Source: Desulfobacterales bacterium (GTDB lineage: Bacteria > Desulfobacterota > Desulfobacteria > Desulfobacterales > SG8-13). Taken from it: a DNA stretch of 64,000 nucleotides. Location of the stretch: contig JBAVJU010000199.1 of assembly GCA_049687935.1 (NCBI GenBank), forward strand, positions 7,727-71,726, read 5' to 3'. The notes under the pieces were generated by a model, which was given only the letters and a program-made list of their open reading frames with translations, searched no databases and was not told the DNA's origin. This document shows positions 1 to 64,000 of this stretch, piece by piece. The position numbers were made by a program, and so were the translations under genes. Position 1 is the stretch's first letter; the number at the start of each line of letters is the position of its first letter.

Positions 1-127
1 ATTATCGAAGCCGTTTCGTGGGGGCGAGGCGCTACCTTTAGCGGATATTCGAAGGCGAACCATCAGGTCTTCCGACCATTCAAGCCCAGCCGTGACACTA
101 AAAAGATAAAAAACGAAATGGACGATC

Positions 128-1624
128 ATGATGAATACTTCTGTCGCGTTCGATTATGAGAGATGCAAAATTCTCGTTGTCGGCGATGTCATGTTGGACC
201 GATATCTCTGGGGCGATGTGAAACGCATTTCACCTGAGGCGCCGGTGCCGGTATTTCACATCAAGCGACGATCGATAGTTCCCGGCGGCGCCGGCAGTGT
301 GGTTTTGAACATCATCGGACTCGGTGCATCGGTTGCCTTGCTCGGCGTCATCGGCCGGGACGAAAACGGAAGCACGCTCAAAAGGTTGCTCGAAGACCGA
401 AGAATCGAATCGAAACTGCTGGAAGATAAAAACAGGCCAACCATCACCAAAACGAGAATTTTGTCAAAAGGTCAGCAATTACTGCGGATTGACGACGAAA
501 ACACGATGGTTCTCGATGAATCTTCGAAAGCGGCAATCATAGAAAAAGCGGCCATAGAAATCCACCAATGTGCGGCCGTCATCTTTTCGGATTACGGAAA
601 GGGCATTTTTGATACGCCGGGCCTTACCGAAGCCCTCATCGATGTGGCCAATGGCGCAGATGTTCCTGTCATCATCGATCCCAAGGGGAAAAATTGGGAA
701 CGATATTCGGGGGCAGCTTGTCTGACACCGAACACCGCCGAATTCGAACATGCCGTTGGAGCGCCTTTCGGTGATGACAACGCCCTGATCGACGCCATGC
801 AGACCGCACGGTCCAAATACAGGCTGTCGAACCTGCTGGTTACACGCGGCCCGCTCGGGATGTGCCTCATCGGCGAAGACGATGAACCCCGGTTTATTCC
901 GTCAATTGCGCGGGAAGTATACGATGTGTCAGGCGCCGGTGACACCGTTATTGCAACATTGGCAGTCGGTATCGCCTCCGGGCAGAGCTACCCGGACGCC
1001 GCTCGCTTGGCCAACGTCGCCGCCGGGGTTGTCGTCGGCAAACTCGGCACGCAGCCGATCAGCAGACTTGAGCTGAAGGCTGCGGCGGGGATGAGCGGCG
1101 AGAGAATCGGCGGAAGCCTCAACCAAAAGGCCCATTCGCTTGCGGCTGCGACGCTTCAGGTCCAGGCGTGGAAAGCCCTGGATCAAAAAATCGTCTTTAC
1201 CAACGGGTGCTTCGATTTGCTTCACCCCGGACACATCCACCTGCTGAACGAGGCCAAGAGGCGCGGAGAGCGGTTGATCGTCGGTTTGAATTCCGACGCG
1301 TCGGTCAGGCGGCTCAAGGGAGCCAAGCGACCGATTTTGAGTGAAACAGACCGCGCCGCCATTTTAGGGGCGTTGGATTGCGTCGATCTGGTGATCATTT
1401 TCGAAGAAGACACGCCGATCGAACTCATTGAAACCCTGGAACCGGATGTCCTGGTGAAAGGCTCGGATTACCGACCGGAGAGTGTGGTCGGAAAAGAGTT
1501 TGTGGAGTCCTATGGCGGAAAGGTTTACCTGGTCCCGGTCGCCGAAGGATACAGCACCACCCGCCTCGCGGAAAAGGTATCGGAGAAGACCGGAGACCAT
1601 AATCCTGAAAGCGTTCACGAGTAA
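128..1624 (+). CDS. hldE: Bifunctional D-beta-D-heptose 7-phosphate kinase / D-beta-D-heptose 1-phosphate adenylyltransferase
   Basis: 498 aa. The N-terminal part looks like a ribokinase-type sugar kinase (ILVVGDVMLDRY..., GAGDT). The C-terminal part is a cytidylyltransferase module (FTNGCFDLLHPGHIHLL). hldD follows immediately. Confidence 0.93.
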   Translation: MMNTSVAFDYERCKILVVGDVMLDRYLWGDVKRISPEAPVPVFHIKRRSIVPGGAGSVVLNIIGLGASVALLGVIGRDENGSTLKRLLEDRRIESKLLEDKNRPTITKTRILSKGQQLLRIDDENTMVLDESSKAAIIEKAAIEIHQCAAVIFSDYGKGIFDTPGLTEALIDVANGADVPVIIDPKGKNWERYSGAACLTPNTAEFEHAVGAPFGDDNALIDAMQTARSKYRLSNLLVTRGPLGMCLIGEDDEPRFIPSIAREVYDVSGAGDTVIATLAVGIASGQSYPDAARLANVAAGVVVGKLGTQPISRLELKAAAGMSGERIGGSLNQKAHSLAAATLQVQAWKALDQKIVFTNGCFDLLHPGHIHLLNEAKRRGERLIVGLNSDASVRRLKGAKRPILSETDRAAILGALDCVDLVIIFEEDTPIELIETLEPDVLVKGSDYRPESVVGKEFVESYGGKVYLVPVAEGYSTTRLAEKVSEKTGDHNPESVHE

Positions 1625-1655
1625 ATTTCACCAAACAGCTATCGAGGAACACGAC

Positions 1656-2627
1656 ATGGTCATACTCACGGGAGGAGCGGGGTTTATCGGCAGCAACACG
1701 CTGACGGCATTGAATCGCCGTTACGGTGACGACATTTTACTCGTGGACAATGTCGCCAGCACCGCTAAATGGAAAAACCTGGTCGGTAAATCTTTCAGGC
1801 AATACGTGCACAAAACCCGTCTGTGGTCGTGGCTGGACCACAGCGACGGCAGAACAGTCGAAGCGGTTGTCCATCTGGGTGCCTGCACGGATACGATGGA
1901 AAGCGATTTCGATTATCTTTTCGAAAACAACGTTTCCTATTCCCGGGAATTGTGGCATTTTTGCACTGAAAGGCAAATTCCCCTCATTTATGCGAGTAGC
2001 GCCGCCACATACGGCGACGGCAGGGATGGATTTTTCGATGACCACGAAAAGACCGCTATCTACAAGCCGATCAATCCCTACGGCTATTCAAAGCATCTCT
2101 TTGATTTATGGGCGCTGAAACAGCAGGAAACGCCTTCGCACTGGTATGGTATAAAATTCTTCAACGTTTACGGCCCCGGCGAAAGTCATAAGGGACGCAT
2201 GGCCAGCGTGGCCCATTTCGCCATCCCGCAAGCGCTGCAGAGCGGTAAGATCCGACTCTTCAAATCGTACCGGGAGGAGTGCGCCGACGGCGAACAGAGA
2301 AGAGATTTTATCTACGCTCAGGACATCGTCGATCTGATCGTTTATTTCCTCGACGCATCTCCACCCAACGGTCTTTACAATGCCGGCACGGGGCGGAGCA
2401 GAAGTTTCAATGATCTCGCCGGTGCAATCTTCAGCGCATTGAATCTGCCGGAAAGAATCGAATACTTCGACATGCCGGAATCGATAAAAGACAGCTACCA
2501 GTACGTCACCGAAGCCGATATGAGCAAGCTGTTGGCGACCGGCTGCCCCTTCAGACCGCTCTCTTTAGAGAAAGGAATTGAGCAGTATGTGAAATGGCTG
2601 CACCAAGAAGGAAGCCGGCCTCATTAA
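1656..2627 (+). CDS. hldD: ADP-L-glycero-D-manno-heptose 6-epimerase
   Basis: SDR Rossmann start MVILTGGAGFIGSN at the ATG at 1656. The track ORF begins at 1482, but that extension overlaps the 3' end of hldE. The YGYSK catalytic motif is present. Confidence 0.9.
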   Translation: MVILTGGAGFIGSNTLTALNRRYGDDILLVDNVASTAKWKNLVGKSFRQYVHKTRLWSWLDHSDGRTVEAVVHLGACTDTMESDFDYLFENNVSYSRELWHFCTERQIPLIYASSAATYGDGRDGFFDDHEKTAIYKPINPYGYSKHLFDLWALKQQETPSHWYGIKFFNVYGPGESHKGRMASVAHFAIPQALQSGKIRLFKSYREECADGEQRRDFIYAQDIVDLIVYFLDASPPNGLYNAGTGRSRSFNDLAGAIFSALNLPERIEYFDMPESIKDSYQYVTEADMSKLLATGCPFRPLSLEKGIEQYVKWLHQEGSRPH

Positions 2628-3445
2628 TCAGCATCTGAGCCTGCCCTTCCCGTCAGAATCCTTACCACAGTTCTCTTCATTTTCTGACGTCTACCAGGCC
2701 GATCGTAGGTCATCTCCACAATTTTCAACCGGCCCTGTGCAAACAGGTCGATGCATTCCGGATAGAGGACCCATTCCAATTTCAATCCTTTTTCACGGAC
2801 CGTATCCAGAGTGTCGTTTTTGTCGATTGGAAAAGCTTTCTGCCCGATGATCGGTCCCGTGTCTTCACCGTAATCGACAAAATGGACCGTGCAGCCGGCC
2901 ACCTTGCAGCCAAAGCGAAAGGCATCTCCGTAGCCATCGGTTCCCGGGAAGGCCGGCAGCAGGGCGGGATGAATGTTCATAATTCGGGGATGTTCCGCAT
3001 CGGTGTTGACCCGATCGATGAAATAGGGCGTAAGGGTCCGCATGTATCCGGCCAGAACGAGCAAATCGACATCATAGGGGGCCATGGCCTTCAACAGCCG
3101 GGATTCGGCCGTCACTCGCGATTTCAGAAACGCGGTCACCTTTTGCAGATCAACAGGCGTCGGAAAAAGGTTTTGTTTTTCCAACAATTCGTTCAGGTTG
3201 ACGTCGAGTGGCAGCGCGCCGCCGGACAGGGAATCGCGGGAGGACCGAATGATGGCCTGATAGTCGGTCACGAAAGTGGGGATACCATGCCGGCGGCCCA
3301 GTTTGAGACCGGCCGCCTGCGGGTTGTCCGAACCGATGAAGACCACTTTCCCGGCCAGTTTTCCCGCGTTGCAGGCGTCTATGATTGCCCGCAGATTTGT
3401 GCCGGTGCCTGAAATCAATGCGCCAATTTTAATGACGTCCGCCAT
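2624..3445 (-). CDS. purN: Phosphoribosylglycinamide formyltransferase
   Basis: IGALISGTGTNLRAIIDA, MNIHPALLPAF and the HFVDYGEDTGPII motif. I prefer the start at the ATG at 3445 because a GGAG sits upstream. There is an internal insertion of about 40 aa relative to E. coli PurN. Confidence 0.85.
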   Translation of the reverse strand: MADVIKIGALISGTGTNLRAIIDACNAGKLAGKVVFIGSDNPQAAGLKLGRRHGIPTFVTDYQAIIRSSRDSLSGGALPLDVNLNELLEKQNLFPTPVDLQKVTAFLKSRVTAESRLLKAMAPYDVDLLVLAGYMRTLTPYFIDRVNTDAEHPRIMNIHPALLPAFPGTDGYGDAFRFGCKVAGCTVHFVDYGEDTGPIIGQKAFPIDKNDTLDTVREKGLKLEWVLYPECIDLFAQGRLKIVEMTYDRPGRRQKMKRTVVRILTGRAGSDAD

Positions 3446-3618
3446 GGGCAATCTCCTATCCGTTAAGAGAGGGGGCGTCCTTTGAAACACCGGAAAAACG
3501 CCACTGATTCAAGGCGCCCGAATCCCGGCTTTTGATGAAGCCGTGGATGTGCTCAAGCTGTGTACAACGAAACCGAATCTATTTCAAATTGTTACCATAT
3601 TGGCTTGTTTTGTAAAAG

Positions 3619-3647
3619 TTGACAACCATAGCGGCCATCACTATTAT
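3619..3647 (+). promoter_or_regulatory. Sigma70-type promoter for trxA (TTGACA-17 nt-TATTAT)
   Basis: TTGACA at 3619-3624, a 17-nt spacer, and TATTAT at 3642-3647. This lies about 34 nt upstream of the trxA ATG. Confidence 0.5.
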
Positions 3648-3680
3648 GGTGGAAATTTATTTCAGAAAGGATTATACATC

Positions 3681-4007
3681 ATGGCTGAAGGTATGCGGGA
3701 AATAGAAGACGGAAATTTCGAAAGTGAGGTATTGCAGTCGGATATGCCGGTGTTGGTGGATTTCTGGGCGCCGTGGTGCGGCCCTTGCAAAGCGATCGCG
3801 CCCGTCGTCGAAGAGCTTTCCAAGAGTTTCGGGGACCAGATAAAATTCATGAAATGCAATGTCGACAACAGCCCCATCACGCCGGGAAAATATGGTATCA
3901 AGGCCATTCCGACCCTTATCCTCTTCAAGGGTGGTGACGTGGTCGACCAGATAACCGGCATGGTTGCCAAGTCAAAACTCGAAGATGTGATCAAAAAGGC
4001 CCTTTAG
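3681..4007 (+). CDS. trxA: Thioredoxin
   Basis: VLVDFWAPWCGPCK active site. The product is 108 aa when started at the ATG at 3681. Confidence 0.93.
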   Translation: MAEGMREIEDGNFESEVLQSDMPVLVDFWAPWCGPCKAIAPVVEELSKSFGDQIKFMKCNVDNSPITPGKYGIKAIPTLILFKGGDVVDQITGMVAKSKLEDVIKKAL

Positions 4008-4259
4008 CCCCTTTCGGACGCTGCGGTATTTTGCCGAAACGAAAATCGGCTGGCGGGTTGATGAATTAAGTACATGAGATCGGTTGGAACCCATCGGCCG
4101 ACCCCACAATCGTTAGCTCAAGGCTTGGGGCGGCGTCAACCTCTGATCCATTGTCAACTGGAGTTACTTGGGATGCGGTGCTGACGGATGGTGTCTATGC
4201 TGTCGATATCGGTCGGCGAACCATGTCCCCGGTAACTGAAAGTGATTAGAATCAAATCA

Positions 4260-4943
4260 ATGAAAGCAGCCGTTGGACTCTGCATTTTTTTCCTGTTCCT
4301 GCTCACCGGATGTTCGCTCTACAATTCCGCCCACGATTTTTTTTTCAAAGAAAAAGATTTAGAATCGGTGGAGGTACTGGTTCAAGAGGGCATGGACGAA
4401 TTTAACAGCGGGAATTACAAACAGGCCCTCGAATCTTTTCAGAAGATCAAGGACTGGTATCCGTTCAGTAAGTACGTCACTCTGGCGGAGTTGAAGATCG
4501 CCGATGCGCACTATCACCTCGAAGAATATGAAGATGCCATCTTTGCGTATCAGGAGTTTGCCGACCTGCACCCCAACAACGAGGCAGTTCCCTATGTTCT
4601 TTACCAAATCGGCCGCTGCTATTTCGACCAGATGGATACAATCGACCGCGACCAGAGTGTTACCCGCAAGGCCTTGGATAATTTCAGGCAACTTCAGAAA
4701 CAATTCCCCCAATCGCTCTATGCCGAAAAGGCGACCGAACACATCGACAAATGCTTGAAAAACCTCGCCGGTAATGAGTTTTACATCGCAATGTTCTATT
4801 ACAAAAGCAAGCATTACGATGCCGCCCTGCAGCGCTTCAAGTCGCTCGTCACCACTTATCCGGATGTCGGTGTTCATCGCGTTGCCCTGCAGTACATCAC
4901 CAAATGCGAGTCCTCACTTGCAAAGCAAGTTCAGGGCAATTAA
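4260..4943 (+). CDS. bamD: Outer membrane protein assembly factor BamD (TPR lipoprotein)
   Basis: Lipoprotein signal MKAAVGLCIFFLFLLTGC, followed by TPR-like repeats with BamD/YfiO-like sequence (ADAHYHLEEYEDAIFAYQEF, FYIAMFYYKSKHYDAA). Confidence 0.8.
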   Translation: MKAAVGLCIFFLFLLTGCSLYNSAHDFFFKEKDLESVEVLVQEGMDEFNSGNYKQALESFQKIKDWYPFSKYVTLAELKIADAHYHLEEYEDAIFAYQEFADLHPNNEAVPYVLYQIGRCYFDQMDTIDRDQSVTRKALDNFRQLQKQFPQSLYAEKATEHIDKCLKNLAGNEFYIAMFYYKSKHYDAALQRFKSLVTTYPDVGVHRVALQYITKCESSLAKQVQGN

Positions 4944-5072
4944 AAAAGACTTTACAGATCCCGACCTTTACTGTAGAAATCCACCTTTGATTTTCAGGTA
5001 TCAATTCTTCGGTTTCGCTCACTCGCGGCCCGAGCTGAAAGAGCGCCGAATCACATTTCAAGAGAGGCGATT

Positions 5073-5264
5073 ATGTCGAAAGCATGTGAAATATGTGGTA
5101 AAAAACCGATGGTGGGCAATAATGTGAGTCACGCGCACAACGTGAATAAAAGACGGTTCAACCCGAACCTGCAGCAAGTCAGGGCTAACGTAAACGGCAG
5201 GGTTAAAAAGATGACGGTCTGTACCAGTTGCATCAAATCCGGGTGCATCGTCAAAGCGCCCTGA
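5073..5264 (+). CDS. rpmB: 50S ribosomal protein L28
   Basis: [34 protein letters not shown] is a canonical L28 sequence. Confidence 0.95.
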
Positions 5265-5284
5265 ACTCTCTTAAAGCCTATAGA

Positions 5285-7429
5285 TCAGCTGATGCGTTTG
5301 ACCTCCAGCACCTGTTTGACCTTTTTAAGCGACGACATTATCCGGTTCAGGTGCTCCGTATCTTCCACATCGATGGTGAACACGCTGTTGACGATCTTGT
5401 TTTCCTGAGTTTCAGTTTTGGCATTCAGTATGTTGGCTTCATTCTTGCTGATGTTGCTGACGACGTCGGCCAGCAGCCCGACACGGTCGTGGGAACGGAT
5501 GTAAATTTTTACCGGATACGTATCTGACTTTTCAATGTTCCACTCCACTTCGATTTGTCGGTCGGGAGTCATTTTCAGGGCATTGACGCAGCCCGCGCGG
5601 TGAACGGTCACGCCGTAGCCGCGGGTGATGTAGCCGGTGATCGAATCTCCCGGCACCGGTTGGCAGCACTTGCCGAATCGAATCAGAATATCATCGACTC
5701 CCTTGACCACCACCCCGCCTTTGGGCTTTTTCTTGCGCACCCGCCCGATGAGCTTGTTAAAGACTGACTCCCGCTTTTCTTCGCTTTCGGCTTTTGCTGT
5801 AAAGCGCCTTACCACCTGCAGAGGTGTGATCTTGCCGTAGCCCACGCTGGCGATCAAGTCTTCGACCGCTTTGAGCCCGAAGTGCTCCACTACCCGGTTC
5901 ATTTCGTCGGTTTTGATCAGTGCCGAAAAATTGAGCCGCTCCTTGCGGAATGCCTTTTCGCACATTTCCCTTCCGAGTGAGATGCTGCGGTCTTTTTCCT
6001 GGGTTTTGATCCATTGACGGATTTTTGAACGGGCCTTGACCGTCTTGACATACTTCAACCAGTCTTTGCTCGGCTGGTGGTTCTTTTGGGTTATGATCTC
6101 AATGACATCGCCGGTTTGCAGTTCGTACTGGAGCGGGACCATGCGGTCGTTGACCTTCGCTCCGACGCACTGGTCGCCAACCTCCGAGTGGATCATATAG
6201 GCGAAATCGACTGGCGTTGCCCCCTTGGGAAGCGTTTTTATTTCCCCGCGGGGGGTGAACACATAAACCTCGTCCGGGAAAAGGTCGATGCGCACGTTTT
6301 CCATGAATTCGCCCGGATCCCTGAAATTTTCCTGGTTTTCGACCAATTCCTGGATCCAGGTGTACATTCGACTCACCCGTTCGTCGACCTGCTTGCCTTC
6401 CTTATAGCCCCAGTGGGCGGCGATGCCCGATTTCGCCACCCGGTCCATTTCCCAGGTGCGGATTTGGACCTCCATCCGCTCGCCGTAGGGACCGAAAACC
6501 GTCGTGTGAAGCGACTGGTACATGTTGGGCTTAGGGCGGCTGATATAGTCCTTGAATTTAATGTCGATCGGTTTCCAGAGAGAATGAATCAAACCGAGGG
6601 TTTCGTAACAATGGGGGATGGTGTCGAGGATGATCCTGAAGGCGATGATGTCGTAGACGTCTTCGAAGGCCAGATTCTGACTCATCATTTTGTGGTAGAT
6701 GCTGTAGTAATTTTTGTTTCGACCCAGCACCTCGCACGTCAGGTTGGCTTCCTCCATTTTTTTCAGAATGTACTTCTTTACGGTTTCAACATATTTTTCG
6801 CGCTCCACCTGATCCTTGGCGACCAAATTGCTGATTCGTTCGTACTCATCGGGCAGCATGTACTTGAAAGAGGCGTCTTCGAGCTCCTTCTTGATCCAGT
6901 AGATGCCTAGCCGGGCGGATATCGGTGCGTAGATATCCATGGTTTCCCGGGCGATGTTGATTTTTTTCTTTTCACTGCTGTGATACTGGAGGGTCCGCAT
7001 GTTATGCAGGCGATCCGCAAGCTTGATCAGTATGACACGAATGTCGTCGGCCATGGCCAGCAGCATTTTGCGGATGCTCTCGGCCTGTCGGGCTTCGGAG
7101 CTGCTCAGGCGCAGTTTGCTCAGCTTGGTGACGCCGGAGACGATGTGAAGAACTTCGGGGCCGAAAATTTTCTCGATTTCTTCCGGTGTGGCCGCCGTAT
7201 CTTCGAGAACATCGTGCAGAAGACCGGCGGTGACGCTGATTTCATCGAGGTTCATGTCCGCGAGGATGCCGGAGACTTCCAGCGGATGAGACAGGTAGGG
7301 TTCACCTGAGAGGCGCACCTGGCCTTCGTGGACCCGCGCGGAATAAATATAGGCCCGTTCGATCAGGCTGAGGTCGGCCTCGGGGGAGTATTCGGCAACC
7401 TTGTCGAGGATGTCGGTAATTCGGATCAT
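5285..7429 (-). CDS. spoT: Bifunctional (p)ppGpp synthetase/hydrolase (RelA/SpoT family)
   Basis: 714 aa. It has the HD hydrolase motif (HPLEV...LHDVLEDT), a RelA/SpoT synthetase core (YRSLHTTV-like QSLHTTVFGP), and TGS and C-terminal ACT-like regions. Confidence 0.93.
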   Translation of the reverse strand: MIRITDILDKVAEYSPEADLSLIERAYIYSARVHEGQVRLSGEPYLSHPLEVSGILADMNLDEISVTAGLLHDVLEDTAATPEEIEKIFGPEVLHIVSGVTKLSKLRLSSSEARQAESIRKMLLAMADDIRVILIKLADRLHNMRTLQYHSSEKKKINIARETMDIYAPISARLGIYWIKKELEDASFKYMLPDEYERISNLVAKDQVEREKYVETVKKYILKKMEEANLTCEVLGRNKNYYSIYHKMMSQNLAFEDVYDIIAFRIILDTIPHCYETLGLIHSLWKPIDIKFKDYISRPKPNMYQSLHTTVFGPYGERMEVQIRTWEMDRVAKSGIAAHWGYKEGKQVDERVSRMYTWIQELVENQENFRDPGEFMENVRIDLFPDEVYVFTPRGEIKTLPKGATPVDFAYMIHSEVGDQCVGAKVNDRMVPLQYELQTGDVIEIITQKNHQPSKDWLKYVKTVKARSKIRQWIKTQEKDRSISLGREMCEKAFRKERLNFSALIKTDEMNRVVEHFGLKAVEDLIASVGYGKITPLQVVRRFTAKAESEEKRESVFNKLIGRVRKKKPKGGVVVKGVDDILIRFGKCCQPVPGDSITGYITRGYGVTVHRAGCVNALKMTPDRQIEVEWNIEKSDTYPVKIYIRSHDRVGLLADVVSNISKNEANILNAKTETQENKIVNSVFTIDVEDTEHLNRIMSSLKKVKQVLEVKRIS

Positions 7430-7535
7430 AGGCGATGCATAAAATTGTGTCCGATGGATTGCTTGTCACAAAAAAGTGTTCCCGATCCTTTTTCGATTGA
7501 ACACCGCAACCCTGAACCCGCAACGTTTAGCGATT

Positions 7536-9080
7536 TCAATAGGATTTGGCGAACACGACCCTTTGCGGTGACGGCTTACCGCAAGCGATGCATCCACCCG
7601 GAACTTTGTCATCGTTCAGCGCGCCTGGGAGGGGGATGCAGCGGATGGTCACGCCGAGATCCTCTTTAATGGCCGTTTCGCACGCTGCGTCACCGCACCA
7701 GTGCGAGAGTGCGAACCCGCCATGAATTTCGGGTTTTTCTTTGTCTGAAGGTGTAAAATAATCATAAAAGGACTTTTTTTCATCGATCACTGTCGTATAG
7801 GTCTTTTGGAAAGCCAGCGCGCGATCGAATAAAGCGTGTTGAATGCTGTCGAGGATATCGGTGATTTCGGCGACAAACCGGTCGCGTTTGACGGAGACTT
7901 TTTCGCGGTGATCCCGATCCCGGCGACCGACGAAAACAGATTCTGCGGCGATGTCCCGGGGGCCGATTTCGACCCGCAGCGGAATGCCTTTCTTGATCCA
8001 TTCCCATCCTCTGGCACCGCCGATATCACGCGCGTCGATTTCCACCTCGATCGACCGCCGACCGTAGTGCTTCTCTCTCAGTGCCTCGGCCAGACTGTCG
8101 ACATACGGCATCACCAGGGCGCTCTCCTCTGCATTCCGTACAATGGGCAGCAAAACGACATGTGCCGGCGCGACCCGAGGCGGCAGGAGGATGCCGTTGT
8201 CGTCGCCGTGGGTCATGATCAGACCGCCGATCAGTCGTGTTGACGCACCCCAGGAAGTGGTCCAGGCGAACTGCTCCTGTTCGTTGGCATCTTGATACCG
8301 GATGCCCGAAGCCCGGGCAAAATTTTGACCGAGAAAGTGAGACGTACCGGCTTGCAAAGCGCGACGATCCTGCATCATCGCTTCGACGCACAGTGTGTCC
8401 ACCGCACCTGGAAATCTTTCCCCCGCCGTTTTACGGCCCTTGATGACCGGAATGGCAAGGTGCTTTTCGGCGAGTTCGGCGTAGACGTCAAGCATCATAA
8501 GGGTCCTTGCGAGGGCTTCTTCCTCGGTTGCGTGCGCCGTGTGCCCCTCCTGCCACAAGAATTCACTGGTTCTTAAAAATACCCTGGTCCGCATTTCCCA
8601 GCGGACGACATTGGCCCATTGATTGATGAGAATGGGGAGGTCCCGGTAGCTGTTGATCCACTTCGAAAAGGAGTCACCGATGATCGTTTCCGATGTCGGT
8701 CTCACGACAAGGGGTTCCGTAAGGGGGCCGGCCGGCACGAGGCCCCCTTCCGGCCCTTTTTCGAGACGGTGGTGTGTGACGACGGCACATTCCTTGGCGA
8801 ACCCCTCGATGTGTTCGGCTTCCTTCTCGAGAAAACTCAGCGGGATAAAAAGCGGAAAGTAGGCATTTTTCACCCCGGTGGCCTTGAACATCGCGTCCAG
8901 TTCGCTCACAATGTTTTCCCAGAGGCTGTACCCCCAAGGTTTGATTACCATGCACCCGCGTACGGGTGATTTTTCCGCAAGGTCGGAAGCTTTTACGACT
9001 TGTTGATACCACTCGGAATAATCTTCTTCCCGGGTGGGAGTGATGGCCGTTTTCGGTTGTTGCAGTTTACCCATTCTCAT
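7536..9080 (-). CDS. proS: Proline--tRNA ligase (archaeal/eukaryote-like type)
   Basis: N-terminus ITPTREEDYSEWYQQVV with class II motifs. The size is about 510 aa and there is no INS editing domain. Confidence 0.92.
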   Translation of the reverse strand: MRMGKLQQPKTAITPTREEDYSEWYQQVVKASDLAEKSPVRGCMVIKPWGYSLWENIVSELDAMFKATGVKNAYFPLFIPLSFLEKEAEHIEGFAKECAVVTHHRLEKGPEGGLVPAGPLTEPLVVRPTSETIIGDSFSKWINSYRDLPILINQWANVVRWEMRTRVFLRTSEFLWQEGHTAHATEEEALARTLMMLDVYAELAEKHLAIPVIKGRKTAGERFPGAVDTLCVEAMMQDRRALQAGTSHFLGQNFARASGIRYQDANEQEQFAWTTSWGASTRLIGGLIMTHGDDNGILLPPRVAPAHVVLLPIVRNAEESALVMPYVDSLAEALREKHYGRRSIEVEIDARDIGGARGWEWIKKGIPLRVEIGPRDIAAESVFVGRRDRDHREKVSVKRDRFVAEITDILDSIQHALFDRALAFQKTYTTVIDEKKSFYDYFTPSDKEKPEIHGGFALSHWCGDAACETAIKEDLGVTIRCIPLPGALNDDKVPGGCIACGKPSPQRVVFAKSY

Positions 9081-9113
9081 CCTCGCGAGATACGTTTCAT
9101 TCCCATGATGTCA

Positions 9114-10205
9114 TCAAGTTCTCGACTTCCATTCGTTTTCGTATTTTTCCACTTCAGCCAGCAGGACCTCCGCCAGTTTTTCTTCGGGAAACTTTTTGAC
9201 GATTTTACCTTTCTTGAAAAGGATTCCCACTCCGTTGCCGCCGGCGATGCCGATGTCGGCTTCACGAGCTTCACCGGGACCGTTGACCACACAGCCCATG
9301 ATGGCCAGTTTTACCGGGACCGATTTGAGTAGAAGCGCTTTTTCGACTTTTTCGGTGATGCCGAAGAGATCGATATTACAACGGCCGCAAGTCGGGCAGG
9401 AAACGATATCAGGACCATGGCGGCGAACGTCCAGCCCTTTCAAAATCTCGTAGCCGACGCGTACCTCTTCGATCGGATCGCGGGTCAGGGAAACGCGTAT
9501 GGTGTCGCCGATGCCTTCGGCCAGCAGCATCCCGATTCCGAGTGTCGATTTGACAATCCCCGAGTAGAGCCCGCCGGCCTCGGTTACGCCGACATGCAGG
9601 GGCAAATCGGTCTGTTCGGACAGCAGACGATAGGCCTCCACCGTCCGGTGAACATCGGAGGCTTTTATGGAAATTTTCATCCGCTCGAACCCGAGTGCCG
9701 CAATATTCTCGATGTGGCGCAAGGCACTTTCAACCATCCCCTCGGCGGTCACCCCCTTGTATTTCTTCAGGAGATCTTTTTCGAGAGAACCGGCATTGAC
9801 GCCGATCCGGATCGGTACACCGTATTCCTCGGCACAGTTCACCACTGCTTTGACCTTTATACGGCTGCCGATGTTGCCGGGGTTGATCCGCAAACCGTCG
9901 GCACCCGCCCGAATCGCTGCGATTGCCAAACGGTGATCGAAGTGAACATCAGCAATCAGCGGGATCGTGATCTGTGATTTGATGCGGGCGATGGCGGCGG
10001 CGGCCTTTTCGTCCGGCACCGCCACCCGCACGATTTCACAACCGGCGGCTTCGAGCCTTTTGATCTGGGCGACTGTTGCTGCTACGTCCGGAGTCAACGT
10101 GCTGGTCATGGATTGGACGGCAATCGGTGCATTACCGCCAATTGAAACGCCGCCGACGGTTATCCGGCGGGTTTTCTTTCGCTTGATCGCAAAGCTCATG
10201 ATCAC
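9114..10205 (-). CDS. ispG: 4-hydroxy-3-methylbut-2-en-1-yl diphosphate synthase
   Basis: ITVGGVSIGGNAPIAVQSMT, with C-terminal cluster cysteines CPTCGRC...GCVVNGPGE. Confidence 0.95.
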   Translation of the reverse strand: MIMSFAIKRKKTRRITVGGVSIGGNAPIAVQSMTSTLTPDVAATVAQIKRLEAAGCEIVRVAVPDEKAAAAIARIKSQITIPLIADVHFDHRLAIAAIRAGADGLRINPGNIGSRIKVKAVVNCAEEYGVPIRIGVNAGSLEKDLLKKYKGVTAEGMVESALRHIENIAALGFERMKISIKASDVHRTVEAYRLLSEQTDLPLHVGVTEAGGLYSGIVKSTLGIGMLLAEGIGDTIRVSLTRDPIEEVRVGYEILKGLDVRRHGPDIVSCPTCGRCNIDLFGITEKVEKALLLKSVPVKLAIMGCVVNGPGEAREADIGIAGGNGVGILFKKGKIVKKFPEEKLAEVLLAEVEKYENEWKSRT

Positions 10206-10627
10206 CTATCGCAGTTCGAGTGTCTCGGATTGACAGCCGGCCGCTGAAGCGTGGGCAGCGGGCCTATCCTTCACATCCTCAAAACAGATCACCGTGTTGA
10301 CCCTATCCGGATTATGAAAAGGTATTTTTTGATTTCCGATACAGAAACGGACACTATTTCGAAAGATAAAGAAAATAAAAAAAATAGCGAGGGAACATGC
10401 TTGAGCGTGCTCAACATGCGATCCCGCAGACCTGACATGCCTTTGTTCGCGCCCTTTACGTGATTGGCGCGGAAAGTGCGGCAATGGGCCGTTTATAGAC
10501 CCAAACAACCTAACAAACCCGATAGACGAGTTCAAGGAAAATAGATACCTCCGAGTTCAGGCCCGGTTCACCCCCCTTCCCCCCGGGCAGGGACTTCAAG
10601 ATGTGAAAGATGAACAGATGTTGCGAT

Positions 10628-10687
10628 CAGGGACATGGTATGTTCTCTTTTTTTGAAATTGAACCATGCCCTGAAATGGACTATATA
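10628..10687 (+). promoter_or_regulatory. Candidate promoter (TTGAAC-17-TATATA) overlapped by an imperfect inverted repeat
   Basis: CAGGGACATGGT (10628-10639) pairs with ACCATGCCCTG (10663-10673). TTGAAC lies at 10659-10664 and TATATA at 10682-10687, about 55 nt upstream of the CDS at 10743. Confidence 0.3.
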
Positions 10688-10742
10688 AGGGATCCACTAC
10701 GGCGTCATACTCGAGAGCAGATCATAAAAAAGCGGAGGTTGA

Positions 10743-11159
10743 ATGAGTTTATCTGATAAACACCAAGATGATAACCAGCCCGATCCGGCTATCACCCGGG
10801 AAATCCAAGTGCGCCTTCGAAAAGATGCGCTGGCGTGTGCCGTTGCCTTTGACATAGCCGGAAAACTGGGTTGCACGCCGGCCGAGGTCGGCCGGACGGC
10901 CGACCTGCTGCACATTCGTCTCGTCAAGTGTCAGCTGGGACTGTTTGGATACAAGCCGCAGAAAAAGATCGTCGATGCGCGCATGCCGCAGGCGCCGGCG
11001 CTCGGTGACGCCATCCGAGACGGGCTGGTCGACGATCGCCTGCCATGCAAAACGGCCTGGCGTATCGCCGCGCAATTCGGGGTGCCGAAGATGACGGTTA
11101 GCAGCGCCTGCGAAGCCTTGGGTATCAAAATCAAGCCGTGTCAACTCGGCGCATTCTGA
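10743..11159 (+). CDS. Hypothetical protein built from two tandem copies of a ~45-aa Cys-containing module
   Basis: The start has a GGAGG RBS (agcGGAGGttgaATG). The two halves align: L..D.L.C..A..IA...G.....V......L.I.....CQLG.F. I do not recognise a family. Confidence 0.55.
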   Translation: MSLSDKHQDDNQPDPAITREIQVRLRKDALACAVAFDIAGKLGCTPAEVGRTADLLHIRLVKCQLGLFGYKPQKKIVDARMPQAPALGDAIRDGLVDDRLPCKTAWRIAAQFGVPKMTVSSACEALGIKIKPCQLGAF

Positions 11160-11178
11160 GGGTCCTGCGGGCCTGGTT

Positions 11179-11470
11179 GGCCCGTTAGCCCGTTGAGCCC
11201 GTTGACCAGTTGAAGGATATCTCCCTATTGTTGTTTGTCCTTTTTCCCGTTTTGCGGCAGAAAATACGTCAATATTCGAGGACCAAAATGTATTTTGGAT
11301 TCGCGCAGCTGATGGAATCATTAAATTTTCGGGCTATGATTTTTTAGACCTATTGGCAGTTTACGATCCCACATTAGAGCTTACCTTTCCAACTATTCAC
11401 CGGCTAAACCGTCTCAACCGGCAAACCGGCTCAACGGGCAAAACGGACTAAACCGGCTAACCGGCCAACG
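11179..11470. repeat. Two inverted arrays of 9-bp-periodic repeats (consensus about CCGTTnAGC) flanking an AT-rich ~185-bp core
   Basis: The left array, 11179-11216, reads on the + strand. The right array, 11399-11470, reads on the - strand. A 12-nt exact inverted match is GCCCGTTGAGCC (11188-11199) with 11428-11439. Confidence 0.5.
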
Positions 11471-11490
11471 GCCCCCAAGGGCCGTTGGCC
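11463..11490. terminator. Perfect 12-bp GC-rich hairpin between convergent genes
   Basis: GGCCAACGGCCC-ccaa-GGGCCGTTGGCC sits immediately 3' of the minus-strand MBL gene stop at 11491. There is no strong U-tract. Confidence 0.45.
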
Positions 11491-12126
11491 TTAAAGCATC
11501 CCGTTTTCGCCCACAAAGGGATTGGTGCGGCGTTCTTTACCGACTGTGGTCGGTTCCATGTGGCCCGGATAAACGATCACGTCGTCGGCGAGTGAAAACA
11601 GCTTGGCTTGAATATTTTGTTTCAATGTTGCGGCATTGCCGCCCGGAAAATCGGTGCGTCCGACCGAACCGGCAAAAAGGGTGTCGCCGACGAAAACGCA
11701 ACCATCGGTGAAAAGCGATATGCCCCCCTGAGTGTGGCCGGGCGTGTGAAGCACCTTCAGGGTAATGGTGCCGAAGGTGACCGTGTCGCCTTCTTCCAGC
11801 ATCCGGTCCGGAGCGGGTGAATCCTCCGCCGACAGCCCCCAGGAGGCGGCGCTGGCAGAAAGCTGGTCCAGCATCGGTGCATCGAGGCGGTGAATGAGAA
11901 TCGGGGCGCCGGTGACATCCTTGAGGCGTTTGTTTGCACCGACATGGTCGAAATGGCCATGGGTGTTGATGATGTAGCGGAGCTTCAAGTTGGAGCGGGC
12001 CAGGGTCATCAAAATCCGATCGGCCTCACCACCCGGATCGATCACGACGGCTTCCCGCGTTTCTTCACAGCCCAAGATGTAGCAATTGGCCTGAATTGGT
12101 CCGACTGTCAACGATTCGATAATCAA
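11491..12126 (-). CDS. MBL-fold metallo-hydrolase (glyoxalase II-like)
   Basis: INTHGHFDHVGAN metal-binding motif. I prefer the TTG start at 12126, which is preceded by AAGGAGG. The track ORF extends to 12216 with no homology in the extension. Confidence 0.85.
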   Translation of the reverse strand: MIIESLTVGPIQANCYILGCEETREAVVIDPGGEADRILMTLARSNLKLRYIINTHGHFDHVGANKRLKDVTGAPILIHRLDAPMLDQLSASAASWGLSAEDSPAPDRMLEEGDTVTFGTITLKVLHTPGHTQGGISLFTDGCVFVGDTLFAGSVGRTDFPGGNAATLKQNIQAKLFSLADDVIVYPGHMEPTTVGKERRTNPFVGENGML

Positions 12127-12255
12127 AGGATCCTCCTTAACCGGGACGACCGGGCACGCCTTTCTGCGCTCGAACGGAGTTGCGGCCGTCCCGCTGAAAA
12201 AGATGTCTAGGGTCACTGGCTCGAGCGGGTAAATTATTTTTCGCAGCCATTTTCC

Positions 12256-12708
12256 TCAATCAGCCGGTTGCGGGTGACTGTCGGGGATTTTCTGAAGGGA
12301 CAGGGCTTCGCTGTCGATTCGAACGCTGTCCAGAATTCCGTTGATGAAGGCGCCAGATTCTTCGGTGCCGTATTTTTTGCCGATGTCGATGGCTTCGTTG
12401 ATGGACACTTTAGCCGGAATGTCACTGCAAAAAAGCATCTCATAAACGGCAATGCGCATGATGTTCCGATCGACGCACGACATGCGACTGAGGCGCCAGT
12501 TGAGCGAGAAGCGTTCGATCAACTGGTCGATCAAGGCCCTGGATCCAATGACGCCCCGGATCAGTTCCAGGAAGAACGGACGGGCCTTGGCGGGTGGATC
12601 ATAGTGATCGCAGAACCGCTGCAGCATCTCTTCGGACGTATCGCTGGTCACGTCCATGCAAAATAGAGCTTGCAGCGCAAGTTCGCGGGCTTTGCGGCGA
12701 ATTCCCAT
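12256..12708 (-). CDS. nusB: Transcription antitermination factor NusB
   Basis: RRKARELALQALF start and the conserved position directly after ribH. Confidence 0.93.
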   Translation of the reverse strand: MGIRRKARELALQALFCMDVTSDTSEEMLQRFCDHYDPPAKARPFFLELIRGVIGSRALIDQLIERFSLNWRLSRMSCVDRNIMRIAVYEMLFCSDIPAKVSINEAIDIGKKYGTEESGAFINGILDSVRIDSEALSLQKIPDSHPQPAD

Positions 12709-12710
12709 GT

Positions 12711-13184
12711 TCAGGCCTGTGTGACGGTCCCCATCAAATTGGCCATTTCCACCGCCGACATGGCGGCTTGCCAGCCTTTGTTGCCGGACTTGGTGCCGGC
12801 CCTATCGATCGCCTGTTCGACCGTGTCGGTTGTCAGTACACCGAAGATGACCGGCAGTCCAAAGTCCAGACCGACCTGGGCCACGCCTTTGCTGACCTCA
12901 GCGCAGACATAGTCAAAATGCGGCGTGGCCCCTCGAATCACCGCTCCGAGACAGATCACGGCATCGTAGCGGCCCGTCTGGGCTGCTTTTTTAGCCGCCA
13001 GCGGTATTTCGAAGGATCCCGGTACTTTTATGATTTGAATGTCGTTTTCCTTCGCACCGGTGCGTGTCAGCGCATCCAGTGCTCCACTCAGCAATTTTTC
13101 GGTGATAAAATCATTGAAACGGCTGACCACGATCCCAAAGCGTTTGCCTTTGGCGATGAGCTGTCCTTCCAGGATTTTCACCAT
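12711..13184 (-). CDS. ribH: 6,7-dimethyl-8-ribityllumazine synthase
   Basis: [17 protein letters not shown]...VPGSFEIP...[19 protein letters not shown]. Confidence 0.95.
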
Positions 13185-13266
13185 TTCGACTCCTCCCGGT
13201 TTTAGGGTTCACGAAAGAATGGGACGGTACTTCAGAGTGAGCCCTTCGTTTGATCAGGTTGGCGAA

Positions 13267-14520
13267 TTATTGATGCGATATCGGGTTGATGACGCTGTCA
13301 TCGTCAATATGCAGCAAATGGCCCATCTTCAGTTTTTTGCACTCGAGATAGCAGCGGTTGTATTCGTTCGGTTGGACCTCTATAGGAATCTGCTCCACGA
13401 TTGTCAGTCCATAGCCTTCCAGCCCGATCATTTTTTTGGGATTGTTGGTCAAAAGGCGCATCTTCCGGACCCCCAGGTTGACGAGCATCTGGGCTCCCAA
13501 GCCGTAATCGCGCATATCGGCCTTGAAACCGAGCCTGCGGTTGGCTTCGACGGTGTCGAGTCCCTGCTTGCGCTGCAATTCGTAAGCCTTCAGTTTATTG
13601 ACCAGCCCGATTCCCCGGCCTTCCTGGCGCAGGTAGAGAATGACGCCGACCCCTTCCTTTTCGATCATGGACATGGCCTTATGGAGCTGGTCGCCGCAGT
13701 CGCAGCGCAGCGAGCCGAAAATATCACCCGTCATGCACTCCGAATGGACCCTGACCATAACGGGTTTTTCAGGCTCGATCTGGCCCTTGACCAGTGCAAT
13801 GTGCAGCAATTGGTCGACGTCGTTCTCGAACGCAATCATCCTGAATTCGCCGCCGTGTTGGGTGGGGATGACGGATTCGGCCGCGCGATGAACGAAGGCT
13901 TCGTTTTTCATACGGTATTCGACCAGATCGGCAATGGTGCAAATGCCGATGCCGTGTTCCTGGCTGAATTTTTCCAGGGCCGGCATGCGCGCCATGGTGC
14001 CGTCTTCATCCATGATTTCACAGATGACACCGGCCGGTTTCAACCCGGCCATACGCGCCAGGTCGACCGAGCCTTCGGTCTGACCGACACGGACCATCAC
14101 GCCGCCCTCACGGGCGCGCAACGGGAAAATATGACCGGGACGGACGAGGTCGCTCGGCTTGGCGTTGTCCGCTACCGCGGTGTGAATGGTTCTGGCACGA
14201 TCGGCGGCCGATATGCCGGTCGTCACGCCGCAGCGGGCCTCTATCGATACGGTGAACCCGGTCTGAAAGGCCGAGGTGTTGTTGTCAACCATCATCGGCA
14301 GATCGAGCTTGTCGATCATCGCGTTCGACATGGCCAGACAAACCAGGCCGCGCCCGTATTTTGCCATGAAATTGATGGCCTCGGGCGTTACTTTCTCGGC
14401 CGCCATGCACAGGTCGCCTTCGTTTTCGCGGTCTTCGTCATCCACCAGAATAACCATCCGACCGGCCTTTATTTCTTCGACGGCTTTTTCGATTTCAAGA
14501 ATTGGCATCTCGACGCTCAC
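13267..14520 (-). CDS. ribBA: Bifunctional 3,4-dihydroxy-2-butanone-4-phosphate synthase / GTP cyclohydrolase II
   Basis: DRENEGDL in the DHBP synthase half and RVHSECMTGDIFGSLRCDCG in the GCH II half. Confidence 0.95.
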   Translation of the reverse strand: MSVEMPILEIEKAVEEIKAGRMVILVDDEDRENEGDLCMAAEKVTPEAINFMAKYGRGLVCLAMSNAMIDKLDLPMMVDNNTSAFQTGFTVSIEARCGVTTGISAADRARTIHTAVADNAKPSDLVRPGHIFPLRAREGGVMVRVGQTEGSVDLARMAGLKPAGVICEIMDEDGTMARMPALEKFSQEHGIGICTIADLVEYRMKNEAFVHRAAESVIPTQHGGEFRMIAFENDVDQLLHIALVKGQIEPEKPVMVRVHSECMTGDIFGSLRCDCGDQLHKAMSMIEKEGVGVILYLRQEGRGIGLVNKLKAYELQRKQGLDTVEANRRLGFKADMRDYGLGAQMLVNLGVRKMRLLTNNPKKMIGLEGYGLTIVEQIPIEVQPNEYNRCYLECKKLKMGHLLHIDDDSVINPISHQ

Positions 14521-14603
14521 TCCTTTTGAGTCTGACGGTAAAGCAGAAGAAGCGATCCGCGCCCGGCAGGTTTGCGCAGGCCACAGAGAACTCCATTAGT
14601 TTG

Positions 14604-15269
14604 TTACAGGTATCCTTTTTTAGATATAAAATCATGGTCAACGGTCTCGGACCGCTTTGCAGGTGCGGTCTTTTCGGTTCTTCTTCCAGAGAAAAACCGC
14701 TCGACATATTTGCCGATCATGTCGGTTTCGATGTTGACTGCGGCACCGATTTTTTTGAGCCGCAGTGTCGTTGCCAGCCACGTGTGCGGAATGATGCTGA
14801 CCTCGAACCCGTCTGCGGTGCACCGGTTGATGGTCAAGCTGATGCCGTCCACTGCCACCGATCCCTTCTCGATCAGGTACCGGGAAAGTGAGGCGTCGAC
14901 GCAGATGGTGAGGATAGTGGCGTTTGCTTTTGTGACGATAGCCTTTATGATCCCGATCCCGTCGATGTGACCCGAAACCAGGTGGCCGTCGAGGCGATCG
15001 GAAAAACGCAGGGCCCGTTCGAGATTGACCCGCTCACCGGCTCGCGCCGTACCGAAGGTCGTGCGGTCGATCGTCTCGGGGGACACATCGGCCTCGAAGC
15101 GTTTGCCGGATATCATCACGGCCGTCAGACAGGCGCCGCTGACGGCGATGCTGTCACCGACCCGGGTTCCCTCCAGCACATAATCCGCCGTGATCGCCAG
15201 ACGCCGGGCCTGACCGACAGAGCGAACGGCAGTGATGCTCCCCATCCCTTCTATGATGCCGGTGAACAT
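14604..15269 (-). CDS. ribE: Riboflavin synthase
   Basis: MFTGIIEGMG start and a duplicated lumazine-binding repeat (GDSIAVSGACLT / GSVAVDGISLT). Confidence 0.93.
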   Translation of the reverse strand: MFTGIIEGMGSITAVRSVGQARRLAITADYVLEGTRVGDSIAVSGACLTAVMISGKRFEADVSPETIDRTTFGTARAGERVNLERALRFSDRLDGHLVSGHIDGIGIIKAIVTKANATILTICVDASLSRYLIEKGSVAVDGISLTINRCTADGFEVSIIPHTWLATTLRLKKIGAAVNIETDMIGKYVERFFSGRRTEKTAPAKRSETVDHDFISKKGYL

Positions 15270-16361
15270 TCAAACATACCCCTCGATCATCACATCTTCG
15301 CCGATACAATGCACCTGCATTTTTTTTATCGGCAGGCAGTCTTTCATCAGCTCCGGTCCCGGTCCACGGCAGATCGGCACCCCATCGTCGCCGCCCAGAA
15401 TTTTCGGTGCAAAAAAGAAAATCACCTTATCGACGATGCCGGCCCTGAAAGCCGAGGCGATAACGCGGCCGCCGCCTTCCACCAGCAGGCTGGTCACCTC
15501 TGCCGCCCCGATGGCAGCCATCAGTCGGTCAAGGTCGATCCGGCCCTCTTTAAGCGGGGAGGATAAAATCCGCACGCCTTTTTCTTCGAGCCGTCTTTTT
15601 TTTTCTTCAGGGACCACGGGTCCGGTCACGACGGTGGTACCGGTGGCGGCGCCTCCTTGCAGCACGCGGGCATTTTCGGAGATCGACAAATGCGTGTCCA
15701 GGATGTACCGCTGCGGGTCCTTGCCGTGAAACCCGTTGATGCGGGTTGTCAGGCCGGGATCGTCACTTCTGACCGTATTCACCCCGACCATGATGGCATC
15801 CGAGGCGTGGCGCAGGCGGTGAACCCGTTCACGCGACGCTTCCCCCGAAACCCACCTGGCATCGCCGGTTCGGGTGGCGATACGACCGTCCAGCGTCGCG
15901 GCGCACTTGACGGTGACAAACGGCCGCCGGGTGAGCGCGTACTTGATGAAGACCTCGTTTAAACGTGCCGCAGAATCTTCACAAACGCCGCTGGTAACCG
16001 CAATACCTTTTTCTGACAGAAACACGAGACCGCCTCCGCTAACATCCGGGTTCGGGTCCCGCATGGCCACCACGACCCGCCGGATACCGGTCGCCAGAAT
16101 CTTTTCCGTGCACGGCGGGGTTCGGCCGGTGTGATTGCAGGGCTCGAGCGTAACGTAAAGTGTTCCTCCCCGCGCTTCCGGGCCCGCGTCTTCGATGGCG
16201 TTGACCTCGGCATGGGGTTGGCCGGCTGCCGCGTGATAGCCTTTTCCGACGATTCGGTTGTCCTTTACGACAACCGCACCGACCATTGGGTTGGGTGAGG
16301 TGAACCCCGTTCCCTTTTGCGCCAGTTCGAGCGCGAGCAGCATGTACTTTTCGTCTTCCAT
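15270..16361 (-). CDS. ribD: Bifunctional diaminohydroxyphosphoribosylaminopyrimidine deaminase / 5-amino-6-(5-phosphoribosylamino)uracil reductase
   Basis: Deaminase motif HAEVNA...PCNHTGRTPPC followed by the reductase domain. I prefer the start at the ATG at 16361 (MEDEKYM). Confidence 0.93.
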   Translation of the reverse strand: MEDEKYMLLALELAQKGTGFTSPNPMVGAVVVKDNRIVGKGYHAAAGQPHAEVNAIEDAGPEARGGTLYVTLEPCNHTGRTPPCTEKILATGIRRVVVAMRDPNPDVSGGGLVFLSEKGIAVTSGVCEDSAARLNEVFIKYALTRRPFVTVKCAATLDGRIATRTGDARWVSGEASRERVHRLRHASDAIMVGVNTVRSDDPGLTTRINGFHGKDPQRYILDTHLSISENARVLQGGAATGTTVVTGPVVPEEKKRRLEEKGVRILSSPLKEGRIDLDRLMAAIGAAEVTSLLVEGGGRVIASAFRAGIVDKVIFFFAPKILGGDDGVPICRGPGPELMKDCLPIKKMQVHCIGEDVMIEGYV

Positions 16362-16438
16362 GATATGACGTGTCCGGTCCGGCAATCGGCGGAGCAAAGC
16401 GGGCTGCACCACAACCGCCGGTGTTCGACCAAGACGGT

Positions 16439-16900
16439 TCAGGACGACTGCTGGTTGAGAAGATTTTTCAACTCGGAGACGAAGTCATTGACATCCTTGA
16501 ATTCACGATAGACCGATGCGAACCGAACATAGGCCACGCCGTCGAGATCGTGCAGCCGGGCCATGACCTTTTCACCCAGAATGTGAGAGGGGATTTCTTT
16601 TTCACCGATTTCCCTGAGATCCCGTTCGAGCTCATCGATGAACTCTTCGATCGCGTTCATACTGATATTGCGTTTTTCGCAAGCCTTTTGAATGCCGGAG
16701 CGTATTTTTTCCCGCGAAAACTCTTCGCGACGCCCATCCTTCTTTATAATCATGATTGGGATTTCTTCAATGTGTTCATAGGTCGTGAACCGTCGGGTGC
16801 AGATCAGACATTCGCGGCGCCTGCGAATGACATTGCCGTCTTTACTCAACCTGGAGTCGATGACCTTGTTGTCGATTTCACCGCAAAACGGGCATTTCAT
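16439..16900 (-). CDS. nrdR: Transcriptional repressor NrdR
   Basis: MKCPFCG...zinc ribbon plus an ATP-cone. Confidence 0.95.
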
Positions 16901-17379
16901 GGAGGTCCTCCCTGATTGCTGAGGTCGTCATGTTTGATCAGATCGATCCCTGCTTCGCTTAGCATTTCCTGGGCCAGGGCGTCGCTATAGCCGGATTGAT
17001 AGTATATTTTTTTGATCCCGGCGTTGATAATCATTTTGGCGCAGATGACACAGGGTTGATTGGTGCAGTAAAGTACGGCGTTGTTTACCGAAACGCCGTG
17101 ATACGCCGCCTGTATGATGGCATTCTGCTCGGCATGTATGCCGCGGCACAGCTCATGGCGTTCGCCCGAGGGAACCTGCAGGGATTCCCGCAGGCAACCG
17201 ACCTCCAGACAGTGACGGATGCCCGATGGGGCGCCGTTGTAACCGGTTGAGAGGATGCGTTTGTCTTTGACGATGATCGCCCCGACAGCCCTGCGGGTGC
17301 AAGTGGACCGCTGAGCCACCAGAGTGGTGATGTTCATGAAGTATGTATCCCACGAAGGGCGTTGTGTAACCCGGGACAT
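16897..17379 (-). CDS. dCMP/cytidylate deaminase family protein
   Basis: HAEQNAI...PCVICAKMI zinc-binding motifs in a ComEB/dCMP deaminase-like arrangement. Confidence 0.85.
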
Positions 17380-17382
17380 GAA

Positions 17383-18645
17383 TCAAAAGGCCTCCGTGCC
17401 GAATTCCGGATAGAGCGGAAAGCCGTCGCACAGATCGACGGTCTTGCTGCGGATGCGCCGAAGTTCAGCATCGTTTCCGCGGTTCTTCAGCGCTTCGTCG
17501 ATGAGCCCCGCGATGACCGCCATCTCCGGTTCCCGCATACCGCGCGACGTTGCGGCCGGTGTGCCGATTCGAAAACCGCTGGTGACCAACGGGCTCAGGG
17601 GGTCGAAGGGGATCGCGTTCTTGTTCACGGTTATGCCGGCCCGGCCCAGGACATCCTCGGCCTCTTTACCGGTGATGCCGTGTTGGCGCAGATCCACCAG
17701 CATCATGTGGTTGTCTGTACCACCCGACACCAGTTGCAATCCTGTTTCCATCAATCCTCGCGCAAGAGCGTTGGCGTTTTTAACAACGTTCACCTGATAC
17801 GACGCAAACTCGGGGCTCAGGGCTTCCTTGAACGCCACTGCCTTGGCGGCGATGACATGCATCAACGGTCCGCCCTGTATTCCCGGAAAAATTTGCTTGT
17901 TCAAGCGGTCGCCGTGGTCGGCCTGGGCCAGAATCAGCCCACCGCGTGGACCCCGCAGGGTTTTGTGGGTGGTTGACGTTACGATGTCGGCAAAGGGCAC
18001 TGGTGAGGGATGCAGGCCGGCGGCAACCAAGCCGGCTATATGGGCCATGTCGACCATCAGAGAGGCACCGACGGAAGCCGCCACCTGGGCGAAGCGCTCA
18101 AAGTCGATGATGCGCGGATAGGCGCTGGCACCGGCCACGATCATTTTCGGGCGGTGTTCGTCGGCCAAACGACCCAGGGCCTCATAATCGATGGTGCCGG
18201 TCTCTTCCCGCACGCCGTAAGGAATGAAGTTGAACAATCGGCCGGAAAAGTTGACCGGACTGCCGTGTGTCAGATGACCTCCGTGGGAAAGGTTCATTCC
18301 GAGGACGGTATCGCCGGGTTTGAGAAAGGCCAAATAGACGGCCATGTTGGCCTGGGATCCCGAATGCGGTTGAACGTTGGCGAAGGCCGCATTGAAAAGT
18401 TCCTTGGCGCGGTCGACGGCCAATTTCTCGGCGATGTCGACGAATTCACAGCCGCCGTAGTAGCGCTTGTCCGGATAGCCTTCGGCATATTTGTTGGTCA
18501 GAACGCTTCCCTGCACGGCCATCACTGCCGGGCTGGTGAAATTCTCCGATGCGATCAACTCAAGGGTGGTTCTCTGCCGGGCCAGCTCTTCGGCGATGGT
18601 TCTGGCCATGTCGGGGTCGGTATTTGCGATCAGTTTCAGATTCAA
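17383..18645 (-). CDS. glyA: Serine hydroxymethyltransferase
   Basis: [14 protein letters not shown]...[12 protein letters not shown]. Confidence 0.97.
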
Positions 18646-18669
18646 GAAGCATTCCTTTGTTTCCGTGGT

Positions 18670-19146
18670 TCAGGACGATTCTTGCCCTGACTGGTTGAAC
18701 ATTTCCAGTCGTTTTTGGTGCCGGTCACCGTCGAAGCCGGTGTTCAGCCAGGCATCGACCGTTTCAAGGGCCATGGTTTCACCCAGCATCCGGCCACCGA
18801 GCACGAGGATATTGGCGTCGTTGTGCTGCCGGCTCAAACGGGCTGAAAATGGATCCGAGCAAAGCGCTGCCCGAACATTCCGGAACCTGTTGGCCACCAT
18901 CGACATGCCGATACCGGTGCCGCACAAAAGGATGCCGCGTTCATACAGGCCTTTCGAAATTTGAGAGGCCACCCGCATGGCGAATTCGGGATAGTCGACC
19001 GAGCTCTGGCTGAAAGTTCCGACGTCCTCGACCGGATGCCCTTCATTCACCAGGAAAGACTTTATCTTTTCTTTCAGAGGATATGCAGCGTGATCGCACC
19101 CGATGATGATAGCGGTGTGTGGAGGCTCCAATGGTCTTTTTTCCAT
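18670..19146 (-). CDS. rpiB: Ribose-5-phosphate isomerase B
   Basis: IIIGCDHAAYPLKEKI...GILLCGTGIGMSMVANR. I prefer the start at the ATG at 19146. Confidence 0.9.
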   Translation of the reverse strand: MEKRPLEPPHTAIIIGCDHAAYPLKEKIKSFLVNEGHPVEDVGTFSQSSVDYPEFAMRVASQISKGLYERGILLCGTGIGMSMVANRFRNVRAALCSDPFSARLSRQHNDANILVLGGRMLGETMALETVDAWLNTGFDGDRHQKRLEMFNQSGQESS

Positions 19147-19333
19147 GATCTTCTCCAAGCAATGGTTGCTTTCCGAAGCTGGGGCTGCGGCTGTTTTAAA
19201 ACAATAAAAACTATAAAAAATAACCAATTCATCGCATTACCGCAAGAAAAAAAATTGCCCTCCTGACGGGGGGCATGGAAAGGTTACCGGTCGAATGAGT
19301 GGTGGAATGTGGTGCGGCGACGATACCATCGCC

Positions 19334-20578
19334 TCAATTGTGGTTGTACGCTTTTAGCAGCAGGCAGCCGTTTGTGCCACCAAAGCCGAAGGAATTGGTC
19401 AGGGCATAGGTTATCGGTTGTCGGCGGGTGACGTTGGGCACGTAATCCAGGTCGCACTCCACATCCTGGTTTTCGTAGTTGATGGTCGGCGGAATGATCC
19501 CGTGACGGATCGCGAGAGCACAGAAAACCGTCTCGATGCCGCCGGCGCCGCCGAGCAAGTGCCCGGTCATCGACTTGGTCGAACTGATAGGGATCGAATG
19601 GGCCTTGTCTTTGAAAACCGATTTGATGGCGCGGGTCTCATAAAGATCGTTCAATGGGGTCGATGTTCCGTGGGCGTTGATATAGTCGACCAGGTCGTAA
19701 GAGACCCCGGCATCGTCCAACGCCGCCTGCATGCAGCGCACGGCACCGTCTCCATCGGGTGAGGGTGAGGTCATGTGGTAACCGTCACCGCTCATGCCGT
19801 AACCGACGATCTCGGCATAAATCTTCGCCCCTCTTTCCAGGGCGTGGTCGAGCGATTCGATGATCAGAATTCCGCTTCCTTCACCGACAACAAAACCGTC
19901 TCGATCCCGTTCAAAAGGACGGGAGGCTTTTTGCGGTTCATCGTTACGGGTCGAAAGGGCCTTCATGGCGTTGAAGCCGGCGATGCAGCTCTCGGTGACC
20001 ACGGCTTCGACCCCTCCGGTGATCATGGCATCGGCCGCACCATCCTGGATAATCTTGAAAGAGTCACCAACGGCATGCGCACCGGCGGCACAAGCAGTTG
20101 CAATGGATGCATTCGGCCCCCTGGCGCCGAAATAAATCGATATCATGCCGGGGGCCATATTGCCGATCATCATCGGGATGAAAAAGGGAGAAACGCGTTT
20201 GGGGCCGCGAGTTTTCACCGAAAAAATAGTCCGCTCCATGACCTGCAGGCCGCCCAGGCCGCAGCCGGTGATCACCCCCACGCGGTGTCCGTTGGAACTG
20301 TTGATTTTCAAGCCGGAGTCTTCGATTGCCATACGGGAGGCGGCGATCGCATACGCGATAAAAAGCTCGGTTCGGTTGACCTCCTTTGCGAAGAGCCAGT
20401 CTTCATTGCGAAAGCCCTTTACTTCACCGGCAATCTTGGTCTGGTAGTTGGAGGTATTGAACCGTGTAATTTCGCCGATGCCAGACTTTCCAGCACAGAG
20501 CGCCGGCCAGGTTTCATCGACACCGATACCCAGCGGTGTCACCAGTCCGACGCCGGTAATGACGACCCGTTTCTTCAA
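19334..20578 (-). CDS. fabF: Beta-ketoacyl-ACP synthase II
   Basis: KKRVVITGVGLVTPLG, with active-site regions ATACAAG and HGTSTPLND. I prefer the TTG start at 20578, which follows GGAGG. The ATG of the track ORF would overlap acpP. Confidence 0.93.
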   Translation of the reverse strand: MKKRVVITGVGLVTPLGIGVDETWPALCAGKSGIGEITRFNTSNYQTKIAGEVKGFRNEDWLFAKEVNRTELFIAYAIAASRMAIEDSGLKINSSNGHRVGVITGCGLGGLQVMERTIFSVKTRGPKRVSPFFIPMMIGNMAPGMISIYFGARGPNASIATACAAGAHAVGDSFKIIQDGAADAMITGGVEAVVTESCIAGFNAMKALSTRNDEPQKASRPFERDRDGFVVGEGSGILIIESLDHALERGAKIYAEIVGYGMSGDGYHMTSPSPDGDGAVRCMQAALDDAGVSYDLVDYINAHGTSTPLNDLYETRAIKSVFKDKAHSIPISSTKSMTGHLLGGAGGIETVFCALAIRHGIIPPTINYENQDVECDLDYVPNVTRRQPITYALTNSFGFGGTNGCLLLKAYNHN

Positions 20579-20600
20579 AGAGGGCCTCCTTCTGACGACC

Positions 20601-20831
20601 TCAGGATTGCGCCTTGACGAAGTTGATGGCATCCTGAACGGTCTGGATTTTTTCGGCATCTTCATCGGAAATGTCGGTGTCGAATTCTTCTTCCATCGAC
20701 ATGATCAATTCGACCAGGTCGAGAGAATCGGCGCCCAGATCGTCAACGAACGAGGCTTCCGGTACGACTTCCGACAGATCCACACCCAGTTTTTCGGCAA
20801 TGATTTTTTTGACTTTATCTTCGACAGACAT
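20601..20831 (-). CDS. acpP: Acyl carrier protein
   Basis: [14 protein letters not shown] phosphopantetheine attachment site. Confidence 0.95.
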
Positions 20832-20846
20832 TCGGCTTTCCTCCTT

Positions 20847-21611
20847 TTAAATGTACATTCCACCGCTGACGTGCAGCACCTGTCCGGTGATGTAAGCGGC
20901 CGCCTCCGAAACCAGAAAAGCGACGGCGGTAGCCACATCTTCGGGCTTCCCAGGCCTTCCGAGCGGTACTTGTGACAACATGGCCTCTTTGACACTCTCC
21001 GGTAATGAGGCCGTCATATCGGTTTCAATGTATCCAGGGGCAATCGCGTTGACCGTGATGCCGCGGGGTGCCAATTCCTTTGCGGCGGTTTTGGTCAAGC
21101 CGATTAACCCGGCCTTCGAGGCGACATAGTTGGCCTGTCCGGCATTACCGATCACTCCGACGATCGAGGCCATGTTGACGATACGGCCTGAACGCTGTTT
21201 CATCATGGTGCGAGCGGCTATCTGTGTGCAGCGAAAAGCGGCTTTGAGGTTGATGTCGAGCACGAGATCCCAGTCCGGTTCTTTCATCCGCACCAACAAA
21301 GCGTCTTTGGTGATACCGGCTTTGTTGATCAGGACATCGATACGACCGCTGACCTTGAGCACCTCCTCGAAAAACCCTTGGATCTCCTCGGCGGATGCCA
21401 CGTCTACACTCATCCCGGACGCCTCGCCGCCGGCATCGGCAACGGCCTTGATCGTCTCGGCCGCGGCCGCCGCCTCACCCTCAGGATCGACGGGTGAAAA
21501 ATAGTTGAAGAAGACCCGGGTTTTCGGACCTGCCAACGCGATACAGATGGCCCGGCCGATGCCTCTTGAGCCACCGGTGACGACCACCGTGCTTTTTTCC
21601 TGGTCCGGCAT
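20847..21611 (-). CDS. fabG: 3-oxoacyl-ACP reductase
   Basis: SDR motifs TGGSRGIG and YVASKAG, positioned next to acpP. Confidence 0.9.
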   Translation of the reverse strand: MPDQEKSTVVVTGGSRGIGRAICIALAGPKTRVFFNYFSPVDPEGEAAAAAETIKAVADAGGEASGMSVDVASAEEIQGFFEEVLKVSGRIDVLINKAGITKDALLVRMKEPDWDLVLDINLKAAFRCTQIAARTMMKQRSGRIVNMASIVGVIGNAGQANYVASKAGLIGLTKTAAKELAPRGITVNAIAPGYIETDMTASLPESVKEAMLSQVPLGRPGKPEDVATAVAFLVSEAAAYITGQVLHVSGGMYI

Positions 21612-21613
21612 AG

Positions 21614-23281
21614 TTACCTCTCGAATATGATGTCGGCCAAACGGTCCATCGCCGGAACGAGGTTGCGGCAGCTTTCCGCTATTTCAGTCAGATCGACCGA
21701 CGATCTGAAATCGTTGATGGCACCCTCATCGAATACACCGGTTCCCATGAGGATGGTCATGATGGTGCCGTGAACCGTCCGGGCCGCATCATGGGCAAAT
21801 ATGCGCGACATCAGGCGCAATTTTTCGGCCGCGGCGTCGCCGGCTCGATCGGCAGCTGCGGCCTTGCGGGCCAGGGCGGCCCCGACCTCGACGTGCACCA
21901 TCGAGTCGGCCAATCCGAACATGATGTGCTGCATCCGGTTCAACCGGTTGCGGTGAACCAGCAGTATCGCTTCGTTGAGGGCATTGGCAGCGGCCGCATA
22001 ATAGCGGCAGCCGGCGTCTCCAAAGCTCTCCTCCCGCGCCTCCATTTCCCGGGCAATGGCACCGTAAAATTCACCTTTCGACTTGATGGTGGTTCTCCAG
22101 CGGAAGGTGCTGATGATATTCTGTTGCACCTCACTGGCCCCTTCATAGATGCAGGTGATTTTAACGTCGCGCTTGATCTTTTCCACTTCGAATTCGCTGG
22201 TGTATCCGTATCCACCGAGCGCTTGCATGGCATCTTCGGCCGCCCGGTTGCCGGTTTCGGTGGCAAAATACTTGGCAATCGAGCCTTCCACCTGCAGGTC
22301 CTGCTCTCGAGCATCCAGTCGATCGGCGATCTCTTCGATGTAGGCGGCGGCGGCTTCGAGCCGGATGGCATGGGGCACGATCAATTTGTGGGTGTAGCCC
22401 TGTTTTTCGGACAGCAGCGACCCGCTGACAAATCGCTCCTTGGCGTAGGGAATGGCGATAGCCAGAGCCGCCTGGCCGGCGCCCAGGCCCATGGCCGCCA
22501 CCATCAGGCGCGTGTAGCCGAAGACCTGGTTGGCCTGTTTGAAGCCTTTGCCCGGTATACCGCCAATCAGGTTTTCGATCGGAACAAAGACATCCGTAAA
22601 AGAGAGCTGAGAGGTTTGGGAAGCTCGGATGCCGTGTTTTTCTTCGCTGCGGCCCGGTACGTATCCCTCGGCTCCCTTTTCGATCACAAAAAAGGAAGGG
22701 CCTTCCGGGGTTTTGGCCAGCAATGTGATAAAATCGGCTGCGGCGCCGGTGGAGATGAACTGTTTGGTGCCGGTGATCTTGTAGCCGATGACCTTTCCGG
22801 CATCGTTGACGACCGGTGCGGCCTTGGTCTTGATGTTGGCGACATCGCTGCCGGCGCCCGGTTCGGTCACGGCGTAGGCCACCAACGCTTTTCCTTCGGC
22901 AATGGCGCCGAGCCATTTTTTCTTTTGTTCAACGGTCCCGCCGACCATCAGGGGGTCGGCGCCCAATTGGATCGCAAAAAAGGCTGTGGTGATTCCGAGG
23001 CAAATTTTGGACATCTCGCGGGTGAGGATGTAACTGTCCTTTGCACCACCGCCCATGCCGCCGTATTTTTCCGGAATCATCAGCAATTGAAGACCGATCT
23101 CAGGGCCCAGCATTTCCCGGATTGTCTCTTCCGGAAAAATCTCCTTCTTGTCCCATTCGAGAACCTTGCCCTTGGCGAGCAGTCGCTTACTCAGTAGAGC
23201 GACCGTGTCCAGCACCATTTGGCGCATTTCGGAATCGAGGCCATAGCGTGCCTTCTCCGAAGCGGTAGCGGATTCCGACAT
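21614..23281 (-). CDS. Acyl-CoA dehydrogenase family protein with ~150-aa C-terminal extension
   Basis: ACAD N-terminal, middle and C-terminal signatures are present (AYAVTEPGAGSDV, IYEGASEVQ). The gene lies 23 nt after rpmF, and only 2 nt separate its stop from the fabG start. Confidence 0.85.
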   Translation of the reverse strand: MSESATASEKARYGLDSEMRQMVLDTVALLSKRLLAKGKVLEWDKKEIFPEETIREMLGPEIGLQLLMIPEKYGGMGGGAKDSYILTREMSKICLGITTAFFAIQLGADPLMVGGTVEQKKKWLGAIAEGKALVAYAVTEPGAGSDVANIKTKAAPVVNDAGKVIGYKITGTKQFISTGAAADFITLLAKTPEGPSFFVIEKGAEGYVPGRSEEKHGIRASQTSQLSFTDVFVPIENLIGGIPGKGFKQANQVFGYTRLMVAAMGLGAGQAALAIAIPYAKERFVSGSLLSEKQGYTHKLIVPHAIRLEAAAAYIEEIADRLDAREQDLQVEGSIAKYFATETGNRAAEDAMQALGGYGYTSEFEVEKIKRDVKITCIYEGASEVQQNIISTFRWRTTIKSKGEFYGAIAREMEAREESFGDAGCRYYAAAANALNEAILLVHRNRLNRMQHIMFGLADSMVHVEVGAALARKAAAADRAGDAAAEKLRLMSRIFAHDAARTVHGTIMTILMGTGVFDEGAINDFRSSVDLTEIAESCRNLVPAMDRLADIIFER

Positions 23282-23304
23282 GATGGTGTCCTTTGGCAGT
23301 TTGA

Positions 23305-23484
23305 TTATTCTTCGGTTTCGACGACGGTACGGCCCTTGTAAGCACCGCAGCTCGGGCAGACATGGTGAGGCAGAACGGCTTCACCGCATTCAGGACAGGT
23401 GGACACATTCGGTGCATCCGCTTTTTTATGTGTCCGGCGCTTGTCGCGCCTTGACTTAGAAACTTTTCGCTTTGGGAGGGCCAT
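23305..23484 (-). CDS. rpmF: 50S ribosomal protein L32
   Basis: My own translation gives [59 protein letters not shown], with a GGAG RBS. It is absent from the ORF track because it is under 60 aa. Confidence 0.9.
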
Positions 23485-23901
23485 GAGTAATCTCCTAATA
23501 TATTGAAAATATTAAAATAATGGTTTGCTTCGCTTATAGTAAAAAAGGATTTGTTTAAGTAATTCAAAACAAACGGGTTGTCAAGGATTTTATTGCCCCT
23601 TTTGTTTTCTTGTGATCACCTGATCGATATGCTAAAAGGCTGACGCATTGCAGACAAGATTGAAAACAAGCAAAAAAGCCTAAAATTACTTATTTATTTG
23701 GTTCTGCAGGGGCAAACCGGCGACTGTTCGATCTCAACGGTAGGGTCGAAAGTCGCAGTGAATCCGGATTGAAGCCGACCAGCATGGACAGATGTGCTAA
23801 TGACTCACCAAGGTTGGATGCATCATAGCAAAACGATTTTTTTTTATCAATACAATACAGCTTCTTATAACTAAATTATCTGCCAAAACGGAAAGAAAAG
23901 A

Positions 23902-25329
23902 ATGAAACCTCAACCCAAAAACCAGATCGTCACCCGCTTTCCTCCCAGTCCGACCGGCTATCTTCACGTCGGCGGTGCCCGCACGGCACTGTTCAACTGG
24001 CTCTACGCCCGTCAAACCGGGGGACGATTCGTGCTGCGGATTGAGGATACGGATACCAAGCGGTCGACCCAGGCCAGCACGGATGCCATCTTCGAGGCTC
24101 TTGATTGGCTGGCCCTCGATTGGGACGACGGACCCTACTATCAGTCGCAGCGCTTCGATATCTACCGGGAATTTATTGAGCGGCTCGTCGACTCCGGCCA
24201 CGCCTATTACTGCACCTGCTCGGCCGAACGGCTCGAGGCCATGCGCCGTGACGCCATGGCGGTCGGCGGCAAACCAAAATACGACGGTTCCTGCCGGGAC
24301 AAAGGCCTTAAAAAGACTGCCGACGCCGTGGTGCGCTTCAGGGCGCCGCTGGTCGGTATGACGGTGGTGGCGGATGTTGTCAAGGGAAACATCGTTTTCC
24401 AGAACGCCGAACTGGACGATTTTATCATCGCCCGCAGCGACGGCACCCCCACTTACAATTTCGTGGTCGTGGTGGACGACATCACGATGGGCATCAACAC
24501 GATCATCCGCGGGGACGATCACGTCATGAACACCCCCAAGCAGATCCTGCTGTACCGGGCCCTGGACAGCTCTCTGCCGGTATTCGCCCACGTTCCCATG
24601 GTCCTGGGACCGGACCGCACCCGCCTGAGCAAGCGTCACGGGGCCATGTCGGTCACCGCCTACCGCGACATGGGCTACCTGCCGGACGCCTTTATCAATT
24701 ACCTCGCGCGGCTGGGGTGGTCTTACGGCGACCAGGAATTTTTCTCCCGGACAGAACTGATCGAAAAGTTTTCCCTCGAAAACATCGGTCGCTCGGCCGG
24801 TATTTTTGATCTGGAAAAGCTCTTGGCGCTCAATGCCGCTCACATCCAGGCCGCCCGGCCGCAGGATCTCGTGGCGCCCCTGAAACCGTTCTTCAAACCA
24901 TACGGCTTCGATATCGGGGAAGGGCCTTTTATCGAAAGTGCCATCCGCACCCTGCAGCCACGGAGCAAGACTCTCGCGGACATGGCCCGTGACGCTCTCT
25001 TCTATCTGCAGGACACGGTCGAGTTCGAAGAGGCGGCCGCGCGCAAGTTTTTGAAAGCGGAAGCCCGAGAGCCCCTGGAGCTGCTGATGGCAGAATTGAG
25101 AAAGCTGCCGGAGTTCACCGAACCCGGGCTGGAAGATGCCTTCAAAGCCGTCATGGGAAAAACCGGGCTCAAACTGGGCAAGATTGCCCAGCCCGTGCGC
25201 GTGGCTTTAACCGGCCGCACGGCCAGTCCGGGTATTTTCGAGATCACAGAGATTATCGGCAAAGACAGGGTGCTGTCGCGACTTCAGGCTGCGGTAGACT
25301 ACATAAAAGGACAGGCAAAAATAGGTTGA
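23902..25329 (+). CDS. gltX: Glutamate--tRNA ligase
   Basis: RFPPSPTGYLHVGGARTALFN (HIGH) and LSKRHG (KMSKS). Confidence 0.95.
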   Translation: MKPQPKNQIVTRFPPSPTGYLHVGGARTALFNWLYARQTGGRFVLRIEDTDTKRSTQASTDAIFEALDWLALDWDDGPYYQSQRFDIYREFIERLVDSGHAYYCTCSAERLEAMRRDAMAVGGKPKYDGSCRDKGLKKTADAVVRFRAPLVGMTVVADVVKGNIVFQNAELDDFIIARSDGTPTYNFVVVVDDITMGINTIIRGDDHVMNTPKQILLYRALDSSLPVFAHVPMVLGPDRTRLSKRHGAMSVTAYRDMGYLPDAFINYLARLGWSYGDQEFFSRTELIEKFSLENIGRSAGIFDLEKLLALNAAHIQAARPQDLVAPLKPFFKPYGFDIGEGPFIESAIRTLQPRSKTLADMARDALFYLQDTVEFEEAAARKFLKAEAREPLELLMAELRKLPEFTEPGLEDAFKAVMGKTGLKLGKIAQPVRVALTGRTASPGIFEITEIIGKDRVLSRLQAAVDYIKGQAKIG

Positions 25330-25369
25330 CTTGAAAAGTCAATTTTTGTAATAAAAATAGAAATTCTGC

Positions 25370-25443
25370 TGAGGGATCGTCTAGCGGCAGGACGACGGGT
25401 TCTGGCCCCGTTAACCTAGGTTCGAATCCTAGTCCCTCAGCCA
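25370..25443 (+). tRNA. tRNA-Gln (anticodon CTG at 25402-25404), CCA encoded
   Basis: I folded the cloverleaf by hand: TGAGGGA/TC/GTC-TAGCGGCAG-GAC/G/ACGGG-TTCTGGC-CCCGT/TAAC/CTAGG-TTCGAAT-CCTAG/TCCCTCA-G-CCA. It has U1:A72 and G73, as in E. coli tRNA-Gln. Confidence 0.9.
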
Positions 25444-25456
25444 ATCGCCATAAAAA

Positions 25457-25489
25457 GGGTTATAGGACGCTCACCTATACCCCTTTTTT
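25457..25489 (+). terminator. Rho-independent terminator after gltX-tRNA-Gln
   Basis: The stem GGGTTATAGG...CCTATACCCC has one mismatch and is followed by TTTTTT. Confidence 0.6.
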
Positions 25490-25629
25490 GTTTTAAGCTT
25501 ACGGGGGTACCAGCATGAGCCTGCCGGCTTAACCTGCCGGCGGCTTTAGCGCCTCTATCAAAATCATCAACTTGACGGAGTGCGCCAAATGTGAATTATG
25601 TGTATGGAATACACAACGGCAGGGTCACT

Positions 25630-25784
25630 ATGCGCACCAATATCGACATCGACGACGCCTTGTTGAACGAGGCTTTTTCATTCAGTAATGCCAAAACGAG
25701 GAATACGATTGTCTTCTTCTGCACCGGGACAAAGACTTTGAGCGTGTGGCCCGAATACGACCATTATTACAGGAGCGCTTTTAA
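25630..25784 (+). pseudogene. Deletion-fused vapB-vapC toxin-antitoxin remnant
   Basis: The VapB-type N-terminus MRTNIDIDDALLNEAFSFSNAKT reads in frame 1. From about 25700 a different frame reads EEYDCLLLHRDKDFERVARIRPLLQERF*, which looks like the C-terminus of a PIN-domain VapC. Confidence 0.5.
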
Positions 25785-25820
25785 TGGCGCTGATCCCCAA
25801 GTGATTATTGGAGGGCTCGC

Positions 25821-26282
25821 TTGAAACTTTTTCTGATTGCCATTTTGATCGGGATCATATTCACTTTTCCCGCTAATCCGGCCTGGTCCTGCCCGTTTGA
25901 GCTGCCGACAGTTCAAGTGTCCGTCAAGGGGCACAATCTCACCATCGAACTCGCGACGACCCCCGAAACGAGATCCTGCGGTCTTTCCCTGCGAGATAGC
26001 CTGCCGAAAAATCAGGGCATGCTGTTCGTTTATGCGGAACCCGAGGTCCTGACGTTCTGGATGAAGAACACCCGCATGCCGCTCTCCATCGCTTTCATCG
26101 ACATTGCCGGCCGCATCGTCAGCATCCAGAAAATGAATCCTTTCCCGCCCACAACTGTCTACGCATCACCCGTCCCGGCGCTCTATGCCCTGGAGGTCAA
26201 CCAGGGCTGGTTCGAAGAAAATGGCGTTGGTGTCGGAGATGCCGTCGAATTCAGCCTGCCGATTACGCTAAACATCCGATAG
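25821..26282 (+). CDS. DUF192 domain-containing secreted protein
   Basis: TTG start after GGAGGG, then a signal peptide. The DUF192-like core is ELATTPETRSCGLSLRDSLPKNQGMLFVY...FWMKNTRMPLSIAFID. Confidence 0.75.
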   Translation: MKLFLIAILIGIIFTFPANPAWSCPFELPTVQVSVKGHNLTIELATTPETRSCGLSLRDSLPKNQGMLFVYAEPEVLTFWMKNTRMPLSIAFIDIAGRIVSIQKMNPFPPTTVYASPVPALYALEVNQGWFEENGVGVGDAVEFSLPITLNIR

Positions 26283-26304
26283 CAAGTGGTCTCAATACCC
26301 CCGT

Positions 26305-26700
26305 TTAACTTCTTTTGCCCGCTTCATCGCTAATAACCGCATCGGCCTCAATTTCGACCAGCCACTTCGGTTCGATGAAGCCTGCCACTTGCACGATGGT
26401 GCTGGCGGGCCGGATTTCCTTGAAGTACACCCCCTCGTACGGGCTGCCACTGGATACAAGTTGACGCTTCATTTTTTCGCCTATTAAAAATGGGCTGCGC
26501 CCTTCATTCAGTTCCCGCCAAAAATTCGCCGACGAACGGGTGCTGCCTTCGTCAATAAAAACCGCAATTAAATTGGCATCTATATTGCATATCTTCCAAG
26601 AATTTAAAGATATTAGGTTCCCGTTTGCGGGAGAACCGGCTTGCTTTTCAGCTTGCGAAACCGAATCCTTGATGCATCCAAAATGAAATTTAAGCATCAA
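26305..26700 (-). CDS. RidA/YjgF-like protein, possibly degenerate
   Basis: Only the C-terminal third resembles the RidA family (VYFKEIRPASTIVQVAGFIEPKWLVEIEADAV). The N-terminal part overlaps a sigma54-type promoter and the start of the next gene on the opposite strand. Confidence 0.4.
   Translation of the reverse strand: MMLKFHFGCIKDSVSQAEKQAGSPANGNLISLNSWKICNIDANLIAVFIDEGSTRSSANFWRELNEGRSPFLIGEKMKRQLVSSGSPYEGVYFKEIRPASTIVQVAGFIEPKWLVEIEADAVISDEAGKRS
26574..26589 (+). promoter_or_regulatory. Sigma54-type -24/-12 promoter (TGGCAT-N5-TTGCA)
   Basis: TGGCATCTATATTGCA has exact GG-N10-GC spacing. It lies 94 nt upstream of the ATG at 26683. Confidence 0.55.
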
Positions 26701-28089
26701 AATTACTTAATCAGCATTGTTGACGACGAAGCGCTTTACTTTGTGGAAATCAATTCGCGTGGCGAAAGTAATGCCGTTGACCGTATCGCTCTCGAAAAGT
26801 TTTTTATCAATGCCCCCCCGGCAGACATTATTCCTGCGTCCATAAGAGATCGAAAGAATACACTCCTCATTGTACCGGACTATTGGCTCGGGAATTCATC
26901 CTACAAGTTTCAATCCCGCACGAAATCACTGGCGGATGCATTTGTCGCCAGAAAGTTGCACGAGCAATTTCCCGATCAACCGGAAATCAAGTATTTTTTT
27001 GACGGCACTTTTTACCAGCGAGAACAGGCCGACAAGTGGGTATACGCTTATTTTTTGCAGGATCCTCAATTTTTTAAATTATATCCTCAACTGGCTCAAA
27101 TTAATCTGCAGCCGCATCGCATCACCTGCCCCGCTTTAATCTGGCAGCAGAAAATAAGACAGGAAATCCCTGACTTTGACAACGGCGGGAAAGGGTTTGT
27201 GCAGCTACTGCCGAAGATCGGTCTTTTGTATTTCTTCTTTGAAGGGAACTTTCTCTTTTCACGCAGAATTCCTTTAGCCGGTGCGCCGTCGCAGTCTTCC
27301 GACAATTATGATGCCATTGCTTATGAGCTCAATCAGTCGCTTTATCTCTTTTCACAAAAAGCCAAGACCGAAATAGATAAATTGTACCTTGTGTCCCATG
27401 AAGAGGAAAGCGGGCATGCATTATCCGAGGTGCTCGGCCGGGAAGTCCATGATTTGAACTATATCATCAACAATTCGAATACCCTGCAAAGTTCGACCGC
27501 AGCTGCGGGAGCAATGGGGTTTCTGAGTCCAAGCGACATCTTGCCCGGCAAAAACTTTCTGTCTCTCTGTCACCGGGTGTTGAAGAAAGAGTTGGAATGG
27601 AAGCCGGTTCAATTCGGCGGGATGGCCGTCGGACTAATCCTCTTGTTTTTGCTGGGGCTTGAAGCGACGGTGCTCCACAAATGGTCGCAGCAGATTCAAC
27701 TGCCGAGGTCAAACGACAGCTTATCGGCTGAAGAAAGTCATGAAATTCAGCAATACAATGAGGCGCTCGATGCTATCCTGAGCGAATTGGGAAGACGCTC
27801 GCCTCAGGAACTTCTGCGTAAAATAGCCAAGTCATTGCCGCCGAATGTTCGCATACAGGAAATGGTTTTGGAGACGGAAGACAACCCTGGCGTTAATCTA
27901 AAGGGTGTTATTCGGGCGGATGATCCAGAACAGTTCAAAGCATGTCTTTCTACCTTGATTGCCAATGTTAACGCAAATATTCAGGGCCGCCGGGCAATGA
28001 CGGTGTCGGATATTGATTTCGAGGTGAATCAGAACCAGCCGGGCCAAGGTGTGCAGGATTATTTTATCAATTTTCGACTGGATTTATAA
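26683..28089 (+). CDS. Pilus assembly protein, PilM-PilN fusion-like (MshI/GspL-like topology)
   Basis: A cytoplasmic region of about 320 aa is followed by one TM helix (GGMAVGLILLFLLGLEATVL) and a periplasmic domain of about 130 aa. It is the first gene of a run ending in a secretin. The assignment rests on architecture and context, not on a motif match. Confidence 0.65.
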   Translation: MKFKHQNYLISIVDDEALYFVEINSRGESNAVDRIALEKFFINAPPADIIPASIRDRKNTLLIVPDYWLGNSSYKFQSRTKSLADAFVARKLHEQFPDQPEIKYFFDGTFYQREQADKWVYAYFLQDPQFFKLYPQLAQINLQPHRITCPALIWQQKIRQEIPDFDNGGKGFVQLLPKIGLLYFFFEGNFLFSRRIPLAGAPSQSSDNYDAIAYELNQSLYLFSQKAKTEIDKLYLVSHEEESGHALSEVLGREVHDLNYIINNSNTLQSSTAAAGAMGFLSPSDILPGKNFLSLCHRVLKKELEWKPVQFGGMAVGLILLFLLGLEATVLHKWSQQIQLPRSNDSLSAEESHEIQQYNEALDAILSELGRRSPQELLRKIAKSLPPNVRIQEMVLETEDNPGVNLKGVIRADDPEQFKACLSTLIANVNANIQGRRAMTVSDIDFEVNQNQPGQGVQDYFINFRLDL

Positions 28090-28610
28090 TGCGAGGTAAG
28101 TTCAAAAATCGGTGGATCATGGTCGGTCTTGTCTGGGCCTGCGTTTTCATGATTCACTTTTGGAATATCGAAAAGATTGATCAGATCCGAGAACTTCGCG
28201 TGCAGAGGGAAATTTTTCTGAGGGATCAACAGTTCTGGAACAATAACGCCCAAAATATTTCACAAATATTGCAACAGTATTCTTCTTTTACCCAGCACGT
28301 TGAATCTTTAAAATTAGGCCTTCTCCAACTGGAAAACAATTTAAAGGCCCGTGCTCTGGGTCTGGGTCTCAAAGAAGTAAAATTTATCCGTCAAACGGAA
28401 ACAGCCGCTGAGGGAACAGTGCCGGCAAAGCTGGTTTTTATCGGCACCTTCAAGGATGCCAGCCAATGGCTGGATGGGATTCAAAAAGACCTTCCCTGCG
28501 TTTGGATCCAAAACATCAAGGTATCACTGGAGCCGCTCGCGGAGCAGGCCAAGTTCCAGGTATCCATCAATTACCGCTATACCTTATCGTTCGCTGAAAG
28601 TGCCGCTTAG
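28089..28610 (+). CDS. PilO/MshJ/GspM-like pilus assembly protein
   Basis: N-terminal TM helix (WIMVGLVWACVFMIHFW), a coiled-coil segment and a small C-terminal domain. Its start codon overlaps the upstream stop (TAATG). Confidence 0.55.
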   Translation: MRGKFKNRWIMVGLVWACVFMIHFWNIEKIDQIRELRVQREIFLRDQQFWNNNAQNISQILQQYSSFTQHVESLKLGLLQLENNLKARALGLGLKEVKFIRQTETAAEGTVPAKLVFIGTFKDASQWLDGIQKDLPCVWIQNIKVSLEPLAEQAKFQVSINYRYTLSFAESAA

Positions 28611-28615
28611 TTGAA

Positions 28616-29209
28616 ATGAATATTCGGTATCGATTATTCAATATCTCCCATTTAAAGATATCAGGCAGTCGCCCAAGATTGGTATTCGGCTGTTGGTTGC
28701 TGGCAGCCTTGCTGCTGGCGGGGCATAACGGGTCGGAGTTGGCGACCCTGTTGAGCATGCCCGTTTCGGGACAGTCGGCGCAGGTTAAGCTGGCAAGTGA
28801 AAAATGGCGGCAGCTGCAAGATAAAATGTCGCAAACCGTCAAGGAAATGGCGGACAAGGTTGATCTGGATCTGGCGTTCACACAATTTTCTGCTCATTTT
28901 GAGCACCAAAAAGCGAATGATTCAGACTCGGAGGTTGCGCAAGCGCCCAGATTAGAAGCGCAAAGCATGCAGCTCCCGAAATTGTCCGGAATCCTCCATT
29001 GTTTGGATATCAACGGCAATGTAGATGCCCTGGCGGTCATTGAAGGACGAAGATTCCAGGAAAAAGACACGGTGCGCGAATTTCAAATCCAAAAGATTGA
29101 AGAGAAGGGGGTTGTTTTGACAAAAGGTGGTAAAAGATGGTTTCTCAAGACCCCCGAAGTTTCATATTCTTACAATCACGAACCCAACGCCCAAGGTAGC
29201 GGACAGTAA
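28616..29209 (+). CDS. PilP/MshK/GspC-HR-like protein
   Basis: N-terminal hydrophobic segment. The C-terminus LPKLSGILHCLDINGNVDALAVIEGRRFQEKDTVREFQIQKIEEKGVVLTKGGKRWFL resembles the PilP/GspC secretin-contact beta domain. Confidence 0.45.
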   Translation: MNIRYRLFNISHLKISGSRPRLVFGCWLLAALLLAGHNGSELATLLSMPVSGQSAQVKLASEKWRQLQDKMSQTVKEMADKVDLDLAFTQFSAHFEHQKANDSDSEVAQAPRLEAQSMQLPKLSGILHCLDINGNVDALAVIEGRRFQEKDTVREFQIQKIEEKGVVLTKGGKRWFLKTPEVSYSYNHEPNAQGSGQ

Positions 29210-29305
29210 CCCCCTATTTTGGGGTAAAAGCTAAATTCCGGTCAAAAAGATAATACCAAAAGTCGGAAGGATTGCGCAGACAATCGTAGCGGTCGTGAGG
29301 AGCCT

Positions 29306-30814
29306 ATGCATTACCTGCTGGAAAACATAAATAGAAGATGTCTGATCACTGTCGCCGTGATTATTGGATGCCTTGTCAACGGTTGTGCGACCTATGAGCC
29401 TCAACCGGTGACCCTGAAGGAGTTAAATGAGATCCAACCGAAAGAATTGCTGCAGAAAGAAAAGTTCATTAAACCGCCGGGACCGCCACCGTTCGCTGAA
29501 AAGATGGAACCGGTTGCCAAGGATTTGGTGAAAGAGACGCGGCTTTATTCATTGCTATTTGAAAATGCGCCCTTGGGGACCATTCTGAATGCGATCGTGG
29601 CGGATACGGATTATAACCTATCGATTGAATCGGGAATCGATCTGTCCAAACCGGTAACGGTGCGCCTGAATAACGCCACGCTGCGGGAAGCATTGGATAT
29701 GATTATCGTCAAAGGGTCAGGGTATGCATGGGAAACCGTTGACGGGTCGCTGGAAGTCAAAAGATTTGAAGAAAGAATCTATGATTTGGACTACATGGAT
29801 ATAGGCGGTCAAACCGACATCGACGTCGGCGGGGACATGCTGTCGACCAGTGTGGAAGCGGCCGGCGTGGCCGGTAAATTTCAAGTCAAGGCCCAACGCA
29901 GCGCTGAGAAGACCGATGTCTGGACCGGGGTCGAAGAGTCTTTGAAAGCGCTCAAATCACCGGAAGGTATACTGCGAATCAACCGCAATGCTGGCATCAT
30001 TTACATGGCGGACACTCCCACGCGGATAAAAACCATGGTCAATTTCCTGGATTCCCTGGCCGAAGCATTGCACCGACAGGTTTTCATCGAGGCGAAAATC
30101 ATGGAGGTTAAACTCAATGACACCAATAAGTACGGCATCGATTGGACCAATCTTGAGGTCTTGTTCAAATCCCACGCGGGTTATATGCCGGATTATTTTG
30201 ATCTCTTCCTAAACGGCGGCAGCACCATTGCCCTGGCGGATCAATCCGCTTTCAGTGCGGTGATCGATTTTTTGAGAACCCAGGGTGAAGTCTCGGTATT
30301 ATCCAATCCGCATCTGACGGTCATGAACGGCCAGTCGGCCGTGTTGACGGTGGGGGAGCAGTTTCCCTTCGGCGATATCGACGGCGCGGATCAGAATCTG
30401 GAGTACGGCACGATTACCTATCGGTCCTCCATCAAGCGTGTTGTTCTGGGGCTTCAACTCGGTTTGACGCCGCAGATATCCAAGGACGGCATCGTGTCCC
30501 TGCTGATCGTACCAACCATCACCCGCATCAAAGATGAAATCAAGGTGGATATCCCTCTGACGGCGACGATCCGGCAGTCCATTACCAACCCCGTGATCGA
30601 TCTTCAGGAGTTGGCCACGACGGTCCGGGTTAGAGAAGGGCGATCAGTGGTTCTGGCCGGGCTGATCAGTCAGATAAAGAATCTCGACCAAGAAGGTCTG
30701 CCATGGTTCGACAGCTTGCCCTTCGCCAAATACTTTTTTAGCCGAATCAAAGAGTCTTATGAAAACAGTGAATTGGTGATCTTCCTCACCCCCTACATAA
30801 AAAATGTCATGTAA
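29306..30814 (+). CDS. Secretin (type II/IV secretion system family; lipoprotein, MshL-like)
   Basis: Lipobox (IIGCLVNGC). C-terminal secretin signature VLSNPHLTVMNGQSAVLTVGEQ...RSVVLAGLI...LVIFLTP. Confidence 0.85.
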   Translation: MHYLLENINRRCLITVAVIIGCLVNGCATYEPQPVTLKELNEIQPKELLQKEKFIKPPGPPPFAEKMEPVAKDLVKETRLYSLLFENAPLGTILNAIVADTDYNLSIESGIDLSKPVTVRLNNATLREALDMIIVKGSGYAWETVDGSLEVKRFEERIYDLDYMDIGGQTDIDVGGDMLSTSVEAAGVAGKFQVKAQRSAEKTDVWTGVEESLKALKSPEGILRINRNAGIIYMADTPTRIKTMVNFLDSLAEALHRQVFIEAKIMEVKLNDTNKYGIDWTNLEVLFKSHAGYMPDYFDLFLNGGSTIALADQSAFSAVIDFLRTQGEVSVLSNPHLTVMNGQSAVLTVGEQFPFGDIDGADQNLEYGTITYRSSIKRVVLGLQLGLTPQISKDGIVSLLIVPTITRIKDEIKVDIPLTATIRQSITNPVIDLQELATTVRVREGRSVVLAGLISQIKNLDQEGLPWFDSLPFAKYFFSRIKESYENSELVIFLTPYIKNVM

Positions 30815-31001
30815 TCGATGTGAAAATGCCGCCGGCAACTTCTCTCTTCACGGAATTCAAAACACATCCCCAAGGCAGCTGACAATTTGCGTCATTTTCT
30901 TGACTGCGGTATGACCGTGGCCTTTCTCTGGAACGCGTTTTTTATGATAACCTATAGAAAATAATCATATTTTAATCAATTCGGGCTGATGCGACTATCA
31001 T

Positions 31002-31017
31002 TGGCATTAAATTTGCT
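31002..31017 (+). promoter_or_regulatory. Sigma54-type -24/-12 promoter (TGGCAT-N5-TTGCT) upstream of the major pilin gene
   Basis: TGGCATTAAATTTGCT has correct GG/GC spacing and lies 58 nt upstream of the ATG at 31075. Confidence 0.6.
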
Positions 31018-31074
31018 AAAAATGTCGTAATTTTATGGGTACATTTCGTAAATATAGCTGCAAAGGATGAAAAA

Positions 31075-31659
31075 ATGCTGAAAATTAGAAATGTTAAAAA
31101 CTCCCAGGCTGGTTTCACTCTGGTGGAGATTGCCATCGTGATGGTTATTATCGGCCTCCTCATCGGTGGTATTCTCAAAGCACAGGGCATGATTCAAAAT
31201 GCAAAAGTAAAGCGCGTCGTCAAACAAGCGGATGAATTAAGAGCCGCGGTGATGGGGTTTTATGATAAATATGGGGTGTATCCCGGGGACGAGAATCAAG
31301 CCGCCGTTCCGCCGGGGGCTGACGGTGAAGGCGACGGCGATGGATTGATCGAGACGTCCAACAATGAAACCTTTGAGGTCTACAGGGATTTGGTGCGATC
31401 CGAGCTGATCGCCGGTGATTACAACGGCACCTCTGAACTTCCGAGTCATGCCTTTGGGGGCACGGTACGTCTTCAGTGGGTTGATCCGCCGGGGGCAGGG
31501 ACGTTCAATCACTATTTCATGTACACCAATATACCCGCCGAGGTGTGTCAGGAGATCGATCAGAAATTCGATAACGGTACCTGGAATACAGGCTCGATCG
31601 TCGGCAGTGTGGCTTATAACGCAGGAACAACGGTACCCATTCTCTATATTCTTTTTTAA
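31075..31659 (+). CDS. Prepilin-type N-terminal cleavage/methylation domain protein (major pilin/pseudopilin candidate)
   Basis: The leader MLKIRNVKNSQAG|FTLVEIAIVMVIIGLLIGG has G-1, F+1 and E+5. The region after the helix is GspG-like (KQADELRAAVMGFYDKYGVYPGD). There is an acidic DGEGDGDG loop and a single Cys. Confidence 0.85.
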   Translation: MLKIRNVKNSQAGFTLVEIAIVMVIIGLLIGGILKAQGMIQNAKVKRVVKQADELRAAVMGFYDKYGVYPGDENQAAVPPGADGEGDGDGLIETSNNETFEVYRDLVRSELIAGDYNGTSELPSHAFGGTVRLQWVDPPGAGTFNHYFMYTNIPAEVCQEIDQKFDNGTWNTGSIVGSVAYNAGTTVPILYILF

Positions 31660-31675
31660 CGGTGCTTTCAAATGA

Positions 31676-31703
31676 CGGCCCGCCTTTGGCGGGTCCTTCT
31701 TTT
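31676..31703 (+). terminator. Hairpin plus T-rich tract after the major pilin gene (terminator/attenuator)
   Basis: GGCCCGCC-ttt-GGCGGGTCC followed by TTCTTTT, 17 nt after the stop. Confidence 0.45.
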
Positions 31704-31723
31704 AGCACACCGACTCTTCTGAA

Positions 31724-32620
31724 TTGAACACGAGAGAAAAAATACCCCAAAGCCGGTTGAGGTCCGCCTTCGTCCTGTTCGCGCAACAGCACGGGTTTTC
31801 GTTGATCGAAATTGCCATTGTCATGGTCATTATCGGATTGCTGGCCGGCGGCGGGATATCTTTGATGGGTGCGCTCACCCAACGCAAGGCGCGCAACGAG
31901 ACCATCGATTACCTGAAACAGGCCGAAACCGCCTTGATCAGCTTCGCCGGCATAAACGGCAGGCTTCCCTGGGCCGATACCAGCGGAAACGGCAATGAAA
32001 ATAGTGGTGCGTCTTCCGGAAACTTACCCTATCAAACCCTTAAATTGATTCCCACCGATCCCAACAAACGTGTCCTTAAGTATGCGTTGAACAGCAACCT
32101 GGGCACCGATCGAACAACCAGCTGCACCGCCCTGCGCGCGGGGCTTTTGGGTGGGCCCGCCGTCGTCGATGCCGACGGCGCCGCCTCCTCTTTTCAGACG
32201 GCCGCTATTCTTATCAGCGCCGGTCCCGCAGATGCCGATGGTGACGGAAACGTCTTCGACCGCATTGGCACCGGCACCCATCAGGGTGACAACACCGACG
32301 GGTCCCCTAATTTTTTACGATACCCACCGATTGACGGCTTTGATGATCTGGTCGTCTACTTAGGCGAGCATCAATTATACGCAGAAATCTGCGAGTTTCT
32401 TTCGCTGGCGGTCAACAATAACTCCGGCGGGACCGTCTATGTCCATAATCGCACGCAGGGCAGCGATTTGGGGACTCTCGCCAACGGCGGATTCGGCACT
32501 TACACGATCCTGTCCGGTACTCAGATTGAAATCCGAAACGGTTCGGGTGGCAACGTCCCATCCACTCCGCCGACCCCGCTCGCACTCGCCGGTCGCGGCT
32601 TTACCATAACCCTTCCTTGA
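31724..32620 (+). CDS. Large prepilin-like protein (298 aa) with Gly/Asp-rich C-terminal region
   Basis: ...FAQQHG|FSLIEIAIVMVIIGLLAGG class III signal. There is no in-frame ATG upstream of the cleavage site, leaving TTG candidates at 31724 and 31757. Confidence 0.7.
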   Translation: MNTREKIPQSRLRSAFVLFAQQHGFSLIEIAIVMVIIGLLAGGGISLMGALTQRKARNETIDYLKQAETALISFAGINGRLPWADTSGNGNENSGASSGNLPYQTLKLIPTDPNKRVLKYALNSNLGTDRTTSCTALRAGLLGGPAVVDADGAASSFQTAAILISAGPADADGDGNVFDRIGTGTHQGDNTDGSPNFLRYPPIDGFDDLVVYLGEHQLYAEICEFLSLAVNNNSGGTVYVHNRTQGSDLGTLANGGFGTYTILSGTQIEIRNGSGGNVPSTPPTPLALAGRGFTITLP

Positions 32621-32629
32621 AATCCCAAT

Positions 32630-33847
32630 CTAGTACGCCTTGCCCAGCTGGCTGAAAACATCATAAAGCGGCAGAAGGATCGAAAGAATGATCAGACCGA
32701 ACACACCTCCGAGGAGGATGATGGTCAGCGGTTCAATGCTGCTGACCATGGCCTGGACCGTTCTTTTGACTTCACTGTCATAAAAATCTCCCAGACGCGT
32801 GAACGTATCATCCAGGGTACCGGTGGTTTCTCCATTTTTGATCCCGCCGACCAGGAGCAGTGGAAAACCGCCCGTTTTTTCAAAACTCTCCGCAATCGTG
32901 CGGCCGAGTTGGATATCATTATAGGCCGCTTGCAAACGGGACTCCAGGTACTTGTTGCCGAGCACGTTATCGGCCAGGATTTCAAAAATAGCGTTGATCG
33001 ACATGCCGGCGGTGTACATGGTGGCAAAATAGTGGCATAGACGAGCCAGGGCGATGTTTTGAGCGACTTGGCCTATCAGAGGCACTTGCAGTAAATATTT
33101 TTGTATGAAAATCCCGCCCTTGGGACTGCGCTGCAGCAGGAAGAAAAGTGCGGCAATCGCAGCGACGCCAGCGATTAAGGCGACCCAATAGCCTCTAATA
33201 AAATTGCTCATCGTCAAAACGGCTTGGGTGGCGCCCGGAAGGACGACCCCCATTTCTTTCAGGAGCACGGCCATTTGAGGCAGGACGTACCCGACCCAGA
33301 CGCCGATGACAACGCCGAGAGCCACGAGCACAAAGGACGGATAAATAGCCGCTCTTTTGATTGTCGAGCGGATATCTTCTTTCCATTCATGAAAATTAGC
33401 CAAGTCTTTCAAACACTTGGGCACGACACCGGTCTGCTCGCCCATATGGATGATGCCCAGATCAAGCTTGCCGAAAACCTTCGGGAAGCGGGATATGGAT
33501 TCATGCAGGGTCTTGCCGCTTTCGATGGAGAGCCGGATTTCACTGAGCGCCTTTTTAAGAGTCCTGGAGGGCAGTAGCTTGGAATTTTCCTCCAGGGCCG
33601 AGACGATGGGAAGTCCCATGTCCAGTGTCTGTGAGAGCCGCCGGTACAATTCAATCCGAAGCCGTGGTTTGACTCTAAGACCGCTGAAAATATTGCCTAA
33701 TGGGCTGTCCTTGAGCGAATTGGTTGCAATCAGCGTCAGGCCCTCCTGGGCTATCCGCAGTTCCGCATCTTTTTCACCGAGTGCGATAACTTTCCCGCGC
33801 CGAACTCTACCGGCATCATCAATGGCCTTATAACTATAGTTAGGCAT
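32630..33847 (-). CDS. Type II secretion system F family platform protein (PilC/MshG/GspF)
   Basis: 405 aa with a duplicated T2SSF domain and three TM regions. Its start overlaps the ATPase stop by 8 nt. Confidence 0.9.
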   Translation of the reverse strand: MPNYSYKAIDDAGRVRRGKVIALGEKDAELRIAQEGLTLIATNSLKDSPLGNIFSGLRVKPRLRIELYRRLSQTLDMGLPIVSALEENSKLLPSRTLKKALSEIRLSIESGKTLHESISRFPKVFGKLDLGIIHMGEQTGVVPKCLKDLANFHEWKEDIRSTIKRAAIYPSFVLVALGVVIGVWVGYVLPQMAVLLKEMGVVLPGATQAVLTMSNFIRGYWVALIAGVAAIAALFFLLQRSPKGGIFIQKYLLQVPLIGQVAQNIALARLCHYFATMYTAGMSINAIFEILADNVLGNKYLESRLQAAYNDIQLGRTIAESFEKTGGFPLLLVGGIKNGETTGTLDDTFTRLGDFYDSEVKRTVQAMVSSIEPLTIILLGGVFGLIILSILLPLYDVFSQLGKAY

Positions 33848-35489
33848 AGGCGACCACGCGCTGGATTTCCTCTACCGAGGTGATCTGCTGGGCGACTTTT
33901 TTCAGGGCCTGTTTAAACATCAGACTGGTTCCCGCTTGAACGGCAATTTCCTGTATTTTGCTGTGAAGTGCACCGGCAGAGATCAATTCTTCCATGGCAC
34001 GATCCACTTCGAGAACCTCAAAAATTCCGGTGCGGCCGTTGAACCCGGTTTGATCACAACTCGGGCACCCCACGGCATGGGGAATTTCGCCAGGCGGTTC
34101 GAGGTCATGGCGCCGAAAGAGATCTTTTTCCTTCGGCGCGGCGGTTTTCATGGTCCTGCAGTGCGGGCAGATCTTGCGCACCAGGCGTTGGGCCACCACC
34201 ATGACGAGTGAAGATGCCAGGATACTGGTATTAATACCCAGATCGAGCATGCGGTTAATGGCCGAGGCGGCATCATTGGTATGCAGGGTGGACAAAACCA
34301 GGTGGCCCGTAATGGAAGCTCTCAGGGCTAGTTCCGCGGTCTCCAGATCCCGGATTTCGCCGACGAGGATGACATCGGGGTCCTGCCGCATCGCCGATCG
34401 CAAGGCGTTGCCGAAGGTCAGGCCGGCCTTGGGATTGACGGCCGTCTGCCGGACGGTCGGGATGACATGTTCGATGGGATCTTCAATGGTCATGACGTTG
34501 ATATTGGGGTTGTTGATTTTCATCAACGCCGAGTAAAGTGTCGTGGTTTTGCCGGATCCGGTGGGACCGGTGGACAGGATCAGACCGTAGGGGCGCTTCA
34601 GGTTCTGCAGAAACCTGTCCAGGTCGTCCTTCTCAAAACCGTGCCGGGAAAGATCCCCCACGACATCGGTATACTTCAGAAGCCGCAAAACCACCGTTTC
34701 CCCTAGATGCGTCGGGAAAGTTGATGCTCTCAGATTGATTTCACCGGCGCTTCCCTGGTATTTGAAACGGCCGTCATGGGGAATGTTGGTATTGGAGATA
34801 TCGATATCCGCCATAATTTTGAAGCGGGTGGACAGGCTTTGGTGAAAGCTTTTGGGGAAAATATGTTTTTGTTGCAGCACCCCGTCGATCCGATAATAGA
34901 TTCTGACCAGATTGTTATCGGGCTCGATATGGATATCGCTGGCCCTGAGCACATTTCCCTTTTCGATCAACATGTTGGCGAGCCTGACGATCTGATCATC
35001 GGCAGCCTCTCCTGCGCCCGAAGGTGTGAGCGTCAGCTTTTCGATCTCGACGTCAATGGTGCGGGCGCGCTTGTAATGCAGTTCCACGGCATTGGCAATC
35101 CACTCCTTGGAGGCCAGATATGTTGCCACCCGGCACCCGGTCATACGGCCGAGTTCGTCCTTGGTGATCACATCAAAAGGGTTGGCGGTGGCGATCTTCA
35201 GGGTGTCATCTTCCCGGGCAAAAGGAAACACATTGTGTTTACTGACAAATTCTGCCGGAATCTTATCAACCAAGGCGTGATCGATCATAACCGAGGATGT
35301 ATCCAATATTTCGGCACCGCTTTGAACGGCGATGGCCATTTGGAGTTCGTCATCGGTTATCCAGTCGAGGCGGATCAGAACATCACCGAGCATAGCCCCG
35401 GTTTTTTTGGACTCCATCAATGCCATCTCCAACTGGCCCTGGTCGATGAAACCCATTTGAATCAATATATCGCCAATGCGTTTTTTCAT
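33840..35489 (-). CDS. GspE/PilB/MshE-family assembly ATPase with MshEN-like N-terminal domain
   Basis: Walker A GPTGSGKTTT, Asp/His boxes, and the tetracysteine motif CPHC...CPSC. The N-terminus is RIGDILIQMGFIDQGQLEMAL / MLGDVLIRLDWITDDELQMAIAVQ. Confidence 0.92.
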   Translation of the reverse strand: MKKRIGDILIQMGFIDQGQLEMALMESKKTGAMLGDVLIRLDWITDDELQMAIAVQSGAEILDTSSVMIDHALVDKIPAEFVSKHNVFPFAREDDTLKIATANPFDVITKDELGRMTGCRVATYLASKEWIANAVELHYKRARTIDVEIEKLTLTPSGAGEAADDQIVRLANMLIEKGNVLRASDIHIEPDNNLVRIYYRIDGVLQQKHIFPKSFHQSLSTRFKIMADIDISNTNIPHDGRFKYQGSAGEINLRASTFPTHLGETVVLRLLKYTDVVGDLSRHGFEKDDLDRFLQNLKRPYGLILSTGPTGSGKTTTLYSALMKINNPNINVMTIEDPIEHVIPTVRQTAVNPKAGLTFGNALRSAMRQDPDVILVGEIRDLETAELALRASITGHLVLSTLHTNDAASAINRMLDLGINTSILASSLVMVVAQRLVRKICPHCRTMKTAAPKEKDLFRRHDLEPPGEIPHAVGCPSCDQTGFNGRTGIFEVLEVDRAMEELISAGALHSKIQEIAVQAGTSLMFKQALKKVAQQITSVEEIQRVVAYA

Positions 35490-36328
35490 TCTATCGACCT
35501 TTTACTCTCACTTGCGCTGTTGCCCTCTGTCTGATTCCGGTTTGCGCCTAAATAAGCGTGCAGGGACCTGATTCGCGTTTCAATGTTTTTTTTATCATGC
35601 GGTGGCAACGTGTTATTTTGCTGCAAAAATTTACCGTAATAGTGAATGGCATCATCATATCGTTGTAATTTGTCGGAAAGAACCGCCAGGTTGAAGATCA
35701 GATTATTATGACTGGTATTGAGTTTCTCTGCTTTTTTATAGCAAATTCGAGCTTCTTCCAACTTGCCGAGCCGACTCAGGGCAGCGGCACGATGAAAATA
35801 AATTCCAAAGCGTGGTTCCTCGCATTGATTGGCAGCCGAATCCAATAAGTGAATCGCTTCTGCGGGTCTCCCCAAACCGATTTCAGTGATTGCGAGGTTT
35901 ACCAAAATATCGGGGTTTCGGTGATCGCTCGTCTCCAGCCGCTTTAGGAGGGGATAAGCATCCGAATAGGCTGCCAATTGGATATAGGCTGAACTGAGAT
36001 TGAACAGGGCGTCACGATGATCGGGGTTTACTCTGATGACTTGTTTATACATTTGAATGGCTTGATCTAACTTGTCCCCGCGGTGGTAGCGCAGCGCCTT
36101 TTGATAAAAAATATCTTCTTCATGAGATGGTAAGGGCTTGGCTGTTTCATTTCGCGCAATTGCTTGCACGGCTCTGTTGGCAGCATTCGGGATGTTTTCT
36201 TGGGCGGACAGAGACCCCGAGAAACACCACGCACCAAGGATAAATGTGCCTGATAGGACCAACCTTTCACCGATGCACGCCATTTTTTTTCGGATCGCTT
36301 CATTCAACAAGCTCATATTTATTTCCAA
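35486..36328 (-). CDS. TPR repeat protein (MshN/PilF-like)
   Basis: N-terminal hydrophobic segment followed by at least five TPR-like repeats. Its stop overlaps the ATPase start (ATGA). Confidence 0.7.
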   Translation of the reverse strand: MEINMSLLNEAIRKKMACIGERLVLSGTFILGAWCFSGSLSAQENIPNAANRAVQAIARNETAKPLPSHEEDIFYQKALRYHRGDKLDQAIQMYKQVIRVNPDHRDALFNLSSAYIQLAAYSDAYPLLKRLETSDHRNPDILVNLAITEIGLGRPAEAIHLLDSAANQCEEPRFGIYFHRAAALSRLGKLEEARICYKKAEKLNTSHNNLIFNLAVLSDKLQRYDDAIHYYGKFLQQNNTLPPHDKKNIETRIRSLHAYLGANRNQTEGNSASESKRSIE

Positions 36329-36372
36329 TGCAATTTAAGGGCTCACTCAAAAATATCATCACATTTTCAATT

Positions 36373-36999
36373 TCAATCATATGGGGGAACCCACCACGCC
36401 GTTTCCGCAAACTCAATTCTGACCTCTAATTGTTTTTCCTTGTTTCGAACATCCTTTATCTTTCCCAGGACCTCCTGCCGATCGACAATCCCCGGAAAGT
36501 TGAAGCTCATGGTAATGAGATCATCGCATCGCAACGTATGATCCGTTTTTGCAGCCGCTTCAAAGACGCAGCAGCAGCCGCGTTTACTGATATTTTTGAT
36601 GACCCCGGCTTTCGTTTCGTTATTAATGTCGATTTTAGCGGAAATAAAGCAGCTGATTCTTTTATGGGATCGGGATTCTTGCTTCATCACCGATGCGGGG
36701 TATTCCAATAAGAGCAATTTTAGGGGGCTATTCGTTATTTCCATTAACTTGGACGTGAATTTTAAGATATTCCCTTTAAACGAAAATTTAATTTTAATCC
36801 GGTCGCTCTGAAGCAGCTTCTTTTCAATGCTATTAAAATTTGAAGGAGGGGTAATGACGATATATTGACTCCCCTTTTTACCGACAAAGGTGCTCTTCAG
36901 CGCATCGTCAAGACCATCGACGGCAAGGCTCAATTCGGTTCCAGTTTCGAGATCGAGGTTATTTTTTTTATCGATCCCTTCTAAGGTATTAATTGACAT
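36373..36999 (-). CDS. PilZ domain protein with YcgR-like N-terminal (PilZN) region
   Basis: RSHKR (RxxxR) at residues 110-114 and NISKRG (D/NxSxxG) at residues 136-141. It is the first gene of the ATPase operon. Confidence 0.75.
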   Translation of the reverse strand: MSINTLEGIDKKNNLDLETGTELSLAVDGLDDALKSTFVGKKGSQYIVITPPSNFNSIEKKLLQSDRIKIKFSFKGNILKFTSKLMEITNSPLKLLLLEYPASVMKQESRSHKRISCFISAKIDINNETKAGVIKNISKRGCCCVFEAAAKTDHTLRCDDLITMSFNFPGIVDRQEVLGKIKDVRNKEKQLEVRIEFAETAWWVPPYD

Positions 37000-37124
37000 A
37001 ACGATTCCTTATTTGGGTCACCTGCGGAGGCAACCGATCAGAAGAAAAACGATCTTTTTCATGTTTGGTTCATCATAAAAGGGCGCACGGCACCATTACA
37101 TGTTGCGGCGAATCTCAAGACACA

Positions 37125-37140
37125 TGCAAAATAAGCGCCA
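37125..37140 (-). promoter_or_regulatory. Sigma54-type -24/-12 promoter (TGGCGC-N5-TTGCA on minus strand)
   Basis: The reverse complement of TGCAAAATAAGCGCCA is TGGCGCTTATTTTGCA. It lies about 125 nt upstream of the PilZ-gene start at 36999. Confidence 0.5.
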
Positions 37141-37305
37141 ACTTTCAAAAATAATTAGATAAATTGCAGAAAATCACTTGCCTGATGGGTCATATCTCAA
37201 CAAGCGAACGGCATGGGGATCGATTCAGAAGAGATTTCAATGATGGGAATTTGTCATTTGTGGAGACGAGAATGGTGGGAAAGTGCGGTTGTGTCTATTA
37301 AGGGC

Positions 37306-37857
37306 TCACTTCTTCCCCAGCTTCAAGCCTTTCAGCACGGCGAATTTCGGGTTGATGATTTTTCTCTCGCAGCCGCAATCGCCCTGGTTCAGGTCGGCGC
37401 CGCACTGCGGGCAGAGGCCTTTGCACTCCGGTCGACAGAGGGTTTTCATCGGCACGGCCATCAGCACCTCCTCCTGGACGGCGTCGCGCAGGTCGATCTC
37501 CTCCCCGTGAAAAAGGATCAGGCCGATCTCCTCGGCGCCGAGCTCGATTTCTGCGTGCTGCGTCGGATCGGCCGCCTCCGGCTGCTCCCGGCTGAAGGAC
37601 AGGATAAAGTCGGCCGCAAGGGGGGTTTCGTAGTCGGCCAGGCAGCGGCTGCATAAGAGGCGAACCCGGGTCTCGAAACGACCGGTCGCCTCGAACATTT
37701 GACCGATTCGGCGGATGCGGAGATCGATGGTCAATGGCGTCAGAAAAACACATTCTCCGCCGCGGCTGATCTCGAGCAGTGACGGGAACGATTCGGCGCT
37801 TTCCTCGAATGTCAGGCCTATGTCGCCGTCGCCGATGTCATCTACGTTTACGCGCAT
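37306..37857 (-). CDS. yceD: YceD/DUF177 family protein
   Basis: It has two Cys pairs, CSRCL...CRPECKGLCPQCG, typical of DUF177. Confidence 0.8.
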   Translation of the reverse strand: MRVNVDDIGDGDIGLTFEESAESFPSLLEISRGGECVFLTPLTIDLRIRRIGQMFEATGRFETRVRLLCSRCLADYETPLAADFILSFSREQPEAADPTQHAEIELGAEEIGLILFHGEEIDLRDAVQEEVLMAVPMKTLCRPECKGLCPQCGADLNQGDCGCERKIINPKFAVLKGLKLGKK

Positions 37858-37981
37858 CTCAACCTCCTGCCGGGCCGGTTTTTAATTTAATTGCGATCAC
37901 CTTAAAATTATTATAATTGTAATTTTTACGGAACGTCTTGGCAACCTGTTTCGATATTCTAACTTATCTTGGGGGAATACC

Positions 37982-39754
<1,773 letters not shown>

Positions 39755-39760
39755 GTATCT

Positions 39761-40615
39761 TCAGTCGAACACAATCCCCACGTATCCCACGAAACTGTCG
39801 GCGGGACTCTTGTCGTAACTCGTTGCATAGACCACGGTCTGGGCCCGGTGGGCGCCGAGACGGCCGGCCGCCGCAATGGCCGTCGCCGCCGCGCCGGCGC
39901 AGCAGGCGTTCTGATTGGCCAGGGCCTCATCGATGACTTTGACGGGATCCATCATCAGCATGGTTTCGATGATGCGGCTGTCATTGGTGCTCTTGACCCA
40001 ATCCACCGCCGAAGGGCCGCGGCCATGTGAGGTGAACCCATAATTTGTTCCATAGTGGGTCAAGTCGGTCGAACCGATCACTTTGATGCGCAACCCCAGT
40101 TCCAAGGCGATGTCGGCTGCCGCTCGGCCGACTTCAAGCGACGTGGCGGTCGGTGGTGCACCGATGGGAATGATTTTCACTTCCGGAAGCAAATACTTGA
40201 TGAATGGCAGCTGCAACTCGATGGTGTTGTCCGGGTGGTGGTGCCGGCCGGTTTCCACCTGAAAATCGAAGCGTTCCAGGAGTTTTTCTGCCAGGTCGCG
40301 GTGGATCTCAATGTCTCCGAAGGGTGTTTCCCAGGCACCATCGGCCATGATGTAAAGATCGGCGTCCGGGTGCAGGTGCATGCCGAACACCATGATCACC
40401 TCCGGTGCTGTCCCTTTTGAGAGCGTGTGGATCACGTTGCAGGCGATGCTCCCGGAATAGTACCACCCGGCATGGGGCACGATCCCCCCGATAAACTCAC
40501 TGCCGAGTAGCACAGTGTGTTCCCACTCCCCCAAAAATGTTTGAATTTCACGCTCACAGGCCTTTGACTCCGCCGGGTACCAGCTCCCGGCAAAGTCTGC
40601 TTTGCGCACGTCCAT
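39761..40615 (-). CDS. AmmeMemoRadiSam system protein B (MEMO1-like)
   Basis: RKADFAGSWYP start, GGIVPHAGWYYSG, and a size of about 280 aa. Confidence 0.8.
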   Translation of the reverse strand: MDVRKADFAGSWYPAESKACEREIQTFLGEWEHTVLLGSEFIGGIVPHAGWYYSGSIACNVIHTLSKGTAPEVIMVFGMHLHPDADLYIMADGAWETPFGDIEIHRDLAEKLLERFDFQVETGRHHHPDNTIELQLPFIKYLLPEVKIIPIGAPPTATSLEVGRAAADIALELGLRIKVIGSTDLTHYGTNYGFTSHGRGPSAVDWVKSTNDSRIIETMLMMDPVKVIDEALANQNACCAGAAATAIAAAGRLGAHRAQTVVYATSYDKSPADSFVGYVGIVFD

Positions 40616-40845
40616 CGCTTTTTCCTCCTTTTGTCTTGCCCGTGTGAGTCTTACATGAAATATGAATCACTGTAACACCTTAAATCAGTGGCGGCCGAAT
40701 GACAACCCGATACTCAAACCGGTGATCGGTCTTTGTTTTTCGGGAAAGCGTGACTATTTTAATGACGTCGATTTACGCGTAACAAAACAATAAACCGGTT
40801 TCACTGTATAAAGAGTGAGGTCAGGTATACCATTCGGAGGGAGCC

Positions 40846-41673
40846 ATGTGGGAATATACCGAAAAAGTGAAGGATCACTTTCTGAATCCACGCAATGTGG
40901 GCGTGATCGAGGACCCCGACGGGATCGGCGAGGTCGGTTCTCTTTCTTGCGGGGATGCCCTTAAACTGATGTTTAAACTCGATGCGTCCGGACGTATCGG
41001 AGACGTCAAATTTCAGACTTTCGGTTGCGCCAGCGCCATTGCTTCTTCATCGGCGTTGACCGAAATGATCAAAGGCCTGACGCTCGAAGAAGCGGCCAAG
41101 ATCACCAATGAGGATATCGCCCGGTATCTTGGTGACTTGCCCAAAGAAAAGATGCACTGCTCGGTCATGGGGCGCGATGCTCTGGAGAAAGCCATCGCTT
41201 ATTACCGCGGGGAACCGGAACAAAAGGTCGAGGGTGAAATCGTTTGCGAATGTTTCGGCGTCACCGACCGCGAGATCGAGCGGGCCGTCAGGGAAAACCA
41301 CCTGCGAACCATCGAGGATGTGACCTCGTATGTCAAGGCCGGGGGTGGCTGCGGAAACTGTCACGATCGGATTCAGGAAATCATCGATTCGATCCTCGGC
41401 ACCGAGCGGCCCGCTGCCAAAAAACCGCCGAAGTTGAGCAACATTCAAAAGATCAGGCTGATAGAGGAAACCCTGGAGCGGGAAATCAAGCCGGCCTTGC
41501 AGAAAGACGGCGGCGGCATCGAGCTCGTCGACGTGGACGGCAACACGGTGATAGTGCGCTTGTGCGGCACCTGCTCCGCGTGCAGCGCCTCACAGGTCAC
41601 ACTGAAAAACTATGTCGAAACCAAGCTTCAGGAGCTGGTGACGCCTGAACTTGTGGTAGAGGAGGTGGCCTGA
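40846..41673 (+). CDS. nifU: Fe-S cluster assembly scaffold NifU (three-domain)
   Basis: IscU-like N-terminus (GSLSCGD...FGCASAIASS...HCS), a central BFD-like CECFGVTDREIE...GGGCGNC, and C-terminal CGTCSAC. Confidence 0.92.
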   Translation: MWEYTEKVKDHFLNPRNVGVIEDPDGIGEVGSLSCGDALKLMFKLDASGRIGDVKFQTFGCASAIASSSALTEMIKGLTLEEAAKITNEDIARYLGDLPKEKMHCSVMGRDALEKAIAYYRGEPEQKVEGEIVCECFGVTDREIERAVRENHLRTIEDVTSYVKAGGGCGNCHDRIQEIIDSILGTERPAAKKPPKLSNIQKIRLIEETLEREIKPALQKDGGGIELVDVDGNTVIVRLCGTCSACSASQVTLKNYVETKLQELVTPELVVEEVA

Positions 41674-42845
41674 TGAAAACCGTATATGTCGACAACAATG
41701 CCACGAGCCGCATCGCGCCGGAAGTCCTCGACGCGATGATGCCCTATCTGACGGAACGCTACGGAAACCCGTCCAGCATGCACAGCTTCGGCGGGACGGT
41801 GGGCCTGGACATCAGGGACGCCCGGACCAAAGTGGCCGCCCTGATCGGTGCCGCACCCGATGAGATCGTTTTTACCAGCTGCGGCACCGAAAGCGACAGC
41901 ACGGCGATCTGGGCCGCCCTCAACTCGTATCCCACCAAGAAACACATCGTTACCACCCGGGTGGAACATCCAGCGGTCAAAAACCTTTGCGAAACGCTGA
42001 CCAAGAGAGGCTACCGGGTGACCTTCGTGCCCGTGGACGGCGAGGGCCGGCTGGATCTCGACCATCTGAAACGGCACCTCAGTGACGACACGGCGCTGGT
42101 CAGCGTGATGTGGGCCAACAACGAAACCGGGGTTATCTTTCCCATCCGGGAGATCGGGGAGCTGGTCAGAGATAAAGGAATCGTTTTCCATACCGATGCC
42201 GTCCAGGCCGCCGGAAAGATACCGGTGGATGTCAAGGCGGACGGTGTGGACATGCTCTCCTTGTCGGGTCACAAAATCCATGCTCCTAAAGGGGTCGGCG
42301 TCCTTTACGTTCGCAAGGGAACCAAGTTTTCCCCATTCCTCATCGGCGGTCACCAGGAACACGGTCGCCGGGGCGGCACCGAGAACGCGGCGTCGATCAT
42401 CGGTCTCGGCAAAGCCTGCGAACTGGCTCAAAAACATTATATAAAGGACATGGTACGGGTGAAACAGTTGCGGGACAAGCTGGAATCCGGGCTGCTGGAA
42501 AAAATCCCCCATGCCGTTGTCAACGGTGATCGAAAAAGCCGGCTGCCGAACACCACCAGCATTGCCTTCGAGTATGTCGAGGGCGAATCGATCCTGCTGA
42601 TGCTGAACGAGTACGGCATCTGTGCCTCGTCAGGTTCGGCCTGTACCTCCGGTTCGCTGGAACCGTCGCACGTTTTACGGGCCATGGGGGTGCCTTTCAC
42701 GGCGGCACATGGTTCCATCCGCTTCAGCCTGAGCACCTATAACACGGAGGAAGACATCGATTTTATCATTGAAAAAATGCCACCGATCATCGAACGCTTG
42801 CGGAGCATGTCACCCTATTGGAAAGAAGCTGTCGGGGCAACTTAA
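41673..42845 (+). CDS. nifS: Cysteine desulfurase NifS
   Basis: YVDNNATS, SGHKIHAPKG (PLP Lys) and SSGSACTS active-site Cys. The start overlaps the nifU stop. Confidence 0.93.
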   Translation: MKTVYVDNNATSRIAPEVLDAMMPYLTERYGNPSSMHSFGGTVGLDIRDARTKVAALIGAAPDEIVFTSCGTESDSTAIWAALNSYPTKKHIVTTRVEHPAVKNLCETLTKRGYRVTFVPVDGEGRLDLDHLKRHLSDDTALVSVMWANNETGVIFPIREIGELVRDKGIVFHTDAVQAAGKIPVDVKADGVDMLSLSGHKIHAPKGVGVLYVRKGTKFSPFLIGGHQEHGRRGGTENAASIIGLGKACELAQKHYIKDMVRVKQLRDKLESGLLEKIPHAVVNGDRKSRLPNTTSIAFEYVEGESILLMLNEYGICASSGSACTSGSLEPSHVLRAMGVPFTAAHGSIRFSLSTYNTEEDIDFIIEKMPPIIERLRSMSPYWKEAVGAT

Positions 42846-42870
42846 CAGGCAGCGACATATGGTTTTTTAA

Positions 42871-42908
42871 AGGCGTTTTGGTCACTTACGGGCAAGACGC
42901 CTTTTTTG
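42871..42908 (+). terminator. Rho-independent terminator after nifS
   Basis: AGGCGTTTTG...CAAGACGCCT stem followed by TTTTTT. Confidence 0.55.
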
Positions 42909-43048
42909 TTTTCTGGCCGAATTAAGCGAAACAGGCCAGTTTTGCTCACAAAATGCACCCACCTTTGGGGCAAAACTTGCGAACAGTTCAACCATTATTA
43001 ATCGGGCCATCGGTGCCGAGACCTCTAATGTTAAATTGAGAAGATTTA

Positions 43049-44347
43049 TCATGGAATGGATCGCTGATGCGGGTCAAAATGAGGACTCCCCGTTACCTCA
43101 CGGAGTTTTTCCTGGAGATTAGAATCGGTGACGTGTTCGAAATTGTGGGCGTGTCGGTGAACATCCTCATGGCAGTATCCCATTACGTTACATAGATACG
43201 TTTCCCATAAGCGATGGGAGCGGATTAATCCCTTTGCTATCTGTTTACCTTTGTTTGTTAGGACCAACTTTTCTTTTTCTGCTTGAACCAATCCTCGTCT
43301 CAAGAGTCTCCATACCATCAGACGGACGGTGGACTTGGCGTTGAGCGCAAGTTGCAACTCATTGATCGAAACAGGTGCCGCGTCCAGCGTTGACAGTTCC
43401 TGATAGCGGTAGAGAAAGCCCAATATATCGTCACCTACGATGCTCAATCCTAGACGAAGCTGGTTGAGTGCCCTTCCAATCACCCCATAGCGCGGTGCAA
43501 AAAGAAATACCAAAAGAAACAACAAACCGGTGGTAAGGGCCATCATACCAGCTGTACTTGTGTCCTGAAAACCAAACCATTGCGGAACGGTAATGGCGCC
43601 TAAATGCCCAAAAACAGCAGAAAGAATAGCAAAGACAATACTCAACGAGAGCATATTGTACAAACGGTCAGTAATCAAGTGTGCCGCTGCTCCGGGAACG
43701 ATCAGCATCGCAATAACCAGAATGCTGCCCACGCTTTCAAATGCGGCGACAGTGGTTGCCGCCACCAGGGTCATAAGTGCGTAGTGCATGAGGTTGGCAT
43801 TGATACCCATAGTAGTCGCCAGGTTCGGATCGAAGGCGGTGATTCTAAGTTCTTTGAAAAATGCGATCACGAAAATCGAGTTAGCGATTAGCATCATCCC
43901 GCTGGTTATGGCGGCCCGGGGAATATCATGACCAAATAGCAGCACCGTGTCCAGCGGGGCAAGTTCGATAGCCCCGTAAAGAACACAACTCGGATCCAGA
44001 TCCACATGATCGGCCGCCTGACGAATGAGGATCAATCCAATAGCGAACAATGTGGTAAAAACGACTCCCATGGACGCTCCGCGATCGAGTCCGCTGAGCC
44101 GATCGATGCTCTGGATCAACGACGTGGTCGCCACCCCGATTAGAATGGCTCCCAATAGCATGGGCAGGCTGTCTCGGCTACCGGTGACTAAAAATGCGAT
44201 GGCTAACCCCGGAAGCACGGCATGGCTGATGGCGTCACCCATCATACTCATGCGTCTGAGCACAAGATAGTTTCCCAACAGTGCACAGGAGGCGGCGCTC
44301 AGGGCCCCAACCACCGCAATCCATGTATCGATAAAGGTCCATTCCAC
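43049..44347 (-). CDS. Metal ABC transporter permease fused to C-terminal DtxR-like repressor domain
   Basis: The ABC-3 permease body covers the first ~290 aa. The tail is ...RLMVWRLLRRGLVQAEKEKLVLTNKGKQIAKGLIRSHRLWETYL...EHV...FDPHQRSIP (DtxR HTH plus dimerisation-like). Confidence 0.85.
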   Translation of the reverse strand: MEWTFIDTWIAVVGALSAASCALLGNYLVLRRMSMMGDAISHAVLPGLAIAFLVTGSRDSLPMLLGAILIGVATTSLIQSIDRLSGLDRGASMGVVFTTLFAIGLILIRQAADHVDLDPSCVLYGAIELAPLDTVLLFGHDIPRAAITSGMMLIANSIFVIAFFKELRITAFDPNLATTMGINANLMHYALMTLVAATTVAAFESVGSILVIAMLIVPGAAAHLITDRLYNMLSLSIVFAILSAVFGHLGAITVPQWFGFQDTSTAGMMALTTGLLFLLVFLFAPRYGVIGRALNQLRLGLSIVGDDILGFLYRYQELSTLDAAPVSINELQLALNAKSTVRLMVWRLLRRGLVQAEKEKLVLTNKGKQIAKGLIRSHRLWETYLCNVMGYCHEDVHRHAHNFEHVTDSNLQEKLREVTGSPHFDPHQRSIP

Positions 44348-44349
44348 AG

Positions 44350-45786
44350 TCAGTGGGCTCCTTTCATATCGGTCAACCGGTGGGGACTGGGTGGCGGATC
44401 ATGCTCTCTACCTGCATCCAATAGCGTTTTCAAACTTCGGATAATGTCCGGATCCAGGACATGCTCGATGCGGTCGGCGCTTAGATCCACCATACCTGGG
44501 GCCACATCGGCATGGGTGATCAGGTAGGTTTCCCAAAGCCGGTGGCGGAGAACGATTTCGCGAGCGGCAGTCCTTCCAATTTCGGTAAGCCGAATCGTTC
44601 CATCATTGGGTTGGCGGATCAGTCCCTGACGATTCAGTCTACGCAAGGTACGCTTCAGGTCCTTCGTCGACCACGCCCGACGAAGCATGAGCGTTCCTGC
44701 CCGTGGTGCCCGCTTGTCTCCATCGGTCAAGGTCTCCCCCCATTCGTGTAAATCCCTGAGCAGATTTTCGTTCATGATTTTGCGTTGAAGTCGCAATCGA
44801 TCCAGACCCAGACGCAGCAACCCTCGGGTCGACCCGAAGACCATGCTGATTAAGAAAAAAAAGGACGCAACCAGGACGATGACGGCCCCAGCAGGCAGGT
44901 TGGCCATCAATGCAGACATGCCCGAACCAAGGAAACCGCTCAGCGCACCAAAAAGCCCCGAGAGGCCGAGCAGCATAGGCAAACGATGGGTCCAGAAGCG
45001 GGCAGACGCGGCCGGAATGATCAGCAAAGCCACAACCAATATCAATCCCACGGCCTGGAGACCGATCACCGTCACCAGGACAACAAGGGTCATCATTAGA
45101 AGATCGAGCCGTGTCACGGGCCAGCCCTGTGTTCGACCAAAATCTTCATCAAAACAGATCAGGGAGAACTCCTTGAATAGTGCGATGCAGGCAATTGCGG
45201 CCACCAAAGCCGTGACAGCAATTAAAAGAGCATCCGAGAATAACATGGATGCTGTCTTGCCATAAATAAACGACGACAGACCGGCGGCGTTGCCCGCGTC
45301 CATGCGAGTGGCCATACCCATCAAGGCGATACCCAGACCGAAATAGACACTCAAAACGATGCCTAATGCCGCATCGTCTTTCAACCGCGAGAAACGTTGA
45401 ATGACCAATACAGATGCGGTGCCAAATACTGCAAAGATTGCCGCACCAACAATGAGTGCCAGAAGCTGTTTGCCATCACCAGTTAGCAGCGTCATAACGA
45501 TAAACGCCAGGGCAATACCCGGTAATGTAGCGTGGCTGAGTGTATCGCTGAGCAGCGCGCGCTTGCGCAACACCAGGAAGGTACCGATCAGTCCCGCAGC
45601 CAGGCCGAGCAGGGTCGTTCCGACCACCACCACTCTGGTATTGTAGTCTTGAAAGGTGAACACCCGTATCAGGTCATCCAATGGCCCAATAGTGTCAACC
45701 GTCTGGGCGTTAGCCAAAGGCACTGCCAGCAGCATAAACAGCAAAATGGCTCCAAACAGACTGATCCCCTTTGCGTTTAAGTCCAT
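44350..45786 (-). CDS. Metal ABC transporter permease fused to C-terminal DtxR-like repressor domain
   Basis: ABC-3 permease body followed by ...LKRTLRRLNRQGLIRQPNDGTIRLTEIGRTAAREIVLRHRLWETYL...ADRIEHVLDPD. Confidence 0.85.
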   Translation of the reverse strand: MDLNAKGISLFGAILLFMLLAVPLANAQTVDTIGPLDDLIRVFTFQDYNTRVVVVGTTLLGLAAGLIGTFLVLRKRALLSDTLSHATLPGIALAFIVMTLLTGDGKQLLALIVGAAIFAVFGTASVLVIQRFSRLKDDAALGIVLSVYFGLGIALMGMATRMDAGNAAGLSSFIYGKTASMLFSDALLIAVTALVAAIACIALFKEFSLICFDEDFGRTQGWPVTRLDLLMMTLVVLVTVIGLQAVGLILVVALLIIPAASARFWTHRLPMLLGLSGLFGALSGFLGSGMSALMANLPAGAVIVLVASFFFLISMVFGSTRGLLRLGLDRLRLQRKIMNENLLRDLHEWGETLTDGDKRAPRAGTLMLRRAWSTKDLKRTLRRLNRQGLIRQPNDGTIRLTEIGRTAAREIVLRHRLWETYLITHADVAPGMVDLSADRIEHVLDPDIIRSLKTLLDAGREHDPPPSPHRLTDMKGAH

Positions 45787-45789
45787 GAC

Positions 45790-46617
45790 TCATCCTTGGG
45801 CGGAAGGAAAGTGAGGTCCTTTGGCCACCTCATCCAGCGCCTGGCTTAGGAGGGTGAGGCGGCCGCCATAGGTTTTCTTGAGGTTTTCTTCGTTAAAAAC
45901 CGTGTCGACAGGACCGGCGGCCACCAGGCGCATGTTTAAAAGCACCACATGATCGAAATAGGTGGGCACGGTCTGAAGGTCGTGATGGACGACCACACAA
46001 GTTTTCCCTGCAGCTTTGAGTTCCTTGAGCAGAGCGATGATAGCGCGTTCGGTGGCCACGTCAACGCCGGCAAACGGTTCATCCATAAAATAAATCTGCG
46101 CATCCTGGGCGAGTGCTCTGGCAAGAAAGACCCGTTGCTGCTGGCCGCCAGAAAGCTGGCTAATCTGACGCTTGGCGAAATTGGCCATGCCCACTTTTTC
46201 CAGAGCCTCCATGGCGGTTTGACGGTGAGATCGGCCAACCGGTCGGAACCAGCCGATGCGCCGATATAGCCCCATGGCCACCACTTCGAGAGCATTTACT
46301 GGGAAATCCCAGTCGACACTCTCACGCTGGGGGACATACCCTACCAAATGCCGCTGGGTTTCATAGGACTCGCCGTAAATGGTCACCGATCCTGACGCAC
46401 AGGGCACCAGCCCTAACACTGCCTTAATAAATGTGCTCTTGCCGGCACCGTTTGGGCCAACAACGGCAATCAGCCGGCCTTCGGGCAGCGTCAGATCGAT
46501 GTCCCAAAGCACAGGCTTGCGATGGTAGGCGACGGTAAGGTCGTTGACCCAAAGCGAAGCCTCCTCGGGTAGTGGCGTTGTTGGGGAGGATTGGATTGAT
46601 TGCTGGGATTGAGCCAT
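45790..46617 (-). CDS. Metal ABC transporter ATP-binding protein
   Basis: Walker A GPNGAGKST, signature LSGGQQQR and Walker B IYFMDEP. Confidence 0.9.
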   Translation of the reverse strand: MAQSQQSIQSSPTTPLPEEASLWVNDLTVAYHRKPVLWDIDLTLPEGRLIAVVGPNGAGKSTFIKAVLGLVPCASGSVTIYGESYETQRHLVGYVPQRESVDWDFPVNALEVVAMGLYRRIGWFRPVGRSHRQTAMEALEKVGMANFAKRQISQLSGGQQQRVFLARALAQDAQIYFMDEPFAGVDVATERAIIALLKELKAAGKTCVVVHHDLQTVPTYFDHVVLLNMRLVAAGPVDTVFNEENLKKTYGGRLTLLSQALDEVAKGPHFPSAQG

Positions 46618-46670
46618 ATCTACTCTTACCCTTCTTGGTTGAATCTCCGGATGCTAAAAGGTTGACGATT

Positions 46671-47663
46671 TCAATCTGTTGAAAGCTTGTCCTGCATGCC
46701 CTTGGCGGGAACCTTACCACCCAAGGCCATGGCAATAACCGTAATGTTGTGGTCGATCATACCTTCATAAGTACCTTCGTAGGTGCCGGGAGGCCCCATG
46801 GCATCGGAGAAAAGGCTACCGCCGATAATGACCCGGTGGCCCCGGGCAGCCGCCCCCTCGATGAGGGCCTTGACATTCTTGTCCGAAACGCTGGTTTCCA
46901 CAAAGACGGCGGGTATGCGACGGTTTACCAACAGGTCCACCAGTCGGTTGATATCCTTGAGTCCGGCCTCCGATTCGGTCGAAATTCCTTGAATGCCCTT
47001 CACCTCGATGCCGTAAGCCCGTCCCATGTAATTGAAGGCGTCATGGGCCGTAAGCAGGACACGTTGATTTTCAGGAATAGAATTGATCGCCGTGCGGGCA
47101 TATTCGTCCAGACGCTCAAGACGGGATAGATAGGCGTCGGCATTTTTCCGATACCCAGCAGCGCCCGCAGGGTCAAATTCGGTAAACGCGTTTGAGACCA
47201 CCTCCACGGCCTTACTCCATCCTTGGACGTCCATCCAAACATGTGGATCATGGTGGCCGGTTTGTGCATCACGCAGCAGATAGTCGTCACTTAAAAGCTC
47301 CGTGACGGCGTAGACTGGCCGTTTGAGGGATATCTTGGCCAAAATATCTGTCATTTGGCCTTCCAGTAACAAGCCCGAGTAAAAAATAATATCCGATTTG
47401 AGCAGCACGGCGACATCGCTACGGGTGGGGCTGTAAACATGCGGATCCACCCCTGAGCCGATGATATTGGTCACCTTGGCCCTATCACCAGCGACTTCGC
47501 GAACAATATCGGCCACCATTCCCACGGTGGCACCGGTACGGATGGGGTAGTCGCCATTAAAAGTCTTGGTCAAGGCCGGTGTCGCTCCCAGCAACATCGT
47601 CACGGTAGTCAGGATTATTGAACGAGTCCATACCAAATGCCACATGCGCAATAATATCGTCAT
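46671..47663 (-). CDS. Metal ABC transporter substrate-binding protein (TroA/MntC/ZnuA, cluster A-I)
   Basis: Signal peptide. DPHVYSPT...DPHVWMD...AHDAFNYM metal-ligand motifs. Confidence 0.88.
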   Translation of the reverse strand: MTILLRMWHLVWTRSIILTTVTMLLGATPALTKTFNGDYPIRTGATVGMVADIVREVAGDRAKVTNIIGSGVDPHVYSPTRSDVAVLLKSDIIFYSGLLLEGQMTDILAKISLKRPVYAVTELLSDDYLLRDAQTGHHDPHVWMDVQGWSKAVEVVSNAFTEFDPAGAAGYRKNADAYLSRLERLDEYARTAINSIPENQRVLLTAHDAFNYMGRAYGIEVKGIQGISTESEAGLKDINRLVDLLVNRRIPAVFVETSVSDKNVKALIEGAAARGHRVIIGGSLFSDAMGPPGTYEGTYEGMIDHNITVIAMALGGKVPAKGMQDKLSTD

Positions 47664-47725
47664 AATGCCCCCTTGCCATTTTTCTGGAAACTGACGAGTG
47701 ACACAAAAGAATAAGTCTAAAAAAG

Positions 47726-47741
47726 TTTAGGTCAACCTAGA
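47726..47741 (-). promoter_or_regulatory. Inverted repeat with DtxR-box-like half sites overlapping a candidate -35
   Basis: The minus strand reads TCTAGGTTGACCTAAA. TTGACC-16 nt-TATTCT could be the promoter of the ABC operon. The half-site spacing differs from the canonical 19-bp DtxR box. Confidence 0.3.
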
Positions 47742-47864
47742 AATATTTTTTGGGCAATAGAGCTTTCTGGATGCAGACGTGCAAGATCAGCATGGATTCC
47801 CCACGAATCAGAAGATTTTCGGAGTCAAATGGAATTACGGTGGATCTGGAGTTTAATCGCACGT

Positions 47865-48536
47865 TCAATCGGGTAAAACGTATATGTGCTCGGCGGCCTT
47901 AAGGCCGATTACCGTGCCATGAGAACCTCGATCGGTGATTATTTGCAAACTTATGGTCTCATCGACAGGGGACTGAGAAACGACTTTACCAATACTGTCG
48001 ATGCCAAGACCCAAAGTATCAAGGTAAGTGAGTATGCCATCCATACCAGGATCAACGCGCACGATGCGAAATTTTTCTCCAGGGTTTAGAAAGGTTAACT
48101 TTTCGCCTATTGGTGAACTCATCACACCCGATCCGTCGGGTATCGGTTCGCCGTGGGGGTCCCGTTTAGGATGACTCAAAAGGGCGTCCATAGCATGGAC
48201 CACGCGCTCCGATAAGTGATGTTCAAGCGTTTCTGCTTCCTCGTGGACTGAGTCCCAGTCCAGCTTTAGAATACGATAAAGGAACGTTTCCAACAGACGG
48301 TGCCTGCGGATAACAGCCATTGCTTTCAATCGGCCCTGCCGGGTAAGGGTTGCGCCGTGATGCTGTCGGTAATCTATCAAAGGCGGTGACATGCCGGCCA
48401 TGCGTTTAAGCATCTCGGATACCGAACCGGAGGAAATACCTAGGTTTTCTGCCAGTGCTCCTGTTTTGGCAATGCTTTCCTTCTCCTGGAGAGCATATAT
48501 CGTTTTCAAATAATCTTCGACTGAGGTTGAAGGCAT
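47865..48536 (-). CDS. DtxR/MntR-family metal-dependent transcriptional regulator with C-terminal SH3/FeoA-like domain
   Basis: VEDYLKTIYAL...RRHRLLETFL...EHHLS...DPHGEPIP. I prefer the start at the ATG at 48536. Confidence 0.88.
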   Translation of the reverse strand: MPSTSVEDYLKTIYALQEKESIAKTGALAENLGISSGSVSEMLKRMAGMSPPLIDYRQHHGATLTRQGRLKAMAVIRRHRLLETFLYRILKLDWDSVHEEAETLEHHLSERVVHAMDALLSHPKRDPHGEPIPDGSGVMSSPIGEKLTFLNPGEKFRIVRVDPGMDGILTYLDTLGLGIDSIGKVVSQSPVDETISLQIITDRGSHGTVIGLKAAEHIYVLPD

Positions 48537-48872
48537 TGAGTCACAATCCTGATGGGATCCTATCCAGACAATTATGTTCTTACTATACCACAATAACGTA
48601 CGATTTCGAAACTTGGCATTACTTGCCAAAAGCCGGAAATTAAGGCCGTAAAATGAGACATCAACATATTGTGGTCGACGAGATTGTTGGAAAATTGTGA
48701 TTACAACACGATTTTTGGATTGGTGCTGCTACTATTGTGGATGAATTTTGATTTTTTTCGATTTGAAACAAGGCAGGCACCGTCGGTTGCTGAAAGCCAA
48801 TGAGCTTGTGGCCCAACGAGGCCCCTATGTGGCCCCCTTCGCTGTAAACCCTTGCCAGCCGTGGGGGCACTT

Positions 48873-48898
48873 GGGTTCGACTCCCGCCGCCTCAGCCA
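48873..48898 (+). other. Orphan tRNA 3'-end fragment (T-loop plus acceptor plus CCA; tRNA-Gln-like)
   Basis: GGGTTCGACTCCCGCCGCCTCAGCCA contains a TTCGACT T-loop, the 3' T-stem CCCGC, the acceptor strand CGCCTCA, G73 and CCA. No complementary 5' half is found upstream. Confidence 0.45.
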
Positions 48899-48931
48899 AT
48901 TTTAATAAACAAATTGTAACAGCCGAAGGCT

Positions 48932-49447
48932 CTAATTGGACGGTACCAACGTCACCTCTTCGCGGCATATTCCGCGTCCTGTCCCTGCAGGAAAGGATTT
49001 CGGATTTCGCACAAGAAAATCCATTGTGCCCTCCATACCCGTGTACTTGCCGGTACCCGAAAACACTTTCGCTGTGCCGGGTGTCGCACCGGGTGGTGAA
49101 TCTTCGACTTTTTTATCCACAAGCTCCCAGATCAATTTGTCACCATCACTGTCCGTCCATGTCTCGAAGGCCCTGAGCCGGCTTCCCTCATTGCCTCGAT
49201 ACAACAAGCCCACAATATGGACCGATGCTTCGTGGAAAGGACCATCACCGCTGTCATTAACCCTTACGCCGAGGGTTTCAAATTGTATAATCATTTGCTC
49301 CTCGTCGAGTTTATAGACTTTCGGTGTATGCCCGTAGTAATGGGTCCCCGAAAAGCTCCGTTCTTTCTTGCTCTGAGCCAAGCCTTGCCCTCCAGAAGTG
49401 ATCACGAGAATAAAACTTGCTAATGTGACGAAAATTAGATGTTTCAT
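48932..49447 (-). CDS. Hypothetical secreted protein
   Basis: AAGGAGG RBS and signal peptide MKHLIFVTLASFILVITSGGQGLA. I do not recognise a family. Confidence 0.55.
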   Translation of the reverse strand: MKHLIFVTLASFILVITSGGQGLAQSKKERSFSGTHYYGHTPKVYKLDEEQMIIQFETLGVRVNDSGDGPFHEASVHIVGLLYRGNEGSRLRAFETWTDSDGDKLIWELVDKKVEDSPPGATPGTAKVFSGTGKYTGMEGTMDFLVRNPKSFPAGTGRGICREEVTLVPSN

Positions 49448-49537
49448 GAAGTGCCTCCTTTCCACTGATATTTCAATCAATCGGTATTGAGATGATCACA
49501 AAAAGACATTCCGCTGATTAACGATCGTACTGTCCCG

Positions 49538-50809
49538 TTAATTTCTGACCAAGATTTTGTTATCTTCTCCCTTGTCAATCACCTTGCATTCAGGGCCAAT
49601 AAACGTGTTTTTGTTGCCTGTGCAATAAATATCAGCACTTGAAGCCTTGAATTGACTCAGATCGTTCCACTCGAATATATTTCCGCTGCCTTTGAAAGAC
49701 TCCCATGATATGGCCGCTACGGCCCAGGCACCGGTTCCCATTATTTTGTTTTTGGAAATGTTACCATCAGACCCTGATTGCGTTATCCCTTTCGTTTTCG
49801 GACCGCCGTTAAGTTCAATTCTATTTTCCAGAATAAGGGTTCCATCCGACATGGACGAGATGCCGGTTGAGAGTTCACCATTGGCCTGAATAAAATTGCC
49901 GGCTACGGTGATTTTCGAGTTCTTTGTCGGGTCTGCGCCTCCAGAACTGTCAAAAAACCACCCCACCACGATGCCACTTGGATACGTCGTGGCACCCGGA
50001 AATGGACACCCATCTGCAGGCGTCACGATATCGTTTCCGGTGATGGTCACACTACCACGGCCGTCTGCGTCAAGATAGTTGTCCAATGATTCAATCGAAT
50101 TTCGAGATACATTTCTGATGGCGTTGCCCTTTACCTCGATCGTTGCCCCCCATGTCCACGGGAAAAACACACCGTGGCCCATGGTTATTTTCGGGTTCTC
50201 GCACTTCAGATCAATCTCGTTATTCTCAACAACCAGTTTTCCGGTTACGGCTCCGGGAAGGAATTTTTCCTTGTGCGCAAAACGGGTTCCGAGAACGATT
50301 CCGGTTTGCACTAAAACGAAATCTCCGCCTTTCCACTTAATCGGCAACTTGAATGGCTGAACGTTTGTGATTTCGTTACCGGTGATTTCAACACCGCTGG
50401 TGAAAGGGAAATGCATTGGTGACCAGGTAACGCCATCGAAATGAATGTTTTTAATCTTGATTTTGGGGCCCGGACCCGGAAGCGGGAGATCCGTCGACGG
50501 CAGCGGGCTGTGAAAGGTCCAAAATCCGCCGATTATTTTTGTCAACGGCCGATCATTGCTGTCGCTCTCACCCCATACCGCAACATCGTTTTTGATATCC
50601 ACCCTTCCCTTTGGTCCGAAATCGAAGGTCCCCTTCAGGAGTACGGTCCCACCCTTGTCAATGGCCTCCTGGACCGCTTGGACATCCTGTTCAACATCAC
50701 CTTGACCGGTGACGATAGAATCGAATGAGGGGGTGGATTCGGTTGACGTCAGGTGCGTACACGACAGGAACAACCCGATGATCGATATAACGGCAAAGTG
50801 TCTTTTCAT
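49538..50809 (-). CDS. Right-handed parallel beta-helix repeat lipoprotein (function unknown)
   Basis: GGAG RBS and a lipobox-like GLFLSC. It has repeated G-N-x-I turns (ITGNEITN, VKGNAIRN, ITGNDIV, VAGNFIQ, ISKNKIMG) typical of PbH1 repeats. Confidence 0.6.
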   Translation of the reverse strand: MKRHFAVISIIGLFLSCTHLTSTESTPSFDSIVTGQGDVEQDVQAVQEAIDKGGTVLLKGTFDFGPKGRVDIKNDVAVWGESDSNDRPLTKIIGGFWTFHSPLPSTDLPLPGPGPKIKIKNIHFDGVTWSPMHFPFTSGVEITGNEITNVQPFKLPIKWKGGDFVLVQTGIVLGTRFAHKEKFLPGAVTGKLVVENNEIDLKCENPKITMGHGVFFPWTWGATIEVKGNAIRNVSRNSIESLDNYLDADGRGSVTITGNDIVTPADGCPFPGATTYPSGIVVGWFFDSSGGADPTKNSKITVAGNFIQANGELSTGISSMSDGTLILENRIELNGGPKTKGITQSGSDGNISKNKIMGTGAWAVAAISWESFKGSGNIFEWNDLSQFKASSADIYCTGNKNTFIGPECKVIDKGEDNKILVRN

Positions 50810-50957
50810 CTTACTTCTCCTTTCGTTGCGCTGTCTTTTCAACCCGCCTGGGTATCATCCATTATGATGCGAGATTGATTATTATAAAATGTAAGCGTAT
50901 AACCGTTTAAACGGTTCAGTTTTTTCATTATTCGCTCAATATTTTAAAGACGCCGCT

Positions 50958-52931
50958 ATGAAAAAGCTTGAAACGATTCAATGCGACTTGACTGTCTACA
51001 AGATCACCCTTCAATTCCACGGCAGCGAGTCACCGCTTGTCGTTCATTTCGATACCCCTTCCAGAAGGTTCTATTTTTCGGTCATTGCCCTGATCATAAC
51101 TGAGATGAAAAAGCAGAGCCGGCCGGGATTCGTCCATATACACCGGCACCAGAACGTTCTGACACGGCTCGACAAATCTCTTTCGGGTAAAAATGCATCC
51201 GAACATCCGGAGGGCATGTGGGCCAAAATTAAAATGGCATGGCGCCACAGACTTCCGGACCTGGAGTCGGCGGCGCTCTTTAAAATCCTGGATCGGGACC
51301 TCGTCGCGCCCTATGAAAAAGGGGGAAAATACAGGTACCAATGCGCCGAGGCAGAGTGCGATGCCTGGGCAGGCCTTTTCGGATACGATGAAAACAACAC
51401 ATGGCGGTTTAAATTTGCAGTCGATTCGGCGTCTGTCGGCTTGGATGATGTTTCGGTCACATTGGGGGATCTTCGGGACAATTCGGCCTGGGAGGAGTTT
51501 ATCAATCGTCTCAATTTCAAGCCCGTGGCTGGTGAGATTCTCAAGGAACCAGGGGTTTCAGCCACCGCTGAACCAGCATCAAAAGAGCGGGTTGCTCGTA
51601 AGAGAACCCGCAAGGCCATATGGGGCTGGGCGGTTATCGCGGCGGCGGCCATCATCGCCGTTGTCGTGTGGCGATTCACTGTTTACAAAGCGCCCGCGCC
51701 GACTCAAAGCGTCGACCTGGGCGTTGCGGTCTACCCGAGCAGCGATAAACCGTCCCTGGCGGTTTTGCCGTTTGAAAACCTGACCGGCGATCCCCAGCAG
51801 GAGTTTTTCAGCGACGGCATTGCCGATCAATTGATAACGAGCTTGTCGCAGGGACCGTATCTTTATGTCGCCGCCCGCACCTCCAGTTTCACATTCAGAG
51901 GAAACCCCATGCCGGCGCAAGAAATTGCCGCAAAGCTGGGGGTGCAGTATCTGATCGAAGGCAGCGTGCAGCGCGACAAGGACCGGGTGCGCATCAATGT
52001 TCAGTTGATTGACGGCCGCAACGGCAATCACATCTGGTCGAAAGGCTATGACCGCAATACTGCCGACCTGTTTGCTCTTCAGGATGACATCGGTTTGGAG
52101 GTGCTGGCTGTTCTGAATGTTCAAATCACCGGCTATACGGCTGGAGCGCTGAAGCACTCGAGGCCCAAAAGCCTGAAAGCGTACGAACACTACCTGAGAG
52201 GTTTGTACTTTCATCTGGGCCGTAGGCGCGAGGACGTTCAAACGGCACGACAATCCTTCGAGGAGGCGATCCGCATCGATCCCAATTACGGCAGGGCTTA
52301 CACCTGGCTGGCCAACACCTATCTGGATGAAATCGAACTGCGCCTGACAACGCAGAAGGAACAGGTTTTGGAAAAAGCCGAAGCGGCGGTTGAAAAAGCA
52401 CTTGCCGCGGACCCGGACTATCCGCCGTATGGCACGTTGAGCCGCATCAGCCGCATAAAGAAAGATATGGACAGCGCCATCTTATATGCCCGCAAGGGCG
52501 TTCAGCAGGGGCCTACCGATTCAGGCCAGCACTACATGTTGTGCATTGCGTTGTACTTGGCAGAGAAATTCGACGAATCCATTGACGTCTGCGAAACCGC
52601 GCTTCGGCTCGCACCCTTCAGGCCGGTGAACTATGTTATGCAACTTGGATGGTCTATGGTAGGAGATGCACAATATGACGAGTCCTTACCCTTATTTAGA
52701 GAGGTTATCGATCGCAGCCCCACATCCTATTACGCCTATTTGGCATACAAAGGGCTCACTGCAGCGCACCAACTGACAGGCCGGCATGCCGATGCCCAGT
52801 GGGCGGCACAAAATGTGATGCGAATGAACCCGAAATACAACTTAGAAAGCGAATCCAGGTTGTCACCGACTAAAGAAGGTCCCTTTAAAAACCGTATCAT
52901 GAACGCATTCCGTGCTGCCGGCCTGAAGTGA
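50958..52931 (+). CDS. Single-pass membrane protein: unknown ~200-aa cytoplasmic N-domain, TM, TolB-N-like domain and TPR repeats
   Basis: TM helix IWGWAVIAAAAIIAVVVW. The periplasmic part is SLAVLPFENLTGDPQQEFFSDGIADQLITSL...YLIEGSVQRDKDRVRINVQLID, followed by TPR repeats. Confidence 0.7.
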   Translation: MKKLETIQCDLTVYKITLQFHGSESPLVVHFDTPSRRFYFSVIALIITEMKKQSRPGFVHIHRHQNVLTRLDKSLSGKNASEHPEGMWAKIKMAWRHRLPDLESAALFKILDRDLVAPYEKGGKYRYQCAEAECDAWAGLFGYDENNTWRFKFAVDSASVGLDDVSVTLGDLRDNSAWEEFINRLNFKPVAGEILKEPGVSATAEPASKERVARKRTRKAIWGWAVIAAAAIIAVVVWRFTVYKAPAPTQSVDLGVAVYPSSDKPSLAVLPFENLTGDPQQEFFSDGIADQLITSLSQGPYLYVAARTSSFTFRGNPMPAQEIAAKLGVQYLIEGSVQRDKDRVRINVQLIDGRNGNHIWSKGYDRNTADLFALQDDIGLEVLAVLNVQITGYTAGALKHSRPKSLKAYEHYLRGLYFHLGRRREDVQTARQSFEEAIRIDPNYGRAYTWLANTYLDEIELRLTTQKEQVLEKAEAAVEKALAADPDYPPYGTLSRISRIKKDMDSAILYARKGVQQGPTDSGQHYMLCIALYLAEKFDESIDVCETALRLAPFRPVNYVMQLGWSMVGDAQYDESLPLFREVIDRSPTSYYAYLAYKGLTAAHQLTGRHADAQWAAQNVMRMNPKYNLESESRLSPTKEGPFKNRIMNAFRAAGLK

Positions 52932-53171
52932 TCTTATGTAATTTATTATCTGGTTCTGTGACCGAAATTCTTGTTGTCCAGAGACCATTCCATTCAACAA
53001 GAAGGTCATTCTGCTGACCGAGGGTATGTGTGGATGGAAACGAGTTGCAACCACGGCAGCTGGAATGTTGTAGGCAGATAATCGATAAAATCGTGGGTGA
53101 GGGCGCAGTTTCACTTTTGCCGAGAATGCAATTTAGAGAAAGACCAAGCTTAACAGATCCAATCAACAGCC

Positions 53172-54134
53172 CTACAAATCCACCCATAATCCAAAGGAAA
53201 AGTATTCTTCGTCGAACTGCGAGAATTCACCGAGAATCGACCTGCCGTTGTAGTAACCTACGCCGAGGCGGAACGTACGGGCCAGATTTCGGATCGGCGC
53301 TACCAGGCCCGCTTGAATGGACAGGTTCAGGTCCCAATCGTTTTCTTCATAGAAGGTCATGTCCACGGCGGCGTACCATCCCAGACGACCGCTCATGAAT
53401 CGGTCGTCGTCTTTATACTCAAGGCCTCCTTGCAGACGCCAGGGATCCTGGATCTCTGTATTTCTCAGATCATACCCGTAGGCCCCTTCGCCGTAGACCC
53501 GCAAGTCCGAAATAATCTTCCTGCTCAGACCAAGCACGACCTCCTCGCGGGTATAGTTAATGCGCGTGCGGCCGGTGCTTTCGATATATTCGTCACCTAT
53601 GTGGCTGGAATCATGCTGTATGGCGACCTTTACCGCTGTCCCTTGTCCGTCGGCCCATGTGAGAAGCAACCCGTAAAGTCCATCCCAGCCGATGTTGTCG
53701 GTTTGATTTTCGATGTCGAACATGCCTAAAAAAGCGGCTTGCACATCGATCTGAAATCCGGCGTCTGTTCTATTATTCGGATAGAGCCGCACCAGACCGA
53801 ACCGTCCACCTAAATTGTACAGGAAACGACTGTCGCCCGTATTCGGAATATCGCTGTCGAATATGATCAGATACTGCATTGCCATCGTGGGCTGCAAAGG
53901 ATCTGCAATGTAACGCGGATACAAATCCGAGCCGGGGGCGAAAATACCACGCCAGCTTGCATAAACGGGGAAAGACCGATCTGCTTCAGTCGACCCTGAA
54001 TCAGCATCACCGCTGATGCCAACGGCCGGTTGCCCGGAGCTCACAGAATCTGCAGATTCGGCCATTACCGTTTTCACTAGAAACAGCAGCACCACCATCA
54101 TCTTAACAAGCAAGGAATGTTGACGCCACATCAT
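53172..54134 (-). CDS. DUF1207-like envelope protein
   Basis: Signal peptide. IFAPGSDLYPRYIADPLQPTMAMQY resembles the DUF1207 N-terminal motif. The remainder has beta-strand-rich, alternating aromatic composition. Confidence 0.55.
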   Translation of the reverse strand: MMWRQHSLLVKMMVVLLFLVKTVMAESADSVSSGQPAVGISGDADSGSTEADRSFPVYASWRGIFAPGSDLYPRYIADPLQPTMAMQYLIIFDSDIPNTGDSRFLYNLGGRFGLVRLYPNNRTDAGFQIDVQAAFLGMFDIENQTDNIGWDGLYGLLLTWADGQGTAVKVAIQHDSSHIGDEYIESTGRTRINYTREEVVLGLSRKIISDLRVYGEGAYGYDLRNTEIQDPWRLQGGLEYKDDDRFMSGRLGWYAAVDMTFYEENDWDLNLSIQAGLVAPIRNLARTFRLGVGYYNGRSILGEFSQFDEEYFSFGLWVDL

Positions 54135-54620
54135 TTTTCACGCCCTCCCGGGACTAATTGTTAAAAATGAATTTGAGCGATAGGTGTGTAACAACGGCAC
54201 TAGTCTGTTCGAAAAATGCAAGCGGATCACAACAAGGACCTGAAAAAAAAGAAGAGGGTATCATGGTTGACAATATCCAGGTGCGCATCATTTACTCTAA
54301 GTTATTGTATCCCTTAAAATGATATGTCAAGAGGGTGAGCAAGAAAAACGCCTGATAATTGAATAATGATATCAGAATCATATGCGTTTGTTATGTTTCT
54401 GAAGGTTAGGACGGCCATCGATGACAATCGTGGATCAATTGAAAAAGGTCATTTGTGAACCGAAACGAATCAAGGCAACGATAAGATGGATGGTTGCGAG
54501 CAGATAATCGGTATCGGAGACCCTTTTCAACGCACGCGGTTCTTTTGTACTTGCCCCGACGGATGTTCGGGTGTAATAAATGCCGTCATTATTTTATCAC
54601 TAAACGATGGAGCGTGACGC

Positions 54621-56213
54621 ATGTACAAAGTGATGATTCGAGACGGCATGTCCCCCCTTGCAAGGGAAATTCTGGAAGCGACCGGTCAAATCGAAGTGGT
54701 GGTCGACAACGAGAAAGCCACCGGCAGCCCCGAGGCATTGGCGGAAATCATCGACGGCTTCGACGGGCTGGCCATTCGAAGCGGAACCAGGGTGACCGAA
54801 CAGGTTTTGCAGAAAGCCGGCAGCCTGAAGGTCATCGGCCGCGCCGGCGTTGGCGTGGACAACGTCGATGTGGCTGCCGCCACCGAACACGGCATTGTCG
54901 TCATGAACGCTCCGGGAGGCAACACCGTCACCACGGCCGAGCACGCCGTTTCGCTGATGCTCTCCCTGGCCCGCAACATACCCCAGGCCACCGCTTCCAT
55001 GCGTGAGGGCAAATGGGAGAAAAAGCTGCTGACCGGGGTGGAAATCACCGGCAAGACCCTGGGTATCATCGGGCTCGGTCATATCGGGCGGGTGGTGGCC
55101 GAAAGGGCTCTGGGGTTGAAAATGAAGGTCATCGCCTCGGACCCCTTCGTCAGCCCCGAGGCCGCCAAGCAGTTGCACGTCGAACTGGTGCCCTTGGAAG
55201 CGCTGCTGCCGGCGGCGGATTTTATCACGCTCCATGTTCCGCGCTTGAAGGAAACCATCGGGATGATCAATGCGGAAACGATTGCCAAAATGAAGCCGGG
55301 CGTTCGCATCATCAACTGTTCGCGCGGCGACATCGTCAACCTGGACGATCTCTACCAGGCGCTTGAAAGCGGTCATGTGAGCGGGGCGGCACTGGACGTA
55401 CTGCCGAAAGAACCGCCCGAACCGTCTCTGACCATTCTGAAACACCCGCATGTCATTTTCACGCCTCACTTGGGCGCCAGCACCGGCGAGGCCCAGGACA
55501 AGGTCGCCGAGATGATTGCACGGCAGATCGCCGATTACCTTGTCGAGGGGATCATCACCAATGCGGTCAATTTCCCCTCCGTTTCGCAGGAGGTCATGGT
55601 GCAGATCCGTCCCCATCTCGATCTGGCGGAGAAAATGGGTTCCCTGATGGGCCAACTGGTGCGAAAACCCCATGATGTGACCATTACCTATAGCGGTGAT
55701 GTGACCCGGTTCGACACCCGGCCCCTAACGCACGCGGTTTTAAAGGGTCTGTTGGGTGCTTTCACCGATAAACCCCTCAATTACGTCAGCGCGCCGGCCA
55801 TCGCACGCGACAAGGGGATTCACGTCCGGGAGACCACCAGTCAGGCCAGAGCCGATTTTTCGAATCTGATCAAGGTCAAGCTGGAGGGGCTGGACGAGGA
55901 AACCGATGAAATCTGGGGCACGATCTTCAGCAAGAAATACCCGCGCATCGTGCGCATCGGCAGGATGTACCTGGATGCGATTCCCGGCGGCTCGATGATC
56001 ATCATCCAGAACATCGACCGTCCGGGTGTCATCGGCAATGTGGGCACCACGCTCGGACGCCACAACATCAACATCGGACGTTTCCAGCTGGGCCGCCGCG
56101 GCGACCGCGCCCTCTGCATGGTCAACATCGACACACCGGCCGACGACCGGGTCCTCGAAGACATCGAGGCCCTGCCGAACATTCTCACGGTCACCCAGGT
56201 GCACCTGGGCTAA
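54621..56213 (+). CDS. serA: D-3-phosphoglycerate dehydrogenase (long form with ASB and ACT domains)
   Basis: GIIGLGHIGRVVA NAD-binding site, NCSRGDIV and TPHLGAST. C-terminal ACT domain (IIQNIDRPGVIGNVGTTLG). Confidence 0.95.
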   Translation: MYKVMIRDGMSPLAREILEATGQIEVVVDNEKATGSPEALAEIIDGFDGLAIRSGTRVTEQVLQKAGSLKVIGRAGVGVDNVDVAAATEHGIVVMNAPGGNTVTTAEHAVSLMLSLARNIPQATASMREGKWEKKLLTGVEITGKTLGIIGLGHIGRVVAERALGLKMKVIASDPFVSPEAAKQLHVELVPLEALLPAADFITLHVPRLKETIGMINAETIAKMKPGVRIINCSRGDIVNLDDLYQALESGHVSGAALDVLPKEPPEPSLTILKHPHVIFTPHLGASTGEAQDKVAEMIARQIADYLVEGIITNAVNFPSVSQEVMVQIRPHLDLAEKMGSLMGQLVRKPHDVTITYSGDVTRFDTRPLTHAVLKGLLGAFTDKPLNYVSAPAIARDKGIHVRETTSQARADFSNLIKVKLEGLDEETDEIWGTIFSKKYPRIVRIGRMYLDAIPGGSMIIIQNIDRPGVIGNVGTTLGRHNINIGRFQLGRRGDRALCMVNIDTPADDRVLEDIEALPNILTVTQVHLG

Positions 56214-56247
56214 GGGTTCGAGGAAAATAACAAGTTCGTGGCTACAG

Positions 56248-56290
56248 GCGTTGAGGCGCATGTTAAGTGCGTCTCAACGCATTTTTTTTA
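56248..56290 (+). terminator. Rho-independent terminator after serA
   Basis: GCGTTGAGGCGCA-tgttaag-TGCGTCTCAACGC followed by ATTTTTTTT. Confidence 0.7.
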
Positions 56291-56531
56291 AAAAGAAAAT
56301 TCACGGATGATGGTATTTAGAAGTACACGAATCAGTTTTCGTCCCTAAATGGCCTTTTGCCGCTATTATGGCGTCAATCACGCTAAAAACGTGACAGGTC
56401 GGCGGGATTGCCAGTGCGTCCTGCATGCGTATGCCGCAGAGCAATGCCGCCGATTTCATTGAACTTGTAAAAAATTCCTCATTTCTGGATCGGAAACCCA
56501 CCAGTGCCGTTAATGAAACCGTGGATGATCA

Positions 56532-58145
56532 CTAATTAGGGGCGTCTTTCGGGTTTAGGCGTGGTTCATAGACACCGGTTTTATCGATCTCTATTCCTGC
56601 CGGTGATACGAGGACGTCCAGCCCGGTTCTTTTCCAGGTCGCTCTCGCTTGCTCCGGCGTATCAACGAGTGGCTCCTGACAGTTGAAGGACGTATTGAGT
56701 AGCAATTCGCAACCGGTTTTATCCCTCCAGGCCGACAGCAGCTTAACAATAAACGGATCGTCGCCCTCGGCGACGATTTGGGGGCGGCTGGTGCCGTCTA
56801 CATGGGTTACGGCCGGAACCTGCTCGGCATTGGTTGGAACAATGTAGGACATGTATTTACTCGGCACCCCCCAGTCGCCGAGCACCATGGGTGCAAACGG
56901 GCGATACCATTCGCGATGCTTGACATCCCTGTTGAGCCGATCTTTTCCGTCGCCGAGGCGGGGATCGAGAAGAATGCTGCGATGGCCCAAGGCCCGCGGA
57001 CCGGACTCCGCGCGACCGTAGCACAACCCAACGCTTTTTCCCTCCTCCAGAAACCGCACGATATCCGGAATGAGGTCATGGCCGACACTTCCCGCATCGG
57101 TGCCGAGATAGGGTTGCCATGCGCGTGCAACTCTTGGCCGGTTGAAAACGTGGTGCCACACGAATAGCGCCTGGCCGAGGCTGATACCCCCGTCGTGCGG
57201 CTGAGCCGGCACCCAGGTTTCCTGAAATAATCCACTTTTATGCACCGCGGTGTTGGCATTGCAATTCATGGAGCAGCCCCCAGTCATGACAAGCCGATTT
57301 ACCGGCCGCCAGGACTTCATCCGAACCGCGGCTTCAAGATAAAATTCTGTTGTCAGTTTTTGCAGGGAAGCGCACACATCCTGAGCGAATCCATTTTTCG
57401 GGTCGAATGGAACGATGTTGAACCGTCCGGTGTCATCGCGCAGATAAGGAGAAAACGGATGATAGAGCATCTGCTGCTTCAGCGCGTCGACGAACTCGTC
57501 CCGGGGGGTTCCGTAGCTGGCCAAGCCCATGATTTTTCCGGCGCCCTCCAACCGCTTCATCCCAAAATTGTATTCACCGATCGAGGCCCAAGTGCGGCCG
57601 ATATTGAGTTGCATTTTCCCGCGGCCTTCGTAGCCCCATCCGTATTCGATTTCTTCGATTCTGTTACCCTCTCCGTAAGCCAGGGCACAATTGCGATAGT
57701 CGCCCCCACCGTCGGCGGTCAGAATTCCGGACTTCTCGAAAGGCGATGTAAACAATGCACCGGCAACATGTGCCAGATGATGGTCGACAGCGATGCAATC
57801 GTACCAATGATCGAACAGGTTGATGCGATGCCGGCTGTAACGGTTGTCGACGGGTCCTCGCCAGCCGGTGTTCTTGAAGTCGGGATGCTCCTGATAGGTC
57901 TCGCCCTCTAAATGCCACTGTACCAATCGGCCTTCAAAAGTAGGTTTGACCCAGGGACTGATGGCGACAACGTCAATGGTTTCGGGATTCCAGCCGTACT
58001 CCTCTAAAATCGCCCCGATGTCCATAGACCCTTTGTCGTGTTTGACACGCGTAAGGCGCTCTTTCTCCAGTACGACAACGGGTTCGCCGTCCTCCATTAA
58101 GGTGCAATTGGCATCATGACCGTAAAACAAGGAAAGAATTCTCAT
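56532..58145 (-). CDS. Carbamoyltransferase (NodU/CmcH family)
   Basis: MRILSLFYGHDANCTLMEDGEPV...EKERLTRVKH N-terminal domain, with the C-terminal carbamoyltransferase domain (LLNTSFN). Confidence 0.9.
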   Translation of the reverse strand: MRILSLFYGHDANCTLMEDGEPVVVLEKERLTRVKHDKGSMDIGAILEEYGWNPETIDVVAISPWVKPTFEGRLVQWHLEGETYQEHPDFKNTGWRGPVDNRYSRHRINLFDHWYDCIAVDHHLAHVAGALFTSPFEKSGILTADGGGDYRNCALAYGEGNRIEEIEYGWGYEGRGKMQLNIGRTWASIGEYNFGMKRLEGAGKIMGLASYGTPRDEFVDALKQQMLYHPFSPYLRDDTGRFNIVPFDPKNGFAQDVCASLQKLTTEFYLEAAVRMKSWRPVNRLVMTGGCSMNCNANTAVHKSGLFQETWVPAQPHDGGISLGQALFVWHHVFNRPRVARAWQPYLGTDAGSVGHDLIPDIVRFLEEGKSVGLCYGRAESGPRALGHRSILLDPRLGDGKDRLNRDVKHREWYRPFAPMVLGDWGVPSKYMSYIVPTNAEQVPAVTHVDGTSRPQIVAEGDDPFIVKLLSAWRDKTGCELLLNTSFNCQEPLVDTPEQARATWKRTGLDVLVSPAGIEIDKTGVYEPRLNPKDAPN

Positions 58146-58232
58146 TCAACCTCCCATCGACCATTTTTGACTCATAACTGGTAAATCTATTAATTGTTCC
58201 ATGATTTGACAACACTAAATCAGACAAGGGTC

Positions 58233-58262
58233 TTGACGCCTGAACCGCCCTTCGACTATAAT
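58233..58262 (+). promoter_or_regulatory. Sigma70-type promoter (TTGACG-18 nt-TATAAT)
   Basis: TTGACG at 58233-58238 and TATAAT at 58257-58262. The ATG at 58277 follows about 15 nt later, which would give a near-leaderless mRNA. Confidence 0.5.
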
Positions 58263-58276
58263 ACAAATGATATACA

Positions 58277-58798
58277 ATGCATATCGTTGGAGCGAGCGTG
58301 GATATAGCCTATAAATTCGAAGGATATCGTATTCTACTGGTCCACAACGAAGAGCCCATCTGGGATGTTATTCACTCCCGGATCATGGAAACCGATTGCG
58401 ATTTGTTTGCCGTAAATTCGGCCAAAGACGCTTTGACCTTAATGCAACTCATGGACTTCGATATTATCATCAGCGCTTATGACCGAAACCAGACGAATGG
58501 GCGGGAATTGTTCCAAAATGTGAACGGATTGAATCGGAATGCCATAAAGATCCTGCAGAAAAAACGTCGTGACAGCGGCATGAAGTGGCGTTTTCTGCTG
58601 AGTGGCGTTGACGGCTTGAGTAGAAATTCACTCGAATTGGAAAGCATGCTGGCCGTTATTTCATATCAGTTCGATGGGAATGGCGGCGTTGGCCAGCATG
58701 ATGCGGGCATCGACCACCACACATGCTGTTCCGGTGCACTTGACCGGGTTGAGATCGATGGTGTCGATGCGGTCCGCAATGTCCATGACCAAAACTGA
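58277..58798 (+). CDS. Degenerate receiver-like (pseudo-receiver) protein; 3' end uncertain
   Basis: The pattern is RILLVHNEEP...FDIIISAYDRNQTNG. The acidic pocket and the phospho-acceptor Asp are not conserved. The last ~46 codons overlap the well-supported convergent gene ending at 58661. Confidence 0.35.
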   Translation: MHIVGASVDIAYKFEGYRILLVHNEEPIWDVIHSRIMETDCDLFAVNSAKDALTLMQLMDFDIIISAYDRNQTNGRELFQNVNGLNRNAIKILQKKRRDSGMKWRFLLSGVDGLSRNSLELESMLAVISYQFDGNGGVGQHDAGIDHHTCCSGALDRVEIDGVDAVRNVHDQN

Positions 58799-59362
58799 AA
58801 AATGATGAACCAGGCGTATCAGGGCCGGCATGTCGATCGGCTCCGCGCCGCGATACCCTTTTAAAAGTCTAGCGCCTTTGAGGCTTTCCACCATTGAAGA
58901 GACATCGCTGTCCAAAAGCGGGGCCATTCTCAAGGCGGTGTCCTGATAGATTTCCACTCCGGTGCCGCCGATACCCAGCAATATGATCGGGCCGAACTGG
59001 TAGTCGATTTTCGCACCGATGATCAGCTCGACCCCCGATACCAACGGCTCGATGAGGACTCCGGCAAATCCCTCCAACCGGCTGAAACCCCTGAAGACAT
59101 CGGTCAATGCATCTGCATCTTCGAGGCCGACGGCCACGCCCTTGACCTCGGATTTGTGCACGATGGCCGGAGAGACGATCTTGGCCACCACCGGGTAGCC
59201 GATATCCTCAGCGGCGGCAAGGGCCTCGGGCAGAGTCGTTACCCAGCGAAAATCGGGCACGGGAATCCCGGCCAAAGAGAGCATCTGCTTGGCTTCCGGT
59301 TCCAATACCCAGCCGTATTTCTCGGCACGGCGAATGATGTCCTTCATGTTCTTATTCAGCAT
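58661..59362 (-). CDS. ADP-forming acetyl-CoA synthetase beta-like subunit (ATP-grasp domain)
   Basis: 233 aa from the ATG at 59362 (MLNKNMKDIIRRAEKYGW...). ATP-grasp-like VVAKIVSPAIVHKSEVKGV. The start overlaps the upstream stop by 7 nt. Confidence 0.8.
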   Translation of the reverse strand: MLNKNMKDIIRRAEKYGWVLEPEAKQMLSLAGIPVPDFRWVTTLPEALAAAEDIGYPVVAKIVSPAIVHKSEVKGVAVGLEDADALTDVFRGFSRLEGFAGVLIEPLVSGVELIIGAKIDYQFGPIILLGIGGTGVEIYQDTALRMAPLLDSDVSSMVESLKGARLLKGYRGAEPIDMPALIRLVHHFSVLVMDIADRIDTIDLNPVKCTGTACVVVDARIMLANAAIPIELI

Positions 59363-60723
59363 GTCCGGCACCTCCGCAGGGCCTCGACCATCAGCACCGC
59401 CCCATCGATGGAAGACGAGACCGGGACGTTGTTCAGTTCGAAACCCTCGATCAACATCCGGTATTTTTCCTGGTGGGGCACGTAAGCCACCAGCGGTTTG
59501 TTCTCGCGCCGGAACACGTGGCTCAACCGGGCCCCGAGGTCGGAACTGATCCCGGGTGAGTACGGCAGCAAAAGCAAGATCACGCAATCGACCTCCGAAG
59601 CCTGGCTCAGTCCGTTGGCGGCCGCCACAAAATCGTCATCCCGGGCACTGCCGGTCAAATCGACGGGGTTTTCGAGGGAGGCGATCCCCTGAACGCTCGC
59701 GGACAGGTTCTCCTGTATCTTTTGTCGGGTATCTTGGGACAGCTGAGGGACGGCCAAGCCCCTGGCGGCGCAGATATCGGTAACGAGGACGCCGTGCCCG
59801 CCGCTGACGGTGATGATGCCCACCCGACCCTGGACCTTCTGGCGGTAACAGCTGAGGGACTCGCAGAAAGACACCATCTCGAACTCGTTGTCGGCTTCCA
59901 CGATACCGTGCTGGGCCAATACGGAGGAGAAGACTTTGTGGTCGCCAGCCAGAGAGGCGGTGTGACTGGAGGCCGCCCGCCGGCCCTCGGTGCTTTTGCC
60001 GGACTTGAGCACGATGATCGGCTTGGGGACGCTTGCGGCAGCTTGGACGAAACGGCGGCCCTCATTTTTGTCAAAACCCTCCACGTAGAAGGCAATCACG
60101 CGAGTCGCGGGATCTTCGGACAGGTAATCCAGCATGTCCAGCTCACGGATAAGGGCCTTGTTGCCGATGCTCACCGCGAGAGACAGCCCGACCCCTTGCT
60201 CGGCGAACTTGACCATCTGATCCACCAGCACGCCGCCGCTTTGGCTGATGATGGCGACCTGTCCGGGATCGGGACGCACCAGGCGCTCTCCGGGCAGGAA
60301 GAAAGTGTCGAAGCGGGTCGGTGCGTAGATCCCCAAGCAGTTGGGCCCGATGAAGGGAAAGCCGGCTGCCCGTGCTAAAGCGACCAGCCGCTCCTGCAGA
60401 TCTGCGCGCCCGCTTTCGGCAAATCCGCCTGAAATGATCACGGCCCCGCCGACACCGTTTTTGATACAGCGCTCGAGAATATCCGGGACGAATTCGGCGC
60501 GGGCAGCGACCACCGCCAGATCGATACGGGCCGGGACGTCGGCGATGTCGGCGTAGACCCGGTCCCTCTGGAACTGTCCGCCGCGGGGATTGACCGGGTA
60601 GACTTTTACGGGGTACCGCAGGTGAATTTTATTGTAGATGACATTGGCCGGGTGGCGGTCATTGGTCAGCGACACGCCCAGAACGGCGATGGTTTTGGGA
60701 TGAAAGAGCGGGGTGAAATCCAA
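59356..60723 (-). CDS. ADP-forming acetyl-CoA synthetase alpha-like subunit (CoA-binding plus CoA-ligase domains)
   Basis: IAVLGVS...YPVNP CoA-binding start. GPNCLGI. Phosphohistidine-loop-like SHTASLAG. Confidence 0.85.
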   Translation of the reverse strand: MDFTPLFHPKTIAVLGVSLTNDRHPANVIYNKIHLRYPVKVYPVNPRGGQFQRDRVYADIADVPARIDLAVVAARAEFVPDILERCIKNGVGGAVIISGGFAESGRADLQERLVALARAAGFPFIGPNCLGIYAPTRFDTFFLPGERLVRPDPGQVAIISQSGGVLVDQMVKFAEQGVGLSLAVSIGNKALIRELDMLDYLSEDPATRVIAFYVEGFDKNEGRRFVQAAASVPKPIIVLKSGKSTEGRRAASSHTASLAGDHKVFSSVLAQHGIVEADNEFEMVSFCESLSCYRQKVQGRVGIITVSGGHGVLVTDICAARGLAVPQLSQDTRQKIQENLSASVQGIASLENPVDLTGSARDDDFVAAANGLSQASEVDCVILLLLPYSPGISSDLGARLSHVFRRENKPLVAYVPHQEKYRMLIEGFELNNVPVSSSIDGAVLMVEALRRCRTC

Positions 60724-60746
60724 ATCAGCCTCCGGTCGACTTCCAG

Positions 60747-61313
60747 TCAGATTTTTTTACCGATTTCAAACGCTCGGCCCAGGTAGTGACCGATTCCGTG
60801 GTAAGAGCGGATCTCCGGGCCGAAAATAATCGGCGCCACTTTTTCGATATCCGGCAGGCCGTTGTCGTCGACAACCGCATCTTCGGCTTTGACATCCATG
60901 ATTTCGCCGATAAATTGGGTGTGGAGACCGATTTCCACTGTCCGAATGAGTTTGCATTCAAGGATCAGCGGAAATTCGGCGATGTAAGGCGCGTCAACAA
61001 GATCGCTCCTCACGGCGGTCAGACCCGTAGCGGCAAATTTGTCGGTCGTTCGACCGCTGACCATCCCGAAGTAATCGGCCTCACGGACAAATTTCTCCGA
61101 AGGGATGTTCAGCGTGTAGGCCTGCCGCTCGACGATGTTGGCGTAACTGTAACGCGGCTTCTGGAGCGCCACGTAAACACATGGAGGCTTGGAGCAGCAG
61201 ATGCCGCCCCACGCGGCCGTCATGCCGTTGGGCCGTCCGTCTTTGTCATAGGTTCCCACGATCCATACCGGTGTGGGAAACACCAGGGTCTTGGCACCCA
61301 GGGATTTTTTCAT
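60747..61313 (-). CDS. Flavin reductase family protein (flavoredoxin-like)
   Basis: PTPVWIVGTYDKDGRPNGMTAAWGG matches the flavin reductase-like FMN-binding fold. Confidence 0.85.
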   Translation of the reverse strand: MKKSLGAKTLVFPTPVWIVGTYDKDGRPNGMTAAWGGICCSKPPCVYVALQKPRYSYANIVERQAYTLNIPSEKFVREADYFGMVSGRTTDKFAATGLTAVRSDLVDAPYIAEFPLILECKLIRTVEIGLHTQFIGEIMDVKAEDAVVDDNGLPDIEKVAPIIFGPEIRSYHGIGHYLGRAFEIGKKI

Positions 61314-61535
61314 CGGTTTTTCCTAAGCCTTTTTCGGGGGGTTTTTGTAAGAGGTGCACCGGCCTCGGCATGTCATCGCCAGTTTATCATCTGTAAACAG
61401 GTACCTATTAGAGCCACCGGTATTTGTCAATTCGACGGTTCATTTGAGCGCCATTTACCGTGATTGGTCTTCCCAATATGAATCGGCCGCCGTTTCGCGT
61501 GCGGCAAGGGACGACGTCCTGTGCCACCGTCAAAC

Positions 61536-61976
61536 TCAGGAGTCAGTCTCGCCTGTGGTTTCATCGATCCATCGATACCCTTGATAGGCGGTCATGAAAC
61601 CGTGAATGCCGTTTTTTTCAAACCATGTTGGGTCCCAGGCTTGGTCTTCCACAAGGTCGATAAATTTATCATTGAAAACGTAAACCCAGGCCGAAATCCG
61701 GCTGCCGTTCGGGAGTGAGCAGACCGCTTTCTTTTTGGTGTAATAAGCCCCCTCAAAGCGGTCCAACCGCACAGCGTCGCGTTGCCCGACGTCCAGGTAG
61801 ACCACGCCGTCGACCTGATCGTCCGCAGTGCCCGGGACAAGGGCCGGGTAGGCTTCCCCCCTGATCTGTCGGCGCTGATAGCCGAAAAGCCGTGCGTTTG
61901 TTTTCCGGTAAGTGCCGGCTACCACGACGGTCCACACCCGGTCGAACATGAGGGAACCGTAGGTGAAAATGTTCAT
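61536..61976 (-). CDS. Gamma-glutamylcyclotransferase (AIG2/GGACT-like) family protein
   Basis: MNIFTYGSLM...YPALV...GVVY motifs. The ATG at 61976 overlaps the upstream stop (ATGA). Confidence 0.75.
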   Translation of the reverse strand: MNIFTYGSLMFDRVWTVVVAGTYRKTNARLFGYQRRQIRGEAYPALVPGTADDQVDGVVYLDVGQRDAVRLDRFEGAYYTKKKAVCSLPNGSRISAWVYVFNDKFIDLVEDQAWDPTWFEKNGIHGFMTAYQGYRWIDETTGETDS

Positions 61977-62914
61977 TTGACCAACCTTGAGCGCCTCGCG
62001 AAGATATAACGAAGAGTGATATATTCCAGATGATCCGGACCGGTTCCGCAACAGCCGCCCAGAATTTTGATGCCGTGGTGCTGATTTAAAAGAATCATCC
62101 GGTTGCCCCAATCGTCGACCGGATCGGCCTGGAGCAGTTCACTTCCGTCCAGTTCCGAGTGATCAAACGACGAGGCATTGGCCTGAAAACCGATCAATCG
62201 CGCCGCCGCTTTTCGGGGCAGCCGTCCGGCTTGAAGAAAGGACGGGTAGGCGCAATTGATCATATAGCCGAGCGGCCGCCGCCGGCACGCCGTGTCGATT
62301 TTTTGGATAGCCTGTTCCAAGGACTGGCCGTCTAAAATACGTCCTCGACGATTGATCACGAAGCTGATGATGTACGGAAGCTCGGTGGTTTGCATGGCCT
62401 GTGCGATACCGCAGGCTTCGTCGAGCGCCGGTAGAGTTGCGGCCAGAAGAAAGTCGACCCCTTCATCCGCCAGCCGGTGAACCTGCGCCAGATGGAAGGC
62501 TTCGGCTGCCGAGGTCGACATCCCTTCCTCCGGCTTGTAACAGTCGTTTTTACAACCGACAAGACCTGCAATGAAAAGGTTTGAGCGTCGGTTCATCCAG
62601 CGGTTTCTCAACTGCTTGAGAAATGCGACAGCATCGCCGTTCACGTCCCGTGTGATGCCGGCGGCAGAGATGCGCTCGGGATTGGCCCGCCACGTCGGCG
62701 TACAGATAACCATCGGGACTCCGGCCTTTTGGGCGATGGATACATATTTGCGGTAGACGCTGGCCAAAGCGGCTCGGCCGGGACCGTCGTAAATCATGAG
62801 CGCGTTCTCGAGGCGGGGGTGCAGCGCGGTCGCGCCCGATCGCCGCAGCGCTTCGATGACGGCCGCCTCCGCCAGCATGAAGTCTGTCTTCTCGAGTGAT
62901 TCGTCAAACTGCAT
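61973..62914 (-). CDS. Homocysteine S-methyltransferase family protein
   Basis: Zinc-ligand regions (GCKNDCY, GGCCGTGPDHL) in a ~310-aa Hcy-binding domain. Confidence 0.85.
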   Translation of the reverse strand: MQFDESLEKTDFMLAEAAVIEALRRSGATALHPRLENALMIYDGPGRAALASVYRKYVSIAQKAGVPMVICTPTWRANPERISAAGITRDVNGDAVAFLKQLRNRWMNRRSNLFIAGLVGCKNDCYKPEEGMSTSAAEAFHLAQVHRLADEGVDFLLAATLPALDEACGIAQAMQTTELPYIISFVINRRGRILDGQSLEQAIQKIDTACRRRPLGYMINCAYPSFLQAGRLPRKAAARLIGFQANASSFDHSELDGSELLQADPVDDWGNRMILLNQHHGIKILGGCCGTGPDHLEYITLRYIFARRSRLVK

Positions 62915-63222
62915 CGATCAAAGGGATCAGTTGGTATTTTTTCCGGTCCGGCCAACAGGCCCTGCGTGTCAGCCATTGCAAATATACCCAGAATAGCATA
63001 TTTGACAACAGAAACGGTGAGCGGATCCGCTTTCGGCGATGATACGGAAAAATAAAAAAACTGACCGGTGTCACTAAGTACTCTTTAATGTCATTGCGAT
63101 CTTATTGTAAAATCCCTCCCGACCTTCCTTATTTCCCCGCCTGCGCAAAGAGGAAAGACGGATTTTTAAAGGGAATTTGTCGAGTTATATTAAAATAATA
63201 AAAAAAGAGGAACACTTATTCC

Positions 63223-64000
63223 ATGAGTGATCAACCCAACAAGATCATCTATTCGATGATCGGTGTCGCCAAATATCATGACAAGCGACCCGTGCTGCAG
63301 GACATATCTCTATCCTATTTTTACGGTGCCAAAATTGGGGTGCTGGGACTGAACGGGTCCGGAAAGAGTTCCCTGCTGCGCATCATGGCCGGGGTCGACA
63401 AAGACTTTGTCGGTCAGACGATCGTTTCCCCCGGGTTTACGATCGGTTTTCTCGAGCAGGAACCGGCTTTAAACGAGGCTAAAAACGTGCGGGAAGTCGT
63501 CCAAGAAGGTGTACAGGAAACCGTGGATCTGCTGGAGGCTTACAACCGCATCAACGATCAGTTGGCCGAACCGATGTCCGAAGAAGACATGAACCGTCTC
63601 CTCGGGCGCCAGGGAGAAATTCAGGAGCAATTGGAGTCCCGCGATGCCTGGGATCTCGACTCGCGGCTCGAGATGGCCATGGAGGCGCTGCGCTGTCCGC
63701 CGGGAGAAACACCGGTTAAGATCCTGTCGGGCGGTGAGCGGCGGCGGGTAGCGCTCTGCCGGCTGTTGCTGCAGAAACCCGATATCCTGCTGCTCGACGA
63801 GCCCACCAACCATCTCGATGCCGAAACCGTGGCCTGGTTGGAGCATCATCTACAGCAGTATGCGGGCACCGTCATCGCCGTGACCCACGATCGCTATTTT
63901 TTGGACAATGTCGCCGGCTGGATTCTGGAATTGGACCGCGGACGGGGAATCCCCTGGAAGGGGAACTACAGCTCGTGGTTGGAGCAGAAACAGAACCGTC
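63223..64000 (+). CDS. ettA: ABC-F ATPase, EttA-like (partial; runs off the window end)
   Basis: IIYSMIGVAKYHDKRPVLQDISLSYFYGAKIGVLGLNGSGKSSLLRIMAG and LSGGERRRVALCRLLL. There is no stop codon before 64000. Confidence 0.9.
   Translation, partial: MSDQPNKIIYSMIGVAKYHDKRPVLQDISLSYFYGAKIGVLGLNGSGKSSLLRIMAGVDKDFVGQTIVSPGFTIGFLEQEPALNEAKNVREVVQEGVQETVDLLEAYNRINDQLAEPMSEEDMNRLLGRQGEIQEQLESRDAWDLDSRLEMAMEALRCPPGETPVKILSGGERRRVALCRLLLQKPDILLLDEPTNHLDAETVAWLEHHLQQYAGTVIAVTHDRYFLDNVAGWILELDRGRGIPWKGNYSSWLEQKQNR

Follow-up and report, generated by a model that had tools for sequence, protein, structure and literature searches.

In an uncultured Desulfobacterales bacterium, the genes for an MSHA-like type IV pilus are, in all likelihood, organized as three transcription units that each have a σ54 promoter, with the activator of these promoters encoded outside the 64-kb stretch of DNA that we analyzed (hereafter the window). 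The window holds three −24/−12 elements, one ahead of each unit and each conserved in related loci, and it holds no activator gene in cis. Their retention in related genomes makes it very probable that the three elements are real σ54 promoters of the pilus operons, a reading of the DNA whose weight is carried by the placement and conservation of the sites and not by how many of them there are. In proposing three σ54-type promoters, one per pilus unit, with an enhancer-binding protein (EBP) encoded elsewhere, the initial annotation is supported by the rank, position and conservation of the sites and by the lack of a local activator. The features of the locus, in window coordinates, are as follows.

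26574–26589, + strand: predicted σ54 −24/−12 element P_mshI of the assembly/secretin operon (matrix score 15.0, rank 2 in the window)
26683–28089, + strand: assembly gene 1 (468 aa), heading its operon and occupying the mshI position (syntenic in about 20 loci)
28089–28610, + strand: assembly gene 2 (173 aa), occupying the mshJ position (synteny; only a faint T2SSM_b match, E = 0.085)
28616–29209, + strand: assembly gene 3 (197 aa), occupying the mshK position (synteny; weak T2SSB match)
29306–30814, + strand: secretin, tentatively MshL-like (Pfam Secretin, 8e-35)
30880–30894, + strand: palindrome TGACAATTTGCGTCA, ~120 nt upstream of P_pilA and followed by more TGAC repeats, a weak candidate for an upstream activator site
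31002–31017, + strand: predicted σ54 −24/−12 element P_pilA of the major pilin operon (matrix score 15.7, rank 1 in the window)
31075–31659, + strand: major pilin, 194 aa (prepilin N-terminal methylation motif; Pfam N_methyl)
31677–31695, + strand: terminator-like hairpin immediately downstream of the pilin gene (8-bp stem with 7 G-C pairs, then a T-rich tail)
31724–32620, + strand: second prepilin-type protein, 298 aa (Pfam N_methyl)
32630–33847, − strand: platform protein of the MshG/PilC/GspF family (Pfam T2SSF, 1.9e-44)
33840–35489, − strand: MshE-like extension ATPase whose N-terminus carries the c-di-GMP-binding MshEN domain (Pfam T2SSE, 2.6e-119; MshEN, 3.7e-17)
35486–36328, − strand: TPR protein at the mshN position (multiple TPR families)
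36373–36999, − strand: YcgR-like c-di-GMP receptor (PilZN-PilZ), heading the ATPase operon (Pfam PilZNR, 4.4e-10; PilZ, 3.5e-7)
37125–37140, − strand: predicted σ54 −24/−12 element P_pilZ of the PilZ-TPR-ATPase-platform operon (matrix score 12.5, rank 3 in the window)
37158–37176, − strand: element TGATTTTCTGCAATTTATC, close to P_pilZ (about −62 to −44) and the only block conserved upstream of −24

The first unit would comprise four assembly genes, with that of the secretin last; the second would comprise the genes for the major pilin and the other pilin-like protein; and the third would comprise those for the PilZ protein, the TPR protein, the MshE-type ATPase and the platform protein. Within the units, genes overlap or are closely spaced, and each of the three elements points at the first gene of its own unit. 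The best NCBIfam match of the secretin is TIGR02519 (pilus_MshL), at 198 bits and under the 250-bit cut-off of that family, while the MshEN domain of the ATPase scored 62.5 bits with Pfam (cut-off 23.1) and 57.7 bits with the NCBIfam MshE-related c-di-GMP motif (cut-off 38). The genes at the mshI, mshJ and mshK positions had no significant family match, and the 468-aa gene at the mshI position had no sequence match in Pfam, NCBIfam or the PDB, so that its initial label of 'PilM-N-like' was not confirmed by sequence. The mshM gene (AAA_22) is absent from the window and present in distant, Desulfatitalea-like relatives.

The GG-N10-GC geometry is exact in all three elements, and the flanks are near-consensus (a TGGCAC-N5-TTGCW-like context). 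P_mshI (TGGCATCTATATTGCA), with its GG at 26575–26576 and its GC at 26587–26588, is 94 nt from the ATG at 26683; P_pilA (TGGCATTAAATTTGCT) is 58 nt from the ATG at 31075; and P_pilZ (TGGCGCTTATTTTGCA, the reverse complement of 37125–37140) is 125 nt from the ATG at 36999. On recheck, the initial annotation proved exact as to the sequences of the sites, their coordinates and strands, and the distances of 94, 58 and 125 nt. Transcription would be predicted to start near 26600 at P_mshI, near 31028 at P_pilA and near 37114 at P_pilZ, giving putative leaders of ~83, ~47 and ~115 nt, respectively.

The number of sites is what would be expected if a pattern this short and degenerate had matched by chance, without any function. 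The pattern TGGC-N7-TTGC, which had originally been described as a 9-base core with ~0.5 chance matches per 64 kb, in fact specifies 8 bases and is expected ~3.4 times. We found 6 matches in the window vs 3.37 expected from dinucleotide shuffles, and at least 6 were reached in 11 of 100 such shuffles (the matches other than the three pilus sites are at 5434, 6817 and 30057, all on the + strand). With a σ54 matrix that approximates the published consensus, and whose absolute scores are thus approximate, there were 3 matches of at least 12.4 bits per 64 kb vs 3.7 expected from first-order Markov simulations. Since both the core count and the matrix count are near expectation, the number of sites is not above chance. 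The three pilus sites are nevertheless the top three matrix matches across both strands of the whole window (15.7, 15.0 and 12.5 bits). The fourth-ranked match, at 12.2 bits, lies inside an open reading frame, and P_pilZ, which has G in place of A at −22, scores only slightly higher at 12.5 bits; other intragenic matches of 11–12 bits in the window would also accord with chance. However, all three sites are on the correct strand of the intergenic regions that lead the three operons, which total 966 nt and would be expected to contain 0.045 matches at Markov rates, and the probability that each of the three leading regions carries one site, calculated from the same rates, is ~3e-6; the placement of the sites is non-random.

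Conservation also bears on the possibility of chance. In a comparison with 30 related Desulfobacterales loci (from Desulfobacterales, Desulfosarcina and Desulfatitalea MAGs), we found the same elements at the same distance from orthologous genes. P_mshI recurs in 8 loci of two clades (L003, L027 and L021; and the Desulfatibacillum-like L012, L017, L020, L028 and L029), and it is kept in the Desulfatibacillum-like loci although the product of the downstream gene is only ~30% identical. P_pilA recurs 48–64 nt before pilA in 7 loci (L026, L002, L003, L007, L027, L005 and L021), and P_pilZ recurs 120–127 nt before the PilZ gene in 6 (L002, L004, L006, L007, L025 and L030). Across 38 orthologous sites the GG and the TTGC are invariant while the spacer bases vary; with the GG at −25/−24 and the TTGC at −15 to −12, 32 of the 37 distinct sites have a C at −23. 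When the window's clade is aligned, 12–14 of the 16 core positions are invariant vs 20–24% of the remaining intergenic columns (14 vs 24% of flanks at P_mshI, 14 vs 20% at P_pilA and 12 vs 22% at P_pilZ). The related loci are not near-identical strains, in that their intergenic identity is low and their protein identity ranges from 30% to 96%. That each site recurs in as many as 8 other genomes, at the orthologous place and spacing and as an island of conservation whose spacer varies, among loci that are this far apart, effectively refutes the chance explanation, which we regard as very improbable.

The arrangement is lineage-specific, since some distant loci and clades are missing these sites. 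Distant loci L008, L010 and L022 have none of them, the Desulfatitalea-like clade has no such sites at pilA and mshI, and in the comparison of related loci pilA of the more distant clades has no σ54-type site upstream. Distant clades do have a σ54-type site ahead of the ATPase operon, which lies either ~100 nt upstream of mshE or in front of mshM-mshN-mshE-mshG. A σ54 site is thus found before the ATPase operon in three clades, before mshI in two and before pilA in one.

An element conserved in this manner might instead be the operator of some other protein that binds DNA, such as a dimeric regulator that recognizes TGGCA-N7-TGCCA-like dyads, with transcription originating from unrecognized σ70-type promoters. 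Indeed, the mshI site of the Desulfatibacillum-like clade is an almost perfect palindrome, TGGCA-N7-TGCCA, that in L017 scores on both strands, and the σ54 consensus is itself partly dyad-symmetric. Moreover, although a simple consensus scan found no σ70 promoter-like site in the three leading intergenic regions, this is weak evidence because the σ70 promoters of Desulfobacterota are poorly described. The elements of the window's own clade, however, are not palindromic (TGGCAT...TTGCA/T), and among the orthologous sites the invariant positions exactly match the σ54 consensus, the orientation to the downstream gene is constant, and the 48–127 nt to the start codons fit promoters. We therefore consider it improbable that they are operators of this kind, and favor their assignment as σ54 promoters.

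The whole 64-kb window lacks genes for an EBP, RpoN, a kinase or a receiver domain, and it has no RpoN-box motif; the earlier statement that no EBP or kinase is encoded nearby thus holds for the entire window. Among the related loci, no EBP adjoins the pilus genes, and a PAS hybrid kinase abuts the pilus locus in L002, L006 and L030, and likewise in L013, L018 and L019. The host presumably has rpoN, judging from the taxonomy of its relatives, which are Desulfobacterales. No class is richer in EBP genes than the Desulfobacteria, which have dozens of them, with 69 in Desulfosarcina ovata, for example (PMC12316311).

We sought an upstream activator motif common to the three promoters, in the window and in the related loci, and established none. 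The element TGATTTTCTGCAATTTATC, which is partly palindromic (TGAT-N4-TGCA-N4-ATCA in relatives) and a candidate site for a regulator or an architectural protein, was found only at P_pilZ in the window and in all loci searched. Alignment of the related loci revealed no conservation beyond about −65 upstream of P_pilZ, and in some relatives the upstream DNA there is replaced by a kinase gene. The palindrome TGACAATTTGCGTCA is kept only in L026 and L027, with L002, L003 and L007 lacking that region, and the conserved upstream block at P_mshI, CGCCAAAAA, differs from the blocks at P_pilA and P_pilZ. In the Desulfatitalea-like clade, a clear dyad, TTGAC[AG]-N15-18-[CT]GTCAA, at about −150/−126 is a candidate activator site.

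These observations raise the possibility that the sites bind σ54 polymerase but that the units are not co-regulated, being served by separate activators, or by an EBP without a DNA-binding domain that acts from solution, together with additional promoters. EBPs without a DNA-binding domain exist, FlgR and Rrp2 among them. The lack of a common upstream motif, the different conserved blocks (TGATTTTCTGCAATTTATC at P_pilZ only, TGACAATTTGCGTCA at P_pilA and CGCCAAAAA at P_mshI) and the independent gain or loss of σ54 sites at pilA, mshI and the ATPase operon between clades are all consistent with separate control. Against this, not finding a site that is short and degenerate among a few sequences says little about whether it is absent, and the pili operons of Desulfovibrio vulgaris are assigned to one regulator (PMC4641369). 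Separate control, which is compatible with our main explanation and not contrary to it, is a serious candidate, if one that we think somewhat less than even. A more far-reaching proposal is that the MSHA-like pilus machine of Desulfobacterales is a lineage-wide σ54 regulon whose promoters have been rewired by clade, and that P_pilZ is run not from a canonical distant enhancer but from the conserved, partly palindromic site at −62 to −44, which would be unusually close, or by an activator without a DNA-binding domain, because nothing farther upstream is conserved and a kinase gene lies there in some relatives. We put this forward as speculation and think it rather unlikely.

In the model that we prefer, with one σ54 promoter per unit, σ54 RNA polymerase would occupy the three GG-N10-GC elements as a closed complex, and transcription would start ~12 nt downstream of each element only upon ATP hydrolysis by an AAA+ EBP. 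The activator, and any sensor kinase that feeds it, would be encoded outside the 64-kb window, and this would link pilus transcription to a signal that is sensed elsewhere in the genome. The ATPase operon encodes two c-di-GMP receptors, one being the PilZ protein and the other the ATPase with its MshEN domain, and these imply a further, post-translational layer of control.

In Pseudomonas aeruginosa, Myxococcus xanthus and Geobacter sulfurreducens, a −24/−12 promoter precedes pilA and an AAA+ EBP is needed, with pilS and pilR adjoining pilA. The locus described here likewise has a predicted −24/−12 element directly upstream of the major pilin gene, but it has no kinase or EBP gene in 64 kb, and its assembly/secretin and ATPase operons carry σ54 elements as well. 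In Vibrio cholerae the MSHA locus is arranged as mshHIJKLMNEGF / mshBACDOPQ. Our locus resembles it in having an MshEN-domain ATPase, a tentatively MshL-like secretin, an MshN-like TPR protein and a platform protein, with control by c-di-GMP implied. It differs in that its genes are split into three units over both strands, the window lacks mshM, the ATPase operon begins with a PilZN-PilZ gene, only two genes are pilin-like, and no sequence family was detected for the first three assembly genes. Three msh promoter regions, msh-P1, msh-P2 plus msh-P3, are described for V. cholerae in an account in which RpoN is unmentioned (bioRxiv 10.64898/2026.09.27.754871). In Xanthomonas oryzae, RpoN2-PilRX, a σ54 factor with a dedicated regulatory system, is reported to govern type IV pilus gene transcription (PMC7170775); that system is gammaproteobacterial and its regulators are named. 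Closer to hand, Desulfovibrio vulgaris Hildenborough has three pili operons with predicted σ54 promoters, to which one regulator, DVU2114, is assigned (Kazakov et al. 2015, PMC4641369), and σ54-dependent pili operons are found in Geobacter as well (PMC4641369). D. vulgaris belongs to the same phylum, its genome is EBP-rich, and it too has several pilus operons with predicted σ54 promoters, but it is a different organism with what is presumably a different set of pilus genes, and its regulator is known, whereas the locus described here has no EBP gene within 64 kb. Given the large EBP repertoires of Desulfobacteria (PMC12316311) and the D. vulgaris precedent (PMC4641369), the novelty of multi-operon σ54 control that the initial annotation had implied was overstated: a trans-acting activator on several pilus operons is expected and not odd, and gene control of this sort is well supported and fairly ordinary.

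The pilus genes of the window form a locus that, by the type of its ATPase and its gene content, encodes an MSHA-like type IV pilus system. Genes were assigned to the following units from Pfam and NCBIfam searches, and each unit is preceded by a predicted sigma-54-type -24/-12 element (P_mshI before the assembly/secretin genes, P_pilA before the major pilin gene, and P_pilZ before the PilZ-TPR-ATPase-platform genes):

26574-26589, plus strand: P_mshI element TGGCATCTATATTGCA, 94 nt 5' of the ATG at 26683
26683-28089, plus strand: gene without significant family match, mshI position
28089-28610, plus strand: gene without significant family match, mshJ position
28616-29209, plus strand: gene without significant family match, mshK position
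29306-30814, plus strand: secretin (best NCBIfam match MshL, under its cut-off)
31002-31017, plus strand: P_pilA element TGGCATTAAATTTGCT, 58 nt 5' of the ATG at 31075
31075-31659, plus strand: prepilin (major pilin)
31677-31695, plus strand: terminator-like hairpin between the two prepilin genes
31724-32620, plus strand: second prepilin-type gene
33847-32630, minus strand: platform protein, last in its unit
35489-33840, minus strand: ATPase with an MshEN c-di-GMP-binding domain, third in the unit
36328-35486, minus strand: TPR protein, second in the unit
36999-36373, minus strand: PilZN-PilZ protein, first in the unit
37125-37140, minus strand (reverse complement): P_pilZ element TGGCGCTTATTTTGCA, 125 nt 5' of the ATG at 36999
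37857-37306, minus strand: yceD (DUF177)

Neighbouring genes of a unit overlap or lie close together, so that three transcription units are a fair reading; the gap between the secretin and prepilin genes is 260 nt. The ATPase operon holds two c-di-GMP receptor modules (PilZ and MshEN). The genes at the mshI, mshJ and mshK positions are syntenic in about 20 of the related loci described below; none of them has a significant sequence match in Pfam, NCBIfam or PDB, which leaves the label "PilM-N-like" that the initial annotation gave to the 26683-28089 gene without sequence support; we read all three as strongly divergent alignment-complex proteins.

The locus is set among housekeeping genes, with gltX (23902-25443), tRNA-Gln(CTG), a VapB-like ORF and DUF192 on one flank and yceD, glnS (37982-39754), Memo, nifU and nifS on the other. 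G+C content is 0.48-0.50 at 26-32 kb and 36-38 kb, compared with 0.56 and 0.59 in the adjoining 2-kb windows. The usual partners of yceD are rpmF and plsX; here yceD is followed by the pilus locus instead. A 147-aa ORF (37213-37656, plus strand), at first a candidate for a divergent regulator, was rejected as a shadow ORF of yceD, the real gene on the opposite strand, which leaves 37000-37305 as the intergenic region of P_pilZ. In the spacer 5' of P_mshI, a 56-aa ORF (26305-26475, minus strand) with a weak, below-cut-off match to the RidA/L-PSP C terminus (E=1.9e-4) is probably a gene remnant.

The sequences, coordinates and distances to the ATG that the initial annotation gave for the three 16-mers are exact. 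Its statistical argument, namely that a 9-base core would be expected about 0.5 times by chance, did not hold: the core TGGC-N7-TTGC specifies 8 bases, and dinucleotide-preserving shuffles predict 3.37 matches against the 6 present in the window, with at least 6 reached by 11 of 100 shuffles. (The remaining three matches are at 5434, 6817 and 30057, each on the plus strand.) Similarly, a sigma-54 position weight matrix, which was modelled on a published promoter compilation and is approximate, so that its absolute scores are indicative only, found 3 sites of at least 12.4 bits on both strands, compared with a mean of 3.7 per 64 kb in first-order Markov sequence of the same composition. Because shuffles and Markov simulations both put the number of matches at chance level, site number provides no evidence, and we dropped significance based on counts.

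What sets the three elements apart is their rank and placement. They are the three best-scoring sites on either strand of the window (15.7, 15.0 and 12.5 bits), the fourth (12.2 bits, at 3774) lying within an ORF, and all three are on the coding strand in intergenic regions 5' of pilus transcription units. These regions total 966 nt (44% G+C), in which 0.045 such matches would be expected from a background matched in composition, and the probability calculated from background rates that each of the three carries a site is ~3e-6. A simple consensus scan of the same regions revealed no sigma-70 promoter-like site.

To identify related pilus loci (designated by L numbers), we used the window's MshE-like ATPase in a scan with one genome per species, which yielded 30 loci. 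Twenty-nine are from MAGs of Desulfobacterales, Desulfosarcina, Desulfatitalea or Desulfatibacillum, or from MAGs labelled delta proteobacterium, Deltaproteobacteria or Pseudomonadota; their ATPases are 62-100% identical to that of the window over the matched segment (62-96% for full-length matches). JBDNAO01 and JBATHN01 are the closest MAGs, with an MshE that is 96% identical. The odd one out, L024, is from a Bacillota MAG, with an ATPase 36% identical. Gene order is kept across the related loci, and we scored the regions 5' of orthologous genes with the sigma-54 matrix. The P_pilA site is present in L026, L002, L003, L007, L027, L005 and L021 (48-64 nt from the ATG), where the pilin is 70-92% identical, and no P_pilA-type site precedes pilA in the distant clades. 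The P_mshI site is present in L003, L027, L021, L012, L017, L020, L028 and L029 (58-107 nt from the ATG); the last five, which are Desulfatibacillum-like, keep the site even though the gene product there is only ~30% identical. The P_pilZ site is present in L002, L004, L006, L007, L025 and L030 (120-127 nt from the ATG). Distant clades are without the PilZ gene, yet their ATPase operon is still preceded by a sigma-54-type site: ~100 nt 5' of mshE in L012, L016, L017, L020, L028 and L029; 5' of an mshM(AAA_22)-mshN(TPR)-mshE-mshG operon in L013; and 1.7-2.9 kb 5' of the TPR gene in L009, L011, L014, L015, L018, L019 and L023, where the site is placed before an mshM operon by position, the intervening ORFs having been identified in L013 only.

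Across these loci the GG, TT and GC of the element are invariant in 38 of 38 sites and the spacer is variable; C at -23 occurs in 32 of 37 distinct sites. In alignments of the window's own clade, the invariant core covers 14/16 positions of P_pilA, 14/16 of P_mshI and 12/16 of P_pilZ, compared with 20%, 24% and 22%, respectively, of the other intergenic columns. Further matrix matches of at least 11.5 bits are scattered over the 446 kb that the loci comprise, several of them within pilus genes; by a rough count ~15 reach 12.4 bits, with ~26 expected from scaling the Markov rate. Short of experiments, cross-locus conservation is the strongest evidence that the predicted elements function, and that they do so as sigma-54 promoters.

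Some individual sites have features of their own. The mshI element is a perfect palindrome, TGGCA-N7-TGCCA, in L012 and L017 and nearly so in L028 and L029, with C at -11, and that of L017 scores on both strands. In L014, a near-perfect sigma-54 site (TGGCATGTGTTTTGCT, 10347-10362, minus strand; 18.9 of 19.7 possible bits) lies within 4.3 kb of inserted DNA that separates mshG from the second pilin gene.

No activator site common to all three promoters was established: when k-mers were enumerated over the three promoter classes in the window's clade, every word recovered was AT-rich and low in information, and the conserved upstream blocks there are not alike between promoters:

30880-30894, plus strand: P_pilA block TGACAATTTGCGTCA, kept in L026 and L027 only
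near -80 of P_mshI: short block CGCCAAAAA
37158-37176, minus strand: P_pilZ block TGATTTTCTGCAATTTATC, about -62 to -44, partly palindromic, found at P_pilZ alone
about 37020-37036, minus strand: CTTTTTCTTC[CT]GATCG in the 115-nt PilZ leader

Inspection by eye of the P_pilZ block revealed no convincing match to the IHF consensus. At P_pilZ there is no conservation 5' of about -65 (in L006 the end of a kinase gene fills that space), from which it follows that any conserved regulator site must be promoter-proximal or in the leader; alternatively, P_pilZ may use an activator that does not need a fixed site. The leader motif lies ~35 nt 5' of the PilZ start codon in 6 of 6 aligned relatives, and no riboswitch or other known RNA in Rfam matched the leader, even with hits of E<=1 allowed. 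TTGACG/CGTCAA half-sites are convincing in the Desulfatitalea-like clade only. In 8 of 8 such loci (L013, L014, L015, L018, L019, L023, L009 and L011) a dyad, TTGAC[AG]-N15-18-[CT]GTCAA, is found around -150/-126 relative to the mshM promoter, ~100-125 nt 5' of a sigma-54 site that was shown to precede mshM in L013; the dyad has variable spacing and is preceded by a T-run. It is a good candidate for a likely enhancer in that clade.

Sigma-54 promoters need an enhancer-binding protein (EBP). GAFTGA, EBP Walker A and RpoN-box motifs were absent from all six frames of the window, and no EBP was found in the Pfam annotation of ~50 window ORFs, which comprise metabolic, translation and transport genes together with one iron-dependent repressor. 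The same motif scan revealed no EBP beside the pilus genes in any of the 30 related loci. Together these searches gave no activator encoded in cis, and the statement in the initial annotation that no EBP or kinase is encoded nearby extends to the whole window. The largest reported EBP repertoires are those of Desulfobacteria, such as the 69 EBPs of Desulfosarcina ovata (PMC12316311), so a trans activator is unremarkable for the lineage.

Signalling genes do adjoin the pilus genes in some relatives. A 784-aa PAS-HisKA-HATPase-REC hybrid kinase is encoded between yceD and P_pilZ in L002 (5175-7529), L006 (5215-7569) and L030 (879-3230), and a ~40% identical homologue just 5' of mshI in the Desulfatitalea-like L013, L018 and L019 (about 18800-20470); this kinase is a candidate sensor of the pilus regulon. 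In the Desulfatibacillum-like L020, an HDOD-GGDEF-REC protein is encoded directly 5' of mshI (18907-20784, minus strand), a position that recalls that of Vibrio MshH (GGDEF/EAL) at the head of the msh locus. The window has neither the hybrid kinase, nor its homologue, nor the HDOD-GGDEF-REC protein.

Taken together, rank, placement, conservation and the lack of a local EBP support the reading of the initial annotation, namely sigma-54 promoters with the activator encoded in trans; the finding is real, and the predicted promoters belong to an MSHA-like Desulfobacterales pilus locus. In the mechanism we propose, sigma-54 holoenzyme would bind the three elements as a closed complex, with transcription predicted to start near 26600, 31028 and 37114 once the open complex forms through the action of at least one EBP that is encoded outside the window and probably answers to a sensor kinase. 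Read-through to the second pilin gene would be reduced by the hairpin 3' of the pilin gene, and after translation c-di-GMP would act on both the ATPase and the PilZ protein. Because each of the three promoters would depend on an activator driven by ATP, the pilus would be produced in response to a specific signal rather than constitutively, with a further layer of control from the c-di-GMP receptors PilZ and MshEN. The result is a concrete regulatory map, with three promoters and predicted start sites, for a pilus system of uncultured sulfate-reducer relatives. It leaves the principles of sigma-54 and pilus regulation unchanged; what is of more interest is the conserved element close to the promoter at P_pilZ, together with the clade-by-clade gain and loss of promoters, which illustrates how sigma-54 promoters come and go at single operons of one machine.

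The major pilin is a classical target of sigma-54 control in Pseudomonas, Myxococcus, Geobacter and commensal Neisseria. In the literature we searched, no msh locus is reported to have sigma-54 promoters; for the MSHA genes of Vibrio cholerae, three msh promoter regions are described without mention of RpoN (bioRxiv 10.64898/2026.09.27.754871). A 2025 survey found type II secretion/pilus COGs enriched among predicted sigma-54 targets, chiefly in Myxococcia (PMC12316311). The initial annotation regarded coordinated control of several pilus operons as less usual, a surprise that was overstated: besides the trans activator being unremarkable in so EBP-rich a lineage, multi-operon control has a precedent in Desulfovibrio vulgaris, in which three pili operons have one assigned regulator (PMC4641369), and pili biogenesis is, as cited in that paper, within the Geobacter sigma-54 regulon.

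Follow-up and report, generated by a model that had tools for sequence, protein, structure and literature searches.

In Vibrio cholerae, the msh genes are arranged in the order mshIJKL and msh(M)NEG, and we know of no PilZ gene in this locus. The pilus ATPase encoded there, MshE (PDB 5HTL), has an N-terminal four-helix bundle formed by two 24-residue motifs with a 5-residue spacer, and its structure has been solved with c-di-GMP. A further ATPase of this kind, PilF of Thermus thermophilus, possesses three tandem GSPII domains, of which GSPII-B (8PDK) begins motif I with Lys and has the hydrophobic Leu196 at position 1 of motif II. Receptors of a different type are MotI of B. subtilis (DgrA/YpfA), PlzD of V. 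cholerae (VCA0042) and YcgR of E. coli. They share a two-barrel architecture with c-di-GMP motifs in the linker and at the start of the second barrel, and MotI and YcgR act on the flagellar motor. To our knowledge, the PilZNR-PilZ proteins characterised to date are concerned with flagellar motors or motility and not with pili, and the pairing of a YcgR-type effector with a type IV pilus ATPase was not reported in the literature searched. [quoted passage not shown] There, PilZ consists of one divergent domain that lacks c-di-GMP motifs; the EAL domain of FimX senses c-di-GMP, and the extreme C-terminus of PilZ (residues 107-117 in X. citri) docks into the N-terminal domain of PilB (PMC8389850).

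Here, we describe a type IV pilus gene cluster, similar to that of the MSHA pilus, of an uncultured Desulfobacterales bacterium, a relative of sulfate reducers, in which a dual c-di-GMP input to the pilus is plausible from the domains encoded. The window, meaning the whole 64-kb stretch of DNA that was analysed, contains the following features.

26641..32620, plus strand: pilus gene set convergent (tail-to-tail) to the motor operon, with secretin and N_methyl Pfam matches
start of this set, plus strand: three ORFs in MshI/J/K positions, without significant family match
29306-30814, plus strand: MshL-like secretin, within the convergent set
31075-31659 and 31724-32620, plus strand: two prepilin-type proteins, within the convergent set
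32630..33847, minus strand: platform protein (T2SSF; PilC/MshG position), PF00482 at 1.9e-44
33840..35489, minus strand: PilB/MshE-type pilus ATPase, 549 aa, PF00437 and PF05157
35061..35318, minus strand: MshEN_C (alpha/beta) subdomain of the ATPase, residues 58-143, PF05157
35322..35393, minus strand: conserved variant of MshEN motif II, MLGDVLIRLDWITDDELQMAIAVQ, residues 33-56, aligning to MshE R38-Q61
35409..35480, minus strand: MshEN motif I RIGDILIQMGFIDQGQLEMALMES, residues 4-27, aligning to MshE R9-Q32
35486..36328, minus strand: TPR protein in MshN position with signal-peptide-like N-terminus, several TPR Pfam families
36373..36999, minus strand: PilZNR-PilZ protein, 208 aa, heading the motor operon (ORF list, Pfam, AlphaFold, Foldseek)
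36376..36399, minus strand: AWWVPPYD tail of the PilZ protein, residues 201-208, replacing the canonical PilZ C-terminal helix
36577..36594, minus strand: [D/N]hSxxG motif NISKRG, residues 136-141 (sequence and homolog alignment)
36658..36672, minus strand: RxxxR motif RSHKR, residues 110-114 (read from sequence)
36697..36945, minus strand: PilZNR (YcgR_2-type) N-terminal domain, residues 19-101, PF12945

The PilZ gene is the first gene of the ATPase operon, as the original prediction had it. Its ATG is preceded, at a distance of 7 nt, by an AAGGA ribosome-binding site, and a terminator-like hairpin is located further upstream at 37094-37082; no minus-strand terminator-like site was found in the operon stretch scanned, and the ORFs overlap by 4 nt (TPR/ATPase) and 8 nt (ATPase/platform). 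The prediction covered positions 35319-36999, and within this range the TPR gene is situated between the PilZ gene and the ATPase gene. The hydrophobic N-terminus of the TPR protein ends with SLSA/QE as read from the sequence, and the protein is probably periplasmic. Its gene lies upstream of the ATPase gene in all relatives. Most relatives whose flanks reach far enough share the convergent gene set in synteny; in locus L026 it was not found. The order TPR-ATPase-platform fits msh(M)NEG; an MshM-like AAA_22/SPOR gene occurs in relatives, and the window has none. Among NCBIfam secretin families the best match is MshL, with 198 bits under a cutoff of 250. The ORFs in the MshI/J/K positions gave no family match above threshold in Pfam or NCBIfam, orf197 showing only sub-cutoff matches to T2SSB and CdsD_C.

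It had also been claimed that the locus encodes neither a diguanylate cyclase nor a phosphodiesterase. This applies to the entire 64-kb window, where GGDEF, EAL and HD-GYP domains were absent from a motif scan and from Pfam scans of 59 selected non-overlapping ORFs (at least 90 aa, minus a few short ones). Likewise, no FimX or other GGDEF-EAL protein, no PilT retraction ATPase and no prepilin peptidase were found in the window, nor were flagellar or chemotaxis genes detected there by the Pfam scans.

The 208-aa protein carries both PilZ motifs intact with the 22-residue offset that had been noticed, RSHKR at residues 110-114 and NISKRG at 136-141, and matches the PilZ family (PF07238) over residues 109-198 with 30.9 bits against a cutoff of 22.5 (3.5e-7). 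Its N-terminal region had been assigned to the YcgR-type PilZN domain. A YcgR-like N-domain is indeed present, but it belongs to PilZNR (PF12945; 40 bits against a cutoff of 23, 4.4e-10, profile positions 2-85 of 85) instead of PilZN (PF07317). PF12945 is the type of N-domain found in PlzD and MotI. R110 and R114 do not vary among 26 homologs of 50-96% identity. Nearly all of these have Asp or Asn at position 136, one has Ser, and at least 90% retain I137, S138 and G141. With Ile at the h position, NISKRG fits the refined [D/N]hSxxG definition (bioRxiv 10.1101/814665). The AlphaFold model (pLDDT 78) shows two beta-barrels, with low pLDDT for the RSHKR linker in this unliganded model. PlzD (2RDE), MotI (5VX6) and YcgR (5Y6F) are the best Foldseek matches in the PDB, and the receptors matched in fold also include PP4397 and MrkH. 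The protein is predicted to bind c-di-GMP.

An additional feature of this protein is its C-terminus. The AlphaFold model has no canonical alpha-helix following the six-stranded barrel after strand 190-197; instead the chain ends with AWWVPPYD, which is invariant or nearly so in alignment A1. Among pilus-linked homologs, the WWxPPY tail was found wherever the C-terminus was read, also at 38% identity (L017, L027 and L028), and it is carried by 15 among the best 150 cluster representatives. It is absent from the four paralogs read to the C-terminus (L018-L021), and the mapped surroundings of two of these, L018 and L020, are unrelated and contain no pilus genes. In addition, the match to the Pfam PilZ profile reaches position 86 of 102 in this protein, compared to 101 of 102 in the tail-less paralogs. 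By analogy with the Xanthomonas protein, the tail may be a docking peptide.

The linkage between PilZ gene and pilus genes persists down to 38% identity and across three gene arrangements, with upstream flanks that vary between loci. The PilZ gene heads a (MshM)-TPR-ATPase-platform operon in the window, in L006-L016 and in L028; it heads an MshIJK-secretin-pilin operon in L027, and lies beyond such an operon in L017. L023 and L024 include just the 3′-terminal part of the PilZ gene, at their edge and upstream of the same (MshM)-TPR-ATPase-platform genes. When the loci were looked up from the ATPase, a PilZ gene was located within 10 kb in only 2 of 4, and for this reason the PilZ protein is regarded as accessory and not obligatory.

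The ATPase matches PF00437 (T2SSE, 2.6e-119) and PF05157 (MshEN, 3.7e-17) in Pfam and, under the equivalog cutoffs in both cases, PilB (507 bits) and GspE (486 bits) in NCBIfam; the Walker A motif GPTGSGKTT and a CPHC...CPSC tetracysteine can be read from its sequence. The N-terminus aligns without gaps to MshE residues 6-118 (5HTL, E 6.8e-16), and exactly five residues, KKTGA, separate motif I from motif II. The two tandem MshEN-type motifs proposed before are in register with MshE; motif II is off consensus at positions 1 and 10. The Gly-to-Asp exchange reported for the second copy is real (Asp42 for MshE Gly47), but it is not the sole deviation, since Met33 stands for Arg38 and, at the end of motif I, Ser27 stands for Gln32, both of which had been missed; furthermore, Asn103 aligns with MshE Asp108. 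Motif I matches the relaxed 24-residue pattern (Wang et al. 2016), whereas motif II, with Met at position 1 and Asp at position 10, deviates from both this pattern and the strict consensus. In Pfam, the MshEN match is confined to the C-terminal subdomain (residues 58-143), so that the motif region lies outside. This region, residues 4-56, reaches 57.7 bits (cutoff 38) on NCBIfam NF053729, over all 53 positions of this curated motif profile, which is named "cyclic di-GMP-binding domain, MshE-related". In the AlphaFold model of the N-terminus (pLDDT 85), helices at 5-11, 17-30, 34-40 and 46-56 form a four-helix bundle with D42 in a turn, and MshE with c-di-GMP (5HTL) is the best Foldseek match. 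The backbone-contact and hydrophobic-cluster positions are all kept (I5, G6, L20, L24, L34, G35, L49, I53 and Q56).

The unusual residues recur in related proteins. Among the 120 best-scoring ATPase homologs, mostly from uncultured Thermodesulfobacteriota, position 33 is Met or Leu, position 42 is Asp except for Gly in two, motif I ends with Ser or Thr, and W43 and Q56 are invariant. Residues 1-57 form the most conserved segment of the ATPase, with 72% invariant columns compared to 56-59% in the catalytic domains, and the Met/Asp variant also occurs in loci without a nearby PilZ gene. As far as the homologs tell, the deviations are a conserved, lineage-specific variant rather than decay.

Published work on such motifs bears on whether this variant would bind c-di-GMP. 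In Thermus PilF GSPII-B, Leu196 occupies the position equivalent to Met33 and the KD is 6 nM; an L196R mutant bound 4-fold more weakly, and a hydrophobic residue at position 1 of motif II is reported to predict very high affinity (PMC11731258). In its chemistry, Met resembles the validated Leu196 (PMC11731258). The residues validated at position 1 are R, K and L and do not include Met. A Q190E protein, altered at the motif I Gln position, was crystallised with c-di-GMP still bound (PDB 9GL5), and the Gly in the turn between helices 3 and 4 has been described as required (PMC5013675). In PilF GSPII-A, an extended capped helix blocks binding (PMC12002112). Such a helix cannot form in the window ATPase, which has just Met-Lys-Lys before Arg4 (PMC12002112), three residues compared to eight in MshE. 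Engineered GSPII-A constructs with Ser in place of the motif II Arg do not bind (PMC12002112), whereas GSPII-B with Leu there binds at 6 nM (PMC11731258), and sequence alone therefore does not decide on binding by the ATPase; by analogy, it would probably bind.

In the explanation we prefer, with a probability of roughly 55% as a whole, c-di-GMP made elsewhere in the genome would act on the pilus cluster through two receptors, the ATPase module and the PilZ protein. The MshE-type four-helix module of the extension ATPase would bind one c-di-GMP and thereby license or stabilise the active motor, as in V. cholerae MshE and Thermus PilF GSPII-B. The PilZ protein, of the subfamily adjoining the pilus cluster, would be the second receptor and, when loaded with c-di-GMP, would probably dock on a cytoplasmic part of the pilus machine. 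Its likeliest target would be the ATPase N-terminal domain, engaged via the WWxPPY tail, with a precedent in the Xanthomonas PilZ that inserts its C-terminus into the PilB N-domain. This partner is proposed by analogy, and the PilZ protein might either activate or brake the motor. A more specific version appears rather speculative: the PilZNR-PilZ protein might be a YcgR-like clutch or licensing factor whose WWxPPY peptide, once the protein is loaded with c-di-GMP, engages a c-di-GMP-binding MshEN, and two receptors differing in affinity on one motor might produce a dual-threshold or band-pass response.

A single input via the PilZ protein is a less likely reading. The ATPase bundle would then no longer bind c-di-GMP and be kept as a protein-docking surface, e.g. 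for the PilZ protein or the platform, resembling Xanthomonas PilB, in which the motifs have disappeared from the ND0 subdomain and the signal arrives via PilZ and FimX. This reading draws on the three consensus changes (Q32 to S, R38 to M, G47 to D), on the mismatch of motif II to the relaxed pattern, and on the engineered GSPII-A constructs that lost binding when the motif II Arg was reverted to the native Ser; in the intact GSPII-A domain even the fully restored consensus did not bind (PMC12002112). Moreover, the N-domain of X. citri PilB, a known PilZ binder (PMC8389850), is among the top Foldseek matches of the ATPase N-domain, and the very high conservation of residues 1-57 would suit a protein interface no less than a ligand site. 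Against it stand the complete retention of the backbone-contact and hydrophobic-cluster positions, the eight disruptive changes carried by the non-binder XpsE (PMC5013675), the score about 20 bits above the cutoff of the NF053729 c-di-GMP-motif model, the very high affinity that a hydrophobic residue at position 1 of motif II is reported to predict (PMC11731258), and the retention of the variant in loci without a PilZ gene nearby.

The reverse case, a single input via the ATPase with the PilZNR-PilZ protein as a general or flagellar effector that merely neighbours the pilus genes, is improbable. Source annotations do call the protein "flagellar brake protein YcgR", its closest solved relatives act on flagellar motility, and two of the four ATPase-anchored loci have no PilZ gene nearby; yet the linkage extends to 38% identity through three arrangements and unrelated flanks, the WWxPPY tail is a mark of the pilus-linked subfamily, missing from those paralogs that were read at other places of the genome, and flagellar or chemotaxis genes were not found in the 64-kb window. 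It is equally doubtful that the cluster encodes a non-adhesive fibre system, type II secretion-like or other, instead of an extendable pilus; secretion would then be under c-di-GMP control, as has been proposed for the MshE homolog PA14_29490 of P. aeruginosa. ATPase and platform score nearly equally on the GspE/GspF and PilB/PilC models, the pilin-like proteins match GspG and GspH weakly, and the window lacks PilT and a prepilin peptidase. However, MshL is the best secretin family, the gene order agrees with the mshIJKL and msh(M)NEG order given above, and there are just two pilin-like genes and no GspC, GspL, GspM or set of minor pseudopilins.

Judged by sequence, both modules are true homologs of the named receptor families, PilZ and MshEN. 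If both bind c-di-GMP, the locus would be a compact natural case in which a single operon encodes two types of receptor through which one second messenger acts on one pilus motor. Testing the variant MshEN motif would widen the consensus with which c-di-GMP receptors can be predicted from environmental genomes, and the WWxPPY tail provides a simple sequence marker of the pilus-linked PilZ subfamily and a mutable handle to study its interactions.

Compared with the known systems, the locus resembles the V. cholerae msh neighbourhood in the TPR gene upstream and the platform gene downstream of the ATPase and in its MshL-like secretin, and the ATPase shares with MshE the bundle, the motif length and the spacer. 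In contrast to PilF it has one such domain instead of three, and, unlike GSPII-B, it does not keep both terminal Gln and both turn Gly; some of its homologs have Leu at motif II position 1, as GSPII-B does. The PilZ protein has the two barrels and the motif placement of MotI, PlzD and YcgR, its best matches in sequence and fold but at an identity of only 15-18%; it differs from them in the WWxPPY tail that replaces the C-terminal helix, and whereas MotI and YcgR serve the flagellar motor, its subfamily is encoded with pilus genes. A complex of the Xanthomonas PilB-PilZ-FimX type was considered as well and does not fit the intact two-domain PilZ protein, the lack of a GGDEF-EAL protein such as FimX in the window, and the MshEN-like motifs that the window ATPase keeps and the Xanthomonas-type PilB does not have.

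The locus is best read as encoding an MSHA-like pilus whose motor would be addressed by c-di-GMP in two predicted ways. The genes concerned and the parts of the pilus set around them are as follows:

36373-36999, minus strand: ORF call, PilZ protein of 208 aa
36376-36399, minus strand: WWxPPY tail of the PilZ protein, replacing the canonical C-terminal helix
35486-36328, minus strand: ORF call, TPR protein of 280 aa
33840-35489, minus strand: ORF call, ATPase of 549 aa
32630-33847, minus strand: platform protein of 405 aa, downstream of the ATPase
26641-29209, plus strand: three ORFs of 482, 173 and 197 aa in the MshI/J/K positions
29306-30814, plus strand: secretin (Pfam/NCBIfam scans)
plus strand, same set as the secretin: two prepilin-type proteins (Pfam/NCBIfam scans)

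The original prediction had placed two c-di-GMP inputs to the pilus motor at 35319-36999. This span does hold the PilZ gene and the first 57 codons of the ATPase gene, and the TPR ORF lies inside it as well. Judged from their arrangement, the PilZ, TPR, ATPase and platform genes read as a single operon. By ORF coordinates, TPR and ATPase genes overlap by 4 nt and ATPase and platform genes by 8 nt. The scan of the operon gave no terminator-like site on its minus strand, and one is located upstream of the PilZ gene at 37094-37082. In the PilZ gene an AAGGA ribosome-binding site precedes the ATG by 7 nt, and the promoter scan gave no minus-strand match upstream of this gene. The pilus cluster is flanked by housekeeping genes, with GltX and DUF192 on one side and YceD, GlnRS, NifU and NifS on the other. 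For the three plus-strand ORFs (26641-29209), neither Pfam nor NCBIfam gave a match above threshold; their place ahead of the secretin gene is nevertheless conserved in most relatives. Comparison of 35486-36999 with the related loci L006-L008 and L028 showed that an MshM-like AAA_22/SPOR gene, missing in the window and its closest relatives, is located between PilZ and TPR genes in more distant ones, and that the TPR protein is shorter in the window (280 aa versus 366-380 aa).

Both domains of the PilZ protein score above the Pfam gathering threshold: PilZNR (PF12945) with 40 bits at residues 19-101, and PilZ (PF07238) with 30.9 bits at residues 109-198. The N-domain is therefore of the PlzD/MotI type and not, as had been proposed, a YcgR-type PilZN domain. 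The predicted motif pair is present, with RSHKR at 110-114 and NISKRG at 136-141 at an offset of 22 residues; the latter agrees with the refined [D/N]hSxxG definition (bioRxiv 10.1101/814665). An alignment of 26 homologs (50-96% identity) shows no exchange at R110 or R114, and conservation of 90% or more at I137, S138 and G141. The AlphaFold model (pLDDT 78) comprises two beta-barrels with the RxxxR linker, at low confidence, between them, and its best PDB matches are the two-domain c-di-GMP receptors PlzD, MotI, YcgR, PP4397, MrkH and PlzA. Exact copies and relatives of the protein occur in metagenome contigs and Desulfobacterales MAGs. Directly after NISKRG, the stretch GCCCVFE contains three consecutive cysteines (residues 142-144; 36568-36576, minus strand); relatives show C-R-C or C-C-C here, and C142 is nearly invariant.

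PilZ homologs of at least 50% identity are found upstream of a TPR-ATPase-platform operon at every locus with enough flank, and the neighbours upstream of the PilZ gene are unrelated from locus to locus. At 38% identity the linkage to the pilus is kept despite rearrangement: the PilZ gene heads the ATPase operon in L028, heads the MshIJK-secretin-pilin operon in L027, and is located beyond the latter operon in L017. Four look-ups anchored on the ATPase, and thus free of bias towards PilZ, placed a PilZ gene within 10 kb at two loci; none was found within 10 kb of the ATPase in L026 and L029. PilZ is therefore a frequent but not obligatory accessory of this pilus system. The L029 ATPase (5929-8376) has 815 aa, with its N-terminal ~270 residues (MshEN and part of N2D) duplicated. 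About 3.9 kb upstream in the same locus, the opposite strand carries a gene for a class III nucleotidyl cyclase (Guanylate_cyc), which diverges from the MshM-like gene at the head of the operon.

Pilus-linked PilZ proteins whose C-terminus was read, including those of L017, L027 and L028, terminate in an invariant [A/L]WW[V/I/P]PPY plus one residue, and the terminal helix is absent from the AlphaFold model. The four paralogs of 33-36% identity whose C-terminus was read, from Desulfosudis and Desulfocicer (L018-L021), have an ordinary helix-like ending without the tail; the two mapped ones, L018 and L020, lie in contexts unrelated to a pilus, and their Pfam PilZ match reaches position 101 of 102, versus 86 of 102 in the window protein. 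Out of 1.84 billion cluster representatives searched, 1696 proteins matched at E ≤ 0.001; the tail is carried by 15 of the best 150 of these, all 15 among the top scorers. In X. citri, C-terminal residues of PilZ bind the N-terminal domain of PilB, and the complex is lost on deletion of residues 107-117, as it is when only the terminal Met is removed (PMC8389850). A docking role of the WWxPPY tail would thus have a precedent. The neighbouring TPR protein was set aside as its binding partner, being probably periplasmic to judge from a signal-peptide-like N-terminus in the sequence. No description of the WWxPPY subfamily was found in the literature searched. The tail-less paralog of L020 (9191-12822; Desulfosudis oleivorans) is fused as REC-DUF4388-PilZNR-PilZ, and its gene adjoins one for a CHASE2-nucleotidyl cyclase.

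The first 113 residues of the ATPase align without gaps to residues 6-118 of MshE (PDB 5HTL; E 6.8e-16). Kept are MshE R9 (window R4), G11 (G6), G18 (G13), L25 (L20), L29 (L24), L39 (L34), G40 (G35), L54 (L49) and Q61 (Q56); L10 (I5), L58 (I53) and D108 (N103) are conservatively replaced; Q32 (S27), R38 (M33) and G47 (D42) are changed. The exchange of G47 for Asp, the one deviation originally reported, is thus present but accompanied by two others. With the relaxed pattern of Wang et al. (PMC5013675), motif I (residues 4-27) matches and motif II (residues 33-56) does not. Pfam MshEN covers only residues 58-143 and is therefore uninformative on the motifs. The motif region itself, residues 4-56, is matched over the full length of the 53-position NCBIfam model NF053729 for the MshE-related c-di-GMP-binding motif (57.7 bits versus a cutoff of 38). 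Residues 1-160 were modelled with AlphaFold (pLDDT 85): helices span 5-11, 17-30, 34-40 and 46-56, and D42 falls in the turn between helices 3 and 4. The best structural match is 5HTL; next in order come PilF GSPII-A, X. citri PilB-N and PilF GSPII-B.

The three changed positions could reflect decay or a working variant. Decay was rejected, as no other part of the protein is conserved as strongly as residues 1-57: in ten full-length orthologs 72% of their columns are invariant, versus 40% in MshEN_C and 56-59% in the N2 and catalytic domains. Since the N-terminus alone as query gave only 13 fragments, homologs were collected with the full-length protein. Among the 120 best (63-99% identity), Met strongly predominates at position 33, with Leu in six; position 42 holds Asp, or Gly in two cases; Ser, Thr or Ala occupy position 27 with few exceptions; and W43 and Q56 are invariant. 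These alignments show a variant site under purifying selection. Restriction of the Met/Asp variant to PilZ-bearing loci was looked for and not found: the ATPases of L026 (P0168) and L029 (P0060), with no PilZ gene nearby, belong to the 120 homologs that carry it.

Published data on the motif changes point in both directions. With Ser at the Arg position of motif II, engineered PilF GSPII-A constructs do not bind, and the site is also blocked by an extended, capped helix 1 (PMC12002112). In PilF GSPII-B, Leu196 occupies this position and stacks on guanine, and the KD is 6 nM; L196R weakens binding 4-fold, the consensus was extended to (R/K/L)LG, and a hydrophobic first residue was proposed to predict very high affinity (PMC11731258). 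Given GSPII-B and the Met/Leu alternation in the homologs, we do not take Met33 as evidence for an inactive site, a view that the effect of Ser in GSPII-A had suggested. The Q190E mutant, altered at the Gln position of motif I, still crystallised with ligand (PDB 9GL5). Only Met-Lys-Lys precedes Arg4 in the window ATPase, which makes a blocking helix extension impossible. On balance, we consider c-di-GMP binding by the ATPase probable, at roughly two chances in three.

As originally stated, the locus has no diguanylate cyclase or phosphodiesterase; motif and Pfam scans of the window agree on this. No ORF of at least 100 aa contains GG[DE]EF, and Pfam found no GGDEF, EAL or HD-GYP domain in 59 selected non-overlapping ORFs of at least 90 aa (a few short ones excepted). 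Two EAL-like regex matches were rejected as phosphodiesterases, being a CoA ligase (59359-60756) and a homocysteine methyltransferase (61976-62917). Among enzymes of nucleotide second messengers, the window yielded just one, a full-length RelA/SpoT (p)ppGpp synthetase/hydrolase (5285-7429, minus strand). In L007 (230-1711) an HDOD-GGDEF gene adjoins the PilZ gene divergently; no other diguanylate cyclase was seen next to any of the loci.

On the preferred reading of two inputs, c-di-GMP would act on the motor directly through the variant MshEN module of the ATPase and, by a second route, through a dedicated YcgR-like PilZ protein. The main rival reading follows a Xanthomonas-like logic: the PilZ protein would be the sole sensor of the nucleotide, and the N-domain of the ATPase would provide a docking surface. 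The domains of both proteins are standard; dual c-di-GMP binding is the key claim and is a prediction. The combination of the two was not described in the literature searched. Each known system shows one of the features: the ATPase module is present in MshE and PilF, and two-domain PilZ proteins that bind the ligand are represented by YcgR and MotI, whose target, however, is the flagellum.

Follow-up and report, generated by a model that had tools for sequence, protein, structure and literature searches.

The metal-uptake locus analysed here carries a doubled form of the permease–repressor fusion known from Chlamydia: both permeases of one importer end in a DtxR-like tail, and this doubled form is conserved across several bacterial phyla. 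In what follows, the window is the whole stretch of Desulfobacterales DNA analysed (64,000 nucleotides of contig JBAVJU010000199.1), and all positions refer to it.

A Tro-type importer with two fused permeases

The five open reading frames of the locus all lie on the minus strand at the coordinates given in the initial annotation, whose description of a Tro/Mnt-type SBP–ATPase–permease–permease operon holds for reading frames and domains alike. In transcription order, the features are as follows.

48612..48631, minus strand: second palindrome, TTTTGGCAAGTAATGCCAAG, 5' of the free regulator gene, candidate autoregulatory site
47865..48536, minus strand: free DtxR-family regulator, TroR/MntR-like, 223 aa, ATG start, with wHTH, metal-binding/dimerisation and FeoA/SH3-like domains
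47724..47743, minus strand: candidate operator, TTTCTAGGT-TG-ACCTAAACT, centred on the -35 hexamer of the operon and including 47726-47741, the operator first proposed
47708..47735, minus strand: predicted sigma-70-like promoter of the transporter operon, -35 TTGACC, spacer 16 nt, -10 TATTCT (9/12 in a consensus scan)
46671..47663, minus strand: periplasmic SBP, TroA-type (cluster A-I), 330 aa, Pfam ZnuA 253.7 bits
45790..46617, minus strand: ABC ATPase, 275 aa, Pfam ABC_tran at residues 39-183
44350..45786, minus strand: permease 1, 478 aa, with an extra N-terminal hydrophobic helix, an ABC-3 core (49-317) and a class-1 DtxR-like tail
44353..44820, minus strand: predicted stalk helix and class-1 DtxR module of permease 1, residues 323-478, aligning to DtxR residues 32-131 (PDB)
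43049..44347, minus strand: permease 2, 432 aa, with an ABC-3 core (residues 11-283) followed by a class-2 DtxR-like tail
43052..43483, minus strand: predicted stalk helix and class-2 DtxR module of permease 2, residues 289-432 (AF2, Foldseek and PDB alignments)

A mechanical call makes the free regulator frame longer, reaching a TTG at 48629. The transporter genes are tightly packed, with stop-to-start gaps of 3 nt between the ATPase and permease 1 and of 2 nt between the two permeases. The closest solved structure to the SBP is Treponema pallidum TroA (1toa/1k0f, 247.5 bits, every other structure scoring at most 149 bits), and the alignment retains the four metal-ligand motifs of TroA, DPH, DPH, TAHD and FSD; Pfam and alignment thus place the SBP in the ZnuA/TroA family with His/His/His(Glu)/Asp ligands. 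The best NCBIfam matches of the ATPase are Mn/Fe ABC ATPases, and Pfam finds ABC_tran but no C-terminal regulatory domain in its 275 residues. ABC-3 is matched in permease 1 (E 2.9e-58) and in permease 2 (E 1.5e-45), and Pfam and Foldseek together recover the PsaC-like type II permease fold and the ABC ATPase of a cluster A-I/ABC-3 importer. Judged from its sequence, the locus is a TroABCD/YtgABCD-type importer, predicted to carry Mn2+, Fe2+ or Zn2+. It shares with T. pallidum TroABCD–TroR the gene order, the SBP with its His3Asp motifs, a free DtxR-family regulator encoded in the locus and an AT-rich palindromic operator, here putative, overlapping the promoter. However, in T. pallidum neither TroC nor TroD is fused, and TroR is encoded 3' of troD, whereas in the window both permeases are fused to DtxR-like domains and the free regulator lies upstream.

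Each permease is predicted, from domain matches and structural models, to carry a complete two-domain DtxR-type module, that is, a winged HTH followed by a metal-binding/dimerisation domain. The assignment of the tails to the DtxR family, already made in the initial annotation, stands in Pfam for the second domain but not for the first: Fe_dep_repr_C (PF02742, cut-off 27 bits) matches residues 401-458 of permease 1 (48.6 bits, 8.3e-13) and residues 364-432 of permease 2 (75.7 bits, 2.9e-21), whereas the HTH model Fe_dep_repress (PF01325) has no match to either tail at E<0.01, and the HTH is recognised through its fold and through NCBIfam and PDB alignments. More specifically, residues 316-432 of permease 2 align to MntR 23-141 in the NCBIfam MntR/DtxR models, and phmmer against the PDB aligns both tails to DtxR/IdeR/MntR, starting at the recognition helix. 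The AF2 model of permease 1 (mc73bef1fe269, pLDDT 76.8) displays an unbroken helix 323-352, then a2, a3, the wing and a4-a6. In that of permease 2 (m19672eb460e6, pLDDT 81.6), residues 1-285 match PsaC (7kyp, TM 0.86) and are followed by an unbroken helix 289-318, a2 (328-335), a3 (339-350), the wing (354-363), a4 (365-388), a5 and a6. In both permeases, a helix of about 30 residues leads without a break from the last TM helix into DtxR helix 1, and AF2 confidently predicts this linker to be rigid and helical, with no disordered tether. PsaC, a protein of 9 TM helices, could be produced and purified with GFP fused to its C-terminus (PMC8346216), and by analogy the C-terminus of the permeases should be cytoplasmic.

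Over about 132 residues, the permease 2 model matches two-domain repressors, DNA-bound forms included, with TM 0.75-0.80 (DR2539 8pvt, 0.79; IdeR 2it0, 0.80). The tails thus resemble DtxR, IdeR and MntR (1ddn, 2it0, 8pvt, 5zr4) in this fold and in the ligands H79, E83, 98, 102, E105 and H106 (DtxR numbering throughout). They differ from them in being covalently tied to a membrane protein via helix a1, in their own signature elements EDILxxLYRxEE and HRLWExYL, in escaping the Pfam HTH model and in lacking an SH3-like/FeoA third domain, both tails stopping after a6 by Pfam and AF2. Such a domain is present in DtxR, IdeR, TroR and SloR, and B. subtilis MntR does without it.

Two tail classes and their spread

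The two tails belong, by their sequences, to ancient, non-interchangeable paralog classes that appear to have travelled together across phyla. Within a class, tails from different clades share an identity of 0.38-0.41, versus 0.26 between classes, even inside one operon, and the nearest neighbour of a tail in another clade is of the same class in 112/112 cases. The class-1 signature reads ENLLR...RSWS...HRLWE.YLITHADVAP..VD..AD.IEHVL, with no DPHG motif, and the class-2 signature reads (D/E)DILG.LYR..E...LT..G...LIRSHRLWE.YL...VH..A..EH.TD...DPH(G/Q)..IP. All canonical DtxR ligand positions are conserved in the tails, as alignments indicate, with ligand sets unlike between the classes; the metal-ligand signature that had prompted interest in these C-termini is therefore real, residues 79, 83, 98, 102, 105 and 106 being conserved. 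H79, E83, E105 and H106 are found in 54-56 of the 56 dual-fusion loci in both classes, and the full class-1 set H79, E83, D98, D102, E105 and H106 in 52-56 of them. Class 1 is distinguished by D98/D102 and a helix-1 N/H, class 2 by H98, E/H102, a helix-1 D and DPHG. In the window, positions 79, 83, 98, 102, 105 and 106 read H, E, D, D, E, H in permease 1 and H, E, H, H, E, H in permease 2, whose class-2 set also comprises the helix-1 D and DPH.

HTH plus wing of the tails carry a net charge of +4.8 and +3.9, compared with +4.3 in free repressors, and the recognition helix of permease 2 in the window retains the pattern S-T-V-x-x-M-V-x-R-L; mean pairwise HTH identity, however, is 0.28-0.36 in the tails versus 0.43 in the free regulators that these genomes encode. 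Helix a4 reads HRLWE.YL in both tail classes versus HRLLE.FL in the free regulators.

The dual fusion is not a peculiarity of this DNA: both permeases are tailed in 56 of the 82 loci examined, the commonest form there, and the survey places these loci in Desulfobacterales, Planctomycetota, Verrucomicrobiota, Lentisphaerae, Kiritimatiellae and Sumerlaeota. A free DtxR stands alongside in about a third of this set. Loss of one of the two tails is rare among the 82 loci; a class-2 tail occurs on a single fused permease in an Ignavibacteria locus (L075) and on orphan permeases of Pirellula that have no ATPase or SBP nearby. The exact peptide LIRSHRLWE is found in 190 species-level genomes. Chlamydiae themselves are members of the PVC group, in which the dual fusion is common. 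Public databases label the dual-fusion permeases simply as 'metal ABC transporter permease', and we found no description of the dual fusion in the searchable literature, where Thompson et al. 2012 is known to us through a review. The suggestion that the arrangement is undescribed thus applies to the doubled form but not to permease–repressor fusions as such, which Thompson et al. reported in 11 phyla according to that review (PMC5599777).

Could the tails be mis-joined small genes, frameshift products or functionless relics? Public assemblies do contain split calls. However, both reading frames are unbroken in the window, and full-length homologs with the same Pfam architecture number more than 100 for each permease (118 of 120 share the precomputed architecture among the permease 1 homologs listed; permease 2 has at least 120 full-length homologs). 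The 'split' version in the closest relative results from a 1-nt insertion beside a T8 homopolymer in its contig, and apparent splits on long contigs proved to be frameshift artefacts in every case checked; permease and tail therefore stay physically joined in essentially all cases. Together with metal ligands that are invariant across phyla and tails that are both confidently folded by AF2, these conservation data rule out mis-joining or decay, which we regard as scarcely credible, and the fusions stand.

The free regulator and its candidate operators

The protein encoded immediately upstream of the transporter genes is a canonical three-domain DtxR/MntR with an SH3-like C-domain, as first annotated: Pfam Fe_dep_repress (PF01325, 55.5 bits), Fe_dep_repr_C (PF02742, 103.1 bits) and FeoA (PF04023, 34.5 bits) all score above cut-off. 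Among the NCBIfam models it matches MntR best, with 129.6 bits, which is under the equivalog cut-off, and its ligand positions carry a D8-like D, H79, E83, H98, E102, E105, H106 and DPHG.

The promoter of the transporter operon is predicted from its match to the sigma-70 consensus; TTGACC and a 16-17 nt spacer are also kept in related loci. The candidate operator on its -35 hexamer is a degenerate copy (14/20) of a Desulfobacterales palindrome, AATTTTGGT-TG-ACCAAAATT, that is kept 5' of the SBP gene in loci L001, L002, L003, L009, L011-L014, L016, L019 and L021. This palindrome co-occurs with an adjacent free DtxR (10/11 versus 2/11 loci; Fisher p=0.0019, phylogeny not controlled). The operator that the initial annotation had proposed is therefore backed as a conserved palindrome copy, but since the palindrome tracks the adjacent free regulator and not the tails, it is more likely a putative operator of the former than of the latter. 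The second palindrome adjoins a promoter-like site, whose -35 element lies at 48609 and whose -10 element ends at 48582; the half-sites of this palindrome are like the TTTTGGC..GCCAAAA palindromes of L016 and L019, with different spacing.

Possible functions of the paired tails

The comparison with Chlamydia YtgC–YtgR made in the initial annotation is the correct one, operon type and fusion principle being the same. C. trachomatis YtgABCD (Akers 2011; Thompson 2012; reviewed in PMC5599777) likewise comprises a TroA-like SBP, an ATPase and two ABC-3 permeases, and a single open reading frame, YtgC–YtgR, encodes an ABC-3 permease followed by a DtxR-like domain with conserved ligands. Only YtgC is fused, however, and not YtgD, whereas here both permeases are, with two distinct tail classes; and no iron regulator other than YtgR is known in Chlamydia, whereas here there is also a free DtxR-family regulator. 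YtgR is cleaved from YtgC and acts as an iron-dependent repressor of ytgABCD and trpBA (PMC5599777; PMC6504234). Cleavage and DNA binding were shown in Chlamydia, whereas the likeness of the window is one of genes and architecture. On this basis, we tentatively favour, as plausible but short of probable, a reading in which the two tails pair under the transporter and together make up an asymmetric sensor of metal, which would act back on transcription as YtgR does, with the free regulator as a separate layer.

Several features count against feedback through transcription: (i) PF01325 misses the tails and their HTH is less conserved; (ii) the linker is predicted to be a rigid helix, not obviously cleavable; (iii) in Desulfobacterales, the sole conserved operator that was found goes with the free regulator and not with the tails, to which no operator can therefore be assigned; and (iv) since many operons already adjoin a conventional repressor, a second and a third look redundant. 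The main rival is direct gating of transport by trans-inhibition, in which the tails would be an attached metal-sensing dimer, high cytoplasmic metal would lock the permease/ATPase in an inactive state, and transcription would be left to the TroR/MntR-like regulator; the system would then be MetNI/ModBC-like, with a sensor of repressor-derived fold on the membrane subunits. The stalk helix that rigidly links TM and sensor in both permeases, and a fusion that the loci examined keep intact practically without exception, as expected if physical coupling matters, speak for it. So do the pseudo-two-fold symmetry that a sensor on both membrane subunits provides, typical of ABC-importer regulatory domains, the conventional repressor that shares the locus and co-varies with its operator, and an HTH that is missed by Pfam and less conserved than the metal/dimer half. 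We nevertheless consider gating unlikely, because the homologous Chlamydia domain is a DNA-binding repressor by experiment, and the tails keep a full wHTH fold and a repressor-like positive charge for which pure gating has no obvious need. In trans-inhibited importers (MetNI C2 domain, ModBC regulatory domain, MalK), it is the ATPase to which the sensor is fused, and the fold of that sensor is not DNA-binding. Paired ligand-sensing domains on a dimeric importer could sense substrate in the cytoplasm here as there, but in the window the sensors sit on the permeases, the ATPase lacks any partner domain, and we know of no earlier case of an ABC importer whose TMD carries a fused regulatory domain. 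The Pirellula orphans, which have neither an ATPase nor an SBP nearby, also count against gating.

Less likely still is that each tail, freed or tethered, homodimerises as an independent repressor with its own metal and regulon, its placement on a permease serving only stoichiometric co-production with the transporter. The class-specific ligand sets do suggest unlike metal selectivity, class-2 tails are presumably able to homodimerise since they occur on single fused permeases (L075 and the Pirellula orphans), and a single fused tail is enough in Chlamydia. The classes are, however, co-inherited as a pair in 56/82 loci with single loss rare, the tail-specific HRLWE.YL on helix a4, unlike HRLLE.FL, fits a shared tail-specific interface, and one transporter forces both tails close together.

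The asymmetric-sensor reading, which agrees with the heterodimeric or tethered regulation proposed in the initial annotation, is consistent with tails that are ancient, distinct and co-inherited paralogs. With one copy of each permease per transporter, the two tails would sit side by side; given this stoichiometry and the conservation of both paralogs, they probably heterodimerise, with the DtxR dimerisation domain as the interface of a single asymmetric, DtxR-like heterodimer suspended under the transporter, where it would be the first to see imported metal. Once metal-loaded, the module would shut the uptake system down. By analogy with the iron-dependent repressor YtgR, the route would most likely be transcriptional repression, by a module either still tethered or proteolytically released as in Chlamydia. 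The free TroR/MntR-like regulator would then form a separate, conventional layer of control, most likely binding the palindrome that lies across the operon's -35 box.

Operon layout and integrity of the fusions

The dual fusion, in which both permeases of the importer carry a C-terminal DtxR-like tail, is confirmed, and its conservation is wide. The window encodes the transporter and a stand-alone DtxR-family protein (the free regulator) in five co-directional genes on the minus strand:

47865–48536, minus: free regulator, DtxR family, Pfam Fe_dep_repress, Fe_dep_repr_C and FeoA (SH3-like); ATG start giving MPSTSVEDYLKTIY..., the mechanical ORF reaching a TTG at 48629
46671–47663, minus: substrate-binding protein (SBP), Pfam ZnuA
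45790–46617, minus: ABC ATPase, Pfam ABC_tran
44350–45786, minus: permease 1, 478 aa, Pfam ABC-3 and C-terminal Fe_dep_repr_C (class 1 tail)
43049–44347, minus: permease 2, 432 aa, Pfam ABC-3 and C-terminal Fe_dep_repr_C (class 2 tail)

Stop-to-start distances are 3 nt between the ATPase and permease 1 and 2 nt between the two permeases. Sequence comparison clearly identifies the SBP as TroA-type, with a score of 247 bits against Treponema pallidum TroA and at most 149 bits against all other solved SBPs; the His/His/His/Asp ligand motifs are kept in the alignment with TroA. On the plus strand, two ORFs convergent with the operon (40846–42845) have translations that read as a NifU-type scaffold and a NifS-type cysteine desulfurase; if this reading is correct, Fe–S cluster assembly genes adjoin the metal importer. 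Scanning the locus for tRNA, tmRNA and Rfam families gave neither an RNA family nor a tRNA. A sequence upstream of the free regulator gene, GGGTTCGACTCCCGCCGC (48873–48890, plus strand), resembles the T-arm and acceptor 3' half of a tRNA and adjoins a 13-nt GC-rich inverted repeat (48832–48868); ARAGORN and Rfam found no tRNA at this position, which may be an att-like tRNA-fragment scar.

The permease–tail fusions proposed in the initial annotation are genuine and not mis-joined genes: the permease reading frames are continuous in the window, and each permease has at least 120 homologs, and nearly all of those listed are full-length proteins whose precomputed Pfam architecture is identical. 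The closest relative, at 95% identity in DNA (L085, ENA ERZ25039499 contig_45239, 5561–6998), has permease 1 called as two proteins of 382 and 112 aa; one inserted nucleotide next to a T8 homopolymer accounts for the split, and the window holds the intact version. Single-base homopolymer indels break fused permeases and neighbouring SBP genes in the long-read metagenome contigs of L082, L083, L084 and L085, and such indels are the source of spurious 'stand-alone DtxR-like' entries in protein databases and clusters.

An exhaustive search with the tail recovered many proteins of 125–180 aa beginning at the linker or the last transmembrane (TM) helix, and most of the short tail-only proteins found by profile search lie on 1–2 kb contigs. 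We rejected these proteins as evidence of tail autonomy: the three that lie on long contigs are frameshift artefacts, their neighbour genes being split too. The sole real stand-alone tail comes from the finished genome of Desulfosarcina variabilis str. Montpellier (NZ_CP159846.1; L007, 6944–7414, plus strand), where an ORF of 156 aa consists only of the stalk helix and a class 2 tail, 61% identical to that of the window. This predicted ORF has about 58 nt of upstream space with no clear ribosome-binding site and no permease, SBP or ATPase gene within 7 kb on either side, and it looks like the remnant of an operon deletion. Its divergently oriented neighbour is a DUF1007-like gene, of a family that also flanks the operon of D. 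ovata (L001). A NicO-family and DUF1007 gene pair, encoding a putative Ni/Co-type metal transporter, adjoins the remnant (L007, 6238–6942), and in D. ovata (L001, 2789–4431) it sits upstream of the dual-fusion operon in divergent orientation, a placement hinting at a metal-regulated intergenic region in common.

Structure and classes of the DtxR tails

Both tails are real DtxR modules. The initial annotation had read a DtxR-family HTH and dimerisation signature in each C-terminus; in Pfam, Fe_dep_repr_C is matched at 48.6 bits in permease 1 and 75.7 bits in permease 2 (cut-off 27 bits), but the HTH model PF01325 matches neither tail. With phmmer against the PDB, the permease 2 tail aligns to residues 4–130 of M. 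tuberculosis MntR (5zr4) and also to IdeR, SloR, ScaR and DtxR, and the permease 1 tail to residues 32–131 of DtxR. AlphaFold2 (AF2) models of both (pLDDT 81.6 for permease 2 and 76.8 for permease 1) display the full topology α1–α2–α3–wing–α4–α5–α6. In Foldseek searches, the permease 2 tail matches complete two-domain repressors over about 132 residues (TM-score 0.75–0.80), including the DNA-bound repressors DR2539 (8pw0) and IdeR (2it0/1u8r), and residues 1–285 of the permease 2 model match the Mn2+ permease PsaC (TM-score 0.86).

In both models, one unbroken helix runs from just past the last TM helix into α1 of the DtxR module (residues 289–318 in permease 2 and 323–352 in permease 1), with no disordered linker between the TM part and the tail. 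Since PsaC has nine TM helices and its expression and purification used GFP fused to the C-terminus (PMC8346216), we infer by analogy that the permease C-terminus, hence both tails, would be cytoplasmic. Residues 1–20 of permease 1 (45727–45786) form an additional hydrophobic helix at the N-terminus (residues 3–20 in the AF2 model), followed by a low-confidence loop; this extension is absent from permease 2 and its sequence is not conserved among orthologs. On top of a nine-TM PsaC-like core, this additional helix would leave the N-terminus on the cytoplasmic side.

Signatures of the two tail classes and of the free regulators
Class 1 (permease 1): ENLLR..., RSWS, HRLWE.YLITHADVAP..VD..AD.IEHVL; DPHG motif absent
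Class 2 (permease 2): (D/E)DILG.LYR..E, LIRSHRLWE.YL, VH..A..EH.TD; DPHG motif present (DPHG..IP)
Free regulators: EDYLK.IY, tpGsvT.M.KrL, RRHRLLEtFL, EAE.LEH; DPHG motif present

The nearest cross-clade neighbour belongs to the same class for 112/112 tails, and cross-clade identity is 0.41 and 0.38 within the classes versus 0.26 between them, even inside one operon, which argues that the class 1/class 2 pair is of old origin and has been passed on together, by inheritance or transfer. The metal ligands, which the initial annotation had singled out for checking, are kept: H79, E83, E105 and H106 (DtxR numbering) are present in 54–56 of 56 tails in both classes and are invariant in 15 free regulators. 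Class 1 has D at position 98, D at position 102 and N or H as the helix-1 ligand; the class 2 counterparts are H, E or H, and D. Across the 56 dual loci two of these positions swap reciprocally, Desulfobacterales combining N at helix 1 of class 1 with H at position 102 of class 2, and the other phyla H with E. The swap looks compensatory across both tails; we rejected it as statistical support, as it is perfectly reciprocal but represents about one evolutionary event, fully confounded with clade.

Distribution of the dual fusion and candidate operators

Used alone as a query, the permease 2 tail retrieved 353 representatives (50%-identity clusters, E ≤ 1e-10), and 68 of the best 150 include part of the ABC-3 core. 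One genome per species was scanned, starting from a 7-sequence alignment and seeded on the class 2 peptide LIRSHRLWE, which was found in 190 genomes; the loci of the best 80, together with those of D. ovata and the window, were annotated by six-frame HMM. Both permeases are fused in 56 of these 82 loci, in the order SBP–ATPase–fused–fused, a proportion conditional on that seed, which would miss loci with only the class 1 tail fused or with a different motif. The survey suggested by the initial annotation thus places the dual fusion in several phyla: Desulfobacterales (Desulfosarcina, Desulfatitalea, Desulfococcaceae), Planctomycetota (Pirellulales, Planctomycetaceae, Phycisphaerae), Lentisphaerales, Sumerlaeota, Kiritimatiellae and Verrucomicrobiota. 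Named strains with finished or draft genomes include Desulfosarcina ovata and Novipirellula herctigrandis CA13 (L030). Of the dual loci, 42 have enough upstream sequence for a comparison, and in 14 of these a strong free DtxR lies beside the operon, on either strand.

Single permease–DtxR fusions are known and, according to PMC5599777, have been reported in 11 phyla. Our literature search, which did not extend to Thompson et al. 2012, found no description of the doubled heterotypic fusion or of its coexistence with a free regulator, and no experimental characterisation of a dual-fusion system. Within that literature the arrangement is undescribed, as initially proposed, but it is widespread.

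Variants also occur. About 19 Pirellula-group genomes (L039, L042, L044, L047, L049, L052, L054, L055, L057, L061, L062, L064, L065, L067, L071, L072, L074, L077, L078) have an orphan single class 2 fused permease with no SBP or ATPase gene nearby, which may serve as a membrane-anchored sensor derived from a permease or as part of a transporter encoded elsewhere. In L067 (Pirellula staleyi-related MAG; 6092–7423 and 7430–8545), a DUF676/alpha-beta-hydrolase gene lies 7 nt downstream of the orphan permease. L073 has one unfused and one fused permease, and L075 (Ignavibacteria) a single fused permease.

The operator candidate of the initial annotation is part of TTTCTAGGT-TG-ACCTAAACT (47724–47743), whose centre coincides with a –35-like TTGACC; TATTCT comes after a spacer of 16 nt. 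At the corresponding position, related Desulfobacterales loci have a less degenerate palindrome of 20 bp, AATTTTGGT-TG-ACCAAAATT. Within Desulfobacterales this palindrome occurs in 10/11 loci with an adjacent free DtxR versus 2/11 without (p = 0.0019, phylogeny not corrected for), and we therefore regard it, provisionally, as a candidate operator of the free regulator; it is also present in D. ovata, which is without an adjacent free DtxR. The site first noted is a degenerate copy of this conserved palindrome, which is assigned for now to the free regulator. A second palindrome lies at 48612–48631, upstream of the free regulator gene. A de novo palindrome search of promoters found an iron-box-like palindrome, TTGTAGC-N4-GCTACAA, in six or seven non-Desulfobacterales loci; it lies upstream of the SBP gene in dual-fusion operons of Planctomycetota and Sumerlaeota (L031, L035, L046, L059, L070, L076, L079), in place of the AT-rich palindrome of Desulfobacterales. 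In some of these loci, the ±7 kb examined contain no free DtxR.

Possible modes of action and significance

Because each transporter holds one tail of each class, the tails probably dimerise with each other, and the output would most likely be metal-dependent repression, by homology with YtgC–YtgR, the single permease–repressor fusion of Chlamydia. A YtgR-like heterodimeric repressor is accordingly our tentative preference, at somewhat less than an even chance. If the tails do pair, they would form a DtxR-family heterodimer; to our knowledge, known members of the family act as homodimers. Two independent homodimeric repressors seem improbable, and other explanations share the small remainder of probability.

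Direct gating of transport by the tails (trans-inhibition) is a serious rival, if a rather unlikely one. It is favoured by the near absence of split fusions in the loci examined, by the rigid stalk of the AF2 models, by the presence of a sensor on both membrane subunits and by the conventional repressor and its candidate operator alongside. The state of the HTH bears on this rival. In the same 15 genomes, pairwise identity in the HTH is 0.36 for class 1, 0.28 for class 2 and 0.43 for the free regulators, versus 0.64, 0.55 and 0.66 in the metal/dimer half; the HTH of the tails is modestly relaxed, not lost. As the net charge of the HTH and wing stays positive (+4.8 and +3.9 in the tails versus +4.3 in the free regulators), the tails still look like DNA binders, and HTH loss is not a decisive argument for pure gating.

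In a more far-reaching reading, an obligate class 1/class 2 heterodimeric DtxR-type sensor would be a structural part of the ABC importer and act as a flux sensor at the permease exit, metal gating transport allosterically via the rigid stalk helices and the sensor possibly docking promoter DNA at the membrane, with YtgCR as a reduced descendant. We consider this reading unlikely; if true, it would mean that a repressor fold was recruited for a principle of regulation that is not known for the membrane subunits of ABC importers.

Metal homeostasis is usually viewed as the work of a soluble repressor sampling the cytoplasm and a separate transporter, and the chlamydial fusion was regarded as a curiosity that goes with a reduced genome. 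The dual fusion offers YtgCR an evolutionary frame, the loss of one tail from a two-sensor system. Cultivable bacteria are available for its study and should prove more tractable than Chlamydia. The doubled heterotypic form is the commonest among the loci examined, in free-living Desulfobacterales and many PVC bacteria, and often stands beside a conventional repressor, which suggests that transporter-built sensors do a job beyond that of the soluble regulator, possibly flux sensing, counting transporters or direct gating.
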